Positions 1 to 64,000 of a stretch of DNA of 64,000 bases are shown here, one piece after another. Numbering within the stretch: position 1 is the first letter of the stretch; every line of letters starts with the position of its first letter. Source of the stretch: Candidatus Nomurabacteria bacterium. GTDB lineage: Bacteria; Patescibacteriota; Patescibacteriia; Magasanikbacterales; UBA922. Below the pieces are notes generated by a model. The model was not told where the DNA came from. It did no database searches and saw only the letters and a program-made list of their open reading frames with translations. The DNA lies in NCBI GenBank assembly GCA_020632445.1, contig JACKFN010000002.1, forward strand, positions 105,360 to 169,359, written 5' to 3'. The translations under genes and the position numbers were made by a program.

Positions 1-705
1 AAGCGTTGCCGCAGACCGAGCAATAGACTCGGAATACACAACAACAACATATACAGGATCAAAAGAACTAATTCCCAAAATATCTTCTCCTATAGCAAAA
101 TCCATCTCCATACAGGTGCCTTTTGGTAAAAAACGAACTTCCTGACCAGTGCACGCAACTTGCTTGCCCCATCGTTTATCCTCAGGAGTATTCTCGAGTA
201 AATGCAGAGCTTGCGTCTTGGTTTGCTTTCGCTTGTACCTTTGTACCCATGCGTCAACCTCGTTTGGAATAATCTGATAAAGACGCTTCGTAGATGTGAC
301 ATAGCGAATGTTTGACTTGGTTTCATACATTCGATACACCTTGATCATCGCGTCTATTCCTTCAAAAAACTCAACTCGTGGGGTATCCCCTGACTTCTTT
401 TGAAGACTACGCATAAAAGGAATCATGAATTTAAAATCCTTCACTGCGGTCTGTACATTTTGAAAAACGTACTCTGGAGAAACTGCCTCATACTCCAAAA
501 TTTTTTTGTCAGTAAATGCTTTCACATATCCTTGATTTTGAAGTCGGCCCAATACGTGGTAGGTAATTGACCGCTTTATCCCGGCTTTGTCAGCGATTTC
601 ACTTACTGACACTCTGCCCAGCATCAAAAGAGATACAAAAACATGTGCTTCCTTTTCATCAAAGCCAATATTTTTAAATGTTTTTATGAGCGCTTCATCT
701 AACAT
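1..705 (-). CDS. TrmB-family transcriptional regulator. The N-terminus (ATG at 703-705) lies in the window; the C-terminus runs off the left edge, so the ORF track could not close it.
   Basis: Manual translation of the reverse strand from 705 reads MLDEALIKTFKNIGFDEKEAHVFVSLLMLGRVSVSEIADKAGIKRSITYHVLGRLQNQGYVKAF..., a wHTH N-terminus plus a sugar-sensing-like C-domain. Its architecture and wHTH pattern parallel the ORF at 51957..52781. No stop codon occurs before position 1. Confidence 0.6.
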   Translation of the reverse strand, partial: MLDEALIKTFKNIGFDEKEAHVFVSLLMLGRVSVSEIADKAGIKRSITYHVLGRLQNQGYVKAFTDKKILEYEAVSPEYVFQNVQTAVKDFKFMIPFMRSLQKKSGDTPRVEFFEGIDAMIKVYRMYETKSNIRYVTSTKRLYQIIPNEVDAWVQRYKRKQTKTQALHLLENTPEDKRWGKQVACTGQEVRFLPKGTCMEMDFAIGEDILGISSFDPVYVVVVYSESIARSAATL

Positions 706-717
706 ATCGTTGCATTT

Positions 718-732
718 GTTAATAACATTAAC
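718..732. promoter_or_regulatory. Inverted repeat GTTAAT-aac-ATTAAC, 13 bp upstream of the TrmB-like start. It is a candidate operator for autoregulation. A TGTTGA-16-TATAAT promoter (740-767) facing the + gene at 850 lies adjacent.
   Basis: A perfect 6-3-6 inverted repeat read directly from the sequence. Its position between the divergent genes (minus start 705, plus start 850) supports a regulatory role. Confidence 0.3.
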
Positions 733-849
733 AAATAAATGTTGAAAAGTCAATGTTTAAGTATAATTTTAGCAAAACATATGTTAATTTCATTGCAAAA
801 AATTGCAAAAAAGATAAAGTAGAGCTACCACCACACAAGGAACACTGCC

Positions 850-1416
850 ATGCCCAAGCCCGGAATCGAGCATACAACCATCACCTGTACCGAATGCCAT
901 GGCACAGGAAAAGTCACTGGACTCACACTTGTTACACTGTCTGCTCATGACTTTGAGTTTGCGAGCCGTTGCCAATGGGAAATCCAAGCACAACGTCCAG
1001 AAATTCGAGAACTTGGAAGACTCATCATGTCCGGCATACCACTCTCATGGATCTTTCTGTTTCCAACCCTGCTCTACGGGTTCTATGTCTCCCGTGATGG
1101 GTGGGCTCACCTGTCATGGTGGATGCATCTTCTGGGAATCATTGGAAGTATTCTCACGGCGTACTTTGGACTTTCCAGCATTCTCTTTTTGAATGAGTAT
1201 CTCAAACTCATTCGTGAATCTGAACTCTTCCACAAAGGCCTACGCAACCTGCTCAGCACAAAGTACGGTATCCGACTCGAAGAGGAAGGAAAAACATGGA
1301 AACATGTTTACCGACTCAACGGAGGTGGTCCACCTCTTCCCAAGCGTAACATCGTGACACGCAAGCAAGCACTTGAACAGATCCAAGAAGACCTTGCAAA
1401 GGAAAAAATTCCATAA
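850..1416 (+). CDS. Hypothetical membrane protein with an N-terminal CxxC...CxxxH zinc-ribbon-like motif
   Basis: 188 aa ORF. The N-terminus reads TITCTECHGTGKV. Hydrophobic segments (LSWIFLFPTLLYGFYV, LLGIIGSILTAYFGLSSILFL) follow. No recognisable family. Confidence 0.4.
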   Translation: MPKPGIEHTTITCTECHGTGKVTGLTLVTLSAHDFEFASRCQWEIQAQRPEIRELGRLIMSGIPLSWIFLFPTLLYGFYVSRDGWAHLSWWMHLLGIIGSILTAYFGLSSILFLNEYLKLIRESELFHKGLRNLLSTKYGIRLEEEGKTWKHVYRLNGGGPPLPKRNIVTRKQALEQIQEDLAKEKIP

Positions 1417-1560
1417 ACCGTACCACCAAATAGCCCACCTCACCCAACCAATCCAAGGCTAGATTTCTCAAATGAGCCCCTCCCAGCAGCAAGTTGACAG
1501 GGTTTCAGGCCTCAATGTAGAAAACTGAGGAACTTGCTCGTCAGTCTTCTCCACGAATAA

Positions 1561-1588
1561 AAAAATCTCGCAAAAGCGAGATTTTTAC
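1561..1588. terminator. Bidirectional rho-independent terminator between the convergent genes 850..1416 (+) and 1603..4041 (-)
   Basis: The hairpin AAAAATCTCGC-aaaa-GCGAGATTTTT is flanked by A/T runs on both strands. Confidence 0.5.
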
Positions 1589-1602
1589 GTTAATAAAAAT
1601 TA

Positions 1603-4041
1603 TCACAAACTTGCATCCACCTCACCCGAATCCTCCTCCTCAGGCTCACTGCCAAGCTTTACTCCATCTACCACCAAAAGTATTTCTTTTCCGGTAATAG
1701 AATCTACCGCTCGAACATTTATCTTTGAAGTCAGGTTGGTCTGGGTTGGATTGTCGACGTTATTTTGGAAGGCAAATTGTAGTGCCAAGACATCGACCCC
1801 AAGCGGGAAAGTTTCCATATTCCACAAAACCTTTTGTGTTTCCGGGTCAAACTGAACTTCACCTGCTGGCACCGAAAGCTCATCGTCAAGCCATGTAATA
1901 TCACCATAGATATCCGCCTCCACCTGAACATTGCTCAGTTCATGAAAATGATTGGAAAGTACCCAACTCATGGTATGGACAAGCTGCTCTTCTTCAATTT
2001 CGTGCAGTACCTCAATACCCAAATCGGAGTTTACGGTCAGCATCAAAGGTTTTTGGGTAAGAATTTCTGTTTCACCATCAACCTCATACTGTACCTCCAG
2101 ATTTGCGATGATCTCATAGGTACTAAACTCGGAAAGCTCTATTTGATCAATATTGCGCACAGGAATACTAACGTCTAAAATCACTTCATCGCCTGGTTCG
2201 ATAGTCAAAAATTCTGGCACCGTTGACTTATCCCACTTCAAAATCGCCCTTCTGGTATTTTCATTTACCTGTTCACCAGAAATCTCTCCATCTCGATCAT
2301 CAATCAGATCTGCCCAACTGAGCATGGACTTTTCGTCAAACGATGGGGTATCAAAGCGAAGATATACTTCAACATTGTCTACCTGAGTTTTTCCTTCATT
2401 TTGTAAAAATATACTGCTTGCAAGCATTTCCCCTGGTTGCACATCAAGCTGTTTGGTAGCACCATTGATCACCAGTCGACTCACCATGTCGGTTTCAAGG
2501 ACAGTTATGGGAAGAATCTTGCTGGCATACACATACTCTCCATTATGCTCAGATTGCCCCGATGTTCCCAGCAGTTCAAATACTAATTCTGTCTCTCCAG
2601 ACTCCTCTGGATTTACAAATACACCCGATATTTTTGCCATTTTATCTTCTCCAAGAGATGAAAGCGAAAACTTTCCTTTGTTAAATGGAACTTCCTCAAG
2701 ATTGGCACTCTGCAACAAAAATGCATCATTTTGTACCACTCGCAAATACAGTTGCTCAAGCGAGACATTCTCTGGAAGATCAGAAAAGCTTACTTGCGCT
2801 TCTACGATATCACCGGCGACCACCTCTGTTGGCATAGCAACTTCCAAGTTATACTCTGGATTGGCAACCTCGATATTAAGGCTATCCACTTTTTGAAATT
2901 CAGAACTAAAATTAACAGGAATATAATTGATAAACGCTCGGATTGATTGACTCTTGCCTACATCACCGTACATTCTTCCAAAAATATCAATAAACCCACC
3001 TTCATATCCCTGCAAAAATCCAATATCAAACCGCTCATGATTTTCTGACTCCTGATGAACTGAAGCATCTCTATAGACAAAACCTTCTGGATACTTTACT
3101 TGTAACACAACATTATCAAGACCAACACTTGAGGTGTTACGATATCGTATGCGATATCGTACATCCCCACCAAAAGGTGCGATCTCACTTCCTTCAATTT
3201 CTAAAATAACGCTCTCTGGAGCAAAAGATGCATGGGGTGTAAGGTAAAACAAACCTGCATACACGACACCAGCGACAAAAATACCCGAAAATATAAGCGT
3301 AAAGAGTGCTCGGAAAAATCTTCCACCACGACGCTTTTTAAAATGCTTCATGTCTGGAATACTTCCGTCTTTATTCTTGTAAATTTTTGACAACTTCTCT
3401 TCTATCTTCTCGTGCTTGAGAGAAATAGATTCAACTTTTTCTTCTGATTTCTGTTTCATTTTGTGAGACTTCTTTATTTTCCTTTTTGTGGGCCTGTCTA
3501 CTTCTTTTTCTTTTTCATCACCAACCTCATGGACACTGTCAAAGCCATGTTCACCATCAGCTCTGTATGGTTCTGGCATGGCTTTATGATCTAGGCTACC
3601 CCCATCACTTTTTGCATCATACCAAAGTGCACGAACATCAGCACTCACCTCATCGTCTGGATCTACCGGCTGATGCTGAGCATTTTCTTTCTTTATTGCC
3701 TTGGCTTGTGTAGCGAGTTCCTTTGTGGATGCCTCATGTGACTGATGCATTTTTGCCACCAAATCTTCCAATTCGACTGATTCTCCAAGAGCATCTGAGA
3801 GTTCCTTCTTTTTATCTTTTAAAACCTTACTGGCTCCCGCAAGCTCAATGTCTTTTTTCAAAACCTCTATATCTTCATGTATCTTTTGTTCAAGCTGTTT
3901 TTTCTTATCCAAAGCCTGGTCCTTTTTCTTTGCTAAGGGCTTTGTTGAAGACTTTTTTGCTTTGGCTGACTTGGAAGCACTTGTCCTTTTCTTTGGAGCT
4001 GTTTTAGATGCTTTTGATGTGGAAGATTTTTTGACAGGCAT
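1603..4041 (-). CDS. Large type-II membrane protein: a lysine-rich, histone-like cytoplasmic N-terminal region (~230 aa), a single TM, and a ~570 aa extracytoplasmic domain (hypothetical surface protein)
   Basis: 812 aa. The N-terminus reads MPVKKSSTSKASKTAPKKRTSASKSAKAKKSS.... The TM is FRALFTLIFSGIFVAGVVYAGLFYL. It is the last gene of the glycosylation operon and is followed by the terminator at 1561-1588. Confidence 0.6.
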   Translation of the reverse strand: MPVKKSSTSKASKTAPKKRTSASKSAKAKKSSTKPLAKKKDQALDKKKQLEQKIHEDIEVLKKDIELAGASKVLKDKKKELSDALGESVELEDLVAKMHQSHEASTKELATQAKAIKKENAQHQPVDPDDEVSADVRALWYDAKSDGGSLDHKAMPEPYRADGEHGFDSVHEVGDEKEKEVDRPTKRKIKKSHKMKQKSEEKVESISLKHEKIEEKLSKIYKNKDGSIPDMKHFKKRRGGRFFRALFTLIFSGIFVAGVVYAGLFYLTPHASFAPESVILEIEGSEIAPFGGDVRYRIRYRNTSSVGLDNVVLQVKYPEGFVYRDASVHQESENHERFDIGFLQGYEGGFIDIFGRMYGDVGKSQSIRAFINYIPVNFSSEFQKVDSLNIEVANPEYNLEVAMPTEVVAGDIVEAQVSFSDLPENVSLEQLYLRVVQNDAFLLQSANLEEVPFNKGKFSLSSLGEDKMAKISGVFVNPEESGETELVFELLGTSGQSEHNGEYVYASKILPITVLETDMVSRLVINGATKQLDVQPGEMLASSIFLQNEGKTQVDNVEVYLRFDTPSFDEKSMLSWADLIDDRDGEISGEQVNENTRRAILKWDKSTVPEFLTIEPGDEVILDVSIPVRNIDQIELSEFSTYEIIANLEVQYEVDGETEILTQKPLMLTVNSDLGIEVLHEIEEEQLVHTMSWVLSNHFHELSNVQVEADIYGDITWLDDELSVPAGEVQFDPETQKVLWNMETFPLGVDVLALQFAFQNNVDNPTQTNLTSKINVRAVDSITGKEILLVVDGVKLGSEPEEEDSGEVDASL

Positions 4042-4052
4042 AGAGGTATCTT

Positions 4053-6791
4053 CTATTTATTTTTTTTTAGGACCACTCCGAGTAGGGTATCATACTGCAA
4101 CGGAGCTTGGTATGACACGACATCAAGACCGTCATGTAGCTGCTCACTACTAAGCCACTCAGGAGTAAAATTCTCTGGGTAGTGTATTTGTATGTCATAA
4201 TGAGCATTTGTACCGGACTGCTTTTGCACAAATAAGCTATATCGCATGGCCTGATCGGAAACTTTCCCAGTAAAATCATCTTTCCATTTTTCAAAGTTTG
4301 TTTTTGGTACAAAAGTTCGCTCAAGCGTGAACGGAAGCTCGTAGGTAAAGTATACCTCAGAAGCTTCTCCAACGCGAGTCACCATCCAGTTGGCAAATAC
4401 GGTCTTTCCAAATTGTTTGGTTACGCGTGTCCCAGATTCTATATGAACGTTTTCATCTTGCTCGATTGAAGTCAAAAATGGATCAGTATACGCCCCCTCC
4501 TGCGGAACTTGAAAATGCTCGTCAGCCGGAAATTCAAATCCTCCCGCATCAATAAGTTTAGAACCCTCAGGAACATAAACGCGAAGATAGTCGATATTGT
4601 CTTCGCCATAGAACATCTCACCAGGTTTTCCGTTATGGTCTTTTTTTATCCTGAGCGTCGTAAGAATCCGCCCATCTGGAAGGATATGCACATCTTGCAT
4701 TACTTGCTCATCCATTTTCGCGTCAGATTTTCCTCCTCCAATGTTACTATGAACAACCATAACATAGTCCTGTGTCTTTGGTGTTTTGGCTACACTTCCT
4801 GTCCAACCAAACTGCTCAAATGCTTGCTGCATTGTGTGGTCGTTGAATGCTACTTGAATTTCATTTTGTGATAATGCCTCATGAAGCTGTGTGAGCAAAC
4901 GGAGTCCTTGCGAGGCGCTCAAATGATTCATCTGATCAAGAAGACCCGTGAGCATACTTCCAATGGCTTCCTTTGGTCGATTTTCCGTCTTATCGTAGTC
5001 CATCTCAACTTCCTTTTGGAGAGCAAGAATAACATTCTCTTTATCAAGTGTACCAAGCTTCTCATCGGTATATGGTCCCATAACTCCAAGCAGCCTTTCA
5101 AGTACAGATGAATTGATAGCAATTACACCATCACTGCTGGCACCGCGAGTCTGCCTATAAAACCAATCAATTTTTTGTGCACTCGATGGAAAATCAGGAA
5201 ACCAATTGGAATCTTGGAATTCCCAGCGAGAATTCAAAAGTTGCAGTGGAAGGGGTGGTTCAATTACTTCATCAAGCTGTCCCTGCACATCATATGTTCC
5301 ACCTCCAGGAACGTCGATGTTCAAAATCTTTCCCTTTTGGACATCCACAACCGCAAAGCTTCCCATAAAACCACCGGTAGCACGGATTTCATCTTCATTT
5401 TGGAAAACGACAATATATCGTCTGAACTGTTCATGTCCAAATGCTGTCACCAAGGTGTCTGAAAGCTCAGCCAGATCAGTAAGGTCATCAACCAATGTTC
5501 CAAAAAGCAGCTTAAACTCATGATAGGTAGACTGATACTCAGCCGGAATCACACCGCTATCAACTGAATCAAGTTTTTCAAGCGCGGCCTGGTACTGAAT
5601 GATACTTGAGCGCAAACTCGAACGCACCATAACGAGTTTATCTGTAAGTGAAAATTCTTGAGCACCCTGTACATCGTCAATTGCCTCTACCAAAAACTTA
5701 TTTCCAAGCGCAACATGATGCCCTGCCTGCAATACGGCTTGTCTCCCTTCGATTTGTGGTCCAATAACCGGTAACATCCGTGAGACAAACAGTAGTGTTC
5801 CATGTTCTTTTTCGAGTACACTTTCCGCGCGAGAAAATGCATCAAGCGCCGACTGCAAATCGTGTTCAGCTTGACCGACATCGGCATTAAATGCCGCCAC
5901 CGTGGATGCCTGCAGTGATAAAAATGCATTTTTACTTTCTTCGATGACGGTCTGAGAATTTTCTTTCAGATCCTGCACATATCCCCACACTGGAAAGGGA
6001 AGTACCAAAAGCAGTAGCATGGCAAATGCCAGAGCCTTTTGCCTCGTCGCATGAGTAAATAGCTCAAGGACAGTGACTTTCTCTTGCGCATCAGGTGCAT
6101 CCTCTTGAGGTAACACAGCAGTTTGTCTCTGATCCATTGATGGCGGTGCAAACTGTGCAAGCGCACTAAAATCAATAGACGCCATTTCTTCAGGAGACGC
6201 CTGTGGCTTGTCGAGTTTTCTGTATTTTTCTAATACATCCACCTCTCCGGTGGCAAACAAATGATCAAGTGGTGGCTTTTGTGAAATCTTTTGTGTTGCA
6301 GGAACCTCTGTCTGAGAAACTGTTTGCTTAATTTTCTTTTGTGTCTGTGACTCTTTTTTGAGTTCCTGGACAAAAGCATGCAGGAAATCTGGTGCTTGAA
6401 TATGTGTTGGTTTTTTTTGTTCTTGCTTTTTTTCCCTATACTCCTTGATGTGCTTTCCAAAATCTACGGTAACGCGTTTTGGCGGAAGATAGCACTTTTC
6501 CTTGTAGACATGTACCTTTTGCCAGCTGCGAGGTTCGATATCTTTGAGACGAATGATGTGCTGGCTTGGGCTCTGAATGGAGTGCGTGTCCACGAAAATA
6601 TTTACACGACTTGAAGACTGCTGAATCTTATTTTTTGATGTGTCTTTTTTTTGTAAAGATGTAAAAATACTCTTCTTTGGCTTTTTGAGAGTTTCTGTTT
6701 CCACGACATTTTTTGTGCATGTACGTTTTGTATGACCCGAAAGTTTACACAAAGAACACAGACGCGTCACACGTTTACGCCTCTTGGACAT
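4053..6791 (-). CDS. Large type-II membrane protein with an N-terminal CxxC..H..C zinc knuckle, a K-rich linker, a single TM and a ~670 aa extracytoplasmic domain (hypothetical). Its architecture recalls the DUF4012-type proteins found in glycan loci, but this is unverified.
   Basis: 912 aa. The N-terminus reads MSKRRKRVTRLCSLCKLSGHTKRTC. The TM is FAMLLLLVLPFPVWGYV. It sits immediately downstream of a GT4 gene on the same strand. Confidence 0.55.
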   Translation of the reverse strand: MSKRRKRVTRLCSLCKLSGHTKRTCTKNVVETETLKKPKKSIFTSLQKKDTSKNKIQQSSSRVNIFVDTHSIQSPSQHIIRLKDIEPRSWQKVHVYKEKCYLPPKRVTVDFGKHIKEYREKKQEQKKPTHIQAPDFLHAFVQELKKESQTQKKIKQTVSQTEVPATQKISQKPPLDHLFATGEVDVLEKYRKLDKPQASPEEMASIDFSALAQFAPPSMDQRQTAVLPQEDAPDAQEKVTVLELFTHATRQKALAFAMLLLLVLPFPVWGYVQDLKENSQTVIEESKNAFLSLQASTVAAFNADVGQAEHDLQSALDAFSRAESVLEKEHGTLLFVSRMLPVIGPQIEGRQAVLQAGHHVALGNKFLVEAIDDVQGAQEFSLTDKLVMVRSSLRSSIIQYQAALEKLDSVDSGVIPAEYQSTYHEFKLLFGTLVDDLTDLAELSDTLVTAFGHEQFRRYIVVFQNEDEIRATGGFMGSFAVVDVQKGKILNIDVPGGGTYDVQGQLDEVIEPPLPLQLLNSRWEFQDSNWFPDFPSSAQKIDWFYRQTRGASSDGVIAINSSVLERLLGVMGPYTDEKLGTLDKENVILALQKEVEMDYDKTENRPKEAIGSMLTGLLDQMNHLSASQGLRLLTQLHEALSQNEIQVAFNDHTMQQAFEQFGWTGSVAKTPKTQDYVMVVHSNIGGGKSDAKMDEQVMQDVHILPDGRILTTLRIKKDHNGKPGEMFYGEDNIDYLRVYVPEGSKLIDAGGFEFPADEHFQVPQEGAYTDPFLTSIEQDENVHIESGTRVTKQFGKTVFANWMVTRVGEASEVYFTYELPFTLERTFVPKTNFEKWKDDFTGKVSDQAMRYSLFVQKQSGTNAHYDIQIHYPENFTPEWLSSEQLHDGLDVVSYQAPLQYDTLLGVVLKKNK

Positions 6792-6852
6792 TGGTAGGTG
6801 TTTGGCTGCACGAACAGCTGAATTCTGCTTTTATTATAGCACAAAAACAGAA

Positions 6853-7968
6853 TTATTGTGAAGAAATTTCTGTGTACATTTGATGCGTTTTCTTTGCAAG
6901 TGTATCCCAGCTATAAAGTTTGCATTGTTTTTGACCATTTTGCACTAATTCTAGACGAATATCCTCATCTTCTAAACCTTGCAGTATCATATGTGCCATA
7001 TGATCTACATTTTCCGGATCAAAGTAAAGTGCCGCATCTGCTAAAACCTCAGGCAAACAACTTGCCATGCTCGATACCACAGGTATCTTGTGCATCATCG
7101 CTTCAAGCGGCGGAAGGCCAAATCCCTCATAAAGACTCGGGAACACATAAAGCCTGGATTTTTGATATAGGTCACTGAGCTGATCGTCATCAAGGAAATC
7201 AGTATAGATGATAGAATTGCCAAATCGTTGAATTGCTACATTGTCAAACAATTTTTCATAAAAAGATGTTTTCTTCCCAACCAAAACAAGTTGATATGCG
7301 TCATCTGTTGCCTCGCGTACCTGCTCCCAAGCCTCGATGAGTCTATTCAAATTTTTATGAGGATACGCAGACCCGACATACATGGCAAAAGGCTTGGTAA
7401 TGCCAAATTTTTCTAGATCAATGGTCTTGTTTGACAAAACTAATTCAAAAGGAGCTTGATACGTTACGTACATTTTTTCCATCGGCGTTCCCAATGTTTT
7501 GTGAACATCTTGTTTGGTAAATTCACTCGTCACTATTACTTTTTTCGCTTTTTTTACAGCATTTTTTACGACTACACGATGCAGTTTGTCCTTAATAAAA
7601 TACCTAACCGGACCAAGTGTGGTGGCATCAGGTCGGGGATAATGGTACATAGTCAAATCATGAATCGTCACTACATAAGCCCCTGGATACAGCATCGGCA
7701 CATTCCAGTGCGGAAAGTGCATCACATTTACGTCTGCTTTTTTTATAATGCCTGGCATCTTCAATTGCTCTGCCACTGAGTACCAAGGAATATCACAAAG
7801 CACCTGCGAAAAATTTGATCCAAAATGCTCAGCTTGTAACTGTTCATTTACAAACAAAACATACTCATTGTCTGTATCCATTTTACCCAAAAATAAAACA
7901 AGCTGCTCGACATATCGAGCCAGCCCATAACCTTTTCCCATCATGCGCGCGTCAATTCCAATACGCAT
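6853..7968 (-). CDS. Glycosyltransferase family 4 (GT-B, group 1)
   Basis: 371 aa. It carries the C-terminal EX7E-type motif EGFGLPPLEAMMHKIPVVSS typical of GT4. The start lies 1 nt after the lexA stop (TAG 7970-7972, ATG 7966-7968), which implies co-transcription and translational coupling. Confidence 0.85.
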   Translation of the reverse strand: MRIGIDARMMGKGYGLARYVEQLVLFLGKMDTDNEYVLFVNEQLQAEHFGSNFSQVLCDIPWYSVAEQLKMPGIIKKADVNVMHFPHWNVPMLYPGAYVVTIHDLTMYHYPRPDATTLGPVRYFIKDKLHRVVVKNAVKKAKKVIVTSEFTKQDVHKTLGTPMEKMYVTYQAPFELVLSNKTIDLEKFGITKPFAMYVGSAYPHKNLNRLIEAWEQVREATDDAYQLVLVGKKTSFYEKLFDNVAIQRFGNSIIYTDFLDDDQLSDLYQKSRLYVFPSLYEGFGLPPLEAMMHKIPVVSSMASCLPEVLADAALYFDPENVDHMAHMILQGLEDEDIRLELVQNGQKQCKLYSWDTLAKKTHQMYTEISSQ

Positions 7969-7969
7969 A

Positions 7970-8605
7970 CTAAAACTTTGGTTGTTTTATCACTTGTAGC
8001 ACCACGCCGCTAACCTGATAGGCATCGACATCATCTCTGTGAATGTATATCGGCATGTACTGTGATGTTGATTCAGAAACGAGTGCGATTTGATTATTTT
8101 CTTTATCAAGAAAAAAGCGCTTGATATTGGCAAGTCCGTCAATAAGCGAAACAACATACTGTCCACTTTCTGGTGCATGATTTTCACTGTCTACGATTAC
8201 GTAATCTCCTTCTTCTATATTTTTACCGTCTATACTTGCCTTGTTCATAGAATTGCCAACGGCTTGGATGGCAAATACCCCATGAATTTTTTTGAGCACC
8301 TTTGGAGAAACCTGCAGATAACCCTCTACCATATCGTCGGCATAGACCGTCGCCGCACCACAGCTCGCACTTCCCAGTACTGGCACCGCTAGCAGTGACC
8401 CTGACTGCGCCTGACTCACCAACTGCAAAATACCTTTTTTACGGTCCATACGAATGAAGCCTTTCTTGGCGAGTTGATAAAGATGATGCTTGATCTTTTG
8501 TGGAGAATTTTCTACTCCGACAAGCTCACCGAGGCTACGAAGCGGAAGACCTGAAACGTCTTTTGAGCCAATAAGTTGAAGAAGTTTTTCTTGAATAGAA
8601 TGCAT
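7970..8605 (-). CDS. lexA: LexA repressor: a winged-HTH N-domain plus an S24 self-cleaving peptidase domain
   Basis: The wHTH reads IQEKLLQLIGSKDVSGLPLRSLGELVGVENSPQKIKHHLYQLAKKGFI. The cleavage region is VLGSASCGAATVYADD...EGYLQVSP (cf. VGRVAAGEP...EGHYQVDP). The Ser motif is AVGNSMN and the Lys motif is ANIKRFF. The start was chosen at MHSIQ (ATG 8603-8605) rather than the upstream ORF-track start. Confidence 0.8.
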   Translation of the reverse strand: MHSIQEKLLQLIGSKDVSGLPLRSLGELVGVENSPQKIKHHLYQLAKKGFIRMDRKKGILQLVSQAQSGSLLAVPVLGSASCGAATVYADDMVEGYLQVSPKVLKKIHGVFAIQAVGNSMNKASIDGKNIEEGDYVIVDSENHAPESGQYVVSLIDGLANIKRFFLDKENNQIALVSESTSQYMPIYIHRDDVDAYQVSGVVLQVIKQPKF

Positions 8606-8667
8606 AGGAGTGTAAATCCCATTATATCGCTTATTTACCTCAAAAGAAATCCCCACTTGTCAACAGT

Positions 8668-8687
8668 TTATTCACAGATGTGAATAA
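8668..8687. promoter_or_regulatory. Perfect palindrome TTATTCACA-ga-TGTGAATAA in the lexA 5' region. This is a candidate LexA operator (SOS box) of this lineage.
   Basis: A 9-2-9 perfect inverted repeat, 63 bp upstream of the lexA ATG. It lies between two TTGACA-containing promoter-like elements on the minus strand. LexA genes are typically autoregulated through a palindromic box. Confidence 0.45.
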
Positions 8688-8757
8688 CTTTTCAGTATTT
8701 ATACTTTTTACATTATTGACAAGCTTGACAACAGAACACTTTTTATCTAAAAATAAA

Positions 8758-8782
8758 CAAAAAATCTTGCTTATAGCAAGAT
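8758..8782 (-). terminator. Rho-independent terminator downstream of the 8813..9220 gene (minus strand)
   Basis: The stem-loop is AAAATCTTGC-ttata-GCAAGATTTT. On the minus strand it is followed by TTTTTTGTTTATTTTT. Confidence 0.5.
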
Positions 8783-8812
8783 TTTCACTCAATATTTTTT
8801 ATCCCCAATTCC

Positions 8813-9220
8813 CTATGACTTATTCACATATTTGCGTCTAAAGGCCTCTTTATCCCCAAATTCAGGGTAATCTTTATGATGCTCTGGCGGTTGAAAACCC
8901 TTTTTTTTCTCATGCTTGATACCACACCAATAGTGTTCAGTCATGGCAGCAACCATGCTGGCATAGTGAAAAAGACCATTAACGTAACCACAATACATGC
9001 AGTTAAGCTTTTCTACCGGATTGAGGTACTTGAGCCGGTGCCGATCAATTTTGATATAATCTCTGGTTTTCAGATACGGAATCCCATAGAGCGGAAAACA
9101 GACCGTATGATAGATTTCTAAAAAAATATGCAAAATGACTGATGGAACAATCATCATGTAGATAAAAGGGATTGAGACAATGTTGAGAGGAGTTCTCTCA
9201 GGATATTTTTTGTATTCCAT
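8813..9220 (-). CDS. Small hypothetical membrane protein within the glycosylation locus
   Basis: 135 aa. It has two hydrophobic helices (IVSIPFIYMMIVPSVILHIFLEIYHTVCFPLYGI) and a Cys/His-rich C-terminal part (CMYCGY...HYWCG). No family was recognised. Confidence 0.45.
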   Translation of the reverse strand: MEYKKYPERTPLNIVSIPFIYMMIVPSVILHIFLEIYHTVCFPLYGIPYLKTRDYIKIDRHRLKYLNPVEKLNCMYCGYVNGLFHYASMVAAMTEHYWCGIKHEKKKGFQPPEHHKDYPEFGDKEAFRRKYVNKS

Positions 9221-9232
9221 GTTATTTTATAG

Positions 9233-10366
9233 TCATGTGGTCGCCCTTGAGTCTAAAGAAAGAAGATGCAAAAATTCTTGAACAAATACACCCCAAGAAT
9301 ATTCAACCTTATTTTCTTCATTATACCTTTTTTGCTGGTCTATTTGAAATGCAATCGCCTTTTCTATTTCGGTTACACTATATGGATCGACGAGTGATGC
9401 AAATTCATCGGCCACTTCTACCAAAGAACTGTTACTGCTGGTTACTACTGAAGTTCCTACGGACTGCGCCTCAAGTACGGGAAAACCAAATCCCTCATAA
9501 AAACTCGGATACACGAAAATTTCTGCCATCTGGTAGAGTGCAGGTTTGTCGCACGCATCAACGTAGCCAATAGGCATCACGTTTTGGGTGCTTTTCATTT
9601 TTTTGACAACACTTTTGTATTTCCATCCAAGAGTCCCGGCAATTACCAAAGTGTACTTTTCTTTTTGTGTACGATTCCATCTTTCAAACCCGTCAATCAC
9701 ACCTTCTATATTTTTTCGTGGTTCGATAGTGCCCAGAAAAAGTAAATACTTTTCTGGCAAGCTGTATTTTTTTCTCACCTCAAAAAATTTTTCCTCAGAT
9801 AACCCCCGTTTATATTCCAAAAATTCTTTGCCTACTCCCGGACGCAATGTATGTACGCGATCCTTTTTTATACCATACTGGTGAGTAACATCGCGTGACG
9901 TATTATGAGATGGCGTAATAACAAATGTTGCCTTTTTGCAGGCACGTCTTGGATGAAGAATCCAATGCCAAATACGACGTTTAATATTGTACCAGCTCGG
10001 ACACAGCTCATAAGACATATCATGCACGACCTGAACCCGCTTGCATCTACTCGAAACAGAGCTAAATCCGATATTGAGGGAGACAAAGTAATCAAGCTCC
10101 TGCTCAAAAAATCTATCTAACTTTATAATTCCAAACAATGTCAAAAAATTTAAAACCTTGCTTGGTAGCCCTACATACCGATAGGTGACATTACGCTGTT
10201 TCCAGAGTTCTATCTTTGATCTATCAACTTTCCGCCTCCCATAAAACAAAAAATACTGATTTTTATGATCAGTATGCAAAATGGCATCAAGAAATTCATA
10301 GGTAAATTCACCCACTCCAGTCCGCGGGCTGTCCAGCAGTGGACGAATGTCAATGCCAATGTTCAT
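9233..10366 (-). CDS. Glycosyltransferase family 4
   Basis: 377 aa. Carries the motif EGFGFPVLEAQSVGTSVVTS. Has a GT-B fold pattern. Confidence 0.85.
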   Translation of the reverse strand: MNIGIDIRPLLDSPRTGVGEFTYEFLDAILHTDHKNQYFLFYGRRKVDRSKIELWKQRNVTYRYVGLPSKVLNFLTLFGIIKLDRFFEQELDYFVSLNIGFSSVSSRCKRVQVVHDMSYELCPSWYNIKRRIWHWILHPRRACKKATFVITPSHNTSRDVTHQYGIKKDRVHTLRPGVGKEFLEYKRGLSEEKFFEVRKKYSLPEKYLLFLGTIEPRKNIEGVIDGFERWNRTQKEKYTLVIAGTLGWKYKSVVKKMKSTQNVMPIGYVDACDKPALYQMAEIFVYPSFYEGFGFPVLEAQSVGTSVVTSSNSSLVEVADEFASLVDPYSVTEIEKAIAFQIDQQKRYNEENKVEYSWGVFVQEFLHLLSLDSRATT

Positions 10367-10375
10367 AATTTTTTC

Positions 10376-11479
10376 TTAACGCATTTTTGATGCCTCAAAC
10401 TTTCCCTGAATAAGTCCAAATACCTCCTTTTCAAACCGTCTGATATCAAACTGCTTGGCATGGTGCGCAATTTGGTGCCTATCAAAATCTTTGTGAGGAA
10501 AACGACGCAGGAGCAAATCAAAAAGCGTTTCCCATGTTTGTTCTTCAAACAAAAGTCCTGTTTGTCCATCAATAACCGTTTCTGTTGCACCACCCTTCCC
10601 ATACGCAATGACCGGGCAACCACTAGCCATAGCCTCTACAGGAGTGATTCCAAAATCCTCAAGCTGCGGGTGAATAAATGCCTTCGCCTTGGAAAGAAGT
10701 TCAATCTTTTCTTTTTCAGAAACCTTTCCCAAAAATTCTATATTACTCTTGGCGGACTTTTTGATATCATCCCACCAGCCAGGTCCAGTACCAAAAATTT
10801 TCAGCTTCCAACCAAGCCTATTAAATACCTGAATAACCAAATCAAATCGTTTGTATGCTGCGAGTCTTCCTCCGGTAATAAAGTAGTCCCCCACCTCATC
10901 GCTGACATAGTACTGACTCGTATCAACCGGCGGATAGACGACCAAAGCATCACGCTTGTAGTATTTTTGGATCCGATTTTTAACAGTATTGGAGTTAGCC
11001 AAAAAATGATCAACACGGTCTACGCTCATACGATCCCACATGCGTAGTTTATGGATGAGTCTTGGAAGGAGAATTTTTACCAAGGCATTATACTTGAGAT
11101 CACGAATATATTCGTGTGTATCGGTCCACAAAAAACGCGTCGGCGTATGGCAATAACAGATATGAATGGCTCCAGGATCTGTAAGCACACCTTTGGCAAA
11201 AGCGCTCGTAGAAGAAAGCACCACATCAAACCCACGCAAATCGTAGTGTTCTGTCGCCAGAGGCATCAGTGGCAAATACCACTGATAATGTGATCTTGAA
11301 AATGGAAAATTTTTGAGAAATGATTCACGAATTTGCGCATTTTGAAAACTTCCAATCTTATCTGGATCATGAAACAAAACATAGATTGGCGCGTTTGGCC
11401 AAATATTGTGAAACGCTTCTACCACTCTTTCTGCCCCACCATCTTGAGCGAGATAATCATGCACCAGTGCAATTTTCAT
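10376..11479 (-). CDS. Glycosyltransferase family 4 (group 1)
   Basis: 367 aa. The N-terminus is MKIALVHDYLAQDGGAERVV and the C-terminus reads EDFGITPVEAMASGCPVIA. Confidence 0.85.
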   Translation of the reverse strand: MKIALVHDYLAQDGGAERVVEAFHNIWPNAPIYVLFHDPDKIGSFQNAQIRESFLKNFPFSRSHYQWYLPLMPLATEHYDLRGFDVVLSSTSAFAKGVLTDPGAIHICYCHTPTRFLWTDTHEYIRDLKYNALVKILLPRLIHKLRMWDRMSVDRVDHFLANSNTVKNRIQKYYKRDALVVYPPVDTSQYYVSDEVGDYFITGGRLAAYKRFDLVIQVFNRLGWKLKIFGTGPGWWDDIKKSAKSNIEFLGKVSEKEKIELLSKAKAFIHPQLEDFGITPVEAMASGCPVIAYGKGGATETVIDGQTGLLFEEQTWETLFDLLLRRFPHKDFDRHQIAHHAKQFDIRRFEKEVFGLIQGKFEASKMR

Positions 11480-11485
11480 AGCCTA

Positions 11486-12904
11486 CTATTCTGCCTTTCT
11501 TTTCTTAAACAATATAAAGGGGGTTTTGATAAATACAATGGCATCAAGGGCCAAAGACCAATTCTCAATGTAAAAAATATCCAAATTTGCTTCTTCGTCA
11601 TATGACAAATCACTTCGACCAGAAATCTGTGCAAGCCCCGTAACCCCTGGTGGTATAGAAAGCACCTTCATATGACCAGTGGTATACCCCTTAACCTCTC
11701 GTGGTTGATGCGGACGTGGTCCGACCATACTCATATCACCGATAAACACATTGAGGAACTGTGGAAGCTCGTCGATACTCCACCTACGGATGAACCGACC
11801 AAATGGCGTAATGCGTGGATCATTTTCTACCTTATAAATAGGACCCTTTCTGCTACTTTGCTTCTTTATCAGCTCTGCTTCTTTCTCGAGCGCCTTTTTA
11901 CCTGACTCCCCATACTGCTCTCCAGTACAATCCTGCTGATACATAGAGCGAAATTTGTACAGATAAAACTTTCTTCCACTATGCCCTATACGCTCATTTT
12001 TGTAAATGATTGGTCCACCAGTCTCAAAAAAAATGATCAATGCGGTAAGAAGCATTATGGGACTCGTCACAACCATCAAAATAAGGCTTCCAATGAGATC
12101 AAAGATACGTTTGAGTACCATCCACCAACCTTCCAGACGAGTTTTTTTGATCTCTACAATAGGGACACCAGCAATTGGAGCCACAGCAATGTTGGTGGCA
12201 TAGGTAGAAAACAAATCAGCAAAATACTTAAAGGTTATTTGGTGTTGATTACAATAGTCGAGCAAACTCAATGTCTGTTTTTGCGATGCGTGTGGAGCTG
12301 AAAGGACGATTTCATCAATCAATTCTGTCTCGTATTTTTTCAAATCAGTAAGGCTAAATGACGGAAGTGTACCAATAACTTTATATCCAAGCTCGGGGCG
12401 CTTATCAAGTTCTTGTTTGAGTTGATGCGTAAGATCATTGTCCCCAATGATAAGCACATTGCGCAGTCCTATGCCCGCACGATATACCAGCGACTTAAGT
12501 CCACGAATAACAAGTCGTCCCAAGAAAACATACACTACCGCAAATACCCATGCAGCTGCGGCAATGAAACGAGAATCAAAAAGTTGTTGGGTAAACATCA
12601 AAAAAGTTGCTACGATGGCAAGACCCGCGAGGTTAGCAATAAAAATTCTAATCACATCTGAACCAAGCTTTCTGTTTGGATCAATGCTGTACAGTCCGGA
12701 AAGGATGAACACAAACATCCAAACAAAGATAATTGGTAAAATAATATCGAGGAATTGCCCAACGCTCATTTGGAACAAAACAGGTTTTAGCCCAATCGCC
12801 CAGTCAGAAAACCGAAGATAGTACGCACAAATCGCTGCCAGCAATAACATAAAGAAATCCAGTGGGAGCTGGACAACCATAAAAAACATCTGTGTTCTTT
12901 TCAT
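11486..12904 (-). CDS. Polyprenyl-phosphate sugar phosphotransferase (WbaP / bacterial sugar transferase family), the initiating enzyme of the glycan locus
   Basis: 472 aa. It has an N-terminal multi-TM region. The C-terminal catalytic domain reads KRIFDLIGSLILMVVTSPIMLL...GPRPHQPREV...PGVTGLAQISGRSDLSYDEEANLD. Confidence 0.9.
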   Translation of the reverse strand: MKRTQMFFMVVQLPLDFFMLLLAAICAYYLRFSDWAIGLKPVLFQMSVGQFLDIILPIIFVWMFVFILSGLYSIDPNRKLGSDVIRIFIANLAGLAIVATFLMFTQQLFDSRFIAAAAWVFAVVYVFLGRLVIRGLKSLVYRAGIGLRNVLIIGDNDLTHQLKQELDKRPELGYKVIGTLPSFSLTDLKKYETELIDEIVLSAPHASQKQTLSLLDYCNQHQITFKYFADLFSTYATNIAVAPIAGVPIVEIKKTRLEGWWMVLKRIFDLIGSLILMVVTSPIMLLTALIIFFETGGPIIYKNERIGHSGRKFYLYKFRSMYQQDCTGEQYGESGKKALEKEAELIKKQSSRKGPIYKVENDPRITPFGRFIRRWSIDELPQFLNVFIGDMSMVGPRPHQPREVKGYTTGHMKVLSIPPGVTGLAQISGRSDLSYDEEANLDIFYIENWSLALDAIVFIKTPFILFKKRKAE

Positions 12905-12959
12905 AGTTTACTATGAGGTATATAGGTTATTTTAGACAAAAAAAGTGTGAAAGTCAAAC

Positions 12960-12988
12960 TTGACAAATCCTTGTTTTTATGCTATGAT
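12960..12988 (+). promoter_or_regulatory. Consensus sigma70 promoter TTGACA-17-TATGAT driving rnpB
   Basis: TTGACA is at 12960-12965 and TATGAT at 12983-12988. The predicted transcription start (~12996) coincides with the P1 helix start of the RNase P RNA. Confidence 0.6.
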
Positions 12989-12995
12989 CTCCTCT

Positions 12996-13425
12996 GTATC
13001 TATCAAGATGATCGCTTGCCGACTTGTCGGCAAGAGGAAAGTCCGAACTCTCGCTGATTTTTTCAGCAGCACAAGAGTGGGTAACGCCCACCCAGTCCGC
13101 CTCAGGTGTACTGAGGGAAAGTGCCACAGAGACAATACTATCCCGACATCGTCGGGAAAAAGGTGAAAAGTTTGAAGGTGTTTTGATACCAGTAGGATAT
13201 CCCTCGTATCAAAGCTACTTCATTCGCTGTATGGTGACATACATGCGTGGTAAACCCTCTTGGAGAGAAAGAGCAGAGCGTCTTTGGACGTAAAAAGTTA
13301 GCTCGTTAGAGACTGCTGGCAACAGCAGCCGTAGAGAAATGATCATCATCCTGACTTCATGTACAACCGACTTCGGTGGACACATGACATACGGAATACA
13401 AAATTCGGCTTATAAAATAGATACC
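12996..13425 (+). ncRNA. rnpB: RNase P RNA, bacterial type A
   Basis: Conserved blocks are present: GAGGAAAGTCCG (P4 5' strand), GGTAACGCC, GTGCCACAGAGACAA (cf. GUGCAACAGAGAGCAAA), GGTGAAA, GGTAAACCC, TAGAGAAATGA, and the 3' ACAAAATTCGGCTTATA (cf. ACAGAACCCGGCUUAU). The P1 pairing GTATCTAT/ATAGATAC defines the ends. Confidence 0.85.
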
Positions 13426-13452
13426 AAAAATCCGGCTTTAGCCGGATTTTTT
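13426..13452. terminator. Bidirectional rho-independent terminator shared by rnpB (+) and the convergent tRNA-Leu (-)
   Basis: AAAAATCCGGC-ttta-GCCGGATTTTTT, with A/T runs on both sides. Confidence 0.6.
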
Positions 13453-13454
13453 CG

Positions 13455-13540
13455 TGCGCGAGAGAGGACTTGAACCTCCACGTGAAAAACATCACACTAG
13501 GCCCTCAACCTAGCCTGTCTACCAGTTCCAGCACTCGCGC
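13455..13540 (-). tRNA. tRNA-Leu (anticodon GAG), class II with a long variable arm
   Basis: Manual fold of the reverse strand gives acceptor GCGCGAG/CTCGCGC, D-arm CTG-GAACTGGTAGA-CAG, anticodon stem CTAGG/CCTAG with loop TTGAGGG, variable arm TGTGATGTTTTTCACG, T-arm GGAGG-TTCAAGT-CCTCT, and discriminator A. The upstream promoter is TTGACT-17-TACTAT on the minus strand. Confidence 0.85.
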
Positions 13541-13619
13541 TTATATTTTTGCTAACCCCACAATAGTACAAAAAAACACCCGAAAAGTCAAGTGTTTACC
13601 ACATATCTTCCAAAGAAAG

Positions 13620-14381
13620 CTAAAACCTTCTGTCTTTCCCCACAACCATAGCTATCCGACTTTTTGCCAGACGAATAGTGAGTTTCGTTTCCTTAGACTG
13701 CTTTCCATCGGCTTCAACAAGAAACGGTTTTTTTCCACGAACCACCATTTCTTCAAAAGGAAAAACACTTGGCTCCTCATAAATATCCTTAAAAACCCCC
13801 CTACGAGCAAGAGGTCGTATAAATGCCTCCAACTTTCCATCTTGAGGGTGAACGGCTTGTTTTGTCCCATTTTTATTCTTGAAATAAAATGGCTGCAAAT
13901 TACAAACTACGAGCTCCATTTTCTTGTTTACGGCAAATACAGAAAAACTGTCATCATATTCGATGGAGACATCATGTGGAAATACGTGAAGTTGGGATAC
14001 AAAATATCTATTGTTGACCCATCCAACATCCAACCGCACAACCCTCCGCCGTGACAACACATCACACGATTCTACCCCCTCAGGAATGCCCAAAACCTGC
14101 GCAATGGTATTTCCATTGCCCATGGGGAGAAAACCAAAAGTAACATCACATGTCGCCCCGCGGGAAAGTACATGGCCAAACGTGGCGTCGTTCCCAACAA
14201 TAACAACCGTGGTGGCACCACGGCGCATTTCCTCATCTATAATATGCTTGGTATTGCTAAAACTTTGCAGACGAATAATTTTTCCTGCAATTTCATAGTC
14301 AGTCAGGCGTGTCTCAATAGCCTTGAGAGCTGAGTCATACTTTTTCTGACGCAAAAAATTGTCATACAAGTAGACATACAT
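13620..14381 (-). CDS. Diacylglycerol-kinase catalytic-domain lipid kinase (YegS/BmrU-like)
   Basis: 253 aa. VVIVGNDATFGHVLS...TFGFLPMGNGNTIAQ corresponds to the GGDGT...PLGIIPLGTGNDFAR motifs of the DAGK_cat family. Confidence 0.65.
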   Translation of the reverse strand: MYVYLYDNFLRQKKYDSALKAIETRLTDYEIAGKIIRLQSFSNTKHIIDEEMRRGATTVVIVGNDATFGHVLSRGATCDVTFGFLPMGNGNTIAQVLGIPEGVESCDVLSRRRVVRLDVGWVNNRYFVSQLHVFPHDVSIEYDDSFSVFAVNKKMELVVCNLQPFYFKNKNGTKQAVHPQDGKLEAFIRPLARRGVFKDIYEEPSVFPFEEMVVRGKKPFLVEADGKQSKETKLTIRLAKSRIAMVVGKDRRF

Positions 14382-14389
14382 AATGACAC

Positions 14390-14869
14390 TTACTCAACGG
14401 TCTGCTGAGAATCATCTTCCTCCATACTCGCCGTTGACTTGAGCCTTGAGCGTACAGAACGCTTTTTTTCCGAGGAAGCTCCTTCAATCGAAATCCCAGC
14501 CATGTTCAATTTCCCCTGAATAAGCGCACCAGGGGACACAACCAGCACCTTGCAGGTAATGTCTCCGAGTACCTGCGCTGATTCCGTAAGCTCAAGTCGG
14601 TCAGAAACCTTTATGTTTCCTTTTATATGTCCTGAGATAACAGCGTCTCCGGCTTTTACATTAGCAAAAATCTTTGCACCATCTTCTACCGTAAGCAATC
14701 GACTCGTAGTCACATTTCCAGAAACAGTTCCCTTTACGAGGATGTTTCCTTCAGAGGCAAAGTCACCTTCGACATGAACCGATGGCCCAACGACGGTTTC
14801 AACCGTATCTGGCTCCTGGCTTTGTACTTGCCGTGATTGAAGAGATAAGTCTTGGTTTTTTGGAAACAT
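14390..14869 (-). CDS. Bactofilin (CcmA-like cytoskeletal polymer)
   Basis: 159 aa. It has beta-helical repeats of the G.V.G.I type (VKGTVSGNVTTS...AKIFANVKAGDAVISGHIKGNIKV) characteristic of DUF583/bactofilin. Confidence 0.8.
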   Translation of the reverse strand: MFPKNQDLSLQSRQVQSQEPDTVETVVGPSVHVEGDFASEGNILVKGTVSGNVTTSRLLTVEDGAKIFANVKAGDAVISGHIKGNIKVSDRLELTESAQVLGDITCKVLVVSPGALIQGKLNMAGISIEGASSEKKRSVRSRLKSTASMEEDDSQQTVE

Positions 14870-14984
14870 ATATACGTTGCTAATGTGAAAGCAATAACTT
14901 TCTACTATTTATTGATTGAGGTGTGAGAATAAAATTCTGCATCTTCAGTATACAAAAAAAATCAATTTGAGACAATTCTGAATA

Positions 14985-16718
14985 CTATTCTTTCGTATCA
15001 GATGATAACTCCTCCGGCCGATCACTATATTGATTTATAATATCTTGTCCAAACTTCGCCTGTTCATCTTTGAACTCTACGGTCTGTTCATCCGGACCTT
15101 CTAACGGCACCTCGAAACCAAACTCACTTCCTTTGCCGAGTCCAGGACTCTTTGCCCATACTTGCCCACCATGTGCTTCAATAAACTTACGACATACATA
15201 GATACCAAGTCCAGTCCCATTTACATTCGTACCCTCAACGTTCTTACCACGATAAAATTTTTGAAAAAAATTCCCTTTGTCTTCTTTGTTAAATCCAAAA
15301 CCTTCATCTTTGACGCGGACAACTACCTTTCCTGACTTTTTTTCAAGTATGATCTTGATGACCCCCTTATCACTATATTTGATAGCATTATCAATGAAGT
15401 TAAAAACCACATGTCGAATTTTTTCAGAATCCATCATAACCTTGACCGAAGCGGTCTTTGAGGGTTTCCAATCAATTTTGAGCCCCTTTTGACTAGCCCT
15501 GTCTATGAGTTCTTTGTAACAACTTGTAATAACCTCATTCATACTTCCTTTTGCAAACGAAAATTTTGTTCTTCCTTGCTCGATTCGAGTGATATCCAAA
15601 AATTCATCTACAAGTTTTACCAGACGTTCGTTACTCTCATCCATTTCGTCCAAAATTCCCTTGGTTTTTTTTGTGACTTTTCCAAAAGCCCCATCAGAAA
15701 TGAGTTCTATATATCCCTTGATGATCGAAAGCGGCGTTCGCAGCTGATGTGAGGCAATAGAAAGAAATTCAGTTTTGGTCCTATCAAGTTCTTGAAGCTT
15801 TTCATTTGCAACCTCTAACGATTTGGCCATGTGCTCAATTTGCTCCTTCTGATTTACTTCACGAACAACTGAGCGCACGATCACATACCCAAGTCCAGCA
15901 GCAAGAACAAATGCTGAACCTTTCAAAATGAGCTGTGTGAGTGTATCGACAAACAATACGTCAATCCCAAATAAGATAACCATTGCCACAACGGCAAGCT
16001 CAGTAAGTAAAGCCTTCATACTCATGAGCTGATACTTGGCAATTGAATACGAAACGGTTAATACCAAAATGAAGGTAAATACGGGACCAAGATGAATGAA
16101 GTGATAATTATGAAAGAAAGGGGATGGAAGAATGATGTTGAAATATCCACCGCATAAGACAATCCCAATCATGGTCGCAAAAATAATCTTTGCTTGTTTG
16201 CGAAGCACTTCGTTAGTGTCTTTGAGACTAAGTGCAAACAAAATTAACCCCCCCAAATAATACGCAGAGAAAAACGCAGTGAACAACCACCATCCAATAG
16301 GCTTAAGGTCAACTGAACGAGTACCATCAGGAAGAATAAATGCATCTCCCACTATAAAATCTGGGATAAAAAGCAGATAAGAAACAATGATAAAAAGGAC
16401 AAAACTTCCGATGTTGTAATTCAAAACGTTCGATCGTTTGTGTGGGAATACATGTACAAAGAACCACACATTCATGGCAATAAATAGCCCAGAAACATAT
16501 ATGGCTCGCATGTAGACGCTTGCCACCTCAAGTGGTGCATTTCTAAATGTAAGCAAAAGAAAAATCCATGCAGAAAGTGACAGGGCAAATGTGGTAAAAA
16601 CAATGTTGATTGAGTTTTTTGGGTCATTCGAGAGTATGAAAAACGCAAGCATGGCATTAAAGAATCCCAAAAAAATCAATAAGTAGTCGGGAAACGAAAG
16701 AAAAAATAACATAGACAT
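14985..16718 (-). CDS. Sensor histidine kinase with a multi-TM N-terminal sensor
   Basis: 577 aa, with about 8 N-terminal TM helices. The H-box is EFLSIASHQLRTPLS. The HATPase_c N/G boxes include GTGLGIYVCRKFIEAHGG. No response regulator is adjacent. Confidence 0.85.
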   Translation of the reverse strand: MSMLFFLSFPDYLLIFLGFFNAMLAFFILSNDPKNSINIVFTTFALSLSAWIFLLLTFRNAPLEVASVYMRAIYVSGLFIAMNVWFFVHVFPHKRSNVLNYNIGSFVLFIIVSYLLFIPDFIVGDAFILPDGTRSVDLKPIGWWLFTAFFSAYYLGGLILFALSLKDTNEVLRKQAKIIFATMIGIVLCGGYFNIILPSPFFHNYHFIHLGPVFTFILVLTVSYSIAKYQLMSMKALLTELAVVAMVILFGIDVLFVDTLTQLILKGSAFVLAAGLGYVIVRSVVREVNQKEQIEHMAKSLEVANEKLQELDRTKTEFLSIASHQLRTPLSIIKGYIELISDGAFGKVTKKTKGILDEMDESNERLVKLVDEFLDITRIEQGRTKFSFAKGSMNEVITSCYKELIDRASQKGLKIDWKPSKTASVKVMMDSEKIRHVVFNFIDNAIKYSDKGVIKIILEKKSGKVVVRVKDEGFGFNKEDKGNFFQKFYRGKNVEGTNVNGTGLGIYVCRKFIEAHGGQVWAKSPGLGKGSEFGFEVPLEGPDEQTVEFKDEQAKFGQDIINQYSDRPEELSSDTKE

Positions 16719-16857
16719 GCAATAAAAAAATCGGCTCGTACTCTACTACAAATATTTCTCATAGTATAGCACAAACCGACAAAAAGAGGGATGCACGGCC
16801 GCGTGTCAGTGGGAAAATTCACGCGGCATGCTATTGGGTGGGATATATTGTGTGAGA

Positions 16858-18177
16858 TCAAGCGTCGCGCGGAAGGTAGATCATACCGGAGTTGGCCAGC
16901 TGTGCGCCATATCCGGCGCCAATCACCAGCTGCCCGATCAGGTCACCAGGCTGGACAAGTCTCATCTCAATGGCACGACTGATCACGATGCCCGTTGACG
17001 GGCACACGGTGTTGCCGATGTCAGGCGTGCGAAGTGTACGATCGAGCATATCCAGCATATCGGCCAGCTCCCGCACCAACTTGAAGTTGGCCTGGTGAAT
17101 CGCGATCAGCATGAACTCCGTGATAGACTCCACACCCCACATCCGCGTGAGCATCTCGGCGTTGTCCATCATCGCACGGAAGAAGACCTCGGCCACGACG
17201 CCGGCGTTCATGGTGTACCGCGCATCCTGCCAGTTGCCGGCGTAGAGCGGGAAATCCGAACCACCTGCCATGAAGTCGACCAGCTCGATCGGCAGCGACG
17301 ACTCGCAGGACGTAAGACGCCCCTGACCACACCGCTCGAAGATAAGCGCCGAACCACCATCCGCGAAGAACCACGGCGTAGCCGCAGCCCACGGATGAGG
17401 ATGTTCGTTGGCCGTTCGCGTGATGTCGGGGTGCATGGCGGAGCCCGATGTGGAGTTGGTCCCCACGACGACACCCAGCTGAAGTCCTTCATGGGCCTTC
17501 ATGAACGTAGCCATCTCGTTAATGGCCGCACCCAATCCAGCACACCCGAAGTTCATGTGACGAACGATCCATCGACTCCGGCTGAGCCCGAGGATGTTCA
17601 TAGCCGCGCCGATGAGCCCACCGAGGTTGGTCCTCCCAGTGGTGCTCACGAAAACCATCACACCATTGCTCGTCCGCGCTTCATCGAGCGAGATGCCGGC
17701 CTGGTGAAAGGCACGAACCACGGCGAGCACAGCGTAGTGAAGGTCCGTCATGTGGTCCACGAGCGGCACGAGCGCCTGACGATGGGTCGGGAACGTCGCG
17801 CGCTCCCTCATGCCATGTCTGCGCTGGAGCTCCAGGATGCGGTCACGGAACTCCACGAGCTCGGGGTTCGGTTCGTCGGGATCACCCATGATCGGGAACC
17901 CCGTCACCAGACACCTCCCCTTCTCGTCGGTGTAGCCCGCCTCGTGGGAATCGAGAAACCGCACATGGCCCTGTCTGTCGATCTTGACCGCCGCGCTCGA
18001 ACCTTCGGCCTCGGTCATGCCGTAGAAGTCTTGGGCGGACATGAGGCCACCGCTGGGCTTGTTCCAAGGGAACCCACGAGCAATGTCCTCGTAGGTCACC
18101 TGCTGTCGACCGACATCAGAGGCGGCACGCAGCACCACCCCCATAACTTCCACTGCGTTGATGGTGTTGCTGGACAT
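16858..18177 (-). CDS. FabH-like (KAS III-type) thiolase-fold condensing enzyme with a ~150 aa N-terminal extension, encoded on a high-GC island
   Basis: The catalytic triad context is conserved: NFGCAGLGAAI (Cys; cf. AAACAGF), IAIHQANFKLV (His; cf. VPHQANLRI) and DIGNTVCPSTG (Asn; cf. HGNTSAAS). The C-terminus LVIGAGYG matches the FabH end. GC3 is strongly elevated relative to the rest of the window. The start was chosen at ATG 18175-18177, which is preceded by the RBS GGCGGAGGGT, rather than the TTG at 18207. Confidence 0.7.
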   Translation of the reverse strand: MSSNTINAVEVMGVVLRAASDVGRQQVTYEDIARGFPWNKPSGGLMSAQDFYGMTEAEGSSAAVKIDRQGHVRFLDSHEAGYTDEKGRCLVTGFPIMGDPDEPNPELVEFRDRILELQRRHGMRERATFPTHRQALVPLVDHMTDLHYAVLAVVRAFHQAGISLDEARTSNGVMVFVSTTGRTNLGGLIGAAMNILGLSRSRWIVRHMNFGCAGLGAAINEMATFMKAHEGLQLGVVVGTNSTSGSAMHPDITRTANEHPHPWAAATPWFFADGGSALIFERCGQGRLTSCESSLPIELVDFMAGGSDFPLYAGNWQDARYTMNAGVVAEVFFRAMMDNAEMLTRMWGVESITEFMLIAIHQANFKLVRELADMLDMLDRTLRTPDIGNTVCPSTGIVISRAIEMRLVQPGDLIGQLVIGAGYGAQLANSGMIYLPRDA

Positions 18178-18396
18178 CTGACCCTCCGCCTTGATCTCGT
18201 GTTTCAAAACTCAGAATCTACAGCACCACCTGGCACTGGGATCCCGATGTATACGATGCATCCTAGCTTTCGTACACATTACTCTTGAGTTACTACTCAC
18301 CAAAGAATAATGTAAACAAAAACAGTCCTCGCCGGACATTCTATTCTATAGAGTAAAAAAAATCGCCGACAGGCCCCCTTTTTCAATTGAAACTCA

Positions 18397-18783
18397 CTAA
18401 TCCAAATCCATAATATTGTCCCGAAATCTCCCGCAGTTTATATCAAGAGCTCTGTAAATGTCAAATAAGCGTTCACTAGATAGTTCCCCCTTTTTAGCAA
18501 TGATTCCTCTTCTATCAAGAGTTTCTATCTTATACAGCTTACACAAAGCGTCAACGCCTAACCCATTTTCCGCGGCCACGAGAAGTACCTCGTTAGCAAA
18601 GACATGGTCACCTTTTTCACGCGGCTCAAGAATAGCGCATACAATAGTAGACAATCCTTCATTGAGGACATTATCCTGCAAAACCACCACAGCTTTTTCT
18701 CCCTTTTTTGACTCGTAGAGAAAAATATCACCACGCTCTATGACACCACAATACATGTTATCAATATCAAATGCTGCTTCCAT
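18397..18783 (-). CDS. MazF/PemK-family endoribonuclease toxin
   Basis: 128 aa. RGDIFLYE...KAVVVLQDN...LSTIVCAI...RRGIIAKKGELSSERLFDIYRALDI follows the PemK/MazF fold pattern (GDIWLV...RPVLIVS...VVVPxT...). It overlaps the upstream RHH gene. Confidence 0.65.
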   Translation of the reverse strand: MEAAFDIDNMYCGVIERGDIFLYESKKGEKAVVVLQDNVLNEGLSTIVCAILEPREKGDHVFANEVLLVAAENGLGVDALCKLYKIETLDRRGIIAKKGELSSERLFDIYRALDINCGRFRDNIMDLD

Positions 18784-18785
18784 AC

Positions 18786-18983
18786 CTATTGCCTTTCTTT
18801 GCTCACCGCCCGCAGTTCATCCTCCATGCTTTGGATTTCCTGTTTATGTTTGTAGTCCAAAATCGCCCTAGCCACAAAATCACTTCGCTTTCCATGCGGA
18901 AATGCTTTACGAAAATAACTTGCCAAGCTTTTTGGCAATTTTATAGTCAAACGTTCAATGGATTCCTCCGCTTTACTTCGCAT
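18786..18983 (-). CDS. Ribbon-helix-helix (CopG/MazE-like) antitoxin
   Basis: ERLTIKLPKSLASYFRKAFP...SDFVARAILDY is a typical RHH beta-strand plus two helices. Its stop lies next to the toxin start. The start was chosen at MRSKAEE. Confidence 0.55.
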   Translation of the reverse strand: MRSKAEESIERLTIKLPKSLASYFRKAFPHGKRSDFVARAILDYKHKQEIQSMEDELRAVSKERQ

Positions 18984-19068
18984 ACTTCTTTCAGTATACA
19001 GAAAAAAAACAAAATCCAAACTTCTTTCTGTGGATAAGTTGCACTCTACAATACACCTTTTATTTGCG

Positions 19069-20769
19069 TTACATCTTTTCTACCACTGATATTCCTAGCA
19101 ATCCAAGCCCCTTTTCCATGACTACCAAAACTTTTTCGATTACTTTGATTCTAAATGCTTGGAGATTTTTGTCGTCTTGGATCACTGGACACTGGTGATA
19201 AAAGACATTAAAAAGCTGCGCCAAGTCAAACACATAATGAGCCACCTTTGACGGATCAAGCTCCTTTGCCGCAAGCGTAGTTACCTGTGGAAACTCAAGC
19301 AACTTAAGTAAAAGCTGCCGTTCTTCATCTACCAGCTCAGCTGGCATCATATATGACCCATTTCGTCCTTCCTGATGTGCCTTTCTCAAAATACTTTTAA
19401 TTCTAGCTACAATATACAATAGGTATGGTCCAGAATCTCCTGATAATGTCACACTGTTTTCGATATCAAAAGCAATATCCGATGAGACGTGCACTTTGAG
19501 CATAGAATACTTGAGCGCAGCTACAGAAATAGCTCGTGCAATTTTTTCTTTTTCTTCAACCTGCGCATCCTCCATTACTCGCTGCACCGCCGATTCTACC
19601 TGCTCAATAAGCTGATCACCAGTAACCACATTTCCGGTTCGAGAACTCATCTTTTGATCACCTTTGAGTTGCAAATAGCCACCAACCAAATGAAATTCCT
19701 TTCCAATCGTCTGTGGAGCAATCAACTCGAGCGCCTTAAAAACTACTTTGAAATATTCCGTTTGTTCTTTCCCCACGACATGAATGACTCTGTCTGGGTT
19801 ATACTGTGCAAAACGCATTTCTGAAAGTGCCAAGTCCTTAGCTTCATAGGTTGGGAAGCCTTTGGAGTTAATAAATACTCGGTCATGCAGGCCATAAGCA
19901 CTGCCCTCAAATATGATGGCGCCTTCACTCTCACGAAATACCCCTTTTTGCATGAATGCCTTTACAATTTCTACTCCCCTCTCATACGTCTGCGACTCAA
20001 AGTACATATGATCAAAACGGGTATCAAGTTTTTCATAAATGGTATCAAAATATTCGAGACTCCACTGACGCGCTTTTTGGTATACCTCTTGAATATCAAG
20101 AGAATGCTCATACACTTTGTCGTTGTACGCGATGACGGCCTGTTTTTTTTCTTCACTTTCTTCGAACGCACGTGCACCGTGCGCATAGCATTGCCCCAAA
20201 AACTCTACGCGCTTTCGAACTGGTTCCTGTTCCATCTGCTCGAACAACTCGATATTCTGATAGATTCCATAGAGTGACATGGCAATATGCCTTCCAACAT
20301 CCCCTTGATAGTTTACACGAAGCACCTCATACCCCGCATTTTCGAGCAAACGTGCAACAGATTCTCCGGTGATGGTGTTACGAAGATGCCCCAAATGAAA
20401 AGCCTTCATAGGATTGGGACATGCAAATTCAACCATGTATTTTTGTCCCTTTCCCACTTCTGAGCTTGCAAAATCATCGCCGATTTCTTGCAAGGCGAGG
20501 TTCGCAATGGCATTACCTTGTAAAAAGAAATTTAGGTATGGACCCGTCGCGGCAACCTCACGGATGAAGTCTGGTTGATGCCGCTGAATTTTCTCCACAA
20601 GATTTTGCGCGCACTCTGCTGGATTTTCTCCTTGCTTTTTGGCATGCACAAAGCAGGCAAATGCAAAATCTCCCATCTGTGCGTTTGGCGGACGAGTTAC
20701 TTCTTTTGGGCCAGTGACTCCTACTTGCTCCAAAATCTGTTCAAGTTGTGTGGCAAAATCTTGTGACAT
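19069..20769 (-). CDS. argS: Arginyl-tRNA synthetase
   Basis: 566 aa. The class I HIGH motif is HLGHLRN. The ArgS-typical DALK anticodon-binding domain ends in a C-terminal Met. Confidence 0.95.
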   Translation of the reverse strand: MSQDFATQLEQILEQVGVTGPKEVTRPPNAQMGDFAFACFVHAKKQGENPAECAQNLVEKIQRHQPDFIREVAATGPYLNFFLQGNAIANLALQEIGDDFASSEVGKGQKYMVEFACPNPMKAFHLGHLRNTITGESVARLLENAGYEVLRVNYQGDVGRHIAMSLYGIYQNIELFEQMEQEPVRKRVEFLGQCYAHGARAFEESEEKKQAVIAYNDKVYEHSLDIQEVYQKARQWSLEYFDTIYEKLDTRFDHMYFESQTYERGVEIVKAFMQKGVFRESEGAIIFEGSAYGLHDRVFINSKGFPTYEAKDLALSEMRFAQYNPDRVIHVVGKEQTEYFKVVFKALELIAPQTIGKEFHLVGGYLQLKGDQKMSSRTGNVVTGDQLIEQVESAVQRVMEDAQVEEKEKIARAISVAALKYSMLKVHVSSDIAFDIENSVTLSGDSGPYLLYIVARIKSILRKAHQEGRNGSYMMPAELVDEERQLLLKLLEFPQVTTLAAKELDPSKVAHYVFDLAQLFNVFYHQCPVIQDDKNLQAFRIKVIEKVLVVMEKGLGLLGISVVEKM

Positions 20770-20778
20770 GTTTTAAAT

Positions 20779-21960
20779 CTATTGAATTTCTACAAAAAAA
20801 CGTTTTCCCTTTTGAATCACATCGCCAGATTGAACTTCTTGCGATATGTCCTCTACCTTTACATCATTTACTTTCACTCCACCACCCTCAATGGCACGAC
20901 GCGCATCAGAATTGCTACTGGCAAAACCTGCTTCTTTGAGAACCGACACAATATCGTAGGCAGAAGGCGCGAGCACTGGAATTTCATCTGGTCTATCTCC
21001 AGATTGAATAACGGTTTGAAAATGATCTGCACCCTTTTGAGCGGCATCTTGTCCACGAAACTGTTTGGTAATTTCAAAAGCAAGCCGCAATTTGAAATCT
21101 CTCGGATTCTCCCCTGCAGAAAGTTTCTTTTCTATCTCATGCAGCTGATCCATAGGTATACGCGTACAAATCTCAAAACCGGGAACAATCATCTCGTCAC
21201 TCCATCGCATGACCTTTCCAAACATATCTTCTGGTGAGTCGTCCAAGGCAATCATATTTCCTTCGGTCTTCCCCATCTTCTTTCCTGTCGAATCAACTAA
21301 AAGCTTTGTGGCAACCACAAACTTTTCTTTATCCTTGAGATCTTTCATAAGTGTTCGACCGGCAAGCATGTTAAACGTCTGATCATTTCCTCCTGCTTCT
21401 CCATCGACATCCATGGCTACACAATCATATCCCTGCATGAGTGGGTACATCAGTTCGTGCAGATATACCGGCTTTTCATCTTTGAGACGCTTTTGGAACA
21501 TATCACGTTCCATGAGCCGTTGTACCGTAAAATGTGAAGAAAGCTCCACCACGTCTGCAAAACTCATCTTTCCATGCCACTCACTATTATACAAAAGCTC
21601 AGCCGGATTCTCTCCGTCAAAATCAATAATAGCAGCTGCCTGCTCCTGATACTTCTTACAATTTTGCAAAACTTCATCTTTGGTGAGCTTAGTCCTCGCG
21701 GCTGACTTATCGGTTGGGTCACCAATCATGGCCGTAAAATCACCAATAAGCATGATAATCTTGTGCCCTAAAAGCTGAAAATCCCTGAGTTTGAGGAGTG
21801 TAATTCCATGGCCGATATGAAGCGTTGGTCCGGTTGGATCATACCCAACATAGAGACGAAGCGGCTTTCCCTCAGCCATTCTTTTTTCCAAAAACTCACG
21901 AGTTGGGTAAATGTTTTCGACTCCCCTATCGAATAGATTGTACACAAGTTGGTCTTCCAT
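20779..21960 (-). CDS. tyrS: Tyrosyl-tRNA synthetase (with a C-terminal S4 domain)
   Basis: 393 aa. The N-terminus reads YVGYDPTGPTLHIGHG. The KMSKS variant is KMGKT. The C-terminal S4-like domain is SDARRAIEGGGVKVND. Confidence 0.9.
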   Translation of the reverse strand: MEDQLVYNLFDRGVENIYPTREFLEKRMAEGKPLRLYVGYDPTGPTLHIGHGITLLKLRDFQLLGHKIIMLIGDFTAMIGDPTDKSAARTKLTKDEVLQNCKKYQEQAAAIIDFDGENPAELLYNSEWHGKMSFADVVELSSHFTVQRLMERDMFQKRLKDEKPVYLHELMYPLMQGYDCVAMDVDGEAGGNDQTFNMLAGRTLMKDLKDKEKFVVATKLLVDSTGKKMGKTEGNMIALDDSPEDMFGKVMRWSDEMIVPGFEICTRIPMDQLHEIEKKLSAGENPRDFKLRLAFEITKQFRGQDAAQKGADHFQTVIQSGDRPDEIPVLAPSAYDIVSVLKEAGFASSNSDARRAIEGGGVKVNDVKVEDISQEVQSGDVIQKGKRFFVEIQ

Positions 21961-21964
21961 ATGC

Positions 21965-23062
21965 TTACATTAAAGGTAAAGTAATGGTAAATACGGTTGA
22001 TGCTGATTGTCGAAAATCGTTATACTCGCCTTCATCTACATCCACCAATACTTCCCTCATTTGGTGGGTCGGACGAGCATTAAACTCATCATCAGTTTCT
22101 GCTCGAGCCTGCTTGGATTCTTTTGATTGAACGGATATCTTTCCACCCATCGATGCGATCAGCTCGTCGGCATGGGCAAGCCCCAGACCAGTGCTTTCAG
22201 AACCACTTACCCCTTCTCGAAAAAGCATTTTCTGCATAGCTTTATCCATGCCAACTCCATCATCACACACCTCGATGACAAACTCACGAAGCTCTGGATG
22301 AACATACATTCCAATACTAATATTTTTGGCACGGACCATTTTTTGTCTTTGCGCATATGTCAAATTCCCCAATATGTTCCGAAAAACATTAAAAAGCACT
22401 CCTTGAGCAACCTTGACCTGCTCATTTTGACCCTGCCGAAAGATGTTTACTTTCTCAAAAGTAATGCGTTTTTTGTATGTCTGCAAGAAAAGTTCAAATA
22501 AGTCTTTGATCTCTTCAATGTTTTTTTCTTCCATGATCTGCTCATCTCCAATGGCTTCTGGGATTTTATATGCGTAATTGTTATTTTCTGTTTGTGCTTT
22601 TTTTTGCTCCACATTATACGAACGCACCACTAATGACTCCATAATAGCTTCGTACAGTTCATATATATCGACCAATCGATTATACAATAGATGAAATCCT
22701 TCATCATCCCTTTCTCCATTATGTGGCTTAAGAGCATCTTCCATGGCTTCGATAAAGCCTACCACCAAGTTATAGTAGTCGTGAAAAAGGTCGTGACCAA
22801 CATATCGCTGTTTGATTTCTTCCGGAAAACTTTCAAACAAAACTGGCGTTTTCTTAAGACTGTCAATCATTCTGGTTGCAAAATCATAGCGTCCTGTACG
22901 TACTGCCTCTGCAGAAGCATGAATCAAAATTTTATACTCACGTAACTTCTTCAAAATGGTATCAAGTGACAATTTCTCTCTTGCCGCTTCCCGTTCTACT
23001 GATTTACCCATATCTTGAGCAGAAACCACAACACGTTGATCTACGACTCTTTTATCACTCAT
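21965..23062 (-). CDS. Cytoplasmic histidine-kinase-like ATPase (HATPase_c) protein with no TM and no clear H-box
   Basis: 365 aa. The N box is LFNVFRNILGNLTYA, G1 is VCDDGVGM and G2 is TGLGLAHADE. It is embedded between valS and tyrS, and its start overlaps the valS stop. Confidence 0.5.
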   Translation of the reverse strand: MSDKRVVDQRVVVSAQDMGKSVEREAAREKLSLDTILKKLREYKILIHASAEAVRTGRYDFATRMIDSLKKTPVLFESFPEEIKQRYVGHDLFHDYYNLVVGFIEAMEDALKPHNGERDDEGFHLLYNRLVDIYELYEAIMESLVVRSYNVEQKKAQTENNNYAYKIPEAIGDEQIMEEKNIEEIKDLFELFLQTYKKRITFEKVNIFRQGQNEQVKVAQGVLFNVFRNILGNLTYAQRQKMVRAKNISIGMYVHPELREFVIEVCDDGVGMDKAMQKMLFREGVSGSESTGLGLAHADELIASMGGKISVQSKESKQARAETDDEFNARPTHQMREVLVDVDEGEYNDFRQSASTVFTITLPLM

Positions 23063-25854
23063 ACAAAACTTTCTTGTTGTTCTTTTAGCTTTTTAAGATT
23101 TTCCTTTGCTTTGGCAAGTTTTTCCTTTTCTTGATTGACCACTGCCTCTGGTGCATTGCTGACAAAACTCTCATTGGAAAGTTTTTTCTCCTGAGCAATA
23201 ACATATGGTTCAATTCCGTCAATTTCTTTTTGGATTCTTTCTTTTTCTTTTTCAAAATCGACAGCACCAGCAAGATCTACATATACAGTTACTCCTGTGT
23301 CCACAAAACTCACCATAGTATCGGTTTTGTCTATCTGTGGTGCAATCGTGAATGACTGTAGTTTCAGAAGTTTTTGGATAACTTGTGCCTGACTATCAAG
23401 CAACACCTGAAATTCTTCTGTTTCAATTGAGACAGAAAGATCAACGGTATATGGTATATTGTACTCTCCTCGGATATTTCGAAGTCCAGTGATAACACTA
23501 CGGACGATTTCAAATTGATTTTCTATTTTTTCGTTGCCTTGAGTACTCATCGCCTTTGGCCATGGGGCGACCATAATAATTTGTTCTTCTCCATAAACAT
23601 TTTGCCAAATGGCTTCCGTAACAAACGGCATAAACGGATGCCACAAACGAAGCAACGTACTCAAAATCACATTGAGAATTTCTGATTTCTCCTCTCCTTC
23701 GGACTCTCGCTTGGCGATTTCCAAATACCAATCGGCCACATCATTCCAAGTAAATTCGCGAAGCTTTTCGAGTGCCAAAGTAAATTGATATTCTGCAACC
23801 AGCGTATTTACCTGTGTTATGGTGTTTTGTAATTTTTGAATAACCCACTGATCAGCGAGTGTGTATGCTTGTGGCATTTGAGAAATTTCTGGTGTGAGTG
23901 CACTTTCACGAATGTTCCCCTTCATGAAACGAGACAGATTCCATAATTTATTCACAAGATTTCTCGCATCTTCTACTTTTTCAATGTAAAAACGAGAATC
24001 ATTCCCAGGTGTGCATCCAGTAACCAAACTATACCGAAGCGCATCAGCACCATACTGCTCAATCATTTCGAGTGGATCAATTCCATTTCCTGCTGACTTG
24101 GAAAATTTCTTTCCATCTTTGTCGCGAAGCATCCCATGAATGTACACATTCGAAAAAGGAATTTCTCCAATCGCATATGTCGTCATCAAAATCATACGTG
24201 CCATCCAGAAAAACAAAATCTCCCACCCCATTTGCATCCAATTGGTTGGGTGAAACAATTTCAAATCTTCGGTTTGATCTGGCCACCCGAGCGTTGAAAA
24301 CGTCCAAAGACCGGAACTAAACCAGGTATCAAGGGTATCTTCGTCCTGAGTCCAGCCATCACCCTGTGGAGCTTCAACTCCGCAGTACACTTCTTCACCA
24401 CGGTACCACACCGGTATCCTATGGCCCCACCAAATCTGCCGTGAAATACACCAATCACGCAAATTATCAATCCATTCAAAATACGTCTTATTATACCTAT
24501 CAGGCAAAATGTTTACCTCTCCAGAACGCACCACCGTCTGCATAAGCTCTTTGAGCGTAACCTCCTGTCCGGCTTTGATATCTTTGAGCTTTGACTGTTT
24601 TAAAACAAATTTTTTATTAACATCCACAAACCACTGATTGGAGACCATTGGTTCTATCACGGTCTTGGTACGATAACACAGTGGCACTCGGTGAACATAG
24701 CTTACGTCTTCTCCAACAATGAGCCCCTTATCTTTCATGATCTGTACAGACTTTTTCCGTGCGCTTTCGATGGTTTCTCCTTCGAGCTCACCGGCGATCG
24801 ATGTCATCTTTCCAGAAAAATCAATCTTTTGGATAAATGTTTCATCTAAACCTCGTCGATTAGCCAAATCATAATCATCTGCTGAATGATTGGAAGAAAT
24901 AGTCATCGCACCTGCCCCCTTTTCCATGTCAATCACCTCGTCGGCAAGAACGGTAAAAGTTCGGGAACCAGCATAGGTCTCGTACTCGAATGTTTGCCCC
25001 TCCAACTCTTTTCCCATTTTTTCTTCGATAACAACAAACTCGCTTTGTGGCTGCAGGGCGCTTAGTACATTTTCCATTTGCTCCTTGTCGTCAAAAAGAT
25101 TTTTGGAAAGGATAAGTTCATCAGTCTCACCATCCGCATTGGTAAAACGCACTTTTACATAGACGCCTTCAGGATGCACCACGAGCGGCGAATTGGCACA
25201 CTTGGTTTCAGGACGAACCGTACCAATCACAAAGTTCCCACAACGGATGTAATAAAACGGTTCTTGTTTTTCATCCCACTCAAGCTCGTCATCCGAAAGC
25301 ACAGACTGCGCTCCAATAGACCAGTTGATCAAACGTGTACCACGGTAGATAAGTCCATCATCGTACATGCGCTTGAAAATTTCGTTCACGGCGCGATTGC
25401 GATCGTCGTCAAAAGTATAGCGAAGTCGTGACCAGTCAGCACTGGTACCGAGTTTTCGAATTTGTCCGAGAATGGTTGCTTTAGAATCTTCGGCAAAGGT
25501 ACGAATCCTACTGAGCAGTTCTTCTCTTCCAAGCTCCTCACGAGGATGCTCAATTCCTTCTTTTACCAAAAGGCCTTCTACCTTGGCCTGAGTGGCTACT
25601 GCTGCGTGATCAGTTCCGGGTAACAGTAACACTTTTTTCCCCTGCATACGCTGATAGCGCACCATGAGATCCATAAGGGAATTTTCCAATGCATGACCCA
25701 AATGCAAAATTCCCGTTACATTTGGTGGCGGCATCATCACAGAAAATGGTTCACCTTCCAGATTATCAGGGTTAAAAAAACCAGAATCTATCCATTTTTG
25801 ATAAATTTCATCTTCAAATTTACTCGGCTCATACGCCTTTTCCATTTCTTTCAT
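23059..25854 (-). CDS. valS: Valyl-tRNA synthetase
   Basis: 931 aa. MPPPNVTGILHLGHA is the ValS signature. The KMSKS motif is KFSKSAGN. A C-terminal coiled coil is present. Confidence 0.95.
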   Translation of the reverse strand: MKEMEKAYEPSKFEDEIYQKWIDSGFFNPDNLEGEPFSVMMPPPNVTGILHLGHALENSLMDLMVRYQRMQGKKVLLLPGTDHAAVATQAKVEGLLVKEGIEHPREELGREELLSRIRTFAEDSKATILGQIRKLGTSADWSRLRYTFDDDRNRAVNEIFKRMYDDGLIYRGTRLINWSIGAQSVLSDDELEWDEKQEPFYYIRCGNFVIGTVRPETKCANSPLVVHPEGVYVKVRFTNADGETDELILSKNLFDDKEQMENVLSALQPQSEFVVIEEKMGKELEGQTFEYETYAGSRTFTVLADEVIDMEKGAGAMTISSNHSADDYDLANRRGLDETFIQKIDFSGKMTSIAGELEGETIESARKKSVQIMKDKGLIVGEDVSYVHRVPLCYRTKTVIEPMVSNQWFVDVNKKFVLKQSKLKDIKAGQEVTLKELMQTVVRSGEVNILPDRYNKTYFEWIDNLRDWCISRQIWWGHRIPVWYRGEEVYCGVEAPQGDGWTQDEDTLDTWFSSGLWTFSTLGWPDQTEDLKLFHPTNWMQMGWEILFFWMARMILMTTYAIGEIPFSNVYIHGMLRDKDGKKFSKSAGNGIDPLEMIEQYGADALRYSLVTGCTPGNDSRFYIEKVEDARNLVNKLWNLSRFMKGNIRESALTPEISQMPQAYTLADQWVIQKLQNTITQVNTLVAEYQFTLALEKLREFTWNDVADWYLEIAKRESEGEEKSEILNVILSTLLRLWHPFMPFVTEAIWQNVYGEEQIIMVAPWPKAMSTQGNEKIENQFEIVRSVITGLRNIRGEYNIPYTVDLSVSIETEEFQVLLDSQAQVIQKLLKLQSFTIAPQIDKTDTMVSFVDTGVTVYVDLAGAVDFEKEKERIQKEIDGIEPYVIAQEKKLSNESFVSNAPEAVVNQEKEKLAKAKENLKKLKEQQESFV

Positions 25855-25991
25855 AAAATTTGCCTAAAATAAAAGAAAAAACAGCATTTATGCAATCAAT
25901 AGATTTATGGTAGCAAATCCAGGCAAAAAAAGCAAATATTGTGCCAAGATAAGCCAAATATTTATCCCCAAGCCACAAATTGACCCAAGAC

Positions 25992-26020
25992 TTGACGTAT
26001 ATGAATTTTTTTGGTATAGT
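25992..26020 (+). promoter_or_regulatory. AT-rich sigma70-like promoter TTGACG-17-TATAGT, immediately upstream of high-GC island 2
   Basis: TTGACG is at 25992-25997 and TATAGT at 26015-26020. The RBS GGAGGA (26041-26046) and GTG (26052) follow. Confidence 0.5.
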
Positions 26021-26051
26021 CATTTATCCGTAACCACCACGGAGGACATCC

Positions 26052-26219
26052 GTGTCCCGTACCAGAAGGACCATCGGTCGAGCCCTGTTTTGGGGCTTGG
26101 CCGCCAACACCGCATGGGTGTTCCTCATGTCGGTAGGGTCCTACGAGCTCCTCGATGGGATCTTCGACATCGACGAGCTGTTCAACTACCGATTCAAGCC
26201 GAAGGAGGAAGACAAGTGA
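26052..26219 (+). CDS. Small membrane protein (55 aa), first ORF of the GC-island micro-operon
   Basis: GTG start with the RBS GGAGGA. The product is VSRTRRTIGRALFWGLAANTAWVFLMSVGSYELLDGIFDIDELFNYRFKPKEEDK. GC3 is high. Its stop overlaps the next start (GTGA). Confidence 0.4.
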   Translation: MSRTRRTIGRALFWGLAANTAWVFLMSVGSYELLDGIFDIDELFNYRFKPKEEDK

Positions 26220-26386
26220 ACGGGATAGCCGAGGACCTGCTCGAGTCGTCTGTGGGCTTATGCCCCTTCTTCATCGTCGACGGCATCAACTGGCTCGAAC
26301 GCCGCGCTCGCGCGCGGACTCGTCGTCGCGAAAACCGTGAAATCCGTCGCTGTAAGCAGATGCAGCATATCTGGGGGCTCTGGTGA
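26216..26386 (+). CDS. Small protein (56 aa) with a hydrophobic N-terminal half and an Arg-rich tail
   Basis: GTG start preceded by AAGGAGGA. The product is VNGIAEDLLESSVGLCPFFIVDGINWLERRARARTRRRENREIRRCKQMQHIWGLW. It is coupled to both ORF1 and ORF3. Confidence 0.4.
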   Translation: MNGIAEDLLESSVGLCPFFIVDGINWLERRARARTRRRENREIRRCKQMQHIWGLW

Positions 26387-26607
26387 TGCTGTTCTACCGC
26401 GCTGGCATCGTCGTCGGTCTCATGCTCAACACCGAGGCCGCAGCGGCCAAGGTGCTGAACCGGCGATCCATTGACGTCGCAGTCGCCTGCCACATCGTCA
26501 GCATCGCCGTCATGGGAGCATTCCTCCCTGAGACCTTCAAGAAGGGCATGCATGACGCCGAGTCAGCGGTGGAAGCTCTAACCAACCCATTCGACTTCGA
26601 CATCTGA
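26383..26607 (+). CDS. Small hydrophobic protein (74 aa), third coupled ORF
   Basis: ATGA stop/start overlap with ORF2. The product is MMLFYRAGIVVGLMLNTEAAAAKVL...VAVACHIVSIAVMGAFLPETFKKG. Confidence 0.4.
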   Translation: MMLFYRAGIVVGLMLNTEAAAAKVLNRRSIDVAVACHIVSIAVMGAFLPETFKKGMHDAESAVEALTNPFDFDI

Positions 26608-26691
26608 TCGTCCCACAAACCACCCCACGCGGACCCCACCCCGCCATCTTCAGAAGAGCAAATACTTGTTTGTTGTTCTGAGTAGAAAAAT

Positions 26692-27855
26692 ATGGCACTA
26701 AAGATTAATGAACAAATCATGAAACGATTTGATCAGGCAAATAACATCCTGATTGTTTTTCGTCGCCATTTTTCTGGAGACTCAATTGCATCAGCGCTTG
26801 GGCTCTATAACTACCTCGAATCAAAAAACAAACGAGTCGACATGGTGTCGGAAAATTTTGTCCTTCCTACACAATACGAATTTTTGCCAAAAGCACATCT
26901 GATCAAAAAAGAATTTTCCTTTCTGCAAAAATTTGTCATTACCGTAGACATCAAGGATATTGGAATTGAAGAACTCAACTATGATGTGGAGCATGAAAAG
27001 CTACGCATTTTTGTTACTCCAAAACAGGGACTCATTACCGGAAACCACATCCGTACCGCGCAGACTCGATTTCGCTATGATCTCATTGTCGTGGTGGACA
27101 GCCCTGACCTCGAATCACTTGGAGATCTCTTTGAAAAACACACAGATTTGTTTTACCAAATTCCCGTTATCAATATTGATAACCACAGCGAAAACGAACA
27201 CTTTGGTCACATCAACCATGTTGATATTACCGCAACCTCTACCGCTGAAATGGTCTACAACCTCATCAAAACCGATCAAAAGCTCGTTATGGATGCTGAC
27301 AAGGCGACTACCCTGCTTACAGGAATCATTGCCAAAACACAGAGCTTCAAGACCAATGAGACCAAACCACACACACTTAATATTGCCAGTGAACTCATCA
27401 ACCACGGAGCAGATCGAGACCTTATTATTCGCAACCTCTACCGCACTCGTAGCGTTAATGCGCTCAAACTCTGGGGACAGGCGCTCACACACCTCAAGCA
27501 CGACCGATCAAACAATCTTGTCTGGACGAGTATTACCCGAGAAGATTTCGTTCGCACTGGTGCCAATGAATATGACCTGCATGATATTGTCGATGAACTT
27601 ATCTCGAACTCTCCAGAAGCAGAAGTGATTGCCCTCTTTTATGAACCACACCACAAGGATTCAGAAGGAACACCCGTGCATGTTCTCCTTACCGTCGAAA
27701 AACCATACGACGCTGCCAAGCTCGTCGGTGAATATGGCCCCCTCCTTGGAGGAAAAAGACGCGTGTCCTTTATCGTAGAAGGAAAATCACTTGCAGATGT
27801 TGAAAGCAGTATTGTGGAGACGATCAAAAAACGAATGAAAGAAGTGAAAAAGTAA
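26692..27855 (+). CDS. DHH-family phosphoesterase (NrnA-like core) with variant motif III (DNH instead of DHH)
   Basis: 387 aa. Motif I is HFSGDSIASALG, motif II is VVVDSPD and motif III is NIDNHSEN. Its size is NrnA-like. Confidence 0.5.
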   Translation: MALKINEQIMKRFDQANNILIVFRRHFSGDSIASALGLYNYLESKNKRVDMVSENFVLPTQYEFLPKAHLIKKEFSFLQKFVITVDIKDIGIEELNYDVEHEKLRIFVTPKQGLITGNHIRTAQTRFRYDLIVVVDSPDLESLGDLFEKHTDLFYQIPVINIDNHSENEHFGHINHVDITATSTAEMVYNLIKTDQKLVMDADKATTLLTGIIAKTQSFKTNETKPHTLNIASELINHGADRDLIIRNLYRTRSVNALKLWGQALTHLKHDRSNNLVWTSITREDFVRTGANEYDLHDIVDELISNSPEAEVIALFYEPHHKDSEGTPVHVLLTVEKPYDAAKLVGEYGPLLGGKRRVSFIVEGKSLADVESSIVETIKKRMKEVKK

Positions 27856-27881
27856 CAGTAAAGCTAAAAAAAAAATCGGCA

Positions 27882-28448
27882 TCAAGCCGATTTTTCATTT
27901 TCTCGAAATACTTTCATACCTTTCGCATCCTCATACAGCATGTGATATTGCTTCTGGACTCTTTTACCCCAACTATGCGGATCCTTGATATTTCCATTTT
28001 GATCAAAAAGTTCTTTGACATTATCAAAATACAGCTTTCCGGTTATAACCATTTCAAAATTCGTAATGACTGGCGAAATGTTTTCAAGTACTCGAGCTCC
28101 TCCAAAACGACCAGTCGAAACTCCTACAAGCAAACAGGGCTTACGATAGTACTGGTCAAAAACTTGATCCATTACCATCTTAAGTTCGCCTGGATACCCA
28201 TGGTTGTACTCTGGTATCACAAAAACAAACGCATCTGCGGCATCGACCTCTTTTGACCATGGACGAGTCAGTTTCTTACTTTGCCAATCAGGTACTGTTC
28301 TGCCAAGCATAAACGTCTCAACCTTCAATAATTTCGTTTTGATGCTGCTTTTTTTTTTGAGTTCGCCAAAAAGATATCTTGCCACCTTAATGCTATTTGC
28401 TCCTTTTCGAGCTGTCCCAAGGACTACGGGGATATGAAGTTTTTTCAT
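27882..28448 (-). CDS. NAD(P)H-dependent FMN reductase family flavoprotein
   Basis: 188 aa. VFVIPEYNHGYPGELKMVMD matches the PEYNxxxPGxLKNAxD signature. Confidence 0.75.
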   Translation of the reverse strand: MKKLHIPVVLGTARKGANSIKVARYLFGELKKKSSIKTKLLKVETFMLGRTVPDWQSKKLTRPWSKEVDAADAFVFVIPEYNHGYPGELKMVMDQVFDQYYRKPCLLVGVSTGRFGGARVLENISPVITNFEMVITGKLYFDNVKELFDQNGNIKDPHSWGKRVQKQYHMLYEDAKGMKVFRENEKSA

Positions 28449-28449
28449 A

Positions 28450-29184
28450 TTACTTGGTTACATAATACATTCGACTCTCGATCAGTTCACCCGCACTGGT
28501 ATCGTTTGCTGCCTCAAGAAGCTTTGCCTTCCCCTGCAAAAAAGCCTCCACACGCTCTTGTGGCAGCCAATTCATTTGAATCGGATACAATTTCAGTCGG
28601 TTGTACAACAATTCATGCGAGAATCCGAGAGCTGACAAAAATTGATACACTCTTCGCTTAGGTTGGAGTCGGTGAATAAACGGAACCTTGCTTGGAACCT
28701 GAAAAGCAATAACTCCCCCAGGTCTTAGGACACGAATAAATTCACCAATGTATCTTTCTATTTGATTTTTGTCTGGGATATGTTGCAGCACTATATTGCA
28801 ATACACCATATCAAAAGTGTCATCTTTAAACATCGACAAATCATCTGCCTGATTGACAATGAATTGTTGTTTGTCGTCCCCCTCATGGAGTTTTTTAGCT
28901 TTTTCTATCATGGCCTTTGACACGTCGACCCCAACGGCATCGTCAAAATGCTGACTCAGTGCCTTGGTGAGTCTCCCGACTCCACAACCAAAATCCAAAA
29001 CTTTCTTTGTTTCTTTCGGTAGGTCAAAAGTATTTACCTTTTGCATGATAACGTCGATTTCCTTTTGTCCGGTGACAAAAAATTCTGATTCATCCCATCC
29101 ATTGAATCTTTTTGTCGGGTCAGAAAGCACAGCCCACAGTGGGTCCATTTCTCCAAGTTTGTCCCATTCTTTTTTGTAGTTCAT
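28450..29184 (-). CDS. Class I SAM-dependent methyltransferase
   Basis: Motif I is VLDFGCGVGRLT and the post-I region is VGVDVSKAMIEKAKK. Confidence 0.8.
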   Translation of the reverse strand: MNYKKEWDKLGEMDPLWAVLSDPTKRFNGWDESEFFVTGQKEIDVIMQKVNTFDLPKETKKVLDFGCGVGRLTKALSQHFDDAVGVDVSKAMIEKAKKLHEGDDKQQFIVNQADDLSMFKDDTFDMVYCNIVLQHIPDKNQIERYIGEFIRVLRPGGVIAFQVPSKVPFIHRLQPKRRVYQFLSALGFSHELLYNRLKLYPIQMNWLPQERVEAFLQGKAKLLEAANDTSAGELIESRMYYVTK

Positions 29185-29200
29185 TTTTGTAATTCAATAG

Positions 29201-30775
29201 TTACATCAAGGCCCTCCCGGTCATTTCTGGAGGAATTGGTATTTCCAACATAGAAAGTACCGTTGGCGCGACATCTGCGAGCATACCAACAGGAGGCATT
29301 AGACTCAAGTCACCTCCTGGCGCATCACCAGAAGGGCCAGCTTGCCCCACATAATTCTTTCCAATGACATAGAATGGCACAGGATTATTTGAATGTTCTT
29401 TGTCCCTATCCCCCGTTTGGAGATTCACCATTGACTCAGCATTTCCGTGGTCCGCGGTTATCAAAAGGACTCCATCCTTTGCCAAAGTATACTCAGCAAT
29501 TTGACCAAGACAGCCATCGAGTGTCTCAATAGCTCTTATGGTCGCCTGAAGATCTCCAGTATGCCCCACCATATCGGCATTTGCAAAATTCACAATGATG
29601 ACGTCATGCTGCCCACCTTGAATAAGTTTGATAACCTCCTTGGTAATCTCCGGAGCTGACATTTCTGGTGCTTGATCATAAGAGGAAACCTTTGGTGAGG
29701 GAACAAGTACTCGGTCTTCATTTTCAAATTCATCCTCTACGGTACCATTGAGAAAAAACGTAACGTGGGCATATTTTTCTGTTTCTGCCACATGCGCCTG
29801 GCGAAGACCTGCTTTGGAAATAACTTCAGCAAGACAGTTTTGAACAACAACTGGTGGATAGGCAACCGACACCGGAAGTTCTTTTTCATATTCTGTCATG
29901 GAAGCAAAATACAAATTCTGGATCTTTTTGGTTTCAAACTTGCTGAACCCAGGCAAAACAATGGCCTTAGTGATTTCACGCGCGCGATCTGGTCTGAAGT
30001 TAAAAAAAATCACGGCATCATTATCATCAATGGTAGCCAATGGCTGTCCTTGAGTACCAATCACCACAGGTTCAAATTCCTCATCATATATTTCTTTGAC
30101 ATACGAAGCATCCAGTGCAGCCAATGGATCAGAAAAGTATGATGACGCCCTTCCAAAAACCATTGCATCATATGCCTTTTGAACCCGCTCCCAACGGTTA
30201 TCACGGTCCATAGCAAAATGACGACCAGACAAAGTAGCGATTTTCCCTAAACCAATTTCAGAAAGCTTGTTTTGCAGTCTCCCAATAAAATCTTTTCCAC
30301 TATTGTAGACAGCATCACGACCATCCGTAAACGCATGTACAAAAACATCCTTCACTCCATTTGCCTTTGCCATGTCCAAAAGTGCATCGCAGTGATCCTG
30401 GGCTCCATGAACATTTCCCGCACTCATAATGCCCATAATATGAAGTTTTGAACCGTTGGTTTTGGCATGTTCCATTGCCCCAAGAAGTGCCTTGTTCTGC
30501 GCAAACTCACCACTTGAAATTTCGTTATTAATACGTGGCAGTGTTTGGTAGTATACACGTCCGGCACCAATATTGAGATGTCCTACCTCAGAATTTCCCA
30601 TCTCTCCAAACCGAAGCCCCACTTCGTTTCCAGAAGACAAAAGCGTCATAGCTGGATAATGTGCTACGAAGTTATCAAAATTGGGAGTCTTGGCAACATA
30701 GATGGCATTTCCATCACCGGGGGGTGCGACTCCAAATCCATCGAGAATAGCGAGTACTAAGGGTTTTGGCCTCAT
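29201..30775 (-). CDS. gpmI: 2,3-bisphosphoglycerate-independent phosphoglycerate mutase
   Basis: 524 aa. The N-terminus reads LVLAILDGFGV. The catalytic-Ser motif is MGNSEVGHLNIGAGR and the metal-binding region reads TADHGNAE. Confidence 0.9.
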   Translation of the reverse strand: MRPKPLVLAILDGFGVAPPGDGNAIYVAKTPNFDNFVAHYPAMTLLSSGNEVGLRFGEMGNSEVGHLNIGAGRVYYQTLPRINNEISSGEFAQNKALLGAMEHAKTNGSKLHIMGIMSAGNVHGAQDHCDALLDMAKANGVKDVFVHAFTDGRDAVYNSGKDFIGRLQNKLSEIGLGKIATLSGRHFAMDRDNRWERVQKAYDAMVFGRASSYFSDPLAALDASYVKEIYDEEFEPVVIGTQGQPLATIDDNDAVIFFNFRPDRAREITKAIVLPGFSKFETKKIQNLYFASMTEYEKELPVSVAYPPVVVQNCLAEVISKAGLRQAHVAETEKYAHVTFFLNGTVEDEFENEDRVLVPSPKVSSYDQAPEMSAPEITKEVIKLIQGGQHDVIIVNFANADMVGHTGDLQATIRAIETLDGCLGQIAEYTLAKDGVLLITADHGNAESMVNLQTGDRDKEHSNNPVPFYVIGKNYVGQAGPSGDAPGGDLSLMPPVGMLADVAPTVLSMLEIPIPPEMTGRALM

Positions 30776-30778
30776 AGA

Positions 30779-32404
30779 TTAATACAGTTCTTGACCAGTC
30801 ATATCATCAGGCTTTGGGAGCCCCATGAGTTTGAGCACTGTAGGAGCGACATCCGCGAGCTTTCCATTTTTCTTCAGTCTGATCGCTCGAGCATTTTTTT
30901 TGATAATGATAAATGGAACAGGATTAGTGGTATGTTCAGTCATCTGTTCTCCGGTAACTTCGTTAATCATCCGCTCGGCGTTTCCATGATCAGCCGTAAT
31001 AACCACCTGACCATCTATCGAAAGCATATACTCAACGAGTTTCCCTATCGCAGCATCCATGTGGTGCACGGCAACTTTTGCAGCCTCTAAATTTCCAGTG
31101 TGCCCAACCATGTCTGCATTGGGAAAATTTACACAGATAAAATCAAAAGTATCTTGAACAAAATATTCTTGAATTTTTTTTCCAACCTGATGACTCATCA
31201 TTTGCGGATGATCTGCATACGTATAGTGTCCGGTAGATCGGACGAGCTGTCTTTTTTCACCATTGATAGCACTGGGAAATCCACCATTAAGAAAGTACGT
31301 AACATGCGCGTATTTCTCGGTTTCTGAAAGAAAAAGCTGTCGGTAATCTTCACCAATGGCCTTTGCTAGACAATTTTTGAAATCAGGACTCGGAAAAGCA
31401 GTAAATACTCCAGGAAGGTCCGGTCCAAAATCCGTCATGGCGACAAATCGAGTATTCTTCGGAAATTTTTTTCTGTGAAACGCACCTTTGTTCCGTTTAT
31501 GGAAATCAGTTTGTACAAATGCCTTCGTGAGTTGTCGGGCACGATCAGAACGTGCATTAAAAAAGAAAATCACGTCATTGTTTTTGAGTTTCACTATGGG
31601 TTTTCCTTTCTCCGTGATAATAGTAGGTGAAATATATTCATCTGTTTCTCCTCGATTGTACGCTTGTGAAATTGCCTCTTCTACACTTGTGGCTTCATAC
31701 GGTGCCTCTCCCAGTACAATAGTATCATAAGCTTTTTTCGTCCTATCCCATAGCTTGTTTCTGTCCATAGCATAAAACCTTCCCATAACACTGGCAATCT
31801 TTTCCTTCTGCATACTCTTGTGAAGCGCATGCAAATGTTTCACTGCAGAATGTGGGGGCGAATCCCGTCCATCGGTAAAGAGGTGGAGATATACATTATG
31901 AAACTTTTCTCGACGAAAATACTCCAAAAGGGCATACAAATGTTCAGGGTGTGCATGTGCACTGTTATGATTTGTCAAAAGACCCATCAAATGAATGTTG
32001 GTATTGTATTTCTTTGCATGAAATAGCCCTTGCTTGAAAGCTTCATTTTTAAAAAATGTCCCATCAGTAATGGAACCCCAAATACGTACGAGGTCCTGCT
32101 CTACCACTCTTCCTGCCCCGATGTTAAAATGACCCGCTTCGGAATTCCCTTGTTGCCCAGAAAACAGTCCTACATATGTTCCATGAGCTTTGAGCTTCGT
32201 ACTGGGGTAATTTTTCATGTACGAAAAAAGGTTGGGAGCCGTTTTTGGTGTGATGGCATTCCCTTTTTGTTTTGAAGAGAGACCAAAGCCATCCATGATA
32301 ATAAAAAGTGTTTTCTTTTTTGAATTTTTTTGAATTTTTTCTGCTGGCATATGCTCTATTGTACTCTTTTTGTCGTTGGAATTCAAATCTCCCTGCCACA
32401 CCAC
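30779..32404 (-). CDS. Second, divergent iPGM-family paralog (cofactor-independent phosphoglycerate mutase-like)
   Basis: 541 aa. It carries FIIMDGFGLS, QGNSEAGHFNIGAGR and TADHGNAER. The true start is possibly downstream, at MPAEK. Confidence 0.75.
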   Translation of the reverse strand: MVWQGDLNSNDKKSTIEHMPAEKIQKNSKKKTLFIIMDGFGLSSKQKGNAITPKTAPNLFSYMKNYPSTKLKAHGTYVGLFSGQQGNSEAGHFNIGAGRVVEQDLVRIWGSITDGTFFKNEAFKQGLFHAKKYNTNIHLMGLLTNHNSAHAHPEHLYALLEYFRREKFHNVYLHLFTDGRDSPPHSAVKHLHALHKSMQKEKIASVMGRFYAMDRNKLWDRTKKAYDTIVLGEAPYEATSVEEAISQAYNRGETDEYISPTIITEKGKPIVKLKNNDVIFFFNARSDRARQLTKAFVQTDFHKRNKGAFHRKKFPKNTRFVAMTDFGPDLPGVFTAFPSPDFKNCLAKAIGEDYRQLFLSETEKYAHVTYFLNGGFPSAINGEKRQLVRSTGHYTYADHPQMMSHQVGKKIQEYFVQDTFDFICVNFPNADMVGHTGNLEAAKVAVHHMDAAIGKLVEYMLSIDGQVVITADHGNAERMINEVTGEQMTEHTTNPVPFIIIKKNARAIRLKKNGKLADVAPTVLKLMGLPKPDDMTGQELY

Positions 32405-32468
32405 TATATTGACAAATTAGCTTTTTCATGTTAAGGTCGATGCAGTACAATCATGGGGAGGTACCCCG

Positions 32469-33317
32469 ATGTTCTACGTAATCACAGCGGTAGTCGTCGC
32501 CGCCGTATTTGTCGCTATCAGCATCGTTCGTAATCTCCGTCAGGGACGGTCCTTCGAGGAGATGGCCGATGATGGTCAGCAGCCCAAGGACGAAGGCGAC
32601 AAGAGCAAGCAGAACGATCGCTTCGCTCTACCCGATGACAAGGCGGCCACCTCGAGGGCTAACCTGAAGACCGTGCTGGACTACCCCCCGGACAAGGTGC
32701 CCATGGTGACCATCGTGTACGTGGACGACGATGGACACCAGAAGCGCCGGCGCTGGCCGGTGATTCAAGGTCTCCGGATGGTAAGGACCTTTTTGCGCCA
32801 AGGAGTTCGAACTCAACGTTTCGCCATCCGTGATGTCTCGGAGTTCGACCCCACGAACACCTCACAGCAGGGTGACGCTGACGCGCTGTTCTGGCGCATC
32901 AACGATGGTACGAGCGAGCCCGACCTCGACCCCCCGATCCCCTGCGAGCTGCTGATGATCCTGATGGGGGTGGATCAGAAAGAAGCAGATCGGCTCTTCG
33001 ATGCCATGCAAAAAGGTAACGCGCGAGACACGATCGCTGACCCACGAGGCGCCGCAGAGGTCGCACGCACCCATGCGCTCGCTGAGCAGGGGATTCGCGT
33101 TAATCTGCGTCGCACCATCGCACTTGGTGATCCAGCGATCGCCTCCCTTCAGAACTTCATGGCGATCAACCAAGCTCCTGAGCGAGCTCTGGCAGAGGTA
33201 GTGCAGGCACGTCGAACAAATCTGGGGATGCCATCCCCTCAGTTGTCCGACCCTGAACCTGCCGACAGTCAACGACCGACGCTCTTCGCCAACCCTACCG
33301 ATCCCACCAAAAGCTAG
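32469..33317 (+). CDS. Hypothetical membrane-anchored protein encoded on high-GC island 3
   Basis: 282 aa. The RBS GGGGAGG lies 7 nt before the ATG. The N-terminal TM is FYVITAVVVAAVFVAISIV, followed by an acidic/Pro-rich soluble domain. GC3 is high. A terminator follows. Confidence 0.5.
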   Translation: MFYVITAVVVAAVFVAISIVRNLRQGRSFEEMADDGQQPKDEGDKSKQNDRFALPDDKAATSRANLKTVLDYPPDKVPMVTIVYVDDDGHQKRRRWPVIQGLRMVRTFLRQGVRTQRFAIRDVSEFDPTNTSQQGDADALFWRINDGTSEPDLDPPIPCELLMILMGVDQKEADRLFDAMQKGNARDTIADPRGAAEVARTHALAEQGIRVNLRRTIALGDPAIASLQNFMAINQAPERALAEVVQARRTNLGMPSPQLSDPEPADSQRPTLFANPTDPTKS

Positions 33318-33343
33318 CCGAAGCCTCACCCTCGGCAAACTCC

Positions 33344-33382
33344 AAAAAGCCCGCTCTTTTGATAGAGCGGGCTTTTTGTTTT
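33344..33382. terminator. Bidirectional rho-independent terminator after the island-3 gene (+) and eno (-)
   Basis: AAAAAGCCCGCTC-ttttgata-GAGCGGGCTTTTTGTTTT. Confidence 0.6.
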
Positions 33383-33400
33383 GCTGCGACGACGTATTCT

Positions 33401-34672
<1,272 letters not shown>

Positions 34673-35530
34673 TTATTCTATCTCAAATACAACTCGAATT
34701 CCCATTTTTACATTCATAGCACCATCTTCACCCATTTCTTCAGTTGGAATTTGAATACCTTCATGATTGTTTTCAAAGCCGCCTTCAAACTCATCATACT
34801 GCACAATTCGTACAAATTCTACCCCAAGCGTCTGTGCTAAAATTTCTGTTTTCTCATTCAATCTTCGTACAGCTTCATTTCGTGCCTGAGCATAGTATAC
34901 TCCCGGATCATCAACCGCAAACCTCAACTCACCAACACTGTCGACGCCGACTTGTCCTGCCAGATCAAAAACGTCTTGTACTTTGTTAAGATTTCTTATT
35001 TTTACCTGCAATTGTTGACTCACGTTGTACCCTCCACCTGATGTGACTCCCTGTTCCTCATCGTTATACAGCGGATACACCTGATAATCGAATAATTTGA
35101 TATCTGATTTTTCAATCCCAAGCTGGCGAAGCCCATTCATGAGTGCATCCATTGACTCATTATTTTCTTCTTGAGCAAGTGCCACAGTTTCGGATACGGT
35201 TTGCATACCCATTACCACAAAAGCGCTATCAGGCGTTGCCAGTACTTCCCCCTCTGATTCTATCGTTATTGTTCTGACCTGAGCATTTTCTTGTCCAATA
35301 TGCTCGTATTCCTTCATGTTGTTTCGTATCAGAGTACCCAGTAACACAATCCCGTAAACCACCAAAATTCCAATCAGAGTCCATAAAATCTTTCTTCCAA
35401 AATAACCCATGTGTTCATGGATAGTATGATGGCCATCATGCTCAACGATAGCTTCTTGTTTTGTCTTACTCACACTTCTCCTACGCTTGGCAGCAGAATT
35501 GCGAGTCACTGCAGGTTTTTTGACAGGCAT
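34673..35530 (-). CDS. SIMPL/DUF541 (YggE-like) domain protein with a basic N-terminus and a single TM
   Basis: 285 aa. It opens MPVKKPAVTRNSAAKRRR and has the TM ILWTLIGILVVYGIVLLGTLI. ITIESEGEVLATPDSAFVVMGMQT matches the SIMPL signature IxVxGxGxVxxxPDxAxxxxGV. Confidence 0.6.
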   Translation of the reverse strand: MPVKKPAVTRNSAAKRRRSVSKTKQEAIVEHDGHHTIHEHMGYFGRKILWTLIGILVVYGIVLLGTLIRNNMKEYEHIGQENAQVRTITIESEGEVLATPDSAFVVMGMQTVSETVALAQEENNESMDALMNGLRQLGIEKSDIKLFDYQVYPLYNDEEQGVTSGGGYNVSQQLQVKIRNLNKVQDVFDLAGQVGVDSVGELRFAVDDPGVYYAQARNEAVRRLNEKTEILAQTLGVEFVRIVQYDEFEGGFENNHEGIQIPTEEMGEDGAMNVKMGIRVVFEIE

Positions 35531-35547
35531 ATTATTTGTTTTTCTTA

Positions 35548-36720
35548 TTATAACACATGCAGACCTGGCAAGTCTTCACCAGCCAAAAACGTGAGCATAG
35601 CTCCACCTCCAGTACTCACATAGTCAATGTACTCAAGCATGTGTGCGCGATGCAATGCATCAATAGTTTCTCCACCACCAACCAAACCAAATGCTTTTCC
35701 ACGAGAACAGCTGGCAATGAGCCGTGCCATAGAAAGTGTCCCAAAGCTGTACGGCTGTTTTTCGTACAGCCCTATTGCTCCATTCCATATTATCGTCTGC
35801 GCTTGCTTGATGTATCGTGAATAGAGATAAATCGTTTCTGGACCAATATCATAAATAGCTTCATTGCGTTTACACACTCTGTATGGACTTTTTTCAAGTA
35901 TAACGTGTCGGAAATTTTTTCCTTCAGCATCCCCAACAATAACGTCAATGGGTTTGATAACCTTTTTTTTCTTGAGTGCTTTTTGCGCATCCGAGAGTAA
36001 ATCCTTCTCGACAAGCGAAACGCCCACCCCATACCCAATGCTTTTTAGGTACGTATTAAAAAGCGCTCCACCGATAAGAATATGATCACAACGAGCGGAA
36101 AGCTTTTTGATAACAGGAAGTTTGGTAGCTACCTTGGCCCCTCCAACCACCAAAACAAATGGCTTCTTCCCGTGTTCTACGATATGAGTTATGGACTTTA
36201 CCTCTTGTTGTAAATGCAAACCTGCATATGCTGGAACATGTTTGGCGATTCCGACCGTCGACGCATCTGCGCGATGAGTGACGGCAAACCCTTCCTGTAC
36301 AAAAATGTCAGTCATAGCAGCGAGCTTGCCGGCAAGATTTCCCTTATTTCCTTTTTCTTCTTTATGAAAACGGGTGTTTTCAAGCATTAATACCTGCCCC
36401 GAGTGCAAGGCAGTAATTGCTTCATATGCTTTATTTCCTACCAAAGAATTTACAAATTTCACCTTTCTGCCCATTAGGTGAGAAAGATACTTTGCTATTG
36501 GCTCTAAACTGAGCGCCTTTTTCTTTTTCCCTTCCGGACGTCCTCTATGTGAAAGAAGAATAACCTTTGCCCCCTTGCTGAGTAAATATTCAATCGTGGG
36601 CAGGGCAGCCAAAATTCTGGTATCATCTGTTACTTTCCCTTTTTCTACTGGAACATTAAAATCAACACGTACCATAACATGCTTTCCAGAAAGATTTTTT
36701 ATGCGTTTTATTGATTTCAT
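35548..36720 (-). CDS. pgk: Phosphoglycerate kinase
   Basis: It carries VMVRVDFNVPV and the hinge GGGA..TFL. The start was chosen at MKSIKRIK (ATG 36718-36720). Confidence 0.95.
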   Translation of the reverse strand: MKSIKRIKNLSGKHVMVRVDFNVPVEKGKVTDDTRILAALPTIEYLLSKGAKVILLSHRGRPEGKKKKALSLEPIAKYLSHLMGRKVKFVNSLVGNKAYEAITALHSGQVLMLENTRFHKEEKGNKGNLAGKLAAMTDIFVQEGFAVTHRADASTVGIAKHVPAYAGLHLQQEVKSITHIVEHGKKPFVLVVGGAKVATKLPVIKKLSARCDHILIGGALFNTYLKSIGYGVGVSLVEKDLLSDAQKALKKKKVIKPIDVIVGDAEGKNFRHVILEKSPYRVCKRNEAIYDIGPETIYLYSRYIKQAQTIIWNGAIGLYEKQPYSFGTLSMARLIASCSRGKAFGLVGGGETIDALHRAHMLEYIDYVSTGGGAMLTFLAGEDLPGLHVL

Positions 36721-36771
36721 AAAAAAGCTACACATGTAGTGTAGCATATTTTTACTTCTTTGTTGACAGCA

Positions 36772-37776
36772 CTACAGTTTCTTTCCAATTTTCTCCACCA
36801 TTTCCACAAGACGATTTGCATATCCCCATTCATTATCATACCAGGCAACCACTTTTACCAAATTTCCACCAACGACCTTGGTAAACTCAGTATCGACGAT
36901 ACACGAATATGGATTGCCAATGTAATCACTCGAAACGAGCGGCTCGTCAGTTACCTGCATGATTCCTTTGAGTTCCTTTTTGCTCGCAGCCAGCAAAGCC
37001 TTGTTTACCTGATCAGCGGTAACTTCCTTTGAGAGCACAAAGGTAAAATCCGTTAATGATACGGTAATGGTTGGAACACGAACAGAGAGTCCATCAAACT
37101 TTCCAGCTAAATCTGGTATAACGCGAGTCACTGCCACGGCTGCGCCAGTAGAAGTTGGTACCATGTTTTGCGCGGCAGCGCGCGCCCTTCGCAAATCACT
37201 GTGTGGTGCGTCTTGGAGCCTTTGATCAGCTGTATACGAATGAATGGTGGTAAGCATAGCCTTCTCAATTCCAAAACTCGTATGTAAAACCTGTGCTACA
37301 GGAGCGCTACAATTTGTAGTACAAGAGGCATTATCGATAATTTTCTCATCATGGTAATTTGTGCAGTTGATACCACGGACGAACGTTTGTATTTCCTCTC
37401 CCTTTGAAGGAGCTGAAATCACGACTCTTCTTGCACCCGCCTTGAGGTGCTTTCCAGCACCCTCTTTGTCGCGAAATATCCCTGTTGACTCAATAACAAT
37501 ATCTACCTTGAGTTTTTTCCATGGAAGCTTCTCGGGTTCACGCTGTGAAAATACCTGGACTTTTTTTGAGCCAATAATCAAGTGTTTCGCATCACTGGCA
37601 ATCTTTTTTTCCCATCGAGGATATGCGGTATCATGTTTGAGCAAGTGAGCCAAAGTTGCGTTGTCCGTCAAATCATTAATCGCAACTACCTCAATATTTT
37701 TTTTCTCCCAAGCAATCTTAAAAGCATGACGACCAATACGTCCAAATCCATTAATAGCAACTCGAATTTTTTTCAT
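36772..37776 (-). CDS. gap: Glyceraldehyde-3-phosphate dehydrogenase (type I)
   Basis: It carries INGFGRIGR and the active site SCTTNCSAPV. Confidence 0.95.
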   Translation of the reverse strand: MKKIRVAINGFGRIGRHAFKIAWEKKNIEVVAINDLTDNATLAHLLKHDTAYPRWEKKIASDAKHLIIGSKKVQVFSQREPEKLPWKKLKVDIVIESTGIFRDKEGAGKHLKAGARRVVISAPSKGEEIQTFVRGINCTNYHDEKIIDNASCTTNCSAPVAQVLHTSFGIEKAMLTTIHSYTADQRLQDAPHSDLRRARAAAQNMVPTSTGAAVAVTRVIPDLAGKFDGLSVRVPTITVSLTDFTFVLSKEVTADQVNKALLAASKKELKGIMQVTDEPLVSSDYIGNPYSCIVDTEFTKVVGGNLVKVVAWYDNEWGYANRLVEMVEKIGKKL

Positions 37777-37860
37777 ATAAATACGCAGACAAGGGTTATG
37801 TTTCCCTTATTATAACAAAAAAGAGACCGCTTTCGCAATCTCTTTAGTCTAATGTTGTCT

Positions 37861-38508
37861 TTATGCAAGTCCTGCTTGCTGTTGCACTTCTTCTACGAAG
37901 TTATCTACTTTCTTTTCAATTCCCTCTCCAAGTTCATAACGTGCGAATCGACGAACAGAAATTTTTTCACCGATTTCTCCTGTCTTTTCAGTAAGGAGCT
38001 GTTCAATCGTCTTGCTATCATCTTTGATAAATCCCTGATTGAGCAAACACACTTCACTGTAATACTTTGCCATCTTTCCTTCAAGAATTTTTTCAATGAT
38101 ATCATCTGGTTTTCCTTCATTCTTGAGCTGTGCACGGTAGACATCCTTTTCACGATCCATTTCCTGCGTCGTTACTTCATCTGAGCTTACATACTTCGGC
38201 GCAGCCGCAGCAATATGCATAGCAATATCACTTACGAGCTTTTGAAAATCTTCATTTTTGGCCACAAAATCGGTTTCACAATTTACCTCAACCAGTACTC
38301 CGATCTTTCCATTTCCGTGAATGTAACTCATAACAGCACCTTCCGCAGCTACCTTGTCAGCACGCTTTGCTGCCTTTGCTGCTCCTTTTTTACGAAGCCA
38401 ATCAACGGCCTTTTCAAAATCCCCACCATTTTCATCAAGTGCTTTTTTACAATCCATCATTCCTGCTCCTGTTTGCGCTCGGAGCTTAGCGATGTCACTT
38501 GCGCTCAT
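37861..38508 (-). CDS. tsf: Elongation factor Ts
   Basis: The UBA-like N-terminus reads SASDIAKLRAQTGAGMMDCKKALDENGGDFEKAVDWLRKKG. The start was chosen at ATG 38506-38508. Confidence 0.9.
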   Translation of the reverse strand: MSASDIAKLRAQTGAGMMDCKKALDENGGDFEKAVDWLRKKGAAKAAKRADKVAAEGAVMSYIHGNGKIGVLVEVNCETDFVAKNEDFQKLVSDIAMHIAAAAPKYVSSDEVTTQEMDREKDVYRAQLKNEGKPDDIIEKILEGKMAKYYSEVCLLNQGFIKDDSKTIEQLLTEKTGEIGEKISVRRFARYELGEGIEKKVDNFVEEVQQQAGLA

Positions 38509-38584
38509 AGTATTTGATTTGTTTATGTTATTATGAAAAAAAGAGATGGGAAGCCTAGACACTGCCAAACTTCCCACCATCACG

Positions 38585-39301
38585 TTATTTGTCTCCTACA
38601 GTTTTTGATTTCTTTTCAAATTCTGCTTTTCCTTCGCTAATAGCATCACGAACCAACCCAACCATCATATCAATAGCTTTGACAGCATCATCGTTAGCTG
38701 GAATGATGTAGTCTGCTTTGTCTGGGTTTGCATTGGTGTCAGCAATACCAATGATCGGTACTCCAACCTTGTTTGCTTCTACCACAGCGGTCTTTTCACG
38801 CTGCAATGCTGGGATAAAGATGGCATCTGGAAGTTTTTTCAGATCTACCAAACCACCGATATAACTACTCATCTTTTCTAGATTTTTCGCAATTTCAAGT
38901 TGTTCTTTCTTGGTGTACTTTTCAAGCTCTCCTGACTCTCTTTGCTCAGTAAGCATATTGTAGTTATCAATAAGCTTCTTGATCTCTGAAAAGTTCGTAA
39001 GCATTCCACCAATCCAACGATCAACGAGGTATGGCATACCACAGTCACTCGCTGCCTTTTTTACAATTTCTCTTGCCTGTGGCTTGGTGCTCACAAACAA
39101 AATGGTCTTTCCATCGCTTGCCAATCCTTTGATAGCTGCGAGTGTTTCCTCAAGCTGAGCTTGGGTTTTTTCGAGGTCAATGACGTGTACGCCATTTCTC
39201 TGCGTAAAGATGAAAGGTTTCATCTTAGGATGCCAACGTGATGTCTGATGTCCAAAATGGACCCCAGCCTGTAGCATCTCTACAATAGTTGGAACTTGCA
39301 T
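38585..39301 (-). CDS. rpsB: 30S ribosomal protein S2
   Basis: The N-terminus reads MLQAGVHFGHQTSRWHPKM. It shows the classic rpsB-tsf arrangement. Confidence 0.95.
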   Translation of the reverse strand: MQVPTIVEMLQAGVHFGHQTSRWHPKMKPFIFTQRNGVHVIDLEKTQAQLEETLAAIKGLASDGKTILFVSTKPQAREIVKKAASDCGMPYLVDRWIGGMLTNFSEIKKLIDNYNMLTEQRESGELEKYTKKEQLEIAKNLEKMSSYIGGLVDLKKLPDAIFIPALQREKTAVVEANKVGVPIIGIADTNANPDKADYIIPANDDAVKAIDMMVGLVRDAISEGKAEFEKKSKTVGDK

Positions 39302-39431
39302 AGATTTCCTTTAGGCCTACGGCCGTCCACCTTTTTACTTTCCCTGTGAGTGTTCACAAGGAGGAAATTTCCCTCAATGTCGCCATTTTGGGGCAAAAAG
39401 TGTGAGATAGTAATGAATAATTTTATGGCGC

Positions 39432-39460
39432 TATTATAGAGAAAAAAGGAAAATTTGTCA
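39432..39460 (-). promoter_or_regulatory. Perfect consensus sigma70 promoter TTGACA-17-TATAAT for rpsB-tsf (minus strand), with a ~125 nt leader
   Basis: On the minus strand the sequence reads TTGACAaattttccttttttctcTATAAT. On the plus strand TTGACA is the complement of 39455-39460 and TATAAT the complement of 39432-39437. A divergent + promoter (TTGATT-15-TATAAT, 39497-39523) serves the dsbA-like operon. Confidence 0.55.
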
Positions 39461-39548
39461 AGAGGAGGGCAGAAGTGCAAATTTTGCCTAAATCTGTTGA
39501 TTTTTGTGAATTTATGCTATAATCTCTCTAAAATTATCCTTGCCGACT

Positions 39549-40295
39549 ATGGTTCAATTTTCCAACACCCAAGTTCCACAGGAATTTCAATCTTCACGCG
39601 CCGGTAGCTTTTGGCTGCTTCCATCGGTACTCCTGGTCGCAGCACTACTGATTGCTCTGTTTGCCTTTTTCTTTTTTGAAGCCAAAACAAACAGAATCAA
39701 ACAAAACGCCGAGCAACTCTCTTCTCAAGCATATTCTCCCTCTGCAGCTCTTGCCAATACCGCAGATATCAAAAAAATACAAACAAAAAAACTCATCAGA
39801 CCATTTAATCCAACCCTCGGAAACTCGAATGCAGATGTCGTCATCCTGGCATTTATTGACTTTGAATGCCCATACTGCGCTCAAAGTTATCCCATATTTG
39901 AAAGGGTGGTTAAAAAATATGGAGACGCTATTTTTGTAGTCTTTAAAAACCTCCCACTTGATGACATACATCCAGATGCCAGGCGTTCTGCCCTTGCCGC
40001 CATGTGCGCTCATGACCAAAATCAATTCTGGCCCTATTATCGATCTCTTTTTTCTACCAGACAACTCCTGACCGAACACTTGGTAAGCCAAGCGAGGTCA
40101 CTCAAACTCAATACCGAATCTTTTACAACCTGCCTCACAGAAAAAACACATGACCAAAATATCCAAAGGGACATTGCTGACGCCATAAGCGTAGGAGCTC
40201 AAGGGACACCAACATATATCGTCAATGGTGCGAAAATTTCAGGAATTCTTTCTGAACAAGATTGGGATCAAATCATCCTTTCATTCCTCAAATAA
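39549..40295 (+). CDS. DsbA-family thiol:disulfide oxidoreductase with an N-terminal membrane anchor
   Basis: The TM is LLPSVLLVAALLIALFAFFFF. The thioredoxin fold carries the CPYC active site, within FIDFECPYCAQSYPIFERVVKKYGDAIFVVFKNLPL. Confidence 0.75.
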   Translation: MVQFSNTQVPQEFQSSRAGSFWLLPSVLLVAALLIALFAFFFFEAKTNRIKQNAEQLSSQAYSPSAALANTADIKKIQTKKLIRPFNPTLGNSNADVVILAFIDFECPYCAQSYPIFERVVKKYGDAIFVVFKNLPLDDIHPDARRSALAAMCAHDQNQFWPYYRSLFSTRQLLTEHLVSQARSLKLNTESFTTCLTEKTHDQNIQRDIADAISVGAQGTPTYIVNGAKISGILSEQDWDQIILSFLK

Positions 40296-40296
40296 T

Positions 40297-41856
40297 ATGA
40301 AACGCTTTTTTATTCTTCTTCCACTGTTTCTCCTCTTGTGCGCTCCGAGCATAGCGCACGCACGAGTCGACCAACGCTGTTTTATCAAAGAACAATGTAT
40401 CCAAGCCAGAAAAAGTTTTAACCTACCCACAGACGAACTGGAAGAAGGGTTCTACAGGACTCAGGAAACCATAGAAGCTTGTGGTGACAAAGACGGAAAG
40501 GGACGTGAGCTGGGTTTTTGTCTTCCTGTTGGAAAGGCCAAGACGCAAGTTCAATTTGGATCTACAAACGAATTCCAGGATGTAGGAGACTTCATCCAAA
40601 AAATGTACCGTTATGGAATAGGTGCAGGAATTTTTTTGGCAGCGGCGATGCTCATTGTTGCAGGGCTGCGTTGGACCGCATCTGGAGGAAATCCCAACAG
40701 CGTCGGCAATGCGCAAAAACAAATCGCCGGTGCACTGGTAGGGCTTTTCTTACTGGTTTTTTCATACTTCATCCTCAACACCATCAACCCCTACCTTGTG
40801 AACATGCGTCTTCCACAAATTTGGATGATCAATACCATAGGACTCGCACCGGTATATTGCAGCGAAACAAATAATGCACTCGCATTTGCCGTCACGCCAG
40901 AAGAAAAACAAAAAGTGGGATACGACACGGTTTCCATTGAGGCTATCAAGGATAGCAAATTTACCCCCGGTAAGATATTTGATGTTGACAAATCAGAAGC
41001 AATGTGTAATTATGATTACTTCGTAGATGGTACCGGCGGAGCTGTCTGTAGAGGGCAAGTCTGTCCCAATCCAAACGAAGAGCTTTGCTTTACCCCATAC
41101 GGGGGATCCCATGACGAATGTGGAAAGGGTACCGTTGCTGGAAAAATTGAACATTCCGGTTTGATTGAAGGGGCTATCCAACAGCTGCAAAAAAATGACC
41201 CTTCGCTTATTGGAGGAGCACTGGTAAGCGCACTGGGTACCGTTGCACTCGAAGGTTGGGAATGGCCATGGGTTGATGATACAAGCCCTGGATTTGGGCT
41301 CGATGATGACCTCGAACTTTGGGCTGCGTGTGGTGATGGAAGTATCAATGAAATCGCGAATGCGAAAGTTGAATTAGACCAAAACAGACTGGTGCAGTAC
41401 TACGTCATTGAAGAAACCCGCGAAGAAATTATTTTACAGGGAAATGCCAAATGCAGCAATAGTGGAGGCTTACTCGGGTATGTCCTCGCCGCAGAACTCA
41501 ACGAAGAAGGAGACGCCACTGACGAAACACACTTTATCGGACACGTTGGGACTATTGGAATTGACTTGGGAGATGACAGAGCATTCCGAAACATGCTCGA
41601 GTTTAAAACAGAAACTTTTCTCAAGGCACTTTTTTCTGAAGAAGAAATAAAGACAGGATTGGTTATCAACATAGATGCTGCGGCAATTGAAGACATTGAT
41701 GGAGCAGACGACGGTGCAACAAATCGAAGAACTGCCAAGTACCTCGAATACGGATTCTGCTCTGAGCTTGATCGCCTCAATAATGATTGGTGGAAAAACG
41801 CTGGAGAAATCATTTCTGTAAAGTATAGATGTAAATACAAACCTGTTACTGAATAA
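40297..41856 (+). CDS. Secreted/membrane Cys-rich hypothetical protein. It has a signal peptide, a central pair of TM helices and a ~330 aa Cys- and acidic-rich C-domain.
   Basis: The signal peptide is MKRFFILLPLFLLLCAPSIAHA. A helix-loop-helix membrane hairpin reads GIFLAAAMLIVAGLRWTASGGNPNSVGNAQKQIAGALVGLFLLVFSYFIL, and 20 or more cysteines follow. It sits downstream of the DsbA-like gene and 13 nt upstream of uvrA. Confidence 0.5.
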   Translation: MKRFFILLPLFLLLCAPSIAHARVDQRCFIKEQCIQARKSFNLPTDELEEGFYRTQETIEACGDKDGKGRELGFCLPVGKAKTQVQFGSTNEFQDVGDFIQKMYRYGIGAGIFLAAAMLIVAGLRWTASGGNPNSVGNAQKQIAGALVGLFLLVFSYFILNTINPYLVNMRLPQIWMINTIGLAPVYCSETNNALAFAVTPEEKQKVGYDTVSIEAIKDSKFTPGKIFDVDKSEAMCNYDYFVDGTGGAVCRGQVCPNPNEELCFTPYGGSHDECGKGTVAGKIEHSGLIEGAIQQLQKNDPSLIGGALVSALGTVALEGWEWPWVDDTSPGFGLDDDLELWAACGDGSINEIANAKVELDQNRLVQYYVIEETREEIILQGNAKCSNSGGLLGYVLAAELNEEGDATDETHFIGHVGTIGIDLGDDRAFRNMLEFKTETFLKALFSEEEIKTGLVINIDAAAIEDIDGADDGATNRRTAKYLEYGFCSELDRLNNDWWKNAGEIISVKYRCKYKPVTE

Positions 41857-41869
41857 TTAAAAGTCACCT

Positions 41870-44704
41870 ATGTCGAATGTTATTCGAATAAAAAATGCCT
41901 GTGTACACAACCTCAAGAATGTTTCGATAGACATTCCCAAAAACAAACTTACCGTTATTACAGGACTTTCTGGATCAGGAAAGTCTTCTTTGGCTTTTGA
42001 TACCATATACGCAGAAGGACAAAGACGCTACGCTGAGAGTCTGAATGCCTATGCACGCCAGTTCATGGATGTCCACGACAAGCCAGATGTTGAACAAATT
42101 GATGGACTTTCACCGACTATTGCGATTGACCAAAAAAACATTTCTCGCAATCCACGTTCTACATTAGGCACGACCACAGAAATTTATGATTATCTGCGTC
42201 TCCTCTTTGCTCGCATCGCCAAACAATACGATCCAGAGACCAATGAAGTCGCCCAGGGGTACTCACCTGGAGAAATTACTGAAGAAGTCCGCAAAGCAGC
42301 GCGAAAAGAAACCATTATCATTATTGCCCCATATTTCAAGGGGGAAGCGGCAAGCCAAAAAAATCTTTTACAAAATATAGAACGCTCTGGATTCAATACG
42401 ATTCGCCTCAATGGAATGGAACAAAAAATCCACGAGTTTAAGAAATTCAAATTCCAAAAAGGGAGTCTGTACGAGATCGACGTTGTAATTTCAAAAATCA
42501 ACGATCCCAAAAAACAAAATGTAGCCCCCTTTGTGGAAAATGGTCTTGAACTCGGAAATGGGAGCATCATTATTGTTGGTGAAGACTCCGGCGAAGAACG
42601 ACTACTCACAACGTTCCCATACTGTGAATCTACAGGAAGAAGCTTTGAAAAAATTGAACCACGCACCTTTTCTTTTAACTCTCCATACGGTGCCTGTCCT
42701 CGCTGTACAGGCCTTGGTTATACCCTAGATATTGACCCTGAGCTTATTGTTCAAAATCCACGACTCACTATAGCCGAAGGCGCCATTACACCATGGAGTC
42801 GCATGATGGGGAATCAAACCAAACAAATGCAGCTTATCGAGATCGTTGCGCAGTCTCATGGATTTTCTATTCACACCCCAGTCCAAGATCTTACCAAGAA
42901 AGCCATTGACCTTATTTTGTATGGAACTGATGGTCAACAATACAAAATTGGAACCAAGACCCTCAATTTCGAAGGAGTTATTCCAAATCTCGTCCAAAAA
43001 CATGCCACATCAGATTCCGAATATATCAAAAAAGAAATTGAACAATACATGCAAGAAACCACTTGTCCGGTTTGTGATGGAAAGCGACTCAAGGCAGAAG
43101 CCTTACATGTAAAGATAGGAAATTTGACCATTGCTGATATAACGCAAATGAGTGTGGCAGAGTCTCATGAATTTTTTTCAGCTGGTGGAAAGAAGCAAAC
43201 CTCAAAATTCCTTGCCGGACTCAGCAAAAACGAATCAGAGGTCGCCACTCCAATTGCCAGAGAGGTAGGAAAGCGCCTCGACAATCTCATGAATGTTGGT
43301 TTACACTATTTAACTCTCGACCGTGCGGTAAATACGCTTTCTGGAGGAGAAATGCAGCGTATCCGTCTTGCCAATCAGCTTTCAACAGGACTTACCAATG
43401 TCATCTATATTCTTGATGAGCCGACGATTGGTTTGCACCCTCGAGATAACGCAAAACTCATTGATACCATCAAATCACTCCGTGATCTTGGTAACACCGT
43501 TATTGTCGTAGAACATGACGCCACCATGATGCAAGCAGCCGACTTTGTCATCGATATTGGCCCTGGCGCCGGTCAACACGGTGGGGAAATTATGGCCAGT
43601 GGAACGTACAGCCAAATACTCAAGGCCAAAAATTCACTTACTGGTCAATATCTCAGTGGTGAAGAAGTAGTCACAACTCATAAACCACCGAACGACAAGG
43701 CCAAAAAACCAAAGTCTATTACCATTACTGGAGCAAAAGCAAACAACCTCAAAAATATTGATGTCTCTATTCCTCTTGGAAAGCTTGTCTCTATAACAGG
43801 AGTATCCGGATCAGGAAAATCTACGCTTATCAACCACATCCTGGCAAAGGCGCTTTCCAAACATTTTTATCGCGCAAAAACACAAGTTGGTGAACACACC
43901 AAAATCAGTGGAATCGAACATATTGATAAGGTTATTGCGATTGACCAAACTCCTATTGGAAGAACTCCTCGCAGTAACCCCGCCACCTACACTGGTGTCT
44001 TTACCGCCATCCGTGACCTGTTTGCCAGCCAGACAGAAGCCAAAATGCGCGGATACGATGCCGGAATGTTTTCTTTTAATGTAAAGGGCGGAGGAAGATG
44101 TGAATCATGTAGTGGCGAGGGATACGTGTGTATTCCTATGCATTTTCTCAATGATGTTTTCATCGAATGCGGAAGTTGTGAAGGGAAACGATACAACAAA
44201 GAAGCACTCGAAATACATTACCGAGGAAAAAGCATTGCCGATGTGCTCGAGATGACGATTGAGGAAGCCTATACGTTTTTCCGAGACACATCAACTATTT
44301 CTGATAAACTCCATGTACTCAAAAATGTTGGTCTTGGATATCTCAAACTCGGTCAACCGGCAACAACCCTTTCCGGTGGTGAGGCACAAAGAATCAAGCT
44401 TGCAACAGAACTTTCTCGGCGCCAAACAGGAAAAACACTCTACATTCTCGATGAACCCACAACAGGACTCCACTTTGCTGACACCAAAAGACTCCTCCAA
44501 ATCCTCGCCCAACTCGTGGAAAAGGGAAACACGGTTTTGACGATTGAACACAATATGGACGTTATCAAATGCAGTGACTGGATCATTGACCTGGGACCAG
44601 AAGGAGGAAAAGAAGGTGGAGTTGTCGTCGCACAAGGTACCCCAAAAGACGTCGTGAAGGTAAAAGGAAGTCATACGGCAAAATACCTCAAAGAAGTCCT
44701 CTAA
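41870..44704 (+). CDS. uvrA: Excinuclease ABC subunit A
   Basis: 944 aa. It has two ABC ATPase modules ([14 protein letters not shown]; [12 protein letters not shown]) and the zinc-finger pattern CPVCDGKRL. Confidence 0.95.
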
Positions 44705-44800
44705 CACCAAAACGTAAAAAGGATCCTCACTGGGGATTCTTTTTTTGCTGACAAATTTCTGAAGTCATGGTAAGCTTAATATGCGTTTAAATACTCCACT

Positions 44801-45667
44801 ATGCAAGAAAAAACAACTCTTCCTGGACGAGCGCCACTGCAACCCCGAGAATCTGCATCTGGCGGGCCAAAAACACCCGAGCAACCTCCAACCGCTCTAC
44901 CATACGATCAATCCAAAACGAAAGTTTTTGCCTCTGATGAACATCGTCTCGAAGCAGAAAACCTCTCAAGACTCCGGGAACTGAGCAATGCTCTTGAGCA
45001 CGCACTTGGTGGACCCCTGTCAGGTGACCTCTCTGACGATATGCTTCACGTACGCATTGCCAGTACCGTAGTCACCATTGATAATAAGAAAATGCCTATA
45101 GTGTCTGCTCTGCTAGAGATTGCGAGTATATCGCGTGGACTCCATATAACACTCGAAGATATCGCCGGGCCAAATTTACTTCGATACACAACAGAAATTG
45201 ATAAAGATGTTGGTGCTATGTTTTTGCAAGCCGAAGACCCAAACACCGCTGAAATTGATTTGAAGCCAACACAGCCGCCTACACGTGCCGCCCATGATGA
45301 GCCAACAATGATTTTGCCACTCGAGCAGAGTTTCCACCCTGAAGACGAAGATGCTGAGTTTCAGAGACTTGTTCATGAGGTACAAGCGGCCATCCAACAA
45401 AGAACAACATTTCCTCCGAATAAACTTGGCAACATAGTTGAGCGCCTAAAAACTCTTCAAAAATCTGACCAAAGTGGTAAAGGTCAAAACGAAAGAAGAT
45501 TGCCTCCAGATGTATTTTCTTGGATGCAAAATCAAGAATATGCTTTAAATCGAATGGAAGCAGGGAAAACCCGTTTAGAAGCTGCTTTACCGATGCATGA
45601 TAATGAGAGTAAAAAGCCCAATTTCCTACAAAGAATTTTTGGACGCACGAGAAAAGAGAAGCCATAA
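44801..45667 (+). CDS. Hypothetical protein
   Basis: A 288 aa ORF with no recognisable motifs and a weak RBS. The terminator at 45668-45698 follows. Confidence 0.3.
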   Translation: MQEKTTLPGRAPLQPRESASGGPKTPEQPPTALPYDQSKTKVFASDEHRLEAENLSRLRELSNALEHALGGPLSGDLSDDMLHVRIASTVVTIDNKKMPIVSALLEIASISRGLHITLEDIAGPNLLRYTTEIDKDVGAMFLQAEDPNTAEIDLKPTQPPTRAAHDEPTMILPLEQSFHPEDEDAEFQRLVHEVQAAIQQRTTFPPNKLGNIVERLKTLQKSDQSGKGQNERRLPPDVFSWMQNQEYALNRMEAGKTRLEAALPMHDNESKKPNFLQRIFGRTRKEKP

Positions 45668-45698
45668 CAAAAAATCCCGATTCTTCGGGATTTTTTTA
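45668..45698. terminator. Bidirectional rho-independent terminator serving 44801..45667 (+) and rplS (-)
   Basis: AAATCCCG-attctt-CGGGATTTTTTT. Confidence 0.55.
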
Positions 45699-45712
45699 CT
45701 TCCTTTTTTTGC

Positions 45713-46051
45713 CTAGGCTTTTGCTGTTGGCTTCTTTACTTCCTTAAGCTTTTTCTTGTGAGATCGCAAGTAGTATGCCCGTCCTTGTTTTACCTTCATT
45801 TCACGAACGAGTTCAATCTTTTCGATAAGCGGTGAATGGATTGGAAAGATCTTCTCCACTCCTACACCGTTTGATACCTTACGAACGGTAACCGTTGCCC
45901 CTGCCTCATTTCCATGCTTTACGGCAAGAACTTGACCTTCAAACATTTGTATACGTTGTCTTTCTTCACCCTTTTTGTTGACGTCTTTAATGATCTGGTG
46001 AACTCTCACGATCATTCCAGACTTGAGGGCATTTCTGATGTCTTCTGACAT
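45713..46051 (-). CDS. rplS: 50S ribosomal protein L19
   Basis: 112 aa. RIQMFEGQVLAVKHGNEAGATVTVRKVSNGVGVEKIFPIHSPLIEKIELVR matches the L19 signature. Confidence 0.9.
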   Translation of the reverse strand: MSEDIRNALKSGMIVRVHQIIKDVNKKGEERQRIQMFEGQVLAVKHGNEAGATVTVRKVSNGVGVEKIFPIHSPLIEKIELVREMKVKQGRAYYLRSHKKKLKEVKKPTAKA

Positions 46052-46204
46052 AGTTTTAGCTTAATCGGAGAGGTTCATGACTGATAGTCTTGGTCTGAAC
46101 ATCACTAAATCGTGTGGCGATATCATACTATACTTCTTGAAAGTTGTCAAGAGGGCTCAGGAACGCCGCTTTCAAGCTTTTTAAGCTCAATAGAGTGCTT
46201 TTCT

Positions 46205-46720
46205 CTACTGCACAAACTCCTCCACCCTAACAAGCTGTACCTCCTCACGGGTTTCCTTCAAATCCCTAAGGGTAAAATCATGTATCTGCTGGTCCAAAGC
46301 CTGACAACAGTCTGTTACCACAGTTATATCAAAATCCCTATCATAGGCGTCTTGCACCGTTGACCTGACACACAGATTTGTCAAAATCCCCGCAACCACA
46401 ATAGAGTCAATGCCTGCCAATTCATCTTCGAGACTCGTGTTATAAAACGGGCTGATCTTGTTTTTCTCTATAACCACATCTCCTTCCAGTTTATCTAGCC
46501 CTTCAATGATTGCCACATTCTTTGATCCAGGTGCAAATGCTCCGTCAGAATCTGCTTCAACATGAGCAATAAAGATGATCTTGTAAGCTTGTCCACGACA
46601 AAAGTCGATCAGCCGGTTGGTATTTTCTATTAGCTTCGATACATCACCAATATAATAATCTGAATTCTCGTCGATCCACTCATTTTCAAAATCAACGAGA
46701 ATAAGTGCTTTTGATGGCAT
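46205..46720 (-). CDS. Isochorismatase-family cysteine hydrolase
   Basis: It carries ALILVDFENEW and VAGILTNLCVRSTVQDAYDRDFDITVV (catalytic Cys). Confidence 0.8.
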   Translation of the reverse strand: MPSKALILVDFENEWIDENSDYYIGDVSKLIENTNRLIDFCRGQAYKIIFIAHVEADSDGAFAPGSKNVAIIEGLDKLEGDVVIEKNKISPFYNTSLEDELAGIDSIVVAGILTNLCVRSTVQDAYDRDFDITVVTDCCQALDQQIHDFTLRDLKETREEVQLVRVEEFVQ

Positions 46721-46727
46721 AGGTTTG

Positions 46728-47291
46728 TTACAAATGTGTTTTTAATATGCTCACTATGTGTTCAGCCGTCTCGTCTATCTTCCCCTCTTTGTTGACCACG
46801 GAAAAATCATACTGCTTGGCTATTCCCATTTCATAACCAGCGGCTTCGATTCTTTTTTGTAATTCCTGCTTAGAGGTTCCTCCACGACGCAAAATTCGCT
46901 CTTTGAGCGTATCGAGTGATTCTGGCACTAAAAATATCGAAAGATGCTGCACTCCAAGCTTATCAAGACTGAGCTTTCCATGGACATCAAGGGTCGAAAA
47001 CACGACTTGATGCTTTTGCAAAAATTCATGCAAATGTTTTTTTTGTACTCCATAAAAATTTCCAACATACTCATTGTATTCGACGAGTTCATCGTGTTCA
47101 ATCAACTTTTGAAACGCATCATGTGAGACAAAAAAATAATCGACTCCTTCATGCTCTTTCGGTCGGATCTCCCGGGTCGTTGTTGTCACCAATCGAGCAC
47201 TCCCTGGTATTCGTGCAATGAGCTGCTCGACGATGGTATTTTTTCCACCCCCAGACGGGGCAGAGATGATGACGAGTTTCCCCTGCTTCAT
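46728..47291 (-). CDS. gmk: Guanylate kinase
   Basis: The P-loop is SAPSGGGKNT. TTTREIRPKEHEGVDYFFV...EYNEYVGNFYG matches the GMP-kinase signature. The start was chosen at MKQGKL (ATG 47289-47291), 1 nt from the rluD stop. Confidence 0.85.
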   Translation of the reverse strand: MKQGKLVIISAPSGGGKNTIVEQLIARIPGSARLVTTTTREIRPKEHEGVDYFFVSHDAFQKLIEHDELVEYNEYVGNFYGVQKKHLHEFLQKHQVVFSTLDVHGKLSLDKLGVQHLSIFLVPESLDTLKERILRRGGTSKQELQKRIEAAGYEMGIAKQYDFSVVNKEGKIDETAEHIVSILKTHL

Positions 47292-47292
47292 A

Positions 47293-48294
47293 TTACTTGA
47301 GTGTTTGCAAAAACAATGAAAGTTCCTTGGGGAGTTTGAGTTCATAGTCTACGCTTTCACCTTGTGTGTTTTGAAATACCAACCTTTGTGCATGCAGAAA
47401 CAGTCTCCCAAGTTGTTTGTCATATTTTCGTCCTCTGTGCTGATGGTAGAGTTCATCACCAACAACATGGTGATTATACGCGTACATATGTACACGAATC
47501 TGATGCGTACGCCCAGTGTGAATTTTTACCTTAAGCAGAGTGAAATTTACAAATACTTTTTCTACCCAAAACTCTGTAAGTGCCGTCTTTCCTGGCTGAC
47601 GTTTGTACACTTTATCCAGCGCAAGTTTATCAGTCTTGGGTCTACTGACCATACGTCCATCGTTTCCACGATCAATTTCAAAGTCCAGGGTATCATGCTG
47701 CGCTTCGACAACACCATGCACCAACACCGTGTAAAATTTTTCTACTTCTCTTTGCTTAAACTGCGCCTTGAGGTGCTCAAAAGCCTTTTGATTTTTTGCT
47801 ACCACCATGAGTCCTGAAGCCTCTCGGTCCAATCGATGCACAATACCTGGTCGCTCGGCATTTTCACCAACGCCTCGGATTCCAGGATACTTTTGTACAA
47901 GCCAATGTGCCAAAGTCGCCGGCTCATCAGCCTGGGTTGGATGCACCAAAAGCCCAGCGGGTTTGTTTATCACGATATAATCTGTTTCGTCAGCAATAAT
48001 TTCAATCTTTTTATAAAGCTCCAAGTCCTCCTGGCTCACCTCTACAGGTTCCTCCTCAATAAAGTACACATCAATGGCATCGCCCTGGCGAATCATATCT
48101 CCAGCTTTTTTGGGGAGCTTTCCATTTACCTGCACTTTGTTATTTTTTATCATCTTCTGAATCTCACCACGACTAAGCTGTAGATGTTCCACCAAAAAAA
48201 TATCCAACCGCTTTTGCCCTTCGAGTTCTGGAACAACAAAAATTTTCTTCTCTGTGATCATACTTAATTTATATAGATACACTGACATTATCAC
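47293..48294 (-). CDS. RluA/RluD-family pseudouridine synthase with an N-terminal S4 domain
   Basis: The catalytic motif is HRLDREASGLMVVAKN. The S4 region is RLDIFLVEHLQLSRGEIQKMIKNNKVQVNGK. The start is probably downstream, at MITEKK. Confidence 0.85.
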   Translation of the reverse strand: MIMSVYLYKLSMITEKKIFVVPELEGQKRLDIFLVEHLQLSRGEIQKMIKNNKVQVNGKLPKKAGDMIRQGDAIDVYFIEEEPVEVSQEDLELYKKIEIIADETDYIVINKPAGLLVHPTQADEPATLAHWLVQKYPGIRGVGENAERPGIVHRLDREASGLMVVAKNQKAFEHLKAQFKQREVEKFYTVLVHGVVEAQHDTLDFEIDRGNDGRMVSRPKTDKLALDKVYKRQPGKTALTEFWVEKVFVNFTLLKVKIHTGRTHQIRVHMYAYNHHVVGDELYHQHRGRKYDKQLGRLFLHAQRLVFQNTQGESVDYELKLPKELSLFLQTLK

Positions 48295-48347
48295 AATCTC
48301 TTATAAAAGGCAAGAAAATGGCTGAGATTAGCCATTTTCTAAAGTAG

Positions 48348-48420
48348 TGCGCCTGGGTGGGTTTGAACCACCGACCCCAACGTTATAAGCGTTGTGCTCT
48401 AACCCCTGAGCTACAGGCAC
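48348..48420 (-). tRNA. tRNA with predicted anticodon UAU (tRNA-Ile, AUA-decoding)
   Basis: Manual cloverleaf gives acceptor GTGCCTG/CAGGCGC (T2-G71 wobble), D-arm GCTC-AGGGGTTA-GAGC, anticodon stem CAACG/CGTTG with loop CTTATAA (U33, anticodon TAT, A37), variable loop GGGTC, T-arm GGTGG-TTCAAAC-CCACC, and discriminator A. A terminator hairpin lies at 48315-48338. Confidence 0.8.
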
Positions 48421-48555
48421 TCATTTTAGCCCTGACCTAGCATTATTTCCCACTTGCGGGACTAGTGCCTGAGCTACTGTCACATACGCGCATCACTATA
48501 ACAAAACCAGAGGCTATTTTCAAGTCCTTTTGCCGACCGGTCGAACTGTGATATA

Positions 48556-49275
48556 ATGTGGGATATGAAAAAAAATGAAGTAAAGAAACTGATCCTTATT
48601 GCAAAAAAGCGAATGAGCCGTTCAAAAGATCCTATTCACGACCTTGCACATGTAAAAAGGGTTGTAAAATACGCCAAAAAGTTCTCAAAAAATGCTAAAT
48701 TAAGCGAAGATGAGGCTATGGCACTCGAACTTGCCTGCTTTTGGCATGATGTTGGCCGCACAGTCATTAAACGTCCTTCTATAGTCATAATGAGCTTTAT
48801 CGACGACACGATATCAGCATGCATGCTCCTCAAAGAAGCCATTCTCACCCGGTCATGGTCAGCATCTGTCCGTAAAGCTATCTTGCTCGTCTTGTGCAAT
48901 AATGCAGGTTTTGGACCACTTTTTACCAAGCTTCTATTGAGCAAACAAGACCGACACCTGCTCAACCTCCTCAACGATGCCGACAATTTTGATCTCTTCA
49001 ATTATCACCGCATGAATCGCATTGTGAAGCTTGCCGACAAATCATTCATATTCCATTATGGATATAAATTAACAGCATGGTGGTTTTTTAAACTTGAAAA
49101 AATTCGATTTAAAACTCAAGAAGCAAAAAAATACTTTCGAGAAGTGCTCAAACAACTTTCACAGTGGATGATGCAAGACCACATCAAAAAATGGCATATA
49201 GAAACATTTGGTTGGGATTGGTGCGAAAAAACACTGCTAAGAATTCACTCTCTGAGCTGTAAATATAACTACTAG
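48556..49275 (+). CDS. HD-domain metal-dependent phosphohydrolase
   Basis: It carries the H...HD motif pair IHDLAHVKRV and ACFWHDVGR. An extended -10 promoter (TGtgaTATAAT) lies upstream. Confidence 0.6.
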   Translation: MWDMKKNEVKKLILIAKKRMSRSKDPIHDLAHVKRVVKYAKKFSKNAKLSEDEAMALELACFWHDVGRTVIKRPSIVIMSFIDDTISACMLLKEAILTRSWSASVRKAILLVLCNNAGFGPLFTKLLLSKQDRHLLNLLNDADNFDLFNYHRMNRIVKLADKSFIFHYGYKLTAWWFFKLEKIRFKTQEAKKYFREVLKQLSQWMMQDHIKKWHIETFGWDWCEKTLLRIHSLSCKYNY

Positions 49276-49301
49276 CGGGCAAACGCCCGTTTTTTCTTGC
49301 T

Positions 49302-49991
49302 TTGAAAAAGTTTGACTGCTACAATACCATTGATAATAATCATTCTATGCCTTTTTCTTTTTTTTCAGAAAACAACAGAATTCGAAGACAGGCCGAAAAA
49401 AAACTCAATGAGTACAACAGGCCATCAATGAATTACTTCGTCCTCATTGCTTTGTCAGCCGCCATCGCCACATTTGGGCTCGCACTTGATAATACTTCCA
49501 TTGTCATCGGCGCTATGGTCGTTGCGCCGCTTATTACTCCGGTCTTTGCATTTTCTCTTGGATTGATACTCTTTCGTATGAAAAATGTTGCGAAGTCATT
49601 TCTGTCGCTCTTCTTCGGTACATTGGCAGGACTGTGCGTCTCCATTCTCATGGCAATGGTAGTAATTCTCATCAATGGCAACTTTGCGCTCGGAAGCGAA
49701 GTGCTTGGAAGAACAGAGCCTAACCTACTTTTTTTTCTCGTAGCATTTCTATCAGGTATCGCAGGTGCCTATGCCTACGGTAGACCACAGGTCCTCGAAT
49801 CCATCACCGGTATCGCTATATCCGTTGCCATTGTTCCTCCACTTGCTGTAACAGGTATTGGAATTGCATTGCAGAATTATCATCTTATGCAAACAAGTTT
49901 CTTACTCTATGCATTTAACTTGCTTGGAATTGCTTTTGGAAGTATTGTAACTTTTGTCGCACTCGGTTTCGGAAAGGATATCGAAACGTAA
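49302..49991 (+). CDS. Polytopic membrane protein (DUF389/TIGR00341-like)
   Basis: It has about 6 TM helices. The GAMVVAPLITPVFAFSLG pattern is present. Confidence 0.45.
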   Translation: MKKFDCYNTIDNNHSMPFSFFSENNRIRRQAEKKLNEYNRPSMNYFVLIALSAAIATFGLALDNTSIVIGAMVVAPLITPVFAFSLGLILFRMKNVAKSFLSLFFGTLAGLCVSILMAMVVILINGNFALGSEVLGRTEPNLLFFLVAFLSGIAGAYAYGRPQVLESITGIAISVAIVPPLAVTGIGIALQNYHLMQTSFLLYAFNLLGIAFGSIVTFVALGFGKDIET

Positions 49992-50133
49992 ATTTTTTTC
50001 AAAAAACTTTGTAGTGCTTCAAAAAAAGTTATACACAGTTTTTTCCTGCAAACTCTTAAAAAAATTTGCAAAAAAACATATAATGTATGTAGGTCGATTG
50101 CATACTTTTTTTTTACAAAAAGTTTTGCATAAC

Positions 50134-50162
50134 GTTTTACATCCATGCTTGTCATGTAAAAC
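50134..50162. promoter_or_regulatory. 9 bp inverted repeat GTTTTACAT-N11-ATGTAAAAC in the 5' leader of the H1-like gene, downstream of TATAAT at 50079-50084
   Basis: A perfect inverted repeat read from the sequence. It lies about 70 nt upstream of the strong RBS AAAGGAGG. Confidence 0.3.
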
Positions 50163-50230
50163 ATTTCAAGTTGGTGTGTGCCTAGGTCACATCAAATACA
50201 ACATAACCTCAAACGAAAGGAGGTGTCACT

Positions 50231-50599
50231 ATGCCAGCAAGAAAAAGAGCTACCAAAAAAAGCAGTGCTGCTCGTAAGCCTGCTAAGCGCAAAGCTGCTC
50301 CTAAGAAAAAGGCTACTGCAAAGCGTAAGCCTGCTAAGCGCAAAGCTGCTCCAAAGAAAAAGGCTGCTGCAAAGCGTAAGCCTGCTAAGCGCAAAGCTGC
50401 TCCAAAGAAAAAGGCTGCTGCAAAGCGTAAGCCTGCTAAGCGCAAAGCTGCTCCAAAGAAAAAGGCTGCTGCAAAGCGTAAGCCTGCTAAGCGCAAAGCT
50501 GCTCCAAAGAAAAAGGCTGCTGCAAAGCGTAAGCCTGCTAAGCGCAAAGCTGCTGCAAAGCGTCCTGCTCGAAGAAGATCAACTTCAAAGAAGAAATAA
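50231..50599 (+). CDS. Histone H1-like, lysine/alanine-rich DNA-binding protein built of tandem 17 aa repeats
   Basis: 122 aa, pI strongly basic. It has five-plus copies of KPAKRKAAPKKKAAAKR. The RBS is AAAGGAGGTG and a terminator follows. The protein resembles Hc1/AlgP/BpH1-type bacterial H1-like proteins in composition. Confidence 0.7.
   Translation: MPARKRATKKSSAARKPAKRKAAPKKKATAKRKPAKRKAAPKKKAAAKRKPAKRKAAPKKKAAAKRKPAKRKAAPKKKAAAKRKPAKRKAAPKKKAAAKRKPAKRKAAAKRPARRRSTSKKK
50276..50562 (+). repeat. 51 bp tandem DNA repeat: 5 full copies plus a diverged 6th
   Basis: Units start at 50276, 50327, 50378, 50429, 50480 and 50531. Copies 2-5 are essentially identical, and the first differs at a few sites. 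The repeat encodes the 17 aa protein repeat. Confidence 0.85.
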
Positions 50600-50611
50600 A
50601 TTTTTCTTCAT

Positions 50612-50640
50612 CACAAAAAGAGGCCAAAAGCCTCTTTTTG
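50612..50640. terminator. Bidirectional terminator between the H1-like gene (+) and the PHP-domain gene (-)
   Basis: AAAGAGGC-caaaa-GCCTCTTTTT. Confidence 0.55.
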
Positions 50641-50655
50641 CTTTGGGAACTTTTT

Positions 50656-51960
50656 TTATAGATTCATTCCAAGCTGCTTTGCCCGTCCCCGCTGCTGAGC
50701 ACTTTGAAAAACTTTTACCACTCCAAACTCCCCATCATACCCTGGTTGGATATAAATATCTCCTTCTCTTACCTTTTGAATTGCATTGGCAACTTCTTTG
50801 GATGAATACTTTTCTATCTCTTTTACATCACCATGAATAAGTACACTAAACTCACTTCCCATCTTTTCAATTAACCCATCATATATTTTCTTGACGGCCT
50901 TGCTTGATACACCAACTTGAATGGTGTCGGAAATAATTTCTGGGAGTGGAACAATACTTTTAAATGGAATTCGCTCAAACTGGTTGGCACTACCGTGTGG
51001 CCGTGACGCAAGCTCCTGTACCCTGTTGAGCACACCTACAACAAGTTTCTTCTTGCACTTTGGACATATTCCTTTGAGCCTCTTTGTTTGCTCTGGCTCA
51101 CACCAAAAACCACAATCCCTATGTCCATCGCAATGATATTTTCCTTCTTCTGGATAAAATTCTATGGTATACAAAAATTCGCTTTTCTTTGCTTCCCGGA
51201 TGATCTGCATAATCCTCAAATATGTAATATCAAGCTCACTTTGAAAGGAAAACACATTTGCTTCCCTACCTAATTTCTGTGGACTGTGCGCATCAGAGTT
51301 TGACACCAAAGTAATCTTATCCAAAAAATCACACTGCCAATTCATCAGAGGGTCACTAGAGAGTCCGGTTTCGATAGCAAAAATGTGTGGTGTCAAATCT
51401 TCAAAAGCCTCTTCGAGAGAATCATATCCACTTTTTGAACCAAAAATACCAAACCATGGCGTCCATACATGTGCAGGTATCATCACCATACGCTCATCAA
51501 CATCAAGCATTAACTCTAAGAGTGCTTTGCTGGTAATACCCAGTATGGGACGTCCGTCAGCATACAAGTTAAACCCCATGTCAGCTAGCTTCTGATTAAA
51601 CTTTTCTGCAACCGATATACTTGGAGCAAAAACAAGATGGTGAACTCTCCGAGTTGCTCCCTTATCTTTTTTGATAACCGAAACTTCTGTACCCAAAAGA
51701 AACTTCGTTTGATGATTTCGCAGGATAGAAAACTCTTGATCGTTTTTCACTTCTTCTTTTAATACAAAAACACCCTCTGAATGCTCCACCAAACTTTCCT
51801 GAATATGTTCAAACCACTTTGGGTGCGTAAAATCACCGGTCACTACAATATCGATTCCGCGTATAGCACAACTACGTGCAATTTCTGGAAGCTCAAGATG
51901 CTTGGAGCATGCCCGAGAGTACTTTGAATGAATATGGAGGTCAAGAATTTGTTGGATCAT
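50656..51960 (-). CDS. PHP-domain protein with a central C4 zinc ribbon. Its architecture resembles endonuclease Q / the TIGR00375 family.
   Basis: 434 aa. The N-terminus is LDLHIHSKYS (PHP motif I), with further His/Asp PHP motifs. The zinc-ribbon region reads YHCDGHRDCGFWC...GICPKCKKKL. Confidence 0.5.
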   Translation of the reverse strand: MIQQILDLHIHSKYSRACSKHLELPEIARSCAIRGIDIVVTGDFTHPKWFEHIQESLVEHSEGVFVLKEEVKNDQEFSILRNHQTKFLLGTEVSVIKKDKGATRRVHHLVFAPSISVAEKFNQKLADMGFNLYADGRPILGITSKALLELMLDVDERMVMIPAHVWTPWFGIFGSKSGYDSLEEAFEDLTPHIFAIETGLSSDPLMNWQCDFLDKITLVSNSDAHSPQKLGREANVFSFQSELDITYLRIMQIIREAKKSEFLYTIEFYPEEGKYHCDGHRDCGFWCEPEQTKRLKGICPKCKKKLVVGVLNRVQELASRPHGSANQFERIPFKSIVPLPEIISDTIQVGVSSKAVKKIYDGLIEKMGSEFSVLIHGDVKEIEKYSSKEVANAIQKVREGDIYIQPGYDGEFGVVKVFQSAQQRGRAKQLGMNL

Positions 51961-52781
51961 ACATCTTTAGATTTCGACTTATCTTGTGCTCCATTCCAGG
52001 CAAGATCAAAAAGGAGCTTCATCATACCATGAATCGTAGGATCTTCAATAATCACCCCAATAAGACCCTTTTCATCAAAATTCACAAGTGAAATTCTGTT
52101 CCGGTCATAAATGGTGAGCTCTGCAGAAAAAGTAAACTTTTCTTTTTCTATAAAACGTACCTGCGGCCAAATTTTTTTGTCAACATGATTGTACACGGTC
52201 TTGCCATAGTCTATACCAAATTGTGTCATTGGTAAAATACCCTTCGCCGTCACTCCATTTTTCGCTTTTTCCCGTACATAATCACGCAAAAATTCTTTGG
52301 GGAGAAACTGCATCAAATTTTCTATCTGAGAAAATCCATACATCTCATACTTCTGCTTCCCTGCGACATGATCGTCATACACCTGCATTACCCCCTCACG
52401 CCCTTCATAAAAAATTACCTTTGGTTTATTTGGAGTAAGAGTAAACAACCCCTCAAGTTCTGGAATAAGTCGCTGCGCTTGCTCAACACCCTCTCTTGCC
52501 ATCCTCATTCTTCCCTTTGCATACCGGACAAGTTTTTCCGGCCTTTCGAGCTGATAAAAGATCTTTTTTTTCTTCTCAAGCTCTGTAACGAGCCCCTTGA
52601 TAGCCAATCGCTCAAGCAAAGCATACACCGTACTTCTGTTGAGGGAGCAGTGCTTTGCGATCTTTGAAGGATACGCTCCTCCCAAATCATAAAGAGCGCA
52701 GTATACGAGCGCTTCTTTGCGAGAAAGCCCCGCCTTTTCAAGTTGTGTTTGGAGTCTAAGGTTCCCACTCACAATTTCCAT
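51957..52781 (-). CDS. TrmB-family transcriptional regulator (paralog of the gene at the left edge)
   Basis: The wHTH reads SRKEALVYCALYDLGGAYPSKIAKHCSLNRSTVYALLERLAIKGLV. A C-terminal effector domain is present. Its start overlaps the PHP gene stop. Confidence 0.6.
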   Translation of the reverse strand: MEIVSGNLRLQTQLEKAGLSRKEALVYCALYDLGGAYPSKIAKHCSLNRSTVYALLERLAIKGLVTELEKKKKIFYQLERPEKLVRYAKGRMRMAREGVEQAQRLIPELEGLFTLTPNKPKVIFYEGREGVMQVYDDHVAGKQKYEMYGFSQIENLMQFLPKEFLRDYVREKAKNGVTAKGILPMTQFGIDYGKTVYNHVDKKIWPQVRFIEKEKFTFSAELTIYDRNRISLVNFDEKGLIGVIIEDPTIHGMMKLLFDLAWNGAQDKSKSKDV

Positions 52782-52971
52782 ATTGTTTTGCTTTTTCTAC
52801 TATACCATTTCTTTATTTTTTGTCAATTTATACGAACACTTTTTTATTATTAAGCTTTTTTTGTTTGTTTTTAGTTAAATTTTAGTACTTTTTTTGTTAA
52901 CTACCACAAACGTTTTATGAAATCATATATTCTACGATGAACTCACCAAATGTATTCATTCATACTTCTTT

Positions 52972-54099
52972 ATGAAAAAACTTATATTTTCAATGGCCGC
53001 AATCACCCTACTCGCCACTGGATGCTCGTCGCAAAACGCATCACACACAAAAGATGTCCCATCGGTCATAAAAATTGGATTCATTGGACCACTCTCTGGT
53101 GACGCAGCGAGTTATGGCGTCCCTTCAAAGGATGCCATTGAGCTTGCCAAGCAAGAGATTAACGAAACTGGTGGCATCAACGGTTCAACACTGGAAATCG
53201 TTTACGAAGATGGAAAGTGTGATGGAAAAGGAGCCTCTGCAGCCATCCGAAAACTCATTGATATTGATAAAGTTCAATATATTATTGGCGGTTTTTGTAG
53301 TGGAGAAACCTTAGCGGCAGCACCAGTTGCCGAGCAAAATAAAGTAATACTTTTTTCTTCGTCATCGGGAAGCCCTGACATTACCCATGCAGGAGACTTT
53401 ATCTTTCGAAACTTCCCGTCTGATGCCAGTTCTGCTACCAAGCTTGCAAAGCTTGCCAAAGAAAAGGGAATGCTCCGTGTTGCCACTCTTACAGAAATTA
53501 CTGATTATGCCCAGGCCTTTACACGCACCTTTTCACAAACCTTTGAAAAACTTGGTGGTTCGCTGGTTACACGGCAAGAATATGAGAGCTCTTCAAAAGA
53601 TTTTCGATCGCAACTTACCAAGGTAAAGGCCAGTGACGCAGATGCCATCTTAGTTATCGCGCAGACTCCAGAAGAGTTTGCCCTTATACTCAAACAAATA
53701 AAAGAAATAGGAATTGACCTCCCACTTCTTTCCAATGAATTTTTGGTATCTGACATGGTCAAAGAAAGTAGCTCACTCGTGCAAGAAGGATACTATGCAG
53801 AGCCACTCTTTGATGAGACAAGGCCAGCGACAAAGGCATACATGGACAAATACCAAGCAGCCTACCAAAGCCACGGATCTCTTCCTCCCGTCTATATTGC
53901 AACAGCCTACGATGCCGTCTATATTGCAAAAGAAGCAATTGAGGCTTCAGGCCTTAACACGGAAAAAATTCGAGACTACCTTTATAGCATAAAAAATCGC
54001 GAAGGCGCGGCAGGAACGCTTTCCATTGATGCCAATGGAGATGCTGAATTCCAATATGTAGTAAAAGAAATTCGAAATGGAGTGGTGCAAGACCTCTAG
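52972..54099 (+). CDS. ABC-transporter substrate-binding lipoprotein, branched-chain amino acid (LivJ/LivK-like) family
   Basis: The lipobox is LLATGC. IKIGFIGPLSGDAASYGVPSKDAIELAKQEINETGGINGSTLEIVYEDGKCD matches Peripla_BP_6. No permease or ATPase genes are adjacent. Confidence 0.8.
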   Translation: MKKLIFSMAAITLLATGCSSQNASHTKDVPSVIKIGFIGPLSGDAASYGVPSKDAIELAKQEINETGGINGSTLEIVYEDGKCDGKGASAAIRKLIDIDKVQYIIGGFCSGETLAAAPVAEQNKVILFSSSSGSPDITHAGDFIFRNFPSDASSATKLAKLAKEKGMLRVATLTEITDYAQAFTRTFSQTFEKLGGSLVTRQEYESSSKDFRSQLTKVKASDADAILVIAQTPEEFALILKQIKEIGIDLPLLSNEFLVSDMVKESSSLVQEGYYAEPLFDETRPATKAYMDKYQAAYQSHGSLPPVYIATAYDAVYIAKEAIEASGLNTEKIRDYLYSIKNREGAAGTLSIDANGDAEFQYVVKEIRNGVVQDL

Positions 54100-54110
54100 A
54101 AATCTCCTAC

Positions 54111-54142
54111 AAAGAACCGAGTAGCTCCTCGGTTCTTTTATT
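54111..54142. terminator. Bidirectional rho-independent terminator
   Basis: GAACCGAG-tagctc-CTCGGTTCTTTTATTTCTTT. Confidence 0.5.
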
Positions 54143-55385
54143 TCTTTGTCGGGGAAAATACTTGATATATAACAATTACTACAAAAACTGTAAACAAATA
54201 TATCTGGTAACCGAATGCAAATGCAGCCCCATTGATAGGCTCGTAAACTCCAAAAGAACATACGGCTGCAAAAAAAATCGCCATCAGACAAAGACAGAGT
54301 TTGGACAAAAAATCGTAACGATCCTTTTTGTGTTTCCACTGACGAACAATATGCCGTATTTCCTTTATAAAAAGCTTCCACAGGAGAAAACAAACCTTTC
54401 CCAGTATTGGCCATACGAGTATCAAAGGCAGCGCAAAAAGACGAGCTTCTTGTGCCTTTGCAGCCCAAAATACAAACGTCGTGTTGATAATCACTGATAA
54501 TACAAAAGCAAACAATAGACGCTGTACTTGCTTTTTTAGGTGAAAATGGCGGGAAAATGCGCGCAGCATGGCAAGCGGCAATCCCAAAACGACAAAGAAG
54601 CTCACTAAAGACTCCAAGGTATGTGCCCCATCCTGAAAATTGAACATCCAGTGCCGAAACCTTTCATCAGACATATATTCCCAAGCGACTGTACCGTAAT
54701 CGCTGTGCACACTGAACCAATATATGGCACCAAGGTATGCTCCCGTTGCCAAAAGCATTGCAAAAACACTTCTGACAAATACAATATCCGTAAATGCATG
54801 CTTTTTATTTGGCATGAGAAAAAATACAAACCCAGGGATGAGCAAGACACTCGTTTCACGTGCAAAAAGGGCCAGAAAAAAAGAGACAGAAAACCCTATC
54901 CACCATCTTTTCATAGCACACAAAAGCGTCAGCAAAAGAAACAAATACTGAAATGGCTCGTCGTAGGAGTAAATAGGTATGCCAAAGGCAAAGAGAATCG
55001 AAAAGCTGAGATAAAAAAATACCACCGCCAGATAGGCATTGCGATCTCTTTGCTTAAATGCCTTGGCAAGATAGAATAAAGCCATCCCACACAAAAATAA
55101 AAGCCCAAAATTTACGGCAATAAACGCATTGGCATAACTCACATCAAGTATTCTATGAACAAAATCAATGGCAAATGATGTCATCGGCCTTCGTACAAAG
55201 GCCGGGTGCTGCATGTGGTAATCATACACTTCCTGTATGAAACCATGGTTGATATTATTCTTGTAATCCCAAGGATCCACCATCCCAATATCAAGACTTA
55301 GCATGCTTGGAAAGAAATAGTGCAAGGCAAAAATGCCTAGTGTAAACGCTAGGCATAAAAAGAATGTTTTGAGCAGTGTTTTCAT
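54138..55385 (-). CDS. Polytopic integral membrane protein (~11 TM; possibly a GT-C-like glycosyltransferase or ligase, unverified)
   Basis: 415 aa, with hydrophobic helices throughout. No soluble domain. Confidence 0.4.
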   Translation of the reverse strand: MKTLLKTFFLCLAFTLGIFALHYFFPSMLSLDIGMVDPWDYKNNINHGFIQEVYDYHMQHPAFVRRPMTSFAIDFVHRILDVSYANAFIAVNFGLLFLCGMALFYLAKAFKQRDRNAYLAVVFFYLSFSILFAFGIPIYSYDEPFQYLFLLLTLLCAMKRWWIGFSVSFFLALFARETSVLLIPGFVFFLMPNKKHAFTDIVFVRSVFAMLLATGAYLGAIYWFSVHSDYGTVAWEYMSDERFRHWMFNFQDGAHTLESLVSFFVVLGLPLAMLRAFSRHFHLKKQVQRLLFAFVLSVIINTTFVFWAAKAQEARLFALPLILVWPILGKVCFLLWKLFIKEIRHIVRQWKHKKDRYDFLSKLCLCLMAIFFAAVCSFGVYEPINGAAFAFGYQIYLFTVFVVIVIYQVFSPTKK

Positions 55386-56107
55386 TTTCCACTATATTCT
55401 ATGTCTTCTTCACTCAGTCGACGAATCCCAGCGTCCGAGTGTTTTTCTTCTATAACGTGCGCAAGAAGTCCTGGGACTCGTCCAATAATAAAGATAGCAT
55501 CTCCCTGATCTGGCGTAAAGCCCATGTCACACAAAATGGCAGCAATAACCCCATCAATGTTAAAAGGAAGTGGCTTTGATGATATTGCACTCAGCTCGCC
55601 TTGGACTTGTTTGGCGAACTGACTATACTTTCCTAAAACACCGTTTTCTTGCGCAATGGCAAAAAGCGTTTCGCTGCGTGGATCTCTATCCGTGAATACC
55701 TTGTGGCCAAAACCTGGTACACGAATCTTTTGTTCTTTGAGACTCAAAAGAAGTTGTTTCAAATTCTTTGTGGATTCATTTTCAAGAAAAAACTGCATGG
55801 CCATCCCAGTGGCAAGTCCATGCCTTTGACCAAAACCAAGTAACCCCGCTGCAAGGGATGCATTGAGAGGGTTTTTGGCTGACACGGATACACGGGCATT
55901 GAGCGCCGAAGTATTTACGCTATGATCAATTGAACTTATCAAAAGCGCATCCATCATTCGTCCCTCACTCTCGTTTGGGAGTCTTCCCTGCAAAATATGG
56001 AAAACCGATTGTGCAAAAGAATGCCCCTTTACCAGCGTTTCCAAAGCAATGCCACGGATATACTCTCCGTCTTCACGAATGTCGGTTATACTTGTTTGAA
56101 ATTTCAT
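55382..56107 (-). CDS. Truncated citrate-synthase-fold protein (citryl-CoA lyase / ATP-citrate-lyase C-domain-like)
   Basis: VPGFGHKVFTDRDPRSE matches the citrate synthase signature G-F-G-H-x-V-Y-x-x-x-D-P-R. PLPFNIDGVIAAIL matches the catalytic-Asp region (NVDFYSG). It is only ~242 aa, covering the small domain and the C-terminal half of citrate synthase. The start was chosen at MKFQTSITDI (ATG 56105-56107). Confidence 0.6.
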   Translation of the reverse strand: MKFQTSITDIREDGEYIRGIALETLVKGHSFAQSVFHILQGRLPNESEGRMMDALLISSIDHSVNTSALNARVSVSAKNPLNASLAAGLLGFGQRHGLATGMAMQFFLENESTKNLKQLLLSLKEQKIRVPGFGHKVFTDRDPRSETLFAIAQENGVLGKYSQFAKQVQGELSAISSKPLPFNIDGVIAAILCDMGFTPDQGDAIFIIGRVPGLLAHVIEEKHSDAGIRRLSEEDIEYSGK

Positions 56108-56108
56108 A

Positions 56109-56618
56109 TTACAAAAACATTTCCATAAAATAATCATCGTAAAATTTTCCATCAATAAGCATTTCCTTTTCAAGCGTACACAGTACACTAAACCCAAGCT
56201 TCTTATAAAAAGCAACAGCCCTTTCATTTTCTTTATTCACCAAAAGTTGTAGCTTGAGTACACCAGCTTCCTTGAGCTTATCCGTCAAAAACTCAAAAAG
56301 CCGCTTTGAAATTCCTTTCCCCCTATATTCGGTTTCTACAAAGACTGCCTTAAGATGTGCGACATGCCTTAACCTCGGAAGTGCGTCAATATACGCTCCC
56401 ATGAATCCCACAACTTTTTCACCTTCCATAGCAAAATATTGCCACGACGTTTCTTCTAACCAATTCTTTTCCAAACTTTGACGCCACTGCTCCTCACTAC
56501 GCTCCTTTTCAAGCTCATAGCTACTTCCAAAAGCAATTGGCTCAACCTGAAGAGATTTGAGACGAATGTCTTTAAAAAGTTCCCATTGATCTGGATGAAG
56601 TTTTATTATTTCAATCAT
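56109..56618 (-). CDS. GNAT-family N-acetyltransferase
   Basis: It carries VVGFMGAY...VFVETEYRGKGISKRLFEFL...AFYKKLGF (motifs A and B). Confidence 0.75.
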   Translation of the reverse strand: MIEIIKLHPDQWELFKDIRLKSLQVEPIAFGSSYELEKERSEEQWRQSLEKNWLEETSWQYFAMEGEKVVGFMGAYIDALPRLRHVAHLKAVFVETEYRGKGISKRLFEFLTDKLKEAGVLKLQLLVNKENERAVAFYKKLGFSVLCTLEKEMLIDGKFYDDYFMEMFL

Positions 56619-56626
56619 ACCATTTT

Positions 56627-57523
56627 TTATGCATATGGCTGTACTAACTCTACCAAATGTTCATAGGTTTGTGCAATCATGACTCCTGCAGCCTTGAGGG
56701 CAGCTTCTTTTTCAGCAGCGCCTTTCCCACGCTCAACAATTGCCCCGGCATGACCGATATTTACTCCCTCAGGAAGACTGTTAGCAAACTTTCCCCCCAC
56801 AAAAACCGCGAGCGGCTTGGTAAATCCTTTATCACGAACCAAGTCAGCAATCTCAAACTCATAACTCCCACCATGCTCACCAAAAATAATCACTGCCTTA
56901 GTCTGCGTATCTTTTTCAAATTCTTTCAAAATATCTGCATAGGTCGTCCCCATCAAAAGATCCCCACCTACGTGCACCGCACTGCTTTGTCCCATCCCCG
57001 CCCTACGAACCTGCCAAGAGAGTTCATTCGTCATTCCACCAGATCGAGATATAATTCCAATCGAACCTGGCATAAAAATCTCATCTGCTTGATCTTTAGG
57101 TCCTCCAATAACCCCCACACGAGCCTGACCTGGATTGATAAATCCAAGTGAGCTCGGCCCAATAATCCTGGCGCCTCGCTCTTTGGCAGCAGATAGACAA
57201 TAGGCCGTATCCTTGATGGGTACTCGCTCAATAATGGGATTGATGATCTTTACTCCTGCTTCTATAGCTTCCATCATTGCCTCTCTTGCAGCAAATGGCG
57301 GCACATAAATAGCACTAACATCAACGGGTCCAAGCCTGTCCACCAGATCCTGCACTGTGTGAAATACAGGCTTGCCTTCCACAAACTCACCAGCCTTGCC
57401 TGGACGTGTTCCACCAATGACATTGCTTCCATACTCAAGCATAGCCGTCGTCGCACTTTGCCCTTCTTTTCCAGTAATACCTTGTACAATAATCTTTGAG
57501 CTTTTATCAACGAATATTCCCAT
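56627..57523 (-). CDS. Succinyl-CoA synthetase alpha-subunit-like CoA-binding / phospho-His subunit
   Basis: The N-terminus is KIIVQGITGKEG. It also carries IISRSGGMTNE and the phospho-His motif GHAGAIV. Confidence 0.85.
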   Translation of the reverse strand: MGIFVDKSSKIIVQGITGKEGQSATTAMLEYGSNVIGGTRPGKAGEFVEGKPVFHTVQDLVDRLGPVDVSAIYVPPFAAREAMMEAIEAGVKIINPIIERVPIKDTAYCLSAAKERGARIIGPSSLGFINPGQARVGVIGGPKDQADEIFMPGSIGIISRSGGMTNELSWQVRRAGMGQSSAVHVGGDLLMGTTYADILKEFEKDTQTKAVIIFGEHGGSYEFEIADLVRDKGFTKPLAVFVGGKFANSLPEGVNIGHAGAIVERGKGAAEKEAALKAAGVMIAQTYEHLVELVQPYA

Positions 57524-57524
57524 A

Positions 57525-58019
57525 CTACAAGTATCTCTTTAAATCATTAAAAATAGCCCCTTCCGGACAGCTACCACCTACAATAGCACGTGCCATAAAT
57601 CTGTCCTTCTCAACATTTTCTTCATCTCCAATATTTTCAAAGTAACGACCATTTACAAGCACGTCCGCGGCCTTGAGTGCAAGTGCCTCATGACTGTGCG
57701 CTCTACAGGCTTCAATGATGTCTTCGTTTTTACTATACCAATCTTTTGGCCCATCGTCCTTGGTTACCAAACGTACGTATTCGACAACCTGTTTGCCAAA
57801 TAACGCCATTACCTCCTGATCAGAAACTGTCGTTTCCTCAAAAATATCATGCAGAAATCCTGCCACCACCACATCAGCGCTGTACCCATACCGTATGAGC
57901 TCGTAGCCAACATCGAGCGTATGAAAGAGTTCACACTTATCATCATCTTGTACATTTTGATACCGTTCAAAGACAAAAATAATGGCTTCTTGATATTTTT
58001 TGTACATCTCATTACTCAT
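57525..58019 (-). CDS. HD-domain phosphohydrolase (YfbR-like)
   Basis: It carries ELFHTLDVG and VVAGFLHDIFEET. Confidence 0.6.
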   Translation of the reverse strand: MSNEMYKKYQEAIIFVFERYQNVQDDDKCELFHTLDVGYELIRYGYSADVVVAGFLHDIFEETTVSDQEVMALFGKQVVEYVRLVTKDDGPKDWYSKNEDIIEACRAHSHEALALKAADVLVNGRYFENIGDEENVEKDRFMARAIVGGSCPEGAIFNDLKRYL

Positions 58020-59167
58020 ATTTGTTTATTAATCATATCTGCAAGCACCTTCGCGGTATCGCCCATGCTTGTTTCTTTTCCAAAAAGTTTTATATTCAAA
58101 TTATTACGCTTTCCACATTCACGCATAAGCTCCATCCCCTCTTTTTCATTTGGCCCGGCACGTCTTACGACTATTGGATATGTTGGCTTCATCTCATCAA
58201 ACGCATCCACAATGCCCGCAAAGGTATCTCTGACATTGGTGAAATTGGCCACCACACCACAGAGCCACAATCCACGTAGTCCCGGTTTGGAAAGTACAAT
58301 TTTAGTAAGCTCATACACCTTTTCTCGTGGAGGATTGCCTGAATACTCCGTGTAATTGGCAGGTTTAAGCCCTACATCTGCCAAGGCGTCCATATTGGCA
58401 ATGCTAGCTCCTCCACCATTGAGGATAAGCCCAACATCACCGTCCATTTCAATATATTTTCCTGCAGTTCCTTGATAGTATTTTTCACCCCTATCAATTT
58501 CTTGGACCTGAACCTCGCGATCAGTAGGTGGACGTCCCATCATGGTTCGTGGTTCAAAATCTTCCCACTCCTGGTGTCGGAAAAATGCATCGTCGTCGAG
58601 TGCAATTTTGGCATCGGCGGCAATAAACTCTCCTGTTTTGGTTTTGATAAGTGGATTCACTTCAACGACACGACAATCCTGCTGCAAAAAACAATTCCAA
58701 AGCTCTTCGGCAAAAGGAATGTCCAAACCTAACACCTCACTCTTGATATCAAGATAGTACTTCTCAATTTTTTCTTCTGGAACGTCTTCGATATCCATGC
58801 CCCCATCTTTGCTATACACCAATATTGGAGTTTTTGCGTTGGTATCATAGGTGATCGAAAGATACTGTTCCTCATCAATATCAACTTTTTCTTCCACACG
58901 AACATACGCGACGTGCTGCCCTCTGACCTCCATAGCAAAAATTTCTTGAACCGCTTTTTCAAATTCATCAAATCCACTACACAAACGAATCGCACCATTT
59001 TTTCCACGCTTTCCAATCAGTACCTGCGCTTTTACCACCACCTCGTCACATCTTAGCGCTTCATACTTTTGCAATAAATTTTCTCCACGTTTGACTTGAA
59101 AACCTCTTGGTACTTTGATGCCATATGTTTCAAGCATGTGTTTTCCCTCAAACTCGTATAAATTCAT
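58016..59167 (-). CDS. Succinyl-CoA synthetase beta-subunit-like ATP-grasp subunit
   Basis: The N-terminus MNLYEFEGKHMLETYGIKVP resembles SucC (MNLHEYQAKQLFARYGLP). It also carries VVKAQVLIGKRGKNG and DVGLILNGGGASIANMD. Confidence 0.8.
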   Translation of the reverse strand: MNLYEFEGKHMLETYGIKVPRGFQVKRGENLLQKYEALRCDEVVVKAQVLIGKRGKNGAIRLCSGFDEFEKAVQEIFAMEVRGQHVAYVRVEEKVDIDEEQYLSITYDTNAKTPILVYSKDGGMDIEDVPEEKIEKYYLDIKSEVLGLDIPFAEELWNCFLQQDCRVVEVNPLIKTKTGEFIAADAKIALDDDAFFRHQEWEDFEPRTMMGRPPTDREVQVQEIDRGEKYYQGTAGKYIEMDGDVGLILNGGGASIANMDALADVGLKPANYTEYSGNPPREKVYELTKIVLSKPGLRGLWLCGVVANFTNVRDTFAGIVDAFDEMKPTYPIVVRRAGPNEKEGMELMRECGKRNNLNIKLFGKETSMGDTAKVLADMINKQI

Positions 59168-59877
59168 ATTACACTTGCCACCTTTAAAAAATTTTTAAAC
59201 AATTTCTCCCCTGTCCTTATGTGTACATCTTTTACTTCCTGAAACTCAGCGCGCAGCTGACCTGCATCCATTTTGCTAAGTTCTGGATGTTCCCGCAGCC
59301 ATTTTTCAAAAATGTCTTCATTAATTTCAAAATGACATTGCATGCCATAAGCACTATTTCCAATTTTTACAGCCTGATTACTGCAATGATCTCCAGTAGC
59401 AAGCACCTTCATATGTTCTACCAGCTCTACGGTGTCTTCATGAAGCTGGAAAAAATGCAATGGACTTTCGAGTCCGTCAAAAATCGGATCTTGCTTACCT
59501 TCCTTTGTCAGCGTAAGCGTGTACAAATTGCCATTTTTGCATTTCAAACCAATCTCTTTATCATAAAATGGAACCACAGCTCCACCAGCAGCCTTAACAA
59601 GCACTTGCAGACCAAGACAAATGCCTAAATACGGCTTGTCCTGCATAATCCATTTTTTTATGGTTGCAATTTGACTTTGCATTTTGGCGGTTTCATCGTT
59701 CGCGCTATCGTATCCACCCAAAACAATCATAGCGCTATACTCCTCGAGTTCTGGAATTTCTTCACCGTTATTCAAGTCCACCTTTGTATAGGGGACATCC
59801 CGATTTTCGAGCCAATCAAACACAAATCCTGGACGCTCACGAGTAACATTTTGCAACACAAGCACTGTTTTATCCAT
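59164..59877 (-). CDS. Class I glutamine amidotransferase domain protein
   Basis: The nucleophile elbow is LGICLGLQ. His/Glu are present in CHFEINED. Confidence 0.7.
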   Translation of the reverse strand: MDKTVLVLQNVTRERPGFVFDWLENRDVPYTKVDLNNGEEIPELEEYSAMIVLGGYDSANDETAKMQSQIATIKKWIMQDKPYLGICLGLQVLVKAAGGAVVPFYDKEIGLKCKNGNLYTLTLTKEGKQDPIFDGLESPLHFFQLHEDTVELVEHMKVLATGDHCSNQAVKIGNSAYGMQCHFEINEDIFEKWLREHPELSKMDAGQLRAEFQEVKDVHIRTGEKLFKNFLKVASVI

Positions 59878-60235
59878 ATGATTCTTGCAAAGATGGTGAA
59901 TTTTTCAGATCAATCCGAAACTCTTTTCCCCAATCCTGCATACCAATTGATGTATACCAACCATGGACATGATCCTTGCCGTAGCGACTATTTGCAACCA
60001 ATTTGTAGCAACCAAGTTCCTTGGCCTTTTCCATAACGGCTTGCACCAAACTCTTTCCATACCCTTTTCCCCTGTGTTCTAACTCAACGTACACATTTTC
60101 AAGCAAGCCATATGGTTCTTTGTGCTTATTATTTTGAATAACGACCAAAAACGCAAACCCCACTTTTTGACCATTTTTTTCAATAAAAAACTCAAGAGCA
60201 TAAGTGTCACTTCGTTTTGTAAATGCTAGACTCAT
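59870..60235 (-). CDS. GNAT-family N-acetyltransferase
   Basis: It carries VYVELEHRGKGYGKSLVQAVMEKAKELG. Confidence 0.75.
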   Translation of the reverse strand: MSLAFTKRSDTYALEFFIEKNGQKVGFAFLVVIQNNKHKEPYGLLENVYVELEHRGKGYGKSLVQAVMEKAKELGCYKLVANSRYGKDHVHGWYTSIGMQDWGKEFRIDLKNSPSLQESYG

Positions 60236-60240
60236 AGTCC

Positions 60241-60753
60241 TTATATTCTTTTTTCTGCCTCCCTTAAAATAGCTAAATCACGAAGCCGAACATACTTTCC
60301 GATGTAATCCCTGGGATCATCAGCCTCCATGCGGTCAGTCGCGTCACCAAGCGTCATCCACTTGAGCTCAAAACCGTCCTCAATTTCTTCCTGGGTAAAC
60401 TCTACATTCTGTAATGGACCGCTTACCGCTGCCAAGTACGCATACGAAATTTGAATTTGCTCATACCGATCTCTATACTCAATAGTTATGCCGAGGGACT
60501 CTCCGATTTCTACAGGAGCACCAGCTTCCTCAAGCAGCTCACGTACAAGTGCCCTATGAATTTCTTCATCTCCCTCAAGTCCTCCACCAGGAAGCTTGTG
60601 ATACTTATGTTTGGTTACTGCCAAAACAGCTATTCTCTTTTCTGGATCAAAAACTACTGCACGCGCAGCCTTTCGAAGCTTGTACGGTTTGAAAAAGCTT
60701 TCTGCTTCACCCAGGCCGATAGTTTTATCACTTATTTCCTTGAGGAGTTCCAT
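60241..60753 (-). CDS. NUDIX hydrolase
   Basis: The Nudix box is GGGLEGDEEIHRALVRELLEEAGA. Confidence 0.8.
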   Translation of the reverse strand: MELLKEISDKTIGLGEAESFFKPYKLRKAARAVVFDPEKRIAVLAVTKHKYHKLPGGGLEGDEEIHRALVRELLEEAGAPVEIGESLGITIEYRDRYEQIQISYAYLAAVSGPLQNVEFTQEEIEDGFELKWMTLGDATDRMEADDPRDYIGKYVRLRDLAILREAEKRI

Positions 60754-61159
60754 ACAATTGATTTCTAAACTTTTTTGAAGACATCATGAAAATGATAATA
60801 AGTGGCAAAATAGCTGGAAGCTCCCCTTGGCCAAGCGCAGAGACTATCATAAGCGCCCAAACTATCATTGCCACCACATACCAGTTTTTTTGTCTCTTTT
60901 GCAGCGCCAGCAAACTCAAAACGCATGCAATCAAAGCAAAAAATACAGGACCTGATACTTCACCAGCCCGCACAAATGCTTCATCATAGTTTAGCCCCTC
61001 TTCAATAAACCCAGCTCGATATCCCTGCCAAAAAGGATGCAAACCCTGTGTATCTGCTCCTGCAAGCCAAATCACTATGCCAAGAAACAGCACAGACAAA
61101 ACAAGTTCGAGCTGAATCAATCTTTTTGTCCAGGTAAAAAATTTGCTTTTCATATGCAT
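60728..61159 (-). CDS. Hypothetical membrane protein
   Basis: 143 aa with four hydrophobic helices. It overlaps the NUDIX ORF, so the start of either may differ. Confidence 0.35.
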   Translation of the reverse strand: MHMKSKFFTWTKRLIQLELVLSVLFLGIVIWLAGADTQGLHPFWQGYRAGFIEEGLNYDEAFVRAGEVSGPVFFALIACVLSLLALQKRQKNWYVVAMIVWALMIVSALGQGELPAILPLIIIFMMSSKKFRNQLYGTPQGNK

Positions 61160-61173
61160 ATTGATGAATTATC

Positions 61174-62151
61174 TCATTTCATTATATCACAGAGCACTCT
61201 GCCAAGTTTTTGTCCATCATGACGAACAAGACTCCGTAGCAAAGTATCACCATGATCTTTTTTAACAACTTCATCTGCGACCACATCAGCTCTAACAACG
61301 ACATACTTGTCCTCCTGCAAATCATCTTTTGTTGGTTTGCGTCCCATCTCGATGTATTTTTCAAGTGCATACACCGGAAAATCTCCTTTGTGTGCCACAA
61401 CCACATCGGGCATCCTTCCAGAATATTGCTCGATGACATCCACCATTTCTGTCAGCCCCATGTCATCAGTCTGACCATGTTTTTCAATGAGGTTAGTGAT
61501 AAAAATAAACTTCCCTGTTGACTCCACGATGGCCTGCGGAATCCCATCAATGACGATATTAGCGATAGTAGTCGTATAGAGATCTCCCGGACCTGCAATG
61601 ATGTAATCAGCATCCACAATAGCCTGAACTGCCTTGTCATGCGCTTTGGCGAGTGGCTCTAACCGAAGCGACGATATCTTTCGACTCCCATCATGCTGTG
61701 GTTCATCGATCAAATGTTCACTCTTTATCTCAGTTCCATCCATATACTTGGCGACAAGCTGCGTTTGATCAAGAGTGACAGGAATTACCTTCCCTTTGAG
61801 TGAAAAAAGCTCAGAAAGTGCATCGATGGCATCTACTTCTCCCCCGCGAAGATCACACAGTGCCATCATAATGAGGTTTCCAAGCGTGTGACCAGAAAGA
61901 CCATCTCCTTTTGCAAATCTATACGTAAAAAGTTGTCGCAAAGTGTCGTTTCCTTCGCTCGCAAGTGCAATAATAGATTTTCGCAAATCAGAAAGTGGTA
62001 AAAGGCCAAATTCATCTCGAACTATGGCATTGCTTCCACCGTCATCGGTCATACTCACGATCACAGAAAGATCAATATCAACTCGATCTTTGAGCCCAGA
62101 CAAAACGGCAATCGTTCCTGTTCCGCCACCTATGACAACAACTTTTTTCAT
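61174..62151 (-). CDS. YvcK/CofD-like (UPF0052, gluconeogenesis factor family) protein
   Basis: It carries VVVIGGGTGTIAVLSGL and SMTDDGGSNAIVR. The start was chosen at MKKVVVIGGG, which overlaps the upstream stop as ATGA. Confidence 0.75.
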   Translation of the reverse strand: MKKVVVIGGGTGTIAVLSGLKDRVDIDLSVIVSMTDDGGSNAIVRDEFGLLPLSDLRKSIIALASEGNDTLRQLFTYRFAKGDGLSGHTLGNLIMMALCDLRGGEVDAIDALSELFSLKGKVIPVTLDQTQLVAKYMDGTEIKSEHLIDEPQHDGSRKISSLRLEPLAKAHDKAVQAIVDADYIIAGPGDLYTTTIANIVIDGIPQAIVESTGKFIFITNLIEKHGQTDDMGLTEMVDVIEQYSGRMPDVVVAHKGDFPVYALEKYIEMGRKPTKDDLQEDKYVVVRADVVADEVVKKDHGDTLLRSLVRHDGQKLGRVLCDIMK

Positions 62152-62582
62152 AACAATTCTATTATCTGCTCTAAACCCTGAACTACCTGTATTTCTTGTG
62201 GAAACCGCACTCCAAAAATACCCACAAAATCCATATTGGCATATCGCGCAGCATCGCAATCACTAATCGAATCTCCAACGACCAAACACTCACTTGATTC
62301 TAGCTGCAAGTATGTTGCGCAGAGCAAAAAAATTTCAGGTGCTGGCTTGGCCATGTACTCCACATCATCAATTCCCACAATCACATCTACCATCTCTTGC
62401 AAGCCATATTGCTCTGCGTATGAAAGAACTGTTTGGTGCTTCAGGTTAGAACCTATGGCCGCACTGATCCCTTTGTTCTTAATATACTCCAACACCCTTT
62501 TTGACTCTACAAAGTCAACATCCAACACTCCTTGAAAATCAAAAATGATTGCTTTGTACTTGCTTTGCATCGTTTTTTGCAT
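62148..62582 (-). CDS. Short HAD-superfamily hydrolase-like protein (capless)
   Basis: Motif I-like is AIIFDFQGVL (second Asp replaced) and motif IV is LVVGDSISD. It is only 144 aa. Confidence 0.45.
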   Translation of the reverse strand: MQKTMQSKYKAIIFDFQGVLDVDFVESKRVLEYIKNKGISAAIGSNLKHQTVLSYAEQYGLQEMVDVIVGIDDVEYMAKPAPEIFLLCATYLQLESSECLVVGDSISDCDAARYANMDFVGIFGVRFPQEIQVVQGLEQIIELL

Positions 62583-62722
62583 ATCTTCTAATTGTGTGTT
62601 TCGCGATTCCGGTAAACTTTAGTCTGTGGCTACAGATGACCATACTCCAAAGGTCGCGGTGATCAGAATCAAGCGACTTTGTGGCATAGTCATCTGCAGC
62701 CAATAGAATCCTAGACCGATAG

Positions 62723-64000
62723 TTATTCCACCGTAACACTCTTCGCCAAATTCCTTGGTCGATCAACATCTCTCCCCAGCCCGACCGCAACATAGTAGGC
62801 AAAAAGCTGAGTTGGGAGTGTATTGAGAAGCGGTTCAAGGAGTTCCATAGTAGGTGGAACGTAGATAATATCATCAGCAAGCTCTTTTGCACGGTCATCG
62901 CCCTGGGTCGCGATCATCACGATCGGCCCCTTTCTTGCACGAACTTCTTCGATGTTGCTACGCATTTTTTCATAAAGTTGATTCTTAGTCATGATGGCGA
63001 ACGTTGGAAATTCAGGGCTTATAAGCGCCAGCGGTCCATGCTTCATTTCTCCACCAGGATAACTTTCCGCATGTATGTAGCTTATTTCCTTGAGTTTTAA
63101 AGATCCCTCAAGTGCCACAGGGAAATTAATTCCCCTTCCCAAGAATAAAAAGTCCTTTGAGTTTTTGTATTTTTCAGCAATTGCTTTGATCGTTTCCTTT
63201 TGTGACAAAATAGCATTCATTTTTTCTGGAATTTCCAAGAGCGCTTCAATCAATCTCTTTCCCGTGGCAACACTCACCCTCCTTGCCCTTCCGAACTGTA
63301 TGGCATACAACAAAGATACGGCAATCATGTTGGTATATGCCTTGGTAGATGCCACCGCAAGCTCCGGACCTGCATGGATATAGGTCCCACCGTCGGTTTC
63401 GCGAGCAATCGTCGAACCAATGACATTTACAATACCGCGAACATGTGCACCTTTTCGTTTTGCTTCTCGAAGCGCGGCAAGGGTGTCTGCAGTTTCACCA
63501 GATTGTGAAATTACAAAAACAAGTGTCTTGTCATCAACAACAGGATCTTTATAACGAAATTCACTAGCCACTTCTACTTCTGCCGGAATCCCCACCAATC
63601 GTTCAAAAGCATACTTTCCTACCATTCCAGCGTAGCTTGCCGTACCACAGGCAATAAAAATTACACGGTTAATCTCTCGCATTTGCTGCTCACTCATGCC
63701 AAGTCCTCCCAAAATGGCTGTTCCGTTTTCCAGGTCGAACCGACCACGAATGGCGTCTTCAAACACGGTAGGCTGGTCATGAATTTCTTTGAGCATAAAA
63801 TGGTCATAGCCCTGTTTTTCTGCCTGCTGCTCATCCCAATCAATATTTTCTACGACCTTTGAAATGGATTTGCTTTGTAAATTAAACAAACGAACATTTC
63901 CAGAAGTTACCTCTGCGATCTCACCATCCTCGAGAAAAATCATTTGCTTGGTGTAAGGCAAAATTGGTGTTGCGTCACTAGCAATAAAATTCTCATCCTT
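62723..64000 (-). CDS. glmS: Glutamine--fructose-6-phosphate aminotransferase (isomerising). The C-terminal SIS domains are present; the N-terminal glutaminase domain lies beyond the right edge.
   Basis: It carries FIASDATPIL, DHFMLKEIHDQP, two SIS domains, and the diagnostic C-terminus LAKSVTVE. The reading frame stays open to position 64000. Confidence 0.85.
   Translation of the reverse strand, partial: KDENFIASDATPILPYTKQMIFLEDGEIAEVTSGNVRLFNLQSKSISKVVENIDWDEQQAEKQGYDHFMLKEIHDQPTVFEDAIRGRFDLENGTAILGGLGMSEQQMREINRVIFIACGTASYAGMVGKYAFERLVGIPAEVEVASEFRYKDPVVDDKTLVFVISQSGETADTLAALREAKRKGAHVRGIVNVIGSTIARETDGGTYIHAGPELAVASTKAYTNMIAVSLLYAIQFGRARRVSVATGKRLIEALLEIPEKMNAILSQKETIKAIAEKYKNSKDFLFLGRGINFPVALEGSLKLKEISYIHAESYPGGEMKHGPLALISPEFPTFAIMTKNQLYEKMRSNIEEVRARKGPIVMIATQGDDRAKELADDIIYVPPTMELLEPLLNTLPTQLFAYYVAVGLGRDVDRPRNLAKSVTVE

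What the first reader, a model, noticed from the sequence alone, without database searches (positions are those of the whole stretch)
25992..26607. Island 2: promoter-driven micro-operon of three tiny, translationally coupled ORFs (GTGA and ATGA overlaps)
Downstream of a clean TTGACG-17-TATAGT promoter sit three ORFs of 55, 56 and 74 aa. Each has its own Shine-Dalgarno site, and stop and start codons overlap (GTGA, then ATGA). This pattern is unlikely in random high-GC sequence. ORF1 is a single-TM peptide. ORF2 has a hydrophobic N-terminal half and an RRARARTRRRENREIRR tail. ORF3 has two hydrophobic stretches. Small membrane and cationic peptides in a coupled cassette resemble holin/antiholin-like lysis cassettes, type I/II toxin modules or membrane-stress peptides. 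None matches a family recognisable by eye.
Basis: seen in the sequence. Interest (0 to 1): 0.6.

Follow-up and report, generated by a model that had tools for sequence, protein, structure and literature searches.

The report
Conserved GC-rich operon of tiny membrane proteins
The three tiny overlapping genes are real: the same cassette sits at the same place in two other distantly related Parcubacteria, it encodes small membrane proteins with no relatives elsewhere, and its GC-rich, ribosome-binding-site-bearing style is alien to the rest of the genome yet has been kept over long evolutionary time.

Summary
A TTGACG-17-TATAGT promoter with a TG extension (25992-26020) is followed by three tiled ORFs: 26052-26219, 26216-26386 and 26386-26607.

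The window comes from a Candidatus Nomurabacteria MAG. NCBI annotates only ORF3 (H6758_01715).

Evidence that the ORFs are coding:
- GC3 is 0.74-0.80 and its phase switches at each ORF boundary.
- ORF1 and ORF2 have a GGAGG-type Shine-Dalgarno (SD) site; ORF3 has a weaker GGGGG.
- A chain of three coupled ORFs arises in 1.4% of shuffles.

The same GC-rich (60-65%) cassette lies between valS and an NrnA-like DHH gene in two other lineages (valS 47-56% identical). Promoter and leader are nearly identical there. ORF3 homology is strong; ORF2 homology is weaker; for ORF1 only position and architecture are conserved.

No homologue exists outside this clade, and no Pfam, PHROG, NCBIfam, PADLOC, Rfam, phage or plasmid match was found. 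Nothing supports a lysis or toxin cassette.

Most likely this is a clade-specific operon of small membrane proteins, probably read through into the DHH gene.

The surprise is wider. Native genes have low GC3 and no SD. Genes in all three GC-rich islands have both. Synonymous sites are saturated between lineages, so this composition is maintained, not a relic of transfer. The cause is unexplained.

The parts
25907..25935 (-). Inferred divergent valS promoter: -35 TTGCTT (25935-25930), 17 nt, TGcTACCAT extended -10 (25915-25907).
   Evidence: Read from the sequence. Both hexamer blocks are conserved in all three lineages although neutral sites are saturated. Function is inferred.
25946..25971 (.). 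Invariant 26-nt block AAGATAAGCCAAATATTTATCCCCAA between the two divergent promoters. It contains ATTTATCC box 1 (25960-25967). Probable binding site for a regulator.
   Evidence: Identical in the window, L003 and L002. The ATTTATCC pair keeps a 61-62 nt spacing in all three lineages. Function is inferred.
25992..26020 (+). Sigma-70-type promoter TTGACG-17-TATAGT with a TG extended -10.
   Evidence: 10 of 12 matches plus TG. The -35 hexamer and the stretch TGGTATAGTCATTTATCCG are identical in all three lineages.
26022..26029 (+). ATTTATCC box 2. It overlaps the expected transcription start, 6-10 nt after the -10. Operator-like position.
   Evidence: Function is inferred.
26035..26045 (+). Conserved leader ACCACGGAGGA carrying the SD site (GGAGG 26041-26045) for ORF1.
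   Evidence: CACG(G/A)AGG is conserved in three lineages. The same ACCACGGAGGA leader precedes an island-3 gene in L004.
26052..26219 (+). ORF1, 55 aa, GTG start. Basic N-terminus, one moderately hydrophobic helix, acidic C-tail. Not annotated in NCBI.
   Evidence: GC3 0.80 in this frame and codon phase. L003 has a positional counterpart (TTG start, SD, GC3 0.74). Sequence similarity to the L003 ORF1 is not significant (p = 0.53). It is weakly similar to L002 ORF-A (p = 0.0065). The exact sequence is not in the protein collection.
26216..26386 (+). ORF2, 56 aa, GTG start overlapping the ORF1 stop (GTGA). Acidic IAEDLLE N-terminus, a hydrophobic segment, then the polybasic tail RRARARTRRRENREIRR. 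Not annotated in NCBI.
   Evidence: GC3 0.74, SD AAGGAGG. The same architecture occurs in L003 ORF2 and L002 ORF-A. Shuffle tests: window vs L002 z = 4.4 (p = 0.0005); L003 vs L002 z = 8.3; window vs L003 not significant (z = 0.8).
26386..26607 (+). ORF3, 73 aa (alternative GTG start at 26383). Three predicted helices, conserved motif GAFLPExFKxG, acidic C-tail. This is H6758_01715.
   Evidence: Only relatives among 1.84 billion representatives: P0004 (E = 7.7e-7) and P0005 (E = 2.8e-5), both at the same locus in other lineages. Shuffle z = 15-24. Nucleotide identity runs codon position 2 > 1 > 3. AlphaFold2 pLDDT 82.
26629..26644 (+). Conserved C-rich non-coding motif GCGGACCCCACCCCGC just after the ORF3 stop. 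It could form a small GCGG/CCGC stem. Role unknown.
   Evidence: Conserved in three lineages. The local GC skew of -0.38 is.
26651..26680 (+). Imperfect hairpin CAGAAGAGCAAA-tacttg-TTTGTTGTTCTG, 11 nt before the DHH start codon. Each lineage has a hairpin here with a different sequence. Possible attenuator, processing or stability element.
   Evidence: Present in the minimum-free-energy folds of all three lineages. It is not scored as an intrinsic terminator.
26692..27855 (+). NrnA/TM1595-type DHH phosphodiesterase, 387 aa. No SD and no recognisable promoter of its own, so probably co-transcribed with the cassette.
   Evidence: Pfam DHH. PDB relatives are TM1595 and NrnA. It is 74-87% identical between lineages. 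No promoter or terminator was called between ORF3 and this gene.

Best explanation
Island 2 is a vertically inherited operon specific to one Parcubacteria clade. It is neither an insertion nor a phage remnant.

Transcription (inferred). A strongly conserved sigma-70-type promoter starts transcription near 26026-26030. Two ATTTATCC boxes bracket the promoter and look like operator sites.

Translation. The transcript carries three cistrons:
- ORF1 and ORF2 each have a GGAGG-type SD site; ORF3 has a weaker GGGGG.
- The cistrons are joined by 4-nt or 1-nt stop/start overlaps, so ribosomes finishing one would restart on the next. That would give fixed ratios of the three products. Coupling is inferred from the overlaps.

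Products (inferred from hydropathy, charge and an AlphaFold2 model):
- ORF1: single-pass, basic N-terminus inside the cell.
- ORF2: single-pass, acidic N-terminus outside and polybasic tail inside.
- ORF3: helical hairpin plus an amphipathic acidic helix.

My best guess is that they assemble into a small hetero-oligomeric complex in the cytoplasmic membrane. This is not shown.

Downstream. No terminator or promoter separates ORF3 from the next gene. Transcription therefore probably continues, through a conserved C-rich element and a hairpin, into the highly conserved NrnA-like DHH phosphodiesterase gene.

Shown: coding status on the + strand, conservation of promoter, leader and cassette, and restriction to this clade.

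Wider pattern. The cassette belongs to a distinct gene class in these genomes: GC3 of 0.6-0.8 and SD-led. Its composition is actively maintained against an AT-rich, SD-less background.
For: Coding on the + strand:
- GC3 is 0.74-0.80 in the window ORFs and 0.70-0.82 in all nine ORFs of the three lineages. Flanking genes have 0.31-0.44.
- The GC phase switches at both junctions.
- Periodicity z = 5.3, and a three-ORF chain arises in 1.4% of shuffles.
- ORF3 nucleotide identity runs codon position 2 (0.67-0.76) > 1 (about 0.48) > 3 (0.32-0.40).
- The ORF3 frame gives the best tblastx score, 62 bits.

Conservation:
- The same valS | island | DHH synteny and a 60-65% GC island occur in L003 and in L002/L004.
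- The junctions in the window are reproduced by an independent Logan assembly.
- The promoter and leader stretch TGGTATAGTCATTTATCCG is identical in all three lineages.
- The upstream region is 73-80% identical. Four-fold degenerate sites are saturated at 0.3-0.4.

Homology: ORF3 z = 15-24; ORF2-type z = 4.4 and 8.3.

Clade restriction: only P0004 and P0005 were found among 1.84 billion representatives. The word-indexed searches found nothing for ORF1 or ORF2.

Membrane character. Three-helix model.

Operon with DHH: no terminator or promoter was called between them. DHH has no SD.

Two gene classes.
Against: - No expression data of any kind.
- ORF1 has no statistically detectable similarity to its L003 counterpart (p = 0.53), and L002 lacks a separate ORF1.
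- The ORF2 hydrophobic segment in the window is short and contains an Asp.
- Complex formation and topology are inference only.
- A weak terminator, or a leaderless promoter for DHH inside the hairpin region, cannot be excluded.
- Only three lineages could be found, so no 'empty site' relative was seen.
- The transcript folds more stably than shuffles (z = -2.4, -3.4 and -5.7). An RNA-level role may therefore coexist with coding.
Confidence: 0.6

Rival explanations
1. Translated regulatory leader. What matters is that the GC-rich, structured, SD-led ORFs get translated, not what peptides they make. Ribosome traffic over them would control read-through into the DHH gene, via Rho acting on the C-rich tail or via the hairpin.
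For: - The cassette sits between the only recognisable promoter and an SD-less, very conserved DHH gene.
- A conserved C-rich tail and a lineage-specific hairpin lie just before the DHH start.
- Folding is in excess of shuffles, z = -2.4 to -5.7, against about 0 for native genes.
- ORF1 and ORF2 sequences drift fast and cistron content varies between lineages.
Against: - ORF3 shows protein-level constraint: z = 15-24, the codon-position conservation pattern and a conserved motif.
- About 185 codons in three cistrons is far longer than known leader peptides.
- Islands 1 and 3 have the same composition and SD signals but encode 449-aa and 282-aa proteins and end at ordinary terminators. The style is therefore not specific to a leader.
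Confidence: 0.15
2. A domesticated lysis-type or toxin-type cassette. ORF2 would act as a holin-like or type I toxin-like membrane-permeabilising peptide, and ORF1 or ORF3 as its antagonist.
For: - Peptides of 50-75 aa with one transmembrane segment; ORF2 has a highly charged basic C-tail.
- Overlapping cistrons.
- Fast sequence evolution and gain or loss of cistrons between lineages.
- The paired operator-like boxes suggest tight control.
Against: - No PHROG, NCBIfam or PADLOC match; the only Pfam hit is a chance-level, unrelated one (PF24850, E = 0.021, below cutoff).
- No relatives in 50,697 phage records, in IMG/VR or in plasmids.
- No endolysin, spanin, integrase or antitoxin-type gene nearby; the neighbours are housekeeping genes.
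- Fixed position between lineages whose valS proteins are only 47-56% identical.
- The strong promoter and SD sites argue for routine expression.
Confidence: 0.12
3. A horizontally acquired high-GC fragment that merely persists. On this view the ORFs are orphan genes or decaying genes with no current role.
For: - GC is 60% against 42% in the genome, with sharp boundaries.
- The codon usage is foreign-looking, with C at 47% of third positions.
- SD sites occur in a genome that otherwise lacks them.
Against: - No flanking repeats, tRNA gene or mobility genes.
- The promoter lies in native-type AT-rich DNA and is conserved.
- The island is present at the same site in all three lineages found.
- Synonymous sites are saturated, yet GC3 stays at 0.7-0.8 and the reading frames, SD sites and overlaps are intact in every lineage.
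- No donor homologue was found in 1.84 billion representatives.
Confidence: 0.08
4. The true genes are the antisense ORFs (26194-26553 and 26394-26720, - strand), or the island is a purely non-coding structured RNA.
For: - Long antisense ORFs of 119 and 108 aa exist.
- GC-rich islands in AT-rich genomes are a classic signature of structured RNAs.
- Folding z-scores are negative.
Against: - The antisense ORFs have flat GC by codon position (0.64/0.53/0.64 and 0.40/0.58/0.66), no SD, and lower tblastx scores than the sense frames.
- The three-base periodicity and its phase switches fit + strand coding.
- No Rfam family matches, even at E <= 1.
Confidence: 0.03

Closest known systems
Phage holin/antiholin lysis cassettes
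   Same: Small membrane proteins of 50-80 aa. One has a transmembrane segment followed by a highly charged C-terminal tail. The genes are tightly packed and overlapping.
   Different: No endolysin, spanin or any phage gene nearby. No PHROG or Pfam holin match, and no phage relatives. The cassette sits between valS and an NrnA-like gene at a position kept between lineages whose valS proteins are only 47-56% identical.
Type I toxin-antitoxin membrane peptides (Hok, TisB, Fst and similar; from general knowledge)
   Same: Hydrophobic single-helix peptides shorter than 60 aa, missed by annotation.
   Different: Three coupled cistrons with a strong promoter and SD sites. No evidence of an antisense RNA. 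Not multi-copy and not mobile. No family match.
Small membrane-protein subunits or regulators encoded in operons with their partners (KdpF, AcrZ, MgrB, CydX; from general knowledge)
   Same: Size, a single helix or helical hairpin, weak sequence conservation with conserved architecture, and co-transcription with a larger conserved gene.
   Different: No homology to any of them. The downstream partner here is a soluble DHH phosphodiesterase. No interaction has been shown.
Compositional genomic islands acquired by horizontal transfer
   Same: About 18 points more GC than the genome, atypical codon usage and sharp boundaries.
   Different: No mobility genes or att-like repeats. Native-type conserved promoter. 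Syntenic in all relatives found. Composition maintained after synonymous saturation. No donor known.
The SD-bearing rpsU gene in SD-'blind' Bacteroidia (PMC9976891, PMC13000453)
   Same: A very small set of genes carries strong SD sites in a genome whose other genes have none. This hints at a separate translation regime.
   Different: Different phylum and different kinds of gene. Here the SD-led genes are also GC-rich. Whether this clade has, hides or lacks the anti-SD is unknown; the anti-SD motif was detected in only 48% of Parcubacteria 16S genes (PMC9297842).

Membership tests
Holin / lysis cassette | At least one transmembrane segment plus a hydrophilic, highly charged C-terminus | tested here: met
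   ORF2 and its counterparts have a hydrophobic segment followed by a polybasic tail.
Holin / lysis cassette | Adjacent endolysin or spanin, within a phage or prophage context | tested here: not met
   The neighbours are valS, a DHH gene, an FMN reductase and a methyltransferase in all lineages. No phage relatives were found.
Holin / lysis cassette | Match to a known holin family profile | tested here: not met
   No holin family in Pfam or PHROGs at E <= 1. The only Pfam hit is unrelated and sub-threshold (PF24850, E = 0.021).
Holin / lysis cassette | Membrane permeabilisation or lysis on expression | not testable with these tools
   This needs an experiment.
Type I toxin-antitoxin | Hydrophobic toxin peptide of about 60 aa or less | tested here: met
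   ORF1 is 55 aa and ORF2 is 56 aa, each with one hydrophobic segment.
Type I toxin-antitoxin | Antisense or overlapping small-RNA antitoxin | tested here: inconclusive
   No - strand promoter-like site was found within the island. No transcript data are available.
Type II toxin-antitoxin | Two-gene operon with a recognisable toxin domain and a DNA-binding antitoxin domain | tested here: not met
   No toxin or antitoxin domain in Pfam, NCBIfam or PADLOC. A true MazF gene lies elsewhere, at 18397-18783.
Horizontally acquired genomic island | Deviant base composition and codon usage | tested here: met
   GC 0.60 against 0.42; GC3 0.79 against about 0.40.
Horizontally acquired genomic island | Flanking repeats, a tRNA target or mobility genes | tested here: not met
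   Only short chance-level repeats. No tRNA gene nearby. No integrase or transposase ORF.
Horizontally acquired genomic island | Patchy distribution: absent from the same site in relatives, with homologues in a donor | tested here: not met
   Present at the same site in all three lineages found. No homologue exists outside the clade. Only three lineages could be sampled.
Structured non-coding RNA (GC-rich island in an AT-rich genome) | Match to a described RNA family | tested here: not met
   Rfam at the gathering threshold and at E <= 1 gave only two chance-level hits.
Structured non-coding RNA (GC-rich island in an AT-rich genome) | Absence of a coding signature | tested here: not met
   Strong three-base periodicity with phase switches, plus protein-level conservation.
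Structured non-coding RNA (GC-rich island in an AT-rich genome) | Conserved secondary structure with covariation | not testable with these tools
   The three island sequences cannot be aligned at the DNA level. The only evidence is excess folding energy, z = -2.4, -3.4 and -5.7.
Sigma-70-type promoter | -35 and -10 hexamers at 16-18 nt spacing, conserved in orthologous positions | tested here: met
   10 of 12 matches plus TG. The hexamers are identical in three lineages despite saturated neutral divergence.

The most novel reading that the evidence does not exclude
This Parcubacteria clade may run two gene classes side by side.
- The bulk of genes are AT-rich and have no SD site.
- A small, syntenically conserved set of lineage-specific genes, mostly for membrane proteins, is kept GC-rich (GC3 0.6-0.8, C-rich third positions), more structured as RNA, and led by GGAGG sites. 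This micro-operon is one of that set.

The second class would be translated under a separate, SD-dependent regime. The nearest analogy is rpsU in SD-blind Bacteroidia.

The most extreme version is that these genes are tuned to the translation system of a high-GC host cell. I give that version only a few per cent.
Probability: 0.2. Interest if true: 0.85.

Novelty: new variant of a known kind. Interest (0 to 1): 0.62.

Why it matters
- It adds two unannotated genes and a new three-member set of small membrane-protein families to a candidate-phyla-radiation (CPR) genome. It shows they are real by comparative evidence alone.
- The islands expose a clean, testable anomaly. Genes whose GC content, codon choice and ribosome-binding signals differ completely from the rest of the genome have stayed that way after synonymous sites turned over completely. 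Ordinary amelioration of foreign DNA cannot explain this.
- The anomaly points to selection on mRNA or translation, or to a local mutation or conversion bias, in organisms whose ribosomes are already known to be unusual (PMC9297842).
- It gives a concrete handle for asking whether SD-dependent initiation survives as a specialised channel in SD-poor bacteria: the SD-led, GC-rich genes found in all three lineages.

Tried and rejected
Searches that found nothing:
- Rfam over the whole window and at a permissive threshold over the island. Only RNase P RNA and a tRNA elsewhere, plus two chance hits.
- Pfam, PHROGs, NCBIfam and PADLOC for all small ORFs of the three lineages and for the antisense ORFs. 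Only one chance-level Pfam hit (PF24850) for ORF2.
- blastn and tblastn against phages and plasmids. Only E of about 1 noise.
- IMG/VR scans with each peptide and with the ORF3 alignment.
- Word-indexed protein searches for ORF1 and ORF2.
- Fold search of the ORF3 model against the PDB: best E = 3.2, meaningless. The afdb50 library was unavailable.

Limited reach:
- The metagenome and genome scans with the DHH protein returned only the Crystal Geyser lineage again. No more distant relative and no empty site could be examined.
- All L004-L011 contigs are identical, or differ by a single base, to L002, so they carry essentially no population variation.

Ideas rejected:
- 'Hypervariable cassette between conserved flanks'. 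ORF3 at 35-40% identity is only moderately more diverged than valS at 50-56%. The DHH gene and the promoter are unusually conserved; the island is not unusually fast.
- Diversity-generating retroelement or repeat-based mechanisms. No template-like repeats were found.
- TatA-like identity for ORF3. The LPE/FKK resemblance is by eye only, and there is no Pfam hit.
- Frameshifted pseudogene of one larger gene. Each cistron keeps its own start, SD site and phase in every lineage.
Full report
WHAT IS THERE

The window has about 42% GC with three sharp islands of about 60% GC: 16801-18250, 26051-26650 and 32451-33400. Island 2 lies between two divergently oriented genes. These are valS (23059-25854, - strand) and a 387-aa DHH-family gene (26692-27855, + strand).

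It reads TTGACG-17-TATAGT at 25992-26020, with 10 of 12 matches and a TG extended -10. Three ORFs follow:
- ORF1, 26052-26219, GTG start, 55 aa.
- ORF2, 26216-26386, GTG start, 56 aa.
- ORF3, 26383/26386-26607, 74 or 73 aa.

SD sites precede the first two ORFs. GGAGG lies 6 nt before ORF1 and AAGGAGG lies 7 nt before ORF2. ORF3 has only a weaker GGGGG.

One detail needs correcting. The second junction is GGTGATG, not ATGA. That is a GTGA overlap with a GTG start, or a 1-nt overlap with the ATG start that NCBI and the orthologues favour.

IS IT MORE THAN CHANCE?

Open frames are cheap at 60% GC, and antisense ORFs of 119 and 108 aa also exist. Three observations go beyond that:
- A chain of three coupled ORFs of at least 45 aa appears in only 28 of 2000 dinucleotide shuffles of the island.
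- Pooled GC at codon positions 1, 2 and 3 is 0.58, 0.42 and 0.79, with z = +5.3 for GC3.
- The GC-rich phase moves from coordinate class 2 to 1 to 0 exactly at the two junctions.

The antisense ORFs have flat profiles and no SD. The 159-aa ORF 25907-26386, called by the Logan pipeline, is a mis-call. It fuses AT-rich upstream DNA, the wrong frame across ORF1, and ORF2.

PROVENANCE

ORF3 is H6758_01715 (MCB9798421.1) of a Candidatus Nomurabacteria MAG. ORF1 and ORF2 are not in the protein collection, so they are unannotated. An independent Logan contig from SRR12358675 is 100% identical to window 24507-32612. The junctions are therefore not an assembly artefact of one pipeline.

COMPARATIVE EVIDENCE

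An exhaustive HMMER search of 1.84 billion representatives with ORF3 found only two relatives: P0004 (E = 7.7e-7) and P0005 (E = 2.8e-5). Both are encoded at the same locus in other Parcubacteria-type contigs:
- L003, from Logan run SRR29965070.
- The Crystal Geyser lineage L002/L004-L011, recorded as PCWN01000005.1, 'Candidatus Magasanikbacteria'.

In both lineages a 60-65% GC island sits between valS and the DHH gene, in a genome of about 40% GC.

L003 has the same three-cistron layout:
- ORF1', TTG start, 49 aa.
- ORF2', 63 aa.
- ORF3', 71 aa, with the same GGTGATG junction.

L002 has a different set:
- ORF-A, TTG start, 58 aa, of the ORF2 type.
- ORF-B, 62 aa, of the ORF3 type.
- ORF-C, 82 aa, an ORF3 paralogue joined by an ATGA overlap.

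All nine ORFs have GC3 of 0.70-0.82 and an SD-like site.

Shuffle-controlled Smith-Waterman tests give:
- z = 15-24 among ORF3 orthologues, and z = 7.9 for ORF-C against the window ORF3.
- z = 8.3 (L003 vs L002) and z = 4.4 (window vs L002) for the ORF2 type. The window vs L003 ORF2 pair is not significant (z = 0.8).
- No significant similarity between the two ORF1s (p = 0.53). The window ORF1 is weakly similar to L002 ORF-A (p = 0.0065).

ORF3 is therefore firmly a conserved protein. ORF2 is supported through its architecture and through L002. ORF1 rests on coding signature and position.

DEPTH OF DIVERGENCE

The three lineages are old. Protein identities between them are as follows.

| Protein | Identity |
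|---|---|
| valS | 47-56% |
| Methyltransferase | 61-72% |
| DHH | 74-87% |

Identity at four-fold degenerate sites is 0.3-0.4 in every gene, which means they are saturated.

Against that background, three features stand out as constrained:
- The promoter and leader stretch TGGTATAGTCATTTATCCG is identical in all three lineages.
- A 26-nt block at 25946-25971 is invariant.
- The spacer upstream of the island is 73-80% identical.

Two ATTTATCC boxes, 61-62 nt apart, bracket the promoter in all lineages. One lies upstream of the -35 and one over the expected start site. I read these as operator sites; this is inference.

ORF3 nucleotide identity follows codon position 2 > 1 > 3. That is the pattern expected under protein-level selection. 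An early impression that the island is hypervariable did not survive this baseline. It is ORF1 and ORF2 that drift fast.

WHAT THE PRODUCTS LOOK LIKE

Hydropathy and charge profiles give:
- ORF1: basic N-terminus, one moderately hydrophobic helix, acidic tail.
- ORF2 family: acidic (I)AEDL N-terminus, a hydrophobic segment, and a polybasic tail (RRARARTRRRENREIRR, KRRQQERSQRNKRN or RKERRNRRSRRA).
- ORF3 family: a hydrophobic or amphipathic N-terminal helix, a clear transmembrane helix ending in GAFLPExFKxG, then an acidic amphipathic helix.

AlphaFold2 on a three-sequence alignment of ORF3 predicts helices at 2-24, 27-45 and 49-66, with pLDDT 82. The fold search gave nothing meaningful.

No family library, RNA library, phage, plasmid or viral-contig search gave a real hit.

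HOW IT MOST LIKELY WORKS

A regulated promoter drives a short-leader mRNA. Three SD-led cistrons are translated in a coupled manner and yield small membrane proteins. These probably act together, with the opposite charges of the ORF2 and ORF3 tails a possible contact.

No promoter or intrinsic terminator is called between ORF3 and the DHH gene, and that gene has no SD. Between them lie a conserved C-rich motif (26629-26644) and a hairpin that is present in each lineage with a different sequence. The cassette is therefore probably co-transcribed with the NrnA/TM1595-type phosphodiesterase, perhaps with attenuation.

What is shown:
- Coding status.
- Conservation.
- Clade restriction.

What is inferred:
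- Topology.
- Complex formation.
- Operon extent.
- Regulation.

Rival readings are weighed in the structured fields. They are a translated regulatory leader, a holin-like or toxin-like module, inert foreign DNA, and antisense genes or a pure RNA.

THE UNEXPECTED PART

In the window, 46 native ORFs of at least 150 aa have GC3 of 0.33-0.47. Only four have a weak SD-like tetramer upstream and none has GGAGG. The genes of islands 1, 2 and 3 have GC3 of 0.68-0.80 and GGAGG-type sites.

L003 and L004 show the same split:
- Native genes: 1 of 19 with any SD-like tetramer, GC3 0.28-0.42.
- Island genes: 9 of 9 with an SD-like site, GC3 0.57-0.82.

Several further points tie the islands together:
- Islands 1 and 3 are also conserved in position.
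- The island-3 proteins are weakly homologous N-terminally anchored membrane proteins (32% over 71 aa, E = 1e-8).
- One island-3 gene in L004 carries the same ACCACGGAGGA leader as island 2.
- Third positions in island genes are 47% C and 29% G, against 18% and 22% in native genes.

Synonymous sites are saturated between lineages. The islands' composition is therefore at its own equilibrium and is not a fading trace of transfer.

The island-2 transcript also folds more stably than shuffles.

| Segment | Folding z-score |
|---|---|
| Island 2, window | -2.4 |
| Island 2, L003 | -3.4 |
| Island 2, L002 | -5.7 |
| Five native segments | -0.4 to +1.2 |
| Island 1 | -1.8 |
| Island 3 | -1.1 |

Published work reports that the anti-SD motif is detectable in only 48% of Parcubacteria 16S genes (PMC9297842). 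In SD-blind Bacteroidia a single SD-bearing gene, rpsU, is translated under a special regime (PMC9976891, PMC13000453). Whether something similar operates here cannot be decided from this window, because it holds no rRNA gene.

VERDICT

The feature is real, conserved and previously unannotated for two of its three genes. It is not a member of any known family. The holin and toxin analogies are untested resemblances that fail the context and profile tests. The most interesting aspect is the maintained compositional and translational-signal dichotomy, of which this micro-operon is the clearest example.

Noticed in passing
window 16801-18250 and 32451-33400; L004 1-650 and 13801-15100; L003 11951-12216: There are two further GC-rich (about 60%) islands. 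Each carries an SD-led orphan gene: a 449-aa protein with a sub-threshold KAS III C-terminal hit (- strand), and a 282-aa N-terminally anchored protein (H6758_01745). Both islands are conserved in position in the relatives. The island-3 proteins are weakly homologous (E = 1e-8).
   Followed up: partly
whole window; L003; L004: Native genes lack Shine-Dalgarno sites almost completely, whereas every island gene has a GGAGG-type site. Upstream regions of native genes are A/T-rich.
   Followed up: partly
window 25946-25971, 25960-25967 and 26022-26029: A 26-nt block is invariant across three deeply diverged lineages. Two ATTTATCC boxes at a fixed 61-62 nt spacing bracket the promoter. Together they look like a regulator binding site shared by the divergent valS and cassette promoters.
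   Followed up: partly
window 26692-27855: The NrnA/TM1595-type DHH phosphodiesterase is far more conserved (74-87% aa) than valS (47-56%) or the neighbouring FMN reductase (54-64%). It has no SD site and no recognisable promoter of its own.
   Followed up: partly
window 18397-18783 (- strand); L004 793-1182: A MazF/PemK-family toxin gene lies next to island 1. The same adjacency occurs in the Crystal Geyser lineage, where a 90-aa upstream partner was also called.
   Followed up: no
window 12996-13428 (+), 13454-13540 (-), 48347-48420 (-): RNase P RNA class A (174 bits) with several insertions; tRNA-Leu(GAG); and a tRNA-Ile with a TAT anticodon instead of the usual modified CAT.
   Followed up: no
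window 29201-30775 and 30779-32404 (- strand): Two tandem paralogues of cofactor-independent phosphoglycerate mutase (Metalloenzyme/iPGM_N domains). They are also tandem in L003 and L004.
   Followed up: no
L002 3693-3724: A perfect 12-bp inverted repeat (AAGGCCATCTGC / GCAGATGGCCTT) lies inside ORF-C, with ACGGAGGA in the loop. It contributes to the strongly negative folding z-score of that lineage.
   Followed up: no
window 26162-26171 and 26595-26604: The 10-nt repeat CTTCGACATC encodes an acidic F-D-I motif near the C-termini of both ORF1 (IFDIDELF) and ORF3 (PFDFDI). L003 ORF3 ends in PFDIDYADD. This may be a shared interaction motif.
   Followed up: no
window 25907-26386: The public Logan gene call (159 aa) is a mis-prediction spanning AT-rich upstream DNA, the wrong frame over ORF1, and ORF2. 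NCBI calls neither ORF1 nor ORF2.
   Followed up: yes

Follow-up and report, generated by a model that had tools for sequence, protein, structure and literature searches.

A repeat-bearing polycation gene family with a conserved structured leader in Patescibacteria

The C-terminal tail of linker histone H1, the SPKK-motif sperm histones and the protamines are disordered polycations that lack acidic residues, bear (S/T/A)PKK-like motifs, and both neutralise and condense DNA. Lys/Ala/Pro repeats that bind DNA are also found in bacteria, where they are carried on folded domains, as in Pseudomonas AlgP (KPAA repeats) and in the PAKKA tails of mycobacterial HupB/MDP1. At the level of the transcript, the ribosomal-protein leaders, the cspA 5'UTR and 5' stem-loop stabilisers provide autoregulatory or stabilising leaders for abundant nucleic-acid-binding proteins. 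Size variation within a single polycation family has been described for Hc2 (HctB) of Chlamydia, a lysine-rich DNA-binding protein of 165-237 aa whose length varies as its 36-aa repeat elements are duplicated or deleted (PMC2848022).

Here, a polycation gene is described from a 64-kb stretch of Patescibacteria DNA (the window, by which the whole stretch is meant; GC 42.8%). By composition, it belongs among the bacterial H1-like polycations. Like Hc2, as well as BpH1 of Bordetella and the Hc2-like proteins of Burkholderia and Ralstonia, its product is rich in Lys, Ala and Arg, contains intragenic tandem elements and belongs to a family that varies in size. Unlike Hc2, the unit in the window is 17 aa, the family extends down to 17 aa in total length and there is no HC2 profile match; a dedicated conserved leader, a fixed genomic slot and a Patescibacteria host also set the family apart. 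The protein resembles the H1 C-terminal tail, SPKK-motif sperm histones and protamines in being K/A/P-rich, disordered and acid-free with PKK-like motifs, but it lacks the winged-helix globular domain of linker histone H1 and bears no sign of common descent with it. It is likewise comparable to the AlgP and HupB/MDP1 tails as a Lys/Ala/Pro repeat region, although it stands alone whereas theirs are attached to folded domains. Its leader is long and structured, with a hairpin near its 5' end and a strong Shine-Dalgarno sequence downstream, as in ribosomal-protein leaders and the cspA 5'UTR; unlike these, it matches no Rfam family.

This polycation family of 17-132 aa is previously undescribed, and stand-alone members down to 17 aa are new. 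The conserved leader RNA and the promoter box common to lexA have not been described before either. With moderate confidence, we regard the locus as a genuine gene for a fold-less polycation that would act electrostatically, most likely by compacting the chromosome, and whose length would be tuned by its repeats.

The polycation gene in the window and its tandem array

The 122-aa ORF, which begins with ATG (Table 1), is a genuine gene. The composition of its product is K45 A38 R18 P13 S4 T3 M1, with no Asp or Glu; Lys and Arg together account for 63 residues, giving a net charge of about +63. No secondary structure was predicted by AlphaFold2 (pTM 0.12). The N-terminus, MPARKR..., follows the start pattern of the family (MPxKK or MAKKK), and the codon set is restricted (AAG at 67% vs 41% in the window; GCT for 82% of Ala). 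Upstream, a promoter scan returned TTAAAA-17-TATAAT with 10/12 matches. The original prediction had named a K/A/P/R product with five to six repeat copies, preceded by a strong ribosome-binding site, a TATAAT hexamer and a 9-bp inverted repeat, and each of these elements was recovered.

Table 1. Positions of the features of the polycation locus, numbered from the first base of the window.
Feature	Position	Strand	Basis or remark
Conserved upstream box AAGTTATACACAG, 13-mer with DnaA-box consensus TTATNCACA	50026..50038	+	Conservation upstream of family
-10 hexamer TATAAT	50079..50084	+	Promoter scan
AGGTCGA, exactly 6 nt past the -10 hexamer	50091..50097	+	Spacing and sequence conserved in relatives
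Hairpin H0, insertion specific to window-type leaders	50099..50129	+	Minimum-free-energy fold
Hairpin H1, 9-bp stem GTTTTACAT/ATGTAAAAC, loop ATGCTTG at 50145-50151	50134..50162	+	Fold, conservation
Hairpin H2, GGTGTGTGCC/GGTCACATC around CCTAGG	50171..50195	+	Fold
Extended Shine-Dalgarno sequence AAAGGAGGTG	50216-50225	+	5 nt before ATG; GGAGGTG/GGGGGTG in all family members
Coding sequence, 122 aa	50231..50599	+	ORF, composition, AlphaFold2 (predicted unfolded), syntenic homologous slot in relatives
Tandem array, 51-bp unit (17 aa, RKPAKRKAAPKKKAAAK), 5.6 copies, in frame	50273..50560	+	Tandem Repeats Finder
Intrinsic terminator, 11-bp GC-cored stem AAAAAGAGGC/GCCTCTTTTT	50614..50640		Fold -17.6 kcal/mol, z = -3.4
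Context: endonuclease-Q-family gene (TIGR00375 / MJ0043_C)	50656..51960	-	Convergent, conserved neighbour

The array was recovered by Tandem Repeats Finder with a period of 51, 5.6 copies as assembled, 98% matches and a score of 555. Units 2-5, which had been expected to be nearly the same, are identical. Unit 1 differs from them by two bases, one synonymous and the other causing an A-to-T change in the protein, and unit 6 is truncated. The perfectly periodic part of the array spans 239 bp (50316-50554). Downstream, the terminator stem is flanked by an A-run and, on the opposite side, by a T-run, and can thus act for either of the convergent genes.

Polylysine-like peptides show membrane activity and Patescibacteria frequently live as episymbionts, which would suit a polycationic peptide exported to attack the membranes of hosts or competitors in an antimicrobial or cell-penetrating manner. 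Such a role is very unlikely here, given that the protein has neither a signal peptide nor any hydrophobic or amphipathic stretch, and that no export or immunity genes were found next to it: the genes around it encode a DUF389 membrane protein (49302..49991), endonuclease Q and a TrmB-like regulator.

The likeness to H1, Hc1 and AlgP put forward in the original prediction stands for composition and fails for homology. Pfam and NCBIfam gave no match to the 122-aa protein at E<=0.01, and at E<=10 only HC2 appeared (PF07382; 11.0 bits, E=0.45, cut-off 40 bits), with relatives scoring 6.7 bits or nothing. Neither an Hc1 nor a linker-histone profile matched the window protein, for which no winged-helix globular domain is predicted. 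No AlgP-type model was matched in NCBIfam or Pfam, and there is no non-repeat domain within the 122 aa. As the protein belongs to no Pfam or NCBIfam family and has no predicted fold, "H1-like" is to be read as analogy, not homology.

Wider searches gave a similar picture. Six proteins were returned by a word-indexed homology search, five of them SWIB-domain proteins with similar tails. These SWIB/MDM2-domain proteins (P0001, P0002, P0004-P0006) have K/A/P/R N-terminal tails with KRKPAKRKVA-type repeats, but the C-terminal SWIB domain is theirs only and the match is compositional. A full HMMER pass over 1.84 billion representatives yielded ten matches, all of them tails on other domains or unrelated repeats. 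An exact look-up in a 15-billion-protein catalogue, made with two start choices, recovered neither the window protein nor any of 20 relatives. The notion of gene callers invariably missing the family was dropped, since one member, of 36 aa, has been called in JGI, NCBI and Logan data; its presence in the catalogue means that the absence of the family is not systematic. Profile-based annotation misses genes such as these, which have no Pfam, NCBIfam or Rfam entry.

Relatives in Patescibacteria and the behaviour of their arrays

Comparison with related genomes and metagenomes placed a polycation ORF in the same slot, with arrays that differ by lineage. A scan for Lys/Arg-rich ORFs covered 80 genomic loci with an endonuclease-Q neighbour. 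In 13 Patescibacteria loci, such an ORF lies immediately downstream of and convergent with the endonuclease-Q gene; at the Desulfobulbaceae and other non-Patescibacteria loci within the 80, it is absent. These ORFs encode 17, 23, 33, 37, 39, 58, 61, 62, 66, 70, 75, 122 and 132 aa and all start with MP(A/V/T/P)(K/R)K or MAKKK. Each is preceded by GGAGGTG or GGGGGTG, a Shine-Dalgarno sequence that lay outside every search pattern used to find family members, and followed, 3' of the stop codon, by a GC-rich hairpin and a T-run. Including metagenome loci, the convergent arrangement with endonuclease Q was found in 26 related loci (13 genome and 13 metagenome).

The closest relatives of the window carry the labels Magasanikbacteria or Patescibacteria, and the closest full-length relative with a window-type leader encodes only 36 aa. 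The family is defined by five features (slot, promoter box, leader, Shine-Dalgarno sequence and terminator) and not by protein sequence. It illustrates how function can persist through conserved composition and regulatory context despite fast change in sequence and length. Eleven related loci also have a tRNA-Lys(CUU)-tRNA-Arg(UCG) pair on the strand of the polycation gene, 0.13-1.8 kb upstream of it, an arrangement absent from the window locus itself.

Arrays within the family are lineage-specific and in frame, with periods of 30, 33, 45, 48, 51, 72, 78 and 120 bp and 89-100% identity. Without exception, the periods are multiples of 3. That each lineage has its own array with such a period indicates that expansion is recurrent, recent, lineage-specific and frame-keeping, which bears out the recent repeat expansion proposed from the window alone and accords with the range of 17-132 aa across the family. 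Among close relatives, length differs by whole units (38/42/44 aa in one group, 66/70 aa in another). A further expectation, that copy number would differ between strains, found no support: contigs from different samples fell into five groups with identical leaders, and within each group the ORF lengths were identical.

Conservation of composition alone, with neither sequence nor length kept, could also point to a general encoded counter-ion. Such a product would be a polyamine substitute or polyphosphate binder that buffers all polyanions and has no specific nucleoid role. The absence of acidic and hydrophobic residues and the reduced biosynthesis of Patescibacteria are in keeping with this. 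However, so elaborate a leader, dedicated to this gene, suggests closer control than a bulk counter-ion would call for, and we consider the idea unlikely, although it is computationally indistinguishable from the chromosome-compacting role preferred here.

The family is also marked by the way its members assemble. Short-read contigs end in or at the polycation gene in four lineages, in agreement with the assembly trouble foreseen for the array. For example, a Logan contig with an identical neighbour stops about 30 nt into the last repeat unit. In the nearest relative, whose endonuclease Q is 81% identical, three contigs from three runs all end 93 bp past the stop codon of the neighbour, which corresponds to the 3' end of the polycation gene (...KPAKKKAAPRKKR*). 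The contig of L003 ends inside a perfect 30-bp array, and that of L006 exactly at the stop codon. The gene is a recurrent breakpoint in short-read assemblies of Patescibacteria genomes.

Such breaks, together with the perfectly periodic 239-bp stretch, might be taken to mean that the array is an assembly artefact or a non-coding satellite, or that the product comes from another frame. The original prediction had listed two competing ORFs as antisense; this is correct for 50209..50547, whereas 50178..50840 is a + strand ORF in a different frame. Of 30 family members, 24-28 have open antisense frames, but the AAR/GCN/CCN/CGN codon set alone leaves these open automatically, and only 12 members have an open +2 frame. 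Every array period is a multiple of 3, and the existence of the gene does not depend on copy number. Moreover, promoter, leader, Shine-Dalgarno sequence with ATG, and terminator are all sense-directed and conserved in more than 30 loci. An artefact or another frame is hence scarcely credible, and the view of a real gene expressed in the sense direction is upheld by the conservation of position, leader, Shine-Dalgarno sequence and terminator in relatives.

The leader RNA

The family leader is about 140 nt long, starts with AGGUCGA and carries a hairpin with an AUGCUUG loop followed by one to three further hairpins. In the window and seven genome loci, TATAAT-N6-AGGTCGA is followed by H1 with its ATGCTTG loop. 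TATAAT is invariant across the leader alignment, with the caveat that the metagenome search pattern required it. AGGTCGA and its spacing are kept in L004, L007, L008, L009 and L010, genome relatives that were found independently of the motif. Judging by its fixed 6-nt spacing after the -10 hexamer, AGGTCGA probably marks the 5' end of the mRNA, which would place the start at about 50091.

H1 usually takes the form TTTTTTACA-NNN-ATGCTTG-NNN-TGTAAAAAA, with H2 next and often a third hairpin, H3, directly 5' of the Shine-Dalgarno sequence. Its loop is identical in all 27 leaders except for one T-to-C change in L008. Window-type leaders have H0 in addition, with equivalent insertions in L082, L102, L112 and L146. 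The H1 pattern occurs once in the 64-kb window (vs 0.03 expected) and once per family locus, only 5' of the polycation ORF. When viral contigs were scanned for H1, 15 chance matches were found inside coding regions and none with a polycation gene.

Metagenomes were scanned with the pattern TATAAT-N6-AGGTCGA-N17-47-ATGCTTG, in which stems, later hairpins, Shine-Dalgarno sequence and ORF were left unspecified. Of 39 matches, 26 had the H1 arms and H2/H3 together with GGAGGTG and an ORF for a polylysine product of 18-82+ aa, and the endonuclease-Q gene is convergent downstream in 13 of these 26. The other 13 had no arms, H2/H3, Shine-Dalgarno sequence or polylysine ORF and are chance matches.

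That the leader is structured at the RNA level is borne out by comparison with dinucleotide shuffles, for which the 26 distinct leaders had a mean z of -3.05 (19 of 26 below -2), and by stems that are kept while their sequences change. L004 and L005 have the same H1 loop on entirely different complementary arms, different palindromes (CTCGCGATCGCGAG, CGCCGCGGCG and GTGCCATGGTCAC) occupy the H2 position in other lineages, and the H3 sequences are unrelated between lineages yet each forms a 6-10-bp stem. The 9-bp inverted repeat from which a structured leader had been proposed thus folds as a hairpin, in a leader that is conserved in relatives.

Covariation within alignments was less informative. 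RNAalifold predicted no pairs on the full 26-leader MAFFT alignment, because insertions break it. On 14 class-1 leaders, H1 and H2 were predicted with zero covariation, as both are invariant within this main class; covariation support is consequently limited to between-class comparisons and H3. A covariance model (R1) built from the 14 class-1 leaders, with window-type leaders excluded, nevertheless detected the window leader at 50120-50233 (40.3 bits, E=1.8e-5). Across 573 kb, R1 matched nothing else in the sense direction beyond family leaders; the only other matches were weak antisense self-matches. At gathering thresholds, Rfam 15 has no family in the window or in eight related loci, and matches at E<=10 were chance matches only.

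A leader that is both structured and conserved makes regulated high expression plausible, and we infer that the gene is probably very highly expressed. The 5'-proximal hairpins would probably stabilise the mRNA, and the H1 loop probably takes a regulatory input, possibly feedback by the product. The leader is a candidate new cis-regulatory RNA and the upstream box a promoter element common to lexA, both of which are directly testable.

A structured, conserved leader with a sequence-specific loop would also be expected if the polycation bound RNA or the ribosome, as a mini-protein or RNA chaperone, and repressed its own mRNA via a leader hairpin in the manner of ribosomal proteins. The short members of 17-25 aa are comparable in size to the small basic ribosomal proteins bS22, bL37 and THX. 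The very strong translation signals and the frequent place directly downstream of tRNA-Lys(CUU)-tRNA-Arg(UCG) add to this case. However, an eight-fold range of length and freely changing units are unfit for a fixed ribosomal pocket, and conservation is in composition only. A PDB sequence search returned only eL6 (E=0.87), which is weak evidence as low-complexity matches are suppressed in such a search. Overall, binding to RNA or the ribosome appears rather improbable.

The AUG of the invariant H1 loop opens a four-codon ORF, MLV(L/M/V/S)-stop, in 21 of 27 leaders. Its stop codon is part of the H1 stem, so the mini-ORF may be incidental. The AUGCUUG loop was also considered as an anticodon mimic or T-box and rejected, as it lacks both a U33-type context and a T-box sequence.

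Proposed function and the promoter box

If the polycation compacts the chromosome, as preferred here, it would do so by coating and electrostatically neutralising nucleic acid. Chromosomal DNA would be the likeliest target in view of the product's (A/K)PKK-type motifs, its analogy to H1 tails, protamines and Hc2, and the very small size of the cells, whose AT-rich chromosome it would compact. The (A/K)PKK-type motifs would suit minor-groove contacts, and dense DNA packing has reportedly been seen in very small cells of this group. Gain or loss of tandem units in frame, through slippage or unequal recombination, makes for fast change in protein length, and with length the charge per molecule changes. 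The family provides a concrete candidate for DNA organisation or neutralisation in ultra-small, genome-reduced Patescibacteria, one that is easily synthesised (peptides of 17-40 aa).

Several observations count against a nucleoid role. A length of 17-25 aa, as in the shortest members, may not suffice for bridging DNA, and a conserved structured leader is more typical of self-regulating RNA-binding proteins. Many relatives closely follow tRNA-Lys and tRNA-Arg genes, a setting suggestive of translation. In addition, the HC2 score is far below threshold, and at the sequence level no homology appears to tie the protein to DNA.

The promoter box, the 13-mer AAGTTATNCACAG, lies upstream of almost every family member, in either orientation. 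Its nearest copies within the window are a palindrome at 8668-8687, TTATTCACA-GA-TGTGAATAA, immediately 5' of the gene for a LexA homologue, and a site upstream of a MazF-type toxin operon. The 13-mer followed by TTGAC precedes lexA in three other Patescibacteria lineages, making four lexA promoters in all. In 1.33 Mb of fetched DNA, 24 occurrences of the composite TGTGNAYAA-N2-16-TTGAC were counted, all but two of them at polycation-gene or lexA promoters. A box that lies at about -40 to -70 and may point either way is more in keeping with a site for an upstream activator or DnaA than with a classical LexA operator.

A more speculative extension of the chromosome-coating proposal, which we regard as doubtful though possible, is that Patescibacteria have an "encoded polylysine" system. 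Charge would be tuned by repeats, expression would be controlled through the AUGCUUG leader, and the DnaA-type box shared with lexA would tie coating to replication or DNA damage. The tRNA-Lys and tRNA-Arg genes that neighbour the polycation gene in many lineages would be those whose products its synthesis consumes.

A replication origin was considered as a source of the DnaA-like boxes and rejected, as GC skew is negative across the whole window.

Promoter elements shared with lexA

The 13-mer AAGTTATNCACAG is kept upstream of the polycation gene (the gene for the Lys/Arg-rich protein), and it includes the DnaA-box consensus. The same box recurs elsewhere, with a copy bearing one mismatch upstream of a MazF-type toxin operon. 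In four Patescibacteria lineages it lies upstream of lexA, either as a palindrome or singly with TTGAC after it. The window has its own LexA homologue gene, surrounded by a glycosyltransferase cluster, and the region upstream of it (8657-8812) holds repeated TGTCAA/TTGACA hexamers together with the box palindrome.

Hexamer spacing is non-canonical in these promoters. TTGACA-like hexamers stand either 7-8 nt or 26-31 nt 5' of the -10 element, against a canonical 17 (window 50066-50084; also the related loci L009, L140 and others). This may reflect an unusual promoter geometry in this group, or the hexamer may instead be a factor site.

Coordinates of features in the window and in related loci (L-handles)
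Feature	Location	Strand	Remarks
LexA homologue	7970-8656	(-)	Peptidase_S24 and LexA DNA-binding domain
13-mer box, window	50026-50038; 8668-8687; 19028-19040
13-mer box, relatives	L136 1389-1420; L140 about 1165; L141 about 1144
tRNA-Lys(CUU)-tRNA-Arg(UCG) pair	L002 8646-8799; L007 4936-5161; L008 7689-7859; L093 1196-1356; L109 9701-9850; L111 5849-6135; L118 614-845		further loci L005, L083, L099, L114
tRNA-Ile, anticodon UAU	48347-48420	(-)	window; also L010, L082, L102, L112
Endonuclease-Q-family gene	50656-51960	(-)	TIGR00375 / MJ0043_C
Four-protein gene cluster	54138-57523	(-)	ligase-like, acetyltransferase, citrate-synthase-like, 415-aa

A short reading frame in the leader loop

The invariant hairpin loop of the mRNA leader starts with an AUG (50145-50159 in the window, with its counterpart in 26 further leaders), which opens a four-codon ORF, MLV(L/M/V/S)-stop, in 21 of the 27 leaders. 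Two of the substitutions observed in this ORF are synonymous, and no Shine-Dalgarno sequence precedes it. Because its stop codon forms part of the hairpin stem, the ORF may be incidental.

Neighbouring genes and tRNAs

The convergent pairing of the polycation gene with the endonuclease-Q-family gene persists down to about 45-50% identity. The NCBI record names the latter 'DNA helicase UvrD', as do those of several relatives, which looks like a legacy mis-annotation.

In 11 related loci, counting L083, where tRNA-Arg alone is visible before the contig end, the Lys/Arg-rich gene is closely preceded, on its own strand, by a tRNA-Lys(CUU)-tRNA-Arg(UCG) pair. This arrangement is absent from the window. 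Conserved near the locus in the window-type lineage is a tRNA-Ile whose UAU anticodon replaces the usual lysidine-modified CAU type.

The gene cluster at 54138-57523 resembles the parts of a split ATP-citrate-lyase or citryl-CoA system. Its products are a 298-aa protein resembling succinyl-CoA ligase (CoA_binding/Ligase_CoA), a 169-aa acetyltransferase, a short protein of about 250 aa that is citrate-synthase-like, and a 415-aa protein without a Pfam match.

Contig ends and another variable repeat family

Short-read contigs from four different lineages end within or exactly at the polycation gene (L001, L003, L006, L142, L143, L144). For the nearest relative, contigs of three independent runs all terminate at an identical base position.

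Separately, the bacterial SWIB/MDM2-domain proteins matched in the sequence search (P0001, P0002, P0004-P0006) have repeat tails of the KRKPAKRKVA type at the N terminus, which vary in length. They form another family with a polylysine repeat region varying in copy number.

Follow-up and report, generated by a model that had tools for sequence, protein, structure and literature searches.

The window analysed here is a 64-kb stretch of a Candidatus Nomurabacteria (CPR/Patescibacteria) genome, and it was found that an intact three-gene set for citryl-CoA synthetase (CCS) and citryl-CoA lyase (CCL) lies on its minus strand. All five minus-strand ORFs that a first-pass annotation had described at 55382-59167 are present. 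They encode a CcsA-like large (beta) subunit of CCS (383 aa, 58016-59167), an HD-domain protein of the RelA/SpoT-type HD_4 family (164 aa, 57525-58019; Pfam HD_4, 30.9 bits), a CcsB-like small (alpha) subunit of CCS (298 aa, 56627-57523), a 169-aa GNAT acetyltransferase between ccsB and ccl (56109-56618; Acetyltransf_1, 6e-19) and a citryl-CoA lyase with a short citrate-synthase fold (Ccl, 55382-56107). This block sits inside a longer minus-strand operon, which runs from glmS (beyond 63961) to 54138 and whose junctions are overlaps of 4-8 nt or gaps of 1-8 nt.

Upstream of the block, also on the minus strand, lies the 3′ part of glmS, encoding glutamine--fructose-6-phosphate transaminase (62723-64000; NF001484, 517.7 bits, cut-off 381, over positions 200-601 of a 601-position profile); the window end cuts this gene. 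It is followed by a short HAD-like ORF of 144 aa (62148-62582; HAD_2, 3e-19) and by the gene of a YvcK/GlmR-type UDP-GlcNAc-binding protein (61174-62151; NCBIfam TIGR01826, 253.2 bits, cut-off 196). The listed yvcK ORF extends to 62259, while the likely start (MKKVVVIGGG) is at 62151. The HAD-like ORF matches only positions 82-178 of the HAD_2 profile, lacks the cap region and has DFQG as motif I. Two inserts, a 143-aa membrane protein with a weak PMT_2 match (60728-61159) and a NUDIX hydrolase (60241-60753; Pfam NUDIX, 1.5e-15), separate yvcK from the gene of a small GNAT of 121 aa (59870-60235), and a class-I glutamine amidotransferase of 237 aa (59164-59877; Pfam GATase, 2e-18) separates the small GNAT from ccsA. 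The operon ends, also on the minus strand (54138-55385), with a gene that encodes a 415-aa polytopic membrane protein and whose first 4 nt are shared with the end of ccl. This protein has no Pfam match and a weak NCBIfam match to 'cell surface glycopolymer formation protein'. An 11-bp GC-containing hairpin (54111-54138) lies between the convergent genes 52972-54099 (plus strand) and 54138-55385 (minus strand); it may be a bidirectional terminator that closes the operon, although the region holds no more terminator-like sites than expected by chance.

Identical proteins of the block were found in two independent assemblies, and relatives at 53-70% identity occur in at least 513 metagenome stretches. 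Thus, the genes are real.

Citryl-CoA synthetase subunits

The CcsA-like protein matches Pfam ATP-grasp_2 (1e-38) and Citrate_bind (PF16114, 7e-32), the citrate-binding domain of ATP-citrate lyase (ACL). Its best PDB match is H. thermophilus CcsA (6hxq_B, 4e-67), with 230 bits compared with 163 for the beta subunit of succinyl-CoA synthetase (SCS). It has the motifs NGGGAS (residues 250-255), YSGNPP (275-280), ANFTNV (307-312) and VRRAGPN (334-340). It carries the ACL/CCS motifs EYSGNP, ANFT and RRxGP, whereas SCS has GGITRC and VRLxGTN instead; ANFT, RRxGP and GGGAS, loop and Arg motifs of the citrate-binding domain, are conserved with the ACLs of Chlorobium and Methanosaeta. The nucleotide and Mg residues of SucC (K46, R54, E107, E197, N199 and D213) are kept as K46, R54, E100, E169, N171 and D185. 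The protein is below the SucC cut-off (243.7 against 370 bits, NCBIfam). In a neighbour-joining tree, the kind of check that had been called for, 85 of 100 bootstraps place it within the CCS+ACL clade. Neither of the two SucCD-like proteins groups with canonical SCS.

The CcsB-like protein matches CoA_binding and Ligase_CoA, and has the phospho-His motif GHAGA (residues 257-261, His258) and GEHGG (215-219). Its top PDB matches are SCS-alpha chains, and it is about equally similar to archaeal SCS-alpha (223 bits) and CcsB (209 bits). It shares the insertions GGPKDQADEIF and FANSLPEGV with H. thermophilus CcsB (6hxq_A), while SCS-alpha is without both, and it is below the SucD cut-off (276.9 against 336 bits, NCBIfam).

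Citryl-CoA lyase

The last protein of the block, given earlier as ~242 aa, is the product of a real gene, with its length corrected to 241 aa and its start at MKFQ. Its sequence is identical to the NCBI entry 'citryl-CoA lyase [Candidatus Nomurabacteria bacterium]'. The description of this protein as retaining no more than the C-terminal half of the citrate synthase fold does not hold, as it is a full-length CCL whose residues 5-241 align end to end with 6-246 of the solved H. thermophilus enzyme (6HXP, chain 6hxp_A, 2e-51). It aligns with E. coli GltA at residues ~52-102 and ~219-427 and is without the N-terminal ~50 and the internal ~115 residues; judging from the alignments, these gaps are the normal architecture of a CCL and no truncation. 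A pseudogene fragment of citrate synthase is ruled out by the full-length alignment to CCL. Ccl passes the NCBIfam citryl-CoA lyase model NF004869 (253.9 bits, cut-off 212) and fails the NCBI cut-offs for citrate synthase. The stretch GFGHKVFTDRDPR corresponds to residues 132-144. Seven of the eight active-site residues of citrate synthase are retained (H62, H96, H135, R144, D185, F206 and R210, by comparison with E. coli GltA), and R407 is unmatched in the alignment (E233 in Ccl).

Conservation of the operon

How far is this arrangement kept among relatives? The 80 closest related metagenome loci (53-70% identity) were compared; they are probably one CPR class, so that some of the shared gene order may reflect descent and not selection. 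In all 37 loci with enough flank, CcsB and Ccl are encoded 3′ of CcsA, co-linear and on the same strand. In loci with at least 5 kb upstream, YvcK was found in 33 of 33, GlmS in 32 and the small GNAT, whose gene commonly lies directly before ccsA, in 31. The conserved order is GlmS, YvcK/GlmR, small GNAT, CcsA, CcsB and Ccl, with the trio at the 3′ end, and it is kept despite identities across loci of only ~37% (YvcK) and ~50% (Ccl).

About one third of the loci have gained inserts. In L007 and L008, nothing separates ccsA, ccsB and ccl. A homologue of the HD protein is present in only one of the 80 loci (L076); elsewhere, the gap between ccsA and ccsB holds LemA and TPM genes, an IS200-like gene, a CopG gene or nothing. 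For the 169-aa GNAT, no gene was found at the ccsB/ccl position in the 80 loci, and its two tblastn matches correspond to the small GNAT that precedes ccsA. Both genes are recent lineage-specific inserts with no part in the citrate-cleavage system; the five-gene block of the first-pass annotation stands as a set of ORFs but not as a set of system components. No homologue of the amidotransferase or of the NUDIX hydrolase was found in the 80 loci. Homologues of the 143-aa membrane protein are limited to the closest relative, L011, and those of the 415-aa membrane protein to L011 and L056; elsewhere, ccl is followed by a PHP/TIGR00375 protein unrelated to the 415-aa protein (17-19% identity). L008 and L009 have full-length HADs of 217-219 aa at the position of the 144-aa HAD-like ORF.

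Acetyltransferases beside ccs and ccl

The related loci usually also carry a GlmU-like gene without the acetyltransferase half, spanning only the N-terminal half of GlmU (35 loci, frames of 251-302 codons). The profile of the small-GNAT family matches GNA1 enzymes of six eukaryotes; in the PDB, the GNA1 enzymes of T. brucei (2e-13), yeast (9e-10) and a plant (2e-9) appear among other GNATs. Thus, the small GNAT is a candidate GNA1-like sugar-phosphate N-acetyltransferase. This assignment is not specific, because polyamine and aminoglycoside acetyltransferases score similarly, the best PDB match is an uncharacterised acetyltransferase and the fold search is generic.

A stand-alone GlmU-C-type acetyltransferase gene, matching archaeal-type GlmU over its C-terminal half (1e-50 to 1e-55), lies beside ccs/ccl in four loci, which represent three distinct sequences. 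These genes either immediately precede ccsA or immediately follow ccl; two of the four occupy the slot of the small GNAT, and the small GNAT is absent from all four loci. Among 61 loci, 50 have the small GNAT and 4 the GlmU-C-type gene, never both, while 7 show neither in the available sequence. This pattern suggests, from gene context, that citrate-derived acetyl-CoA feeds amino-sugar N-acetylation.

A distinctly less probable reading, though the foremost of the alternatives, is that citrate is cleaved for a general supply of acetyl-CoA and oxaloacetate (for other acetylations, aspartate or PEP), and that the hexosamine neighbourhood is an inherited order. The 80 loci are all fairly close relatives, small CPR genomes can keep gene order without a functional link, and the window operon holds unrelated inserts (NUDIX, GATase and HD), which favour this reading together with the unspecific GNA1 assignment; however, the order persists despite neighbours at 37-50% identity and the inserts in about one third of the loci, and the operon junctions measure 1-4 nt or overlap. 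Moreover, where the GNAT is missing, the GlmU-C-type acetyltransferase adjoins ccsA or ccl, not glmS.

Metabolic surroundings and alternative reactions

Virtually every ORF of at least 120 aa in the 64-kb window was scanned against Pfam; no other TCA genes were found, in agreement with the earlier observation, nor were any found in the 10-kb flanks of L007-L009. The window and the 10-kb flanks that were inspected yielded neither a citrate transporter nor an enzyme that consumes oxaloacetate.

The ATP-citrate lyase of Desulfobacter postgatei is reported to run in the citrate-forming, ATP-yielding direction. An improbable alternative is that the present system likewise runs in reverse, from acetyl-CoA and oxaloacetate via citryl-CoA to citrate as an end product, with ATP gained by substrate-level phosphorylation. 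The window encodes fermentative lower glycolysis, and the overall reaction is near equilibrium, cleavage being mildly exergonic (ACL -8.0, CCS -5.9 and CCL -2.1 kJ/mol; Table 1, PMC13147460). On the other hand, the window and flanks showed no oxaloacetate source (PEP or pyruvate carboxylase) and neither a use nor an exporter for citrate, and the conserved neighbours consume acetyl-CoA rather than produce it.

Slightly less probable still is that another acid or acyl-CoA (e.g. malate, citramalate, 2-methylcitrate or itaconate) is the substrate. The assignment of citrate in this clade would rest on homology, many short bacterial 'citryl-CoA lyase' proteins (PRK06224-type) are uncharacterised, and R407 has no counterpart in Ccl; the strong Citrate_bind match, the motifs conserved with Chlorobium and Methanosaeta ACL and the seven retained active-site residues argue for citrate. 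Ordinary SucCD next to an unrelated neighbour or pseudogene that resembles citrate synthase, or a part of a (reductive) TCA cycle, is very improbable despite the SCS-alpha chains among the top matches of the small subunit and the JGI label 'succinyl-CoA synthetase beta subunit' on some homologues, since none of the three proteins passes SCS or citrate synthase cut-offs (SucC and SucD equivalog cut-offs being missed by ~60-130 bits), SCS motifs are absent, the full-length Ccl is linked to the other two in all 37 informative loci, and no other TCA gene lies in the window or in the 10-kb flanks of L007-L009.

A proposed route from citrate to amino sugars

The suggestion of a CcsAB and Ccl module is borne out by the Citrate_bind domain, the CCS/ACL motifs, the NF004869 match and the conserved linkage. 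The set is in effect an ATP-citrate lyase with the alpha subunit and the lyase module as separate genes. By homology, the ATP-grasp large subunit would bind ATP and citrate, and His258 of the small subunit would be phosphorylated and then hand the phosphate to citrate. CoA on the small subunit would attack citryl-phosphate to form citryl-CoA, which the separate lyase may split into acetyl-CoA and oxaloacetate with the His/His/Asp machinery of citrate synthase. The earlier idea that acetyl-CoA is made from citrate, in an organism whose DNA as far as examined shows no TCA cycle, is supported, with the substrate and the direction of the reaction predicted from the protein families.

A 2022 preprint and database annotation had already recorded CCS/CCL homologues in CPR. 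The conserved CPR operon may serve the synthesis of precursors of UDP-GlcNAc, a cell-wall sugar, with GlmS, YvcK/GlmR, the small GNAT and, in relatives, a uridylyltransferase-only GlmU, and with the trio at its distal end. I therefore favour, as the probable reading, an intact two-step, ATP-dependent citrate cleavage by CCS and CCL that gives the N-acetyltransferase of this operon its acetyl-CoA. Imported citrate would be converted into acetyl-CoA, and this would be used by the sugar-phosphate N-acetyltransferase encoded alongside.

[quoted passage not shown]

Five ORFs are tightly packed on the minus strand at 55382-59167, as the first-pass annotation had described, and the same gene arrangement was found in two independent public assemblies. 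From upstream to downstream, they encode a 383-aa CcsA-like large subunit of a putative citryl-CoA synthetase (CCS; ccsA, 58016-59167), a 164-aa protein with a RelA/SpoT-type HD domain (HD_4 in Pfam; 57525-58019), a 298-aa CcsB-like small subunit (ccsB, 56627-57523), a 169-aa GNAT by Pfam (hereafter GNAT169; 56109-56618), and a citrate-synthase-like protein, the putative citryl-CoA lyase (CCL). Since the ccl ORF starts at MKFQ, the gene spans 55382-56107 and encodes 241 residues. The G+C content of the block is no different from that of the remainder of the window. In the NCBI database, the Ccl sequence is identical to a 'citryl-CoA lyase [Candidatus Nomurabacteria bacterium]'. For the large subunit, a 100% identical entry from that organism is listed as 'hypothetical protein H6758_01880' and is encoded on a 188-kb contig.

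The domain layout, the phylogenetic grouping, and the motifs of the large subunit indicate that it is of the CcsA/AclB type rather than a SucC. Its N-terminal ATP-grasp domain (ATP-grasp_2, PF08442, 1e-38) is followed by a citrate-binding domain of the ATP-citrate lyase (ACL) type (PF16114, 7e-32), and no Ligase_CoA match was found by Pfam. The best match among solved structures is Hydrogenobacter thermophilus CcsA (6hxq_B; 230 bits, E 4e-67), while the beta subunit of succinyl-CoA synthetase (SCS) and Chlorobium AclB scored 163 and 160 bits, respectively, in the same PDB search. The motifs NGGGAS, ANYTEYSGNPP, ANFTNV, and VVRRAGPN are shared with the Chlorobium and Methanosaeta ACLs (ANFTDV, VRRGGPN). 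The CcsA sequences of Aquificae have the RR-GP pattern in common with the window protein but carry ANNT as the citrate loop. SCS reads FGGITRC and VRLxGTN, and in the window protein VANFTNV replaces GGI(T/V)RC. Domain 5 of ACL has a citrate loop and Arg motifs, presumably the citrate contacts as in human ACLY, and both are conserved in the window protein. The E. coli SucC residues K46, R54, E107, E197, N199, and D213, the nucleotide and Mg ligands of the ATP-grasp fold, are all kept as K46, R54, E100, E169, N171, and D185.

A neighbour-joining (NJ) tree was made from the window protein, 132 representatives of 50%-identity clusters, five homologues from CPR, and four reference sequences. In this tree, the window protein falls inside a clade whose sequences all carry RRxGP, and ANFT is carried by 58 representative clusters and by the two ACL references in this sequence set. 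In a 54-taxon subset, the window protein grouped with CCS and ACL and not with SCS (85/100 bootstraps for the CCS+ACL clade), and in 80/100 bootstraps it sided with the AclB references, leaving Aquificae CcsA outside. As to the placement of the CPR branch within CCS/ACL, the closest relative would be Aquificae CcsA by pairwise score and the AclB-containing clade by the NJ tree.

The small subunit carries PF02629, PF00549, and PF13607 (CoA_binding and Ligase_CoA among them), corresponding to a CoA-binding Rossmann domain and a phospho-histidine loop with GHAGA at residues 257-261. In bit score, it is about as close to archaeal SCS-alpha (223) as to CcsB (209). Two insertions, GGPKDQADEIF and FANSLPEGV (the latter just before GHAGA), are common to the small subunit and CcsB and are absent from SCS-alpha.

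With 253.9 bits, the lyase clears the cut-off (212) of NF004869, a curated model for citryl-CoA lyases, and it stays far under every citrate synthase model (at most 94 bits against cut-offs of 330-620). An end-to-end alignment was obtained with 6HXP, the solved lyase of H. thermophilus (residues 5-241 against 6-246, 2e-51). Compared with E. coli GltA, the N-terminal ~50 residues and an internal segment of ~115 residues are missing. The core of the fold and the His/His/Asp/Arg residues of the active site are shared with GltA and 2-methylcitrate synthase. According to a published list of eight active-site residues of citrate synthase (PMC13147460), seven have equivalents in Ccl (H62, H96, H135, R144, D185, F206, and R210), and R407 has no counterpart in the alignment. 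Thus, the end-to-end match, the passed model, and the kept residues together mark it as a normal, full-length CCL. It was slightly inaccurate to regard this protein as only the C-terminal half of citrate synthase, and a pseudogene fragment of citrate synthase is excluded.

A conserved trio with variable inserts

Relatives of the large subunit with 63-71% identity are numerous and are labelled as Magasanikbacteria, Uhrbacteria, Patescibacteria, and similar groups; some bear the JGI label 'citryl-CoA synthetase large subunit'. I compared 80 metagenome loci (53-70% identity), onto which the window proteins were mapped by tblastn. In all 37 loci with at least 5 kb of downstream flank, ccsB and ccl lie downstream of ccsA on the same strand, and the small-subunit gene is thus strictly linked to both ccsA and ccl in 37/37 informative loci. 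The three genes are contiguous in an Uhrbacteria locus (L007) and in another related locus (L008). In about one third of the loci, inserts of more than 300 nt lie between the trio genes, with varying contents such as LemA plus TPM, an IS200-like element, CopG, and unknowns.

The window HD gene has a counterpart in only one of the 80 loci, and tblastn found none there for GNAT169, the glutamine amidotransferase gene (59164-59877), or the NUDIX gene. The conserved unit is three genes, and the HD and GNAT169 genes are lineage-specific cargo. Of the five-gene block described in the first-pass annotation, the trio stands, while the HD protein and GNAT169 are ruled out as parts of the system by their occurrence (1/80 and 0/80 loci). 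A 415-aa membrane protein encoded at 54138-55385 was also considered as a conserved partner, for example a citrate transporter, and was rejected: it was found in 2/80 loci only and is unrelated (17-19% identity) to the product of the gene that follows ccl elsewhere.

Comparison with L011, L007, and L008 revealed a six-gene backbone in the window (54138-62700, minus strand) that is interrupted by at least six extra genes, encoding a 143-aa membrane protein, the NUDIX protein, the class-I glutamine amidotransferase, the HD protein, GNAT169, and the 415-aa membrane protein. Each insert is joined with gaps of 1-8 nt or overlaps of 4-8 nt, and other inserts occupy the same junctions in about one third of the related loci. 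The inserted HD protein (57525-58019, minus strand) resembles the HD_4 domain of RelA/SpoT hydrolases (TIGR00691, 5e-9, residues 32-89) and could be a small alarmone hydrolase. A promoter and terminator scan of 50000-64000 gave site counts not above those of shuffled sequences; a hairpin at 54111-54138 was the sole element noted.

In many related loci, ccl is followed by a gene for a PHP/TIGR00375-family protein (~430-470 aa, Pfam MJ0043_C; for example, L007:12886-14289). In the window, this gene (50656-51960, minus strand) lies further downstream, after a gene for a TrmB-family regulator (51957-52781), which lies upstream of glmS in most other loci. The placement of the two genes is common to the window and L011 and points to a local rearrangement.

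Alternative identities and comparison with known systems

CCS and CCL were reportedly first described in H. thermophilus, by Aoshima et al. in 2004. Like the H. thermophilus proteins (6HXQ, 6HXP), the window proteins are encoded by three unfused genes, with matching domain layouts and similar sizes (CcsA/CcsB/Ccl of 383/298/241 aa against 429/353/268). The H. thermophilus proteins show the top pairwise similarity for both the large subunit and the lyase. The CcsB-specific indels are present in the window small subunit, and the phospho-histidine and the citrate-synthase-type catalytic residues are kept. The window large subunit is ~25 residues shorter in the ATP-grasp linker, and its citrate loop is ANFT as in ACL, while that of Aquificae CcsA is ANNT. 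Unlike H. thermophilus, the host is a non-autotrophic CPR bacterium with a reduced genome and no rTCA genes nearby, and the genes lie in a hexosamine operon rather than in a carbon-fixation context.

The chemistry of AclB/AclA (Chlorobium limicola 6HXJ, Methanosaeta concilii 6HXI) and of eukaryotic ACLY is probably the same as that of the window system, and the ACL motifs ANFT[DN]V, VRRxGPN, GGGAS, and ANYxEYSG are common to the window large subunit. However, the ACL alpha subunit is fused to the lyase module (AclA of ~610 aa, forming a tetrameric core), while the window has an unfused alpha subunit of 298 aa and a separate gene for the 241-aa lyase, as have 37/37 informative loci. The window large subunit also scores lower against AclB than against CcsA (160 against 230 bits). 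Because alpha and lyase are unfused, the defining feature of ACL is absent, which rejects a fused ACL, and citryl-CoA would need to be released or transferred between separate proteins.

A plain SCS with an unrelated neighbour had been offered as the alternative in the first-pass annotation. SCS has the superfamily, the two-subunit layout, and the mechanism of ATP-grasp plus phospho-histidine in common with the window pair, and the similarity of the window small subunit to the SCS-alpha of archaea and bacteria is ~45%. Nevertheless, the C-terminal domain of the large subunit is the citrate-binding type of ACL and not Ligase_CoA, and GGI(T/V)RC is replaced. Both SCS equivalog models of NCBIfam were missed (243.7 against 370 for SucC, 276.9 against 336 for SucD), and the lyase is linked in 37/37 loci. 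These results speak against SucC/SucD. An ADP-forming acetyl-CoA synthetase was rejected by tiny scores against the cut-offs (66 against 567). The reading as a CcsAB plus Ccl module is, in contrast to the SCS reading, supported by the NF004869 pass, by CcsA as the best PDB match, and by the linkage of the trio in 37/37 loci.

The claim that no other TCA genes occur in the 64 kb was borne out, and none were found in the 10-kb flanks of L007-L009. Among the partners of an rTCA cycle, 2-oxoglutarate:ferredoxin oxidoreductase, fumarate reductase, aconitase, and isocitrate dehydrogenase were all lacking from the same window and flanks. The remaining content of the window includes lower glycolysis (GAPDH, PGK, two iPGMs, and enolase), tRNA synthetases, glycosyltransferases, and similar genes.

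CCS/CCL in CPR is already known. According to a 2022 preprint (10.1101/2022.10.25.513756), sequences from CPR and DPANN that bear SCS or citrate synthase annotations are monophyletic with CCS or CCL, and the lyase and some large subunits are annotated as such by NCBI and JGI. One CPR study listed aclAB among the genes enriched in Saccharimonadia, and a recent survey of autotrophs reported CCS/CCL only in Aquificaceae and Leptospirillum (PMC13147460). As an unfused CCS/CCL with an ACL-like citrate loop, the window system adds a data point to the proposed path from CCS plus CCL to ACL and citrate synthase.

Association with hexosamine genes

What is new here, put forward as a hypothesis, is the hexosamine-operon context of CCS/CCL. 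Where at least 5 kb of flank is available, the loci have, upstream of ccsA and in its orientation, a gene for a small GNAT (31/33), a CofD-family protein (33/33), and GlmS (32/33). The association is kept even though the identity to the window copies is only ~37% for the CofD-family protein and ~45% for the small GNAT. In the window, all three lie on the minus strand. The small GNAT gene (59870-60235, 121 aa) represents the usual upstream neighbour of ccsA in the relatives. The CofD-family gene (61174-62151) is of the YvcK/GlmR type and passes the TIGR01826 model (253 against 196). The glmS gene runs from 62723 to beyond the window end and matches profile positions 200-601 (517 against a cut-off of 381). 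GlmR, formerly YvcK, is known as a factor in peptidoglycan precursor production in Bacillus (PMC13046274).

A HAD-family gene lies between glmS and yvcK (62148-62582, minus strand). Its product has 144 residues against 217-219 in L008 and L009, lacks the cap region of ~75 residues, and has DFQG instead of DxDG as motif I; it may be decaying or a variant without a cap.

In the GlmU-like genes of the cluster, the match to GlmU is confined to its N-terminal half, the uridylyltransferase (positions 3-242 of ~450). Such half-genes were found in 35 loci as stop-to-stop frames of 251-302 codons (L007:4451-5263, L009:113-871, and 33 of loci L010-L089, such as L011:3939-4685). The C-terminal acetyltransferase half of E. 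coli GlmU (LbH) was matched in four loci only (L016, L019, L048, and L079), in each case by a separate protein of 210-234 aa. These proteins match positions ~208-391 of 393 of TIGR03992 (E 1e-50 to 1e-55), the C-terminal half of archaeal-type GlmU. The stand-alone gene lies directly upstream of ccsA in L048 (4698-5342) and L079 (1591-2223), and in L048 it is located between yvcK and ccsA, the normal slot of the small GNAT. In L016 and L019, which are identical in sequence, it overlaps the end of ccl. Among 61 loci with at least 700 nt upstream of ccsA, the small GNAT was found in 50, the LbH acetyltransferase in four, both in none, and neither in seven, five of which have a flank of less than 2 kb. 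This mutual exclusion suggests non-orthologous displacement, in which the small GNAT probably takes over the role of the acetyltransferase domain that GlmU lacks here, and it suggests that an acetyl-CoA-consuming enzyme is tied to the ccs/ccl genes.

The small GNAT is no more than a candidate GNA1 (glucosamine-6-phosphate N-acetyltransferase), a reading to which the displacement by GlmU-C-type acetyltransferases lends indirect support. Its family profile matches GNA1 of Trypanosoma brucei (2e-13), yeast (9e-10), plant (2e-9), Aspergillus, human, and worm; the scores of the same profile are as good or better for a GNAT that is uncharacterised (3.5e-17) and for a polyamine acetyltransferase (2e-12). 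The structural model (pLDDT 91.6) shows a minimal GNAT that has no N-terminal helices, and the family lacks the N-terminal ~50 residues of GNA1. A Foldseek search of the model against PDB gave generic GNAT matches, so the fold does not discriminate the substrate. The cluster resembles the eukaryotic-type hexosamine pathway (GFAT/GlmS, GNA1, then UAP1) in combining GlmS with a GNAT that has GNA1-like sequence features and with a uridylyltransferase that lacks an acetyltransferase domain, although the operon GNAT has only ~110-120 residues and lacks the N-terminal helices of eukaryotic GNA1. The cluster showed no gene for a phospho(acetyl)glucosamine mutase. A literature search found neither a link of CCS/CCL to hexosamine genes nor a truncated GlmU accompanied by a GNAT in CPR.

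Other features of the window

The G+C content is 0.52 at 16001-18300 and ~0.42 elsewhere in the window. In this region, a 449-aa ORF (16858-18207, minus strand) weakly matches the C-terminal part of KAS III/FabH (Pfam 9e-6; PDB 2ebd, 1e-3), and a 397-aa ORF with no family (17095-18288, plus strand) overlaps it on the opposite strand. A gene for a PemK/MazF-type toxin is found at 18397-18783 (minus strand; Pfam 7e-10).

Two tandem iPGM paralogues (29201-30775 and 30779-32404, minus strand) adjoin the genes for enolase, PGK, and GAPDH; such a duplication is unusual for a reduced genome. Large proteins are encoded at 1603-6791 (minus strand) and 40225-41856 (plus strand): one of 812 aa with no family, one of 912 aa with DUF4012, and one of 543 aa with a weak match to a type IV secretion pilin. 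Genes for GT4 glycosyltransferases are clustered with one for a sugar transferase nearby (6853-12904). The Rfam matches in the window are a class A bacterial RNase P RNA (12996-13428, plus strand; 174 bits) and a tRNA (48348-48420, minus strand), with no others.

Proposed role of the citrate-cleavage module

The substrate of CCS/CCL, the direction of the reaction, and the coupling to sugar N-acetylation are inferences. By homology with ACL and CCS, whose reaction steps are summarised in PMC13307392 and preprint 10.1101/2022.10.25.513756, His258 of the small subunit would be phosphorylated by ATP, and the phosphate would be passed to citrate held in the citrate-binding domain of the large subunit. 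The attack by CoA would then yield citryl-CoA, which the separate lyase would cleave into acetyl-CoA and oxaloacetate. The overall cleavage is mildly exergonic (-8 kJ/mol; PMC13147460).

The most likely role of the module is to convert external citrate into acetyl-CoA, primarily for the adjoining sugar-phosphate N-acetyltransferase, which would make the locus a self-contained operon for UDP-GlcNAc precursors. Imported citrate would be cleaved with ATP, and the acetyl group would be transferred to GlcN-phosphate by the minimal GNA1-like GNAT or, in some genomes, by the stand-alone GlmU-C-type acetyltransferase. UDP-GlcNAc would then be completed by the GlmU that is cut down to its uridylyltransferase half. 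As in the case of eukaryotic ACLY, the acetyl-CoA would go to biosynthetic acetylation and not to carbon fixation. I tentatively propose, as a possible rather than a probable reading, that CCS/CCL in a large CPR clade may be a dedicated in-operon generator of acetyl-CoA for cell-wall amino sugars and not an enzyme of carbon fixation or the TCA cycle.

CPR/Patescibacteria are abundant, mostly uncultured, and very reduced in metabolism, and their host-derived needs and their source of acetyl-CoA are largely obscure. A widespread CPR clade retains an intact citrate-cleavage module with no TCA cycle in view, locked to UDP-GlcNAc genes. If the proposed role is true, the operon would be a bacterial counterpart of the eukaryotic ACLY-GNA1-UAP1 route, and citrate would be a concrete metabolite that these episymbionts must take from their hosts or the environment. 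That the acetyl groups of peptidoglycan precursors may be sourced from citrate is a testable idea, and citrate would be a candidate growth supplement for cultivation.
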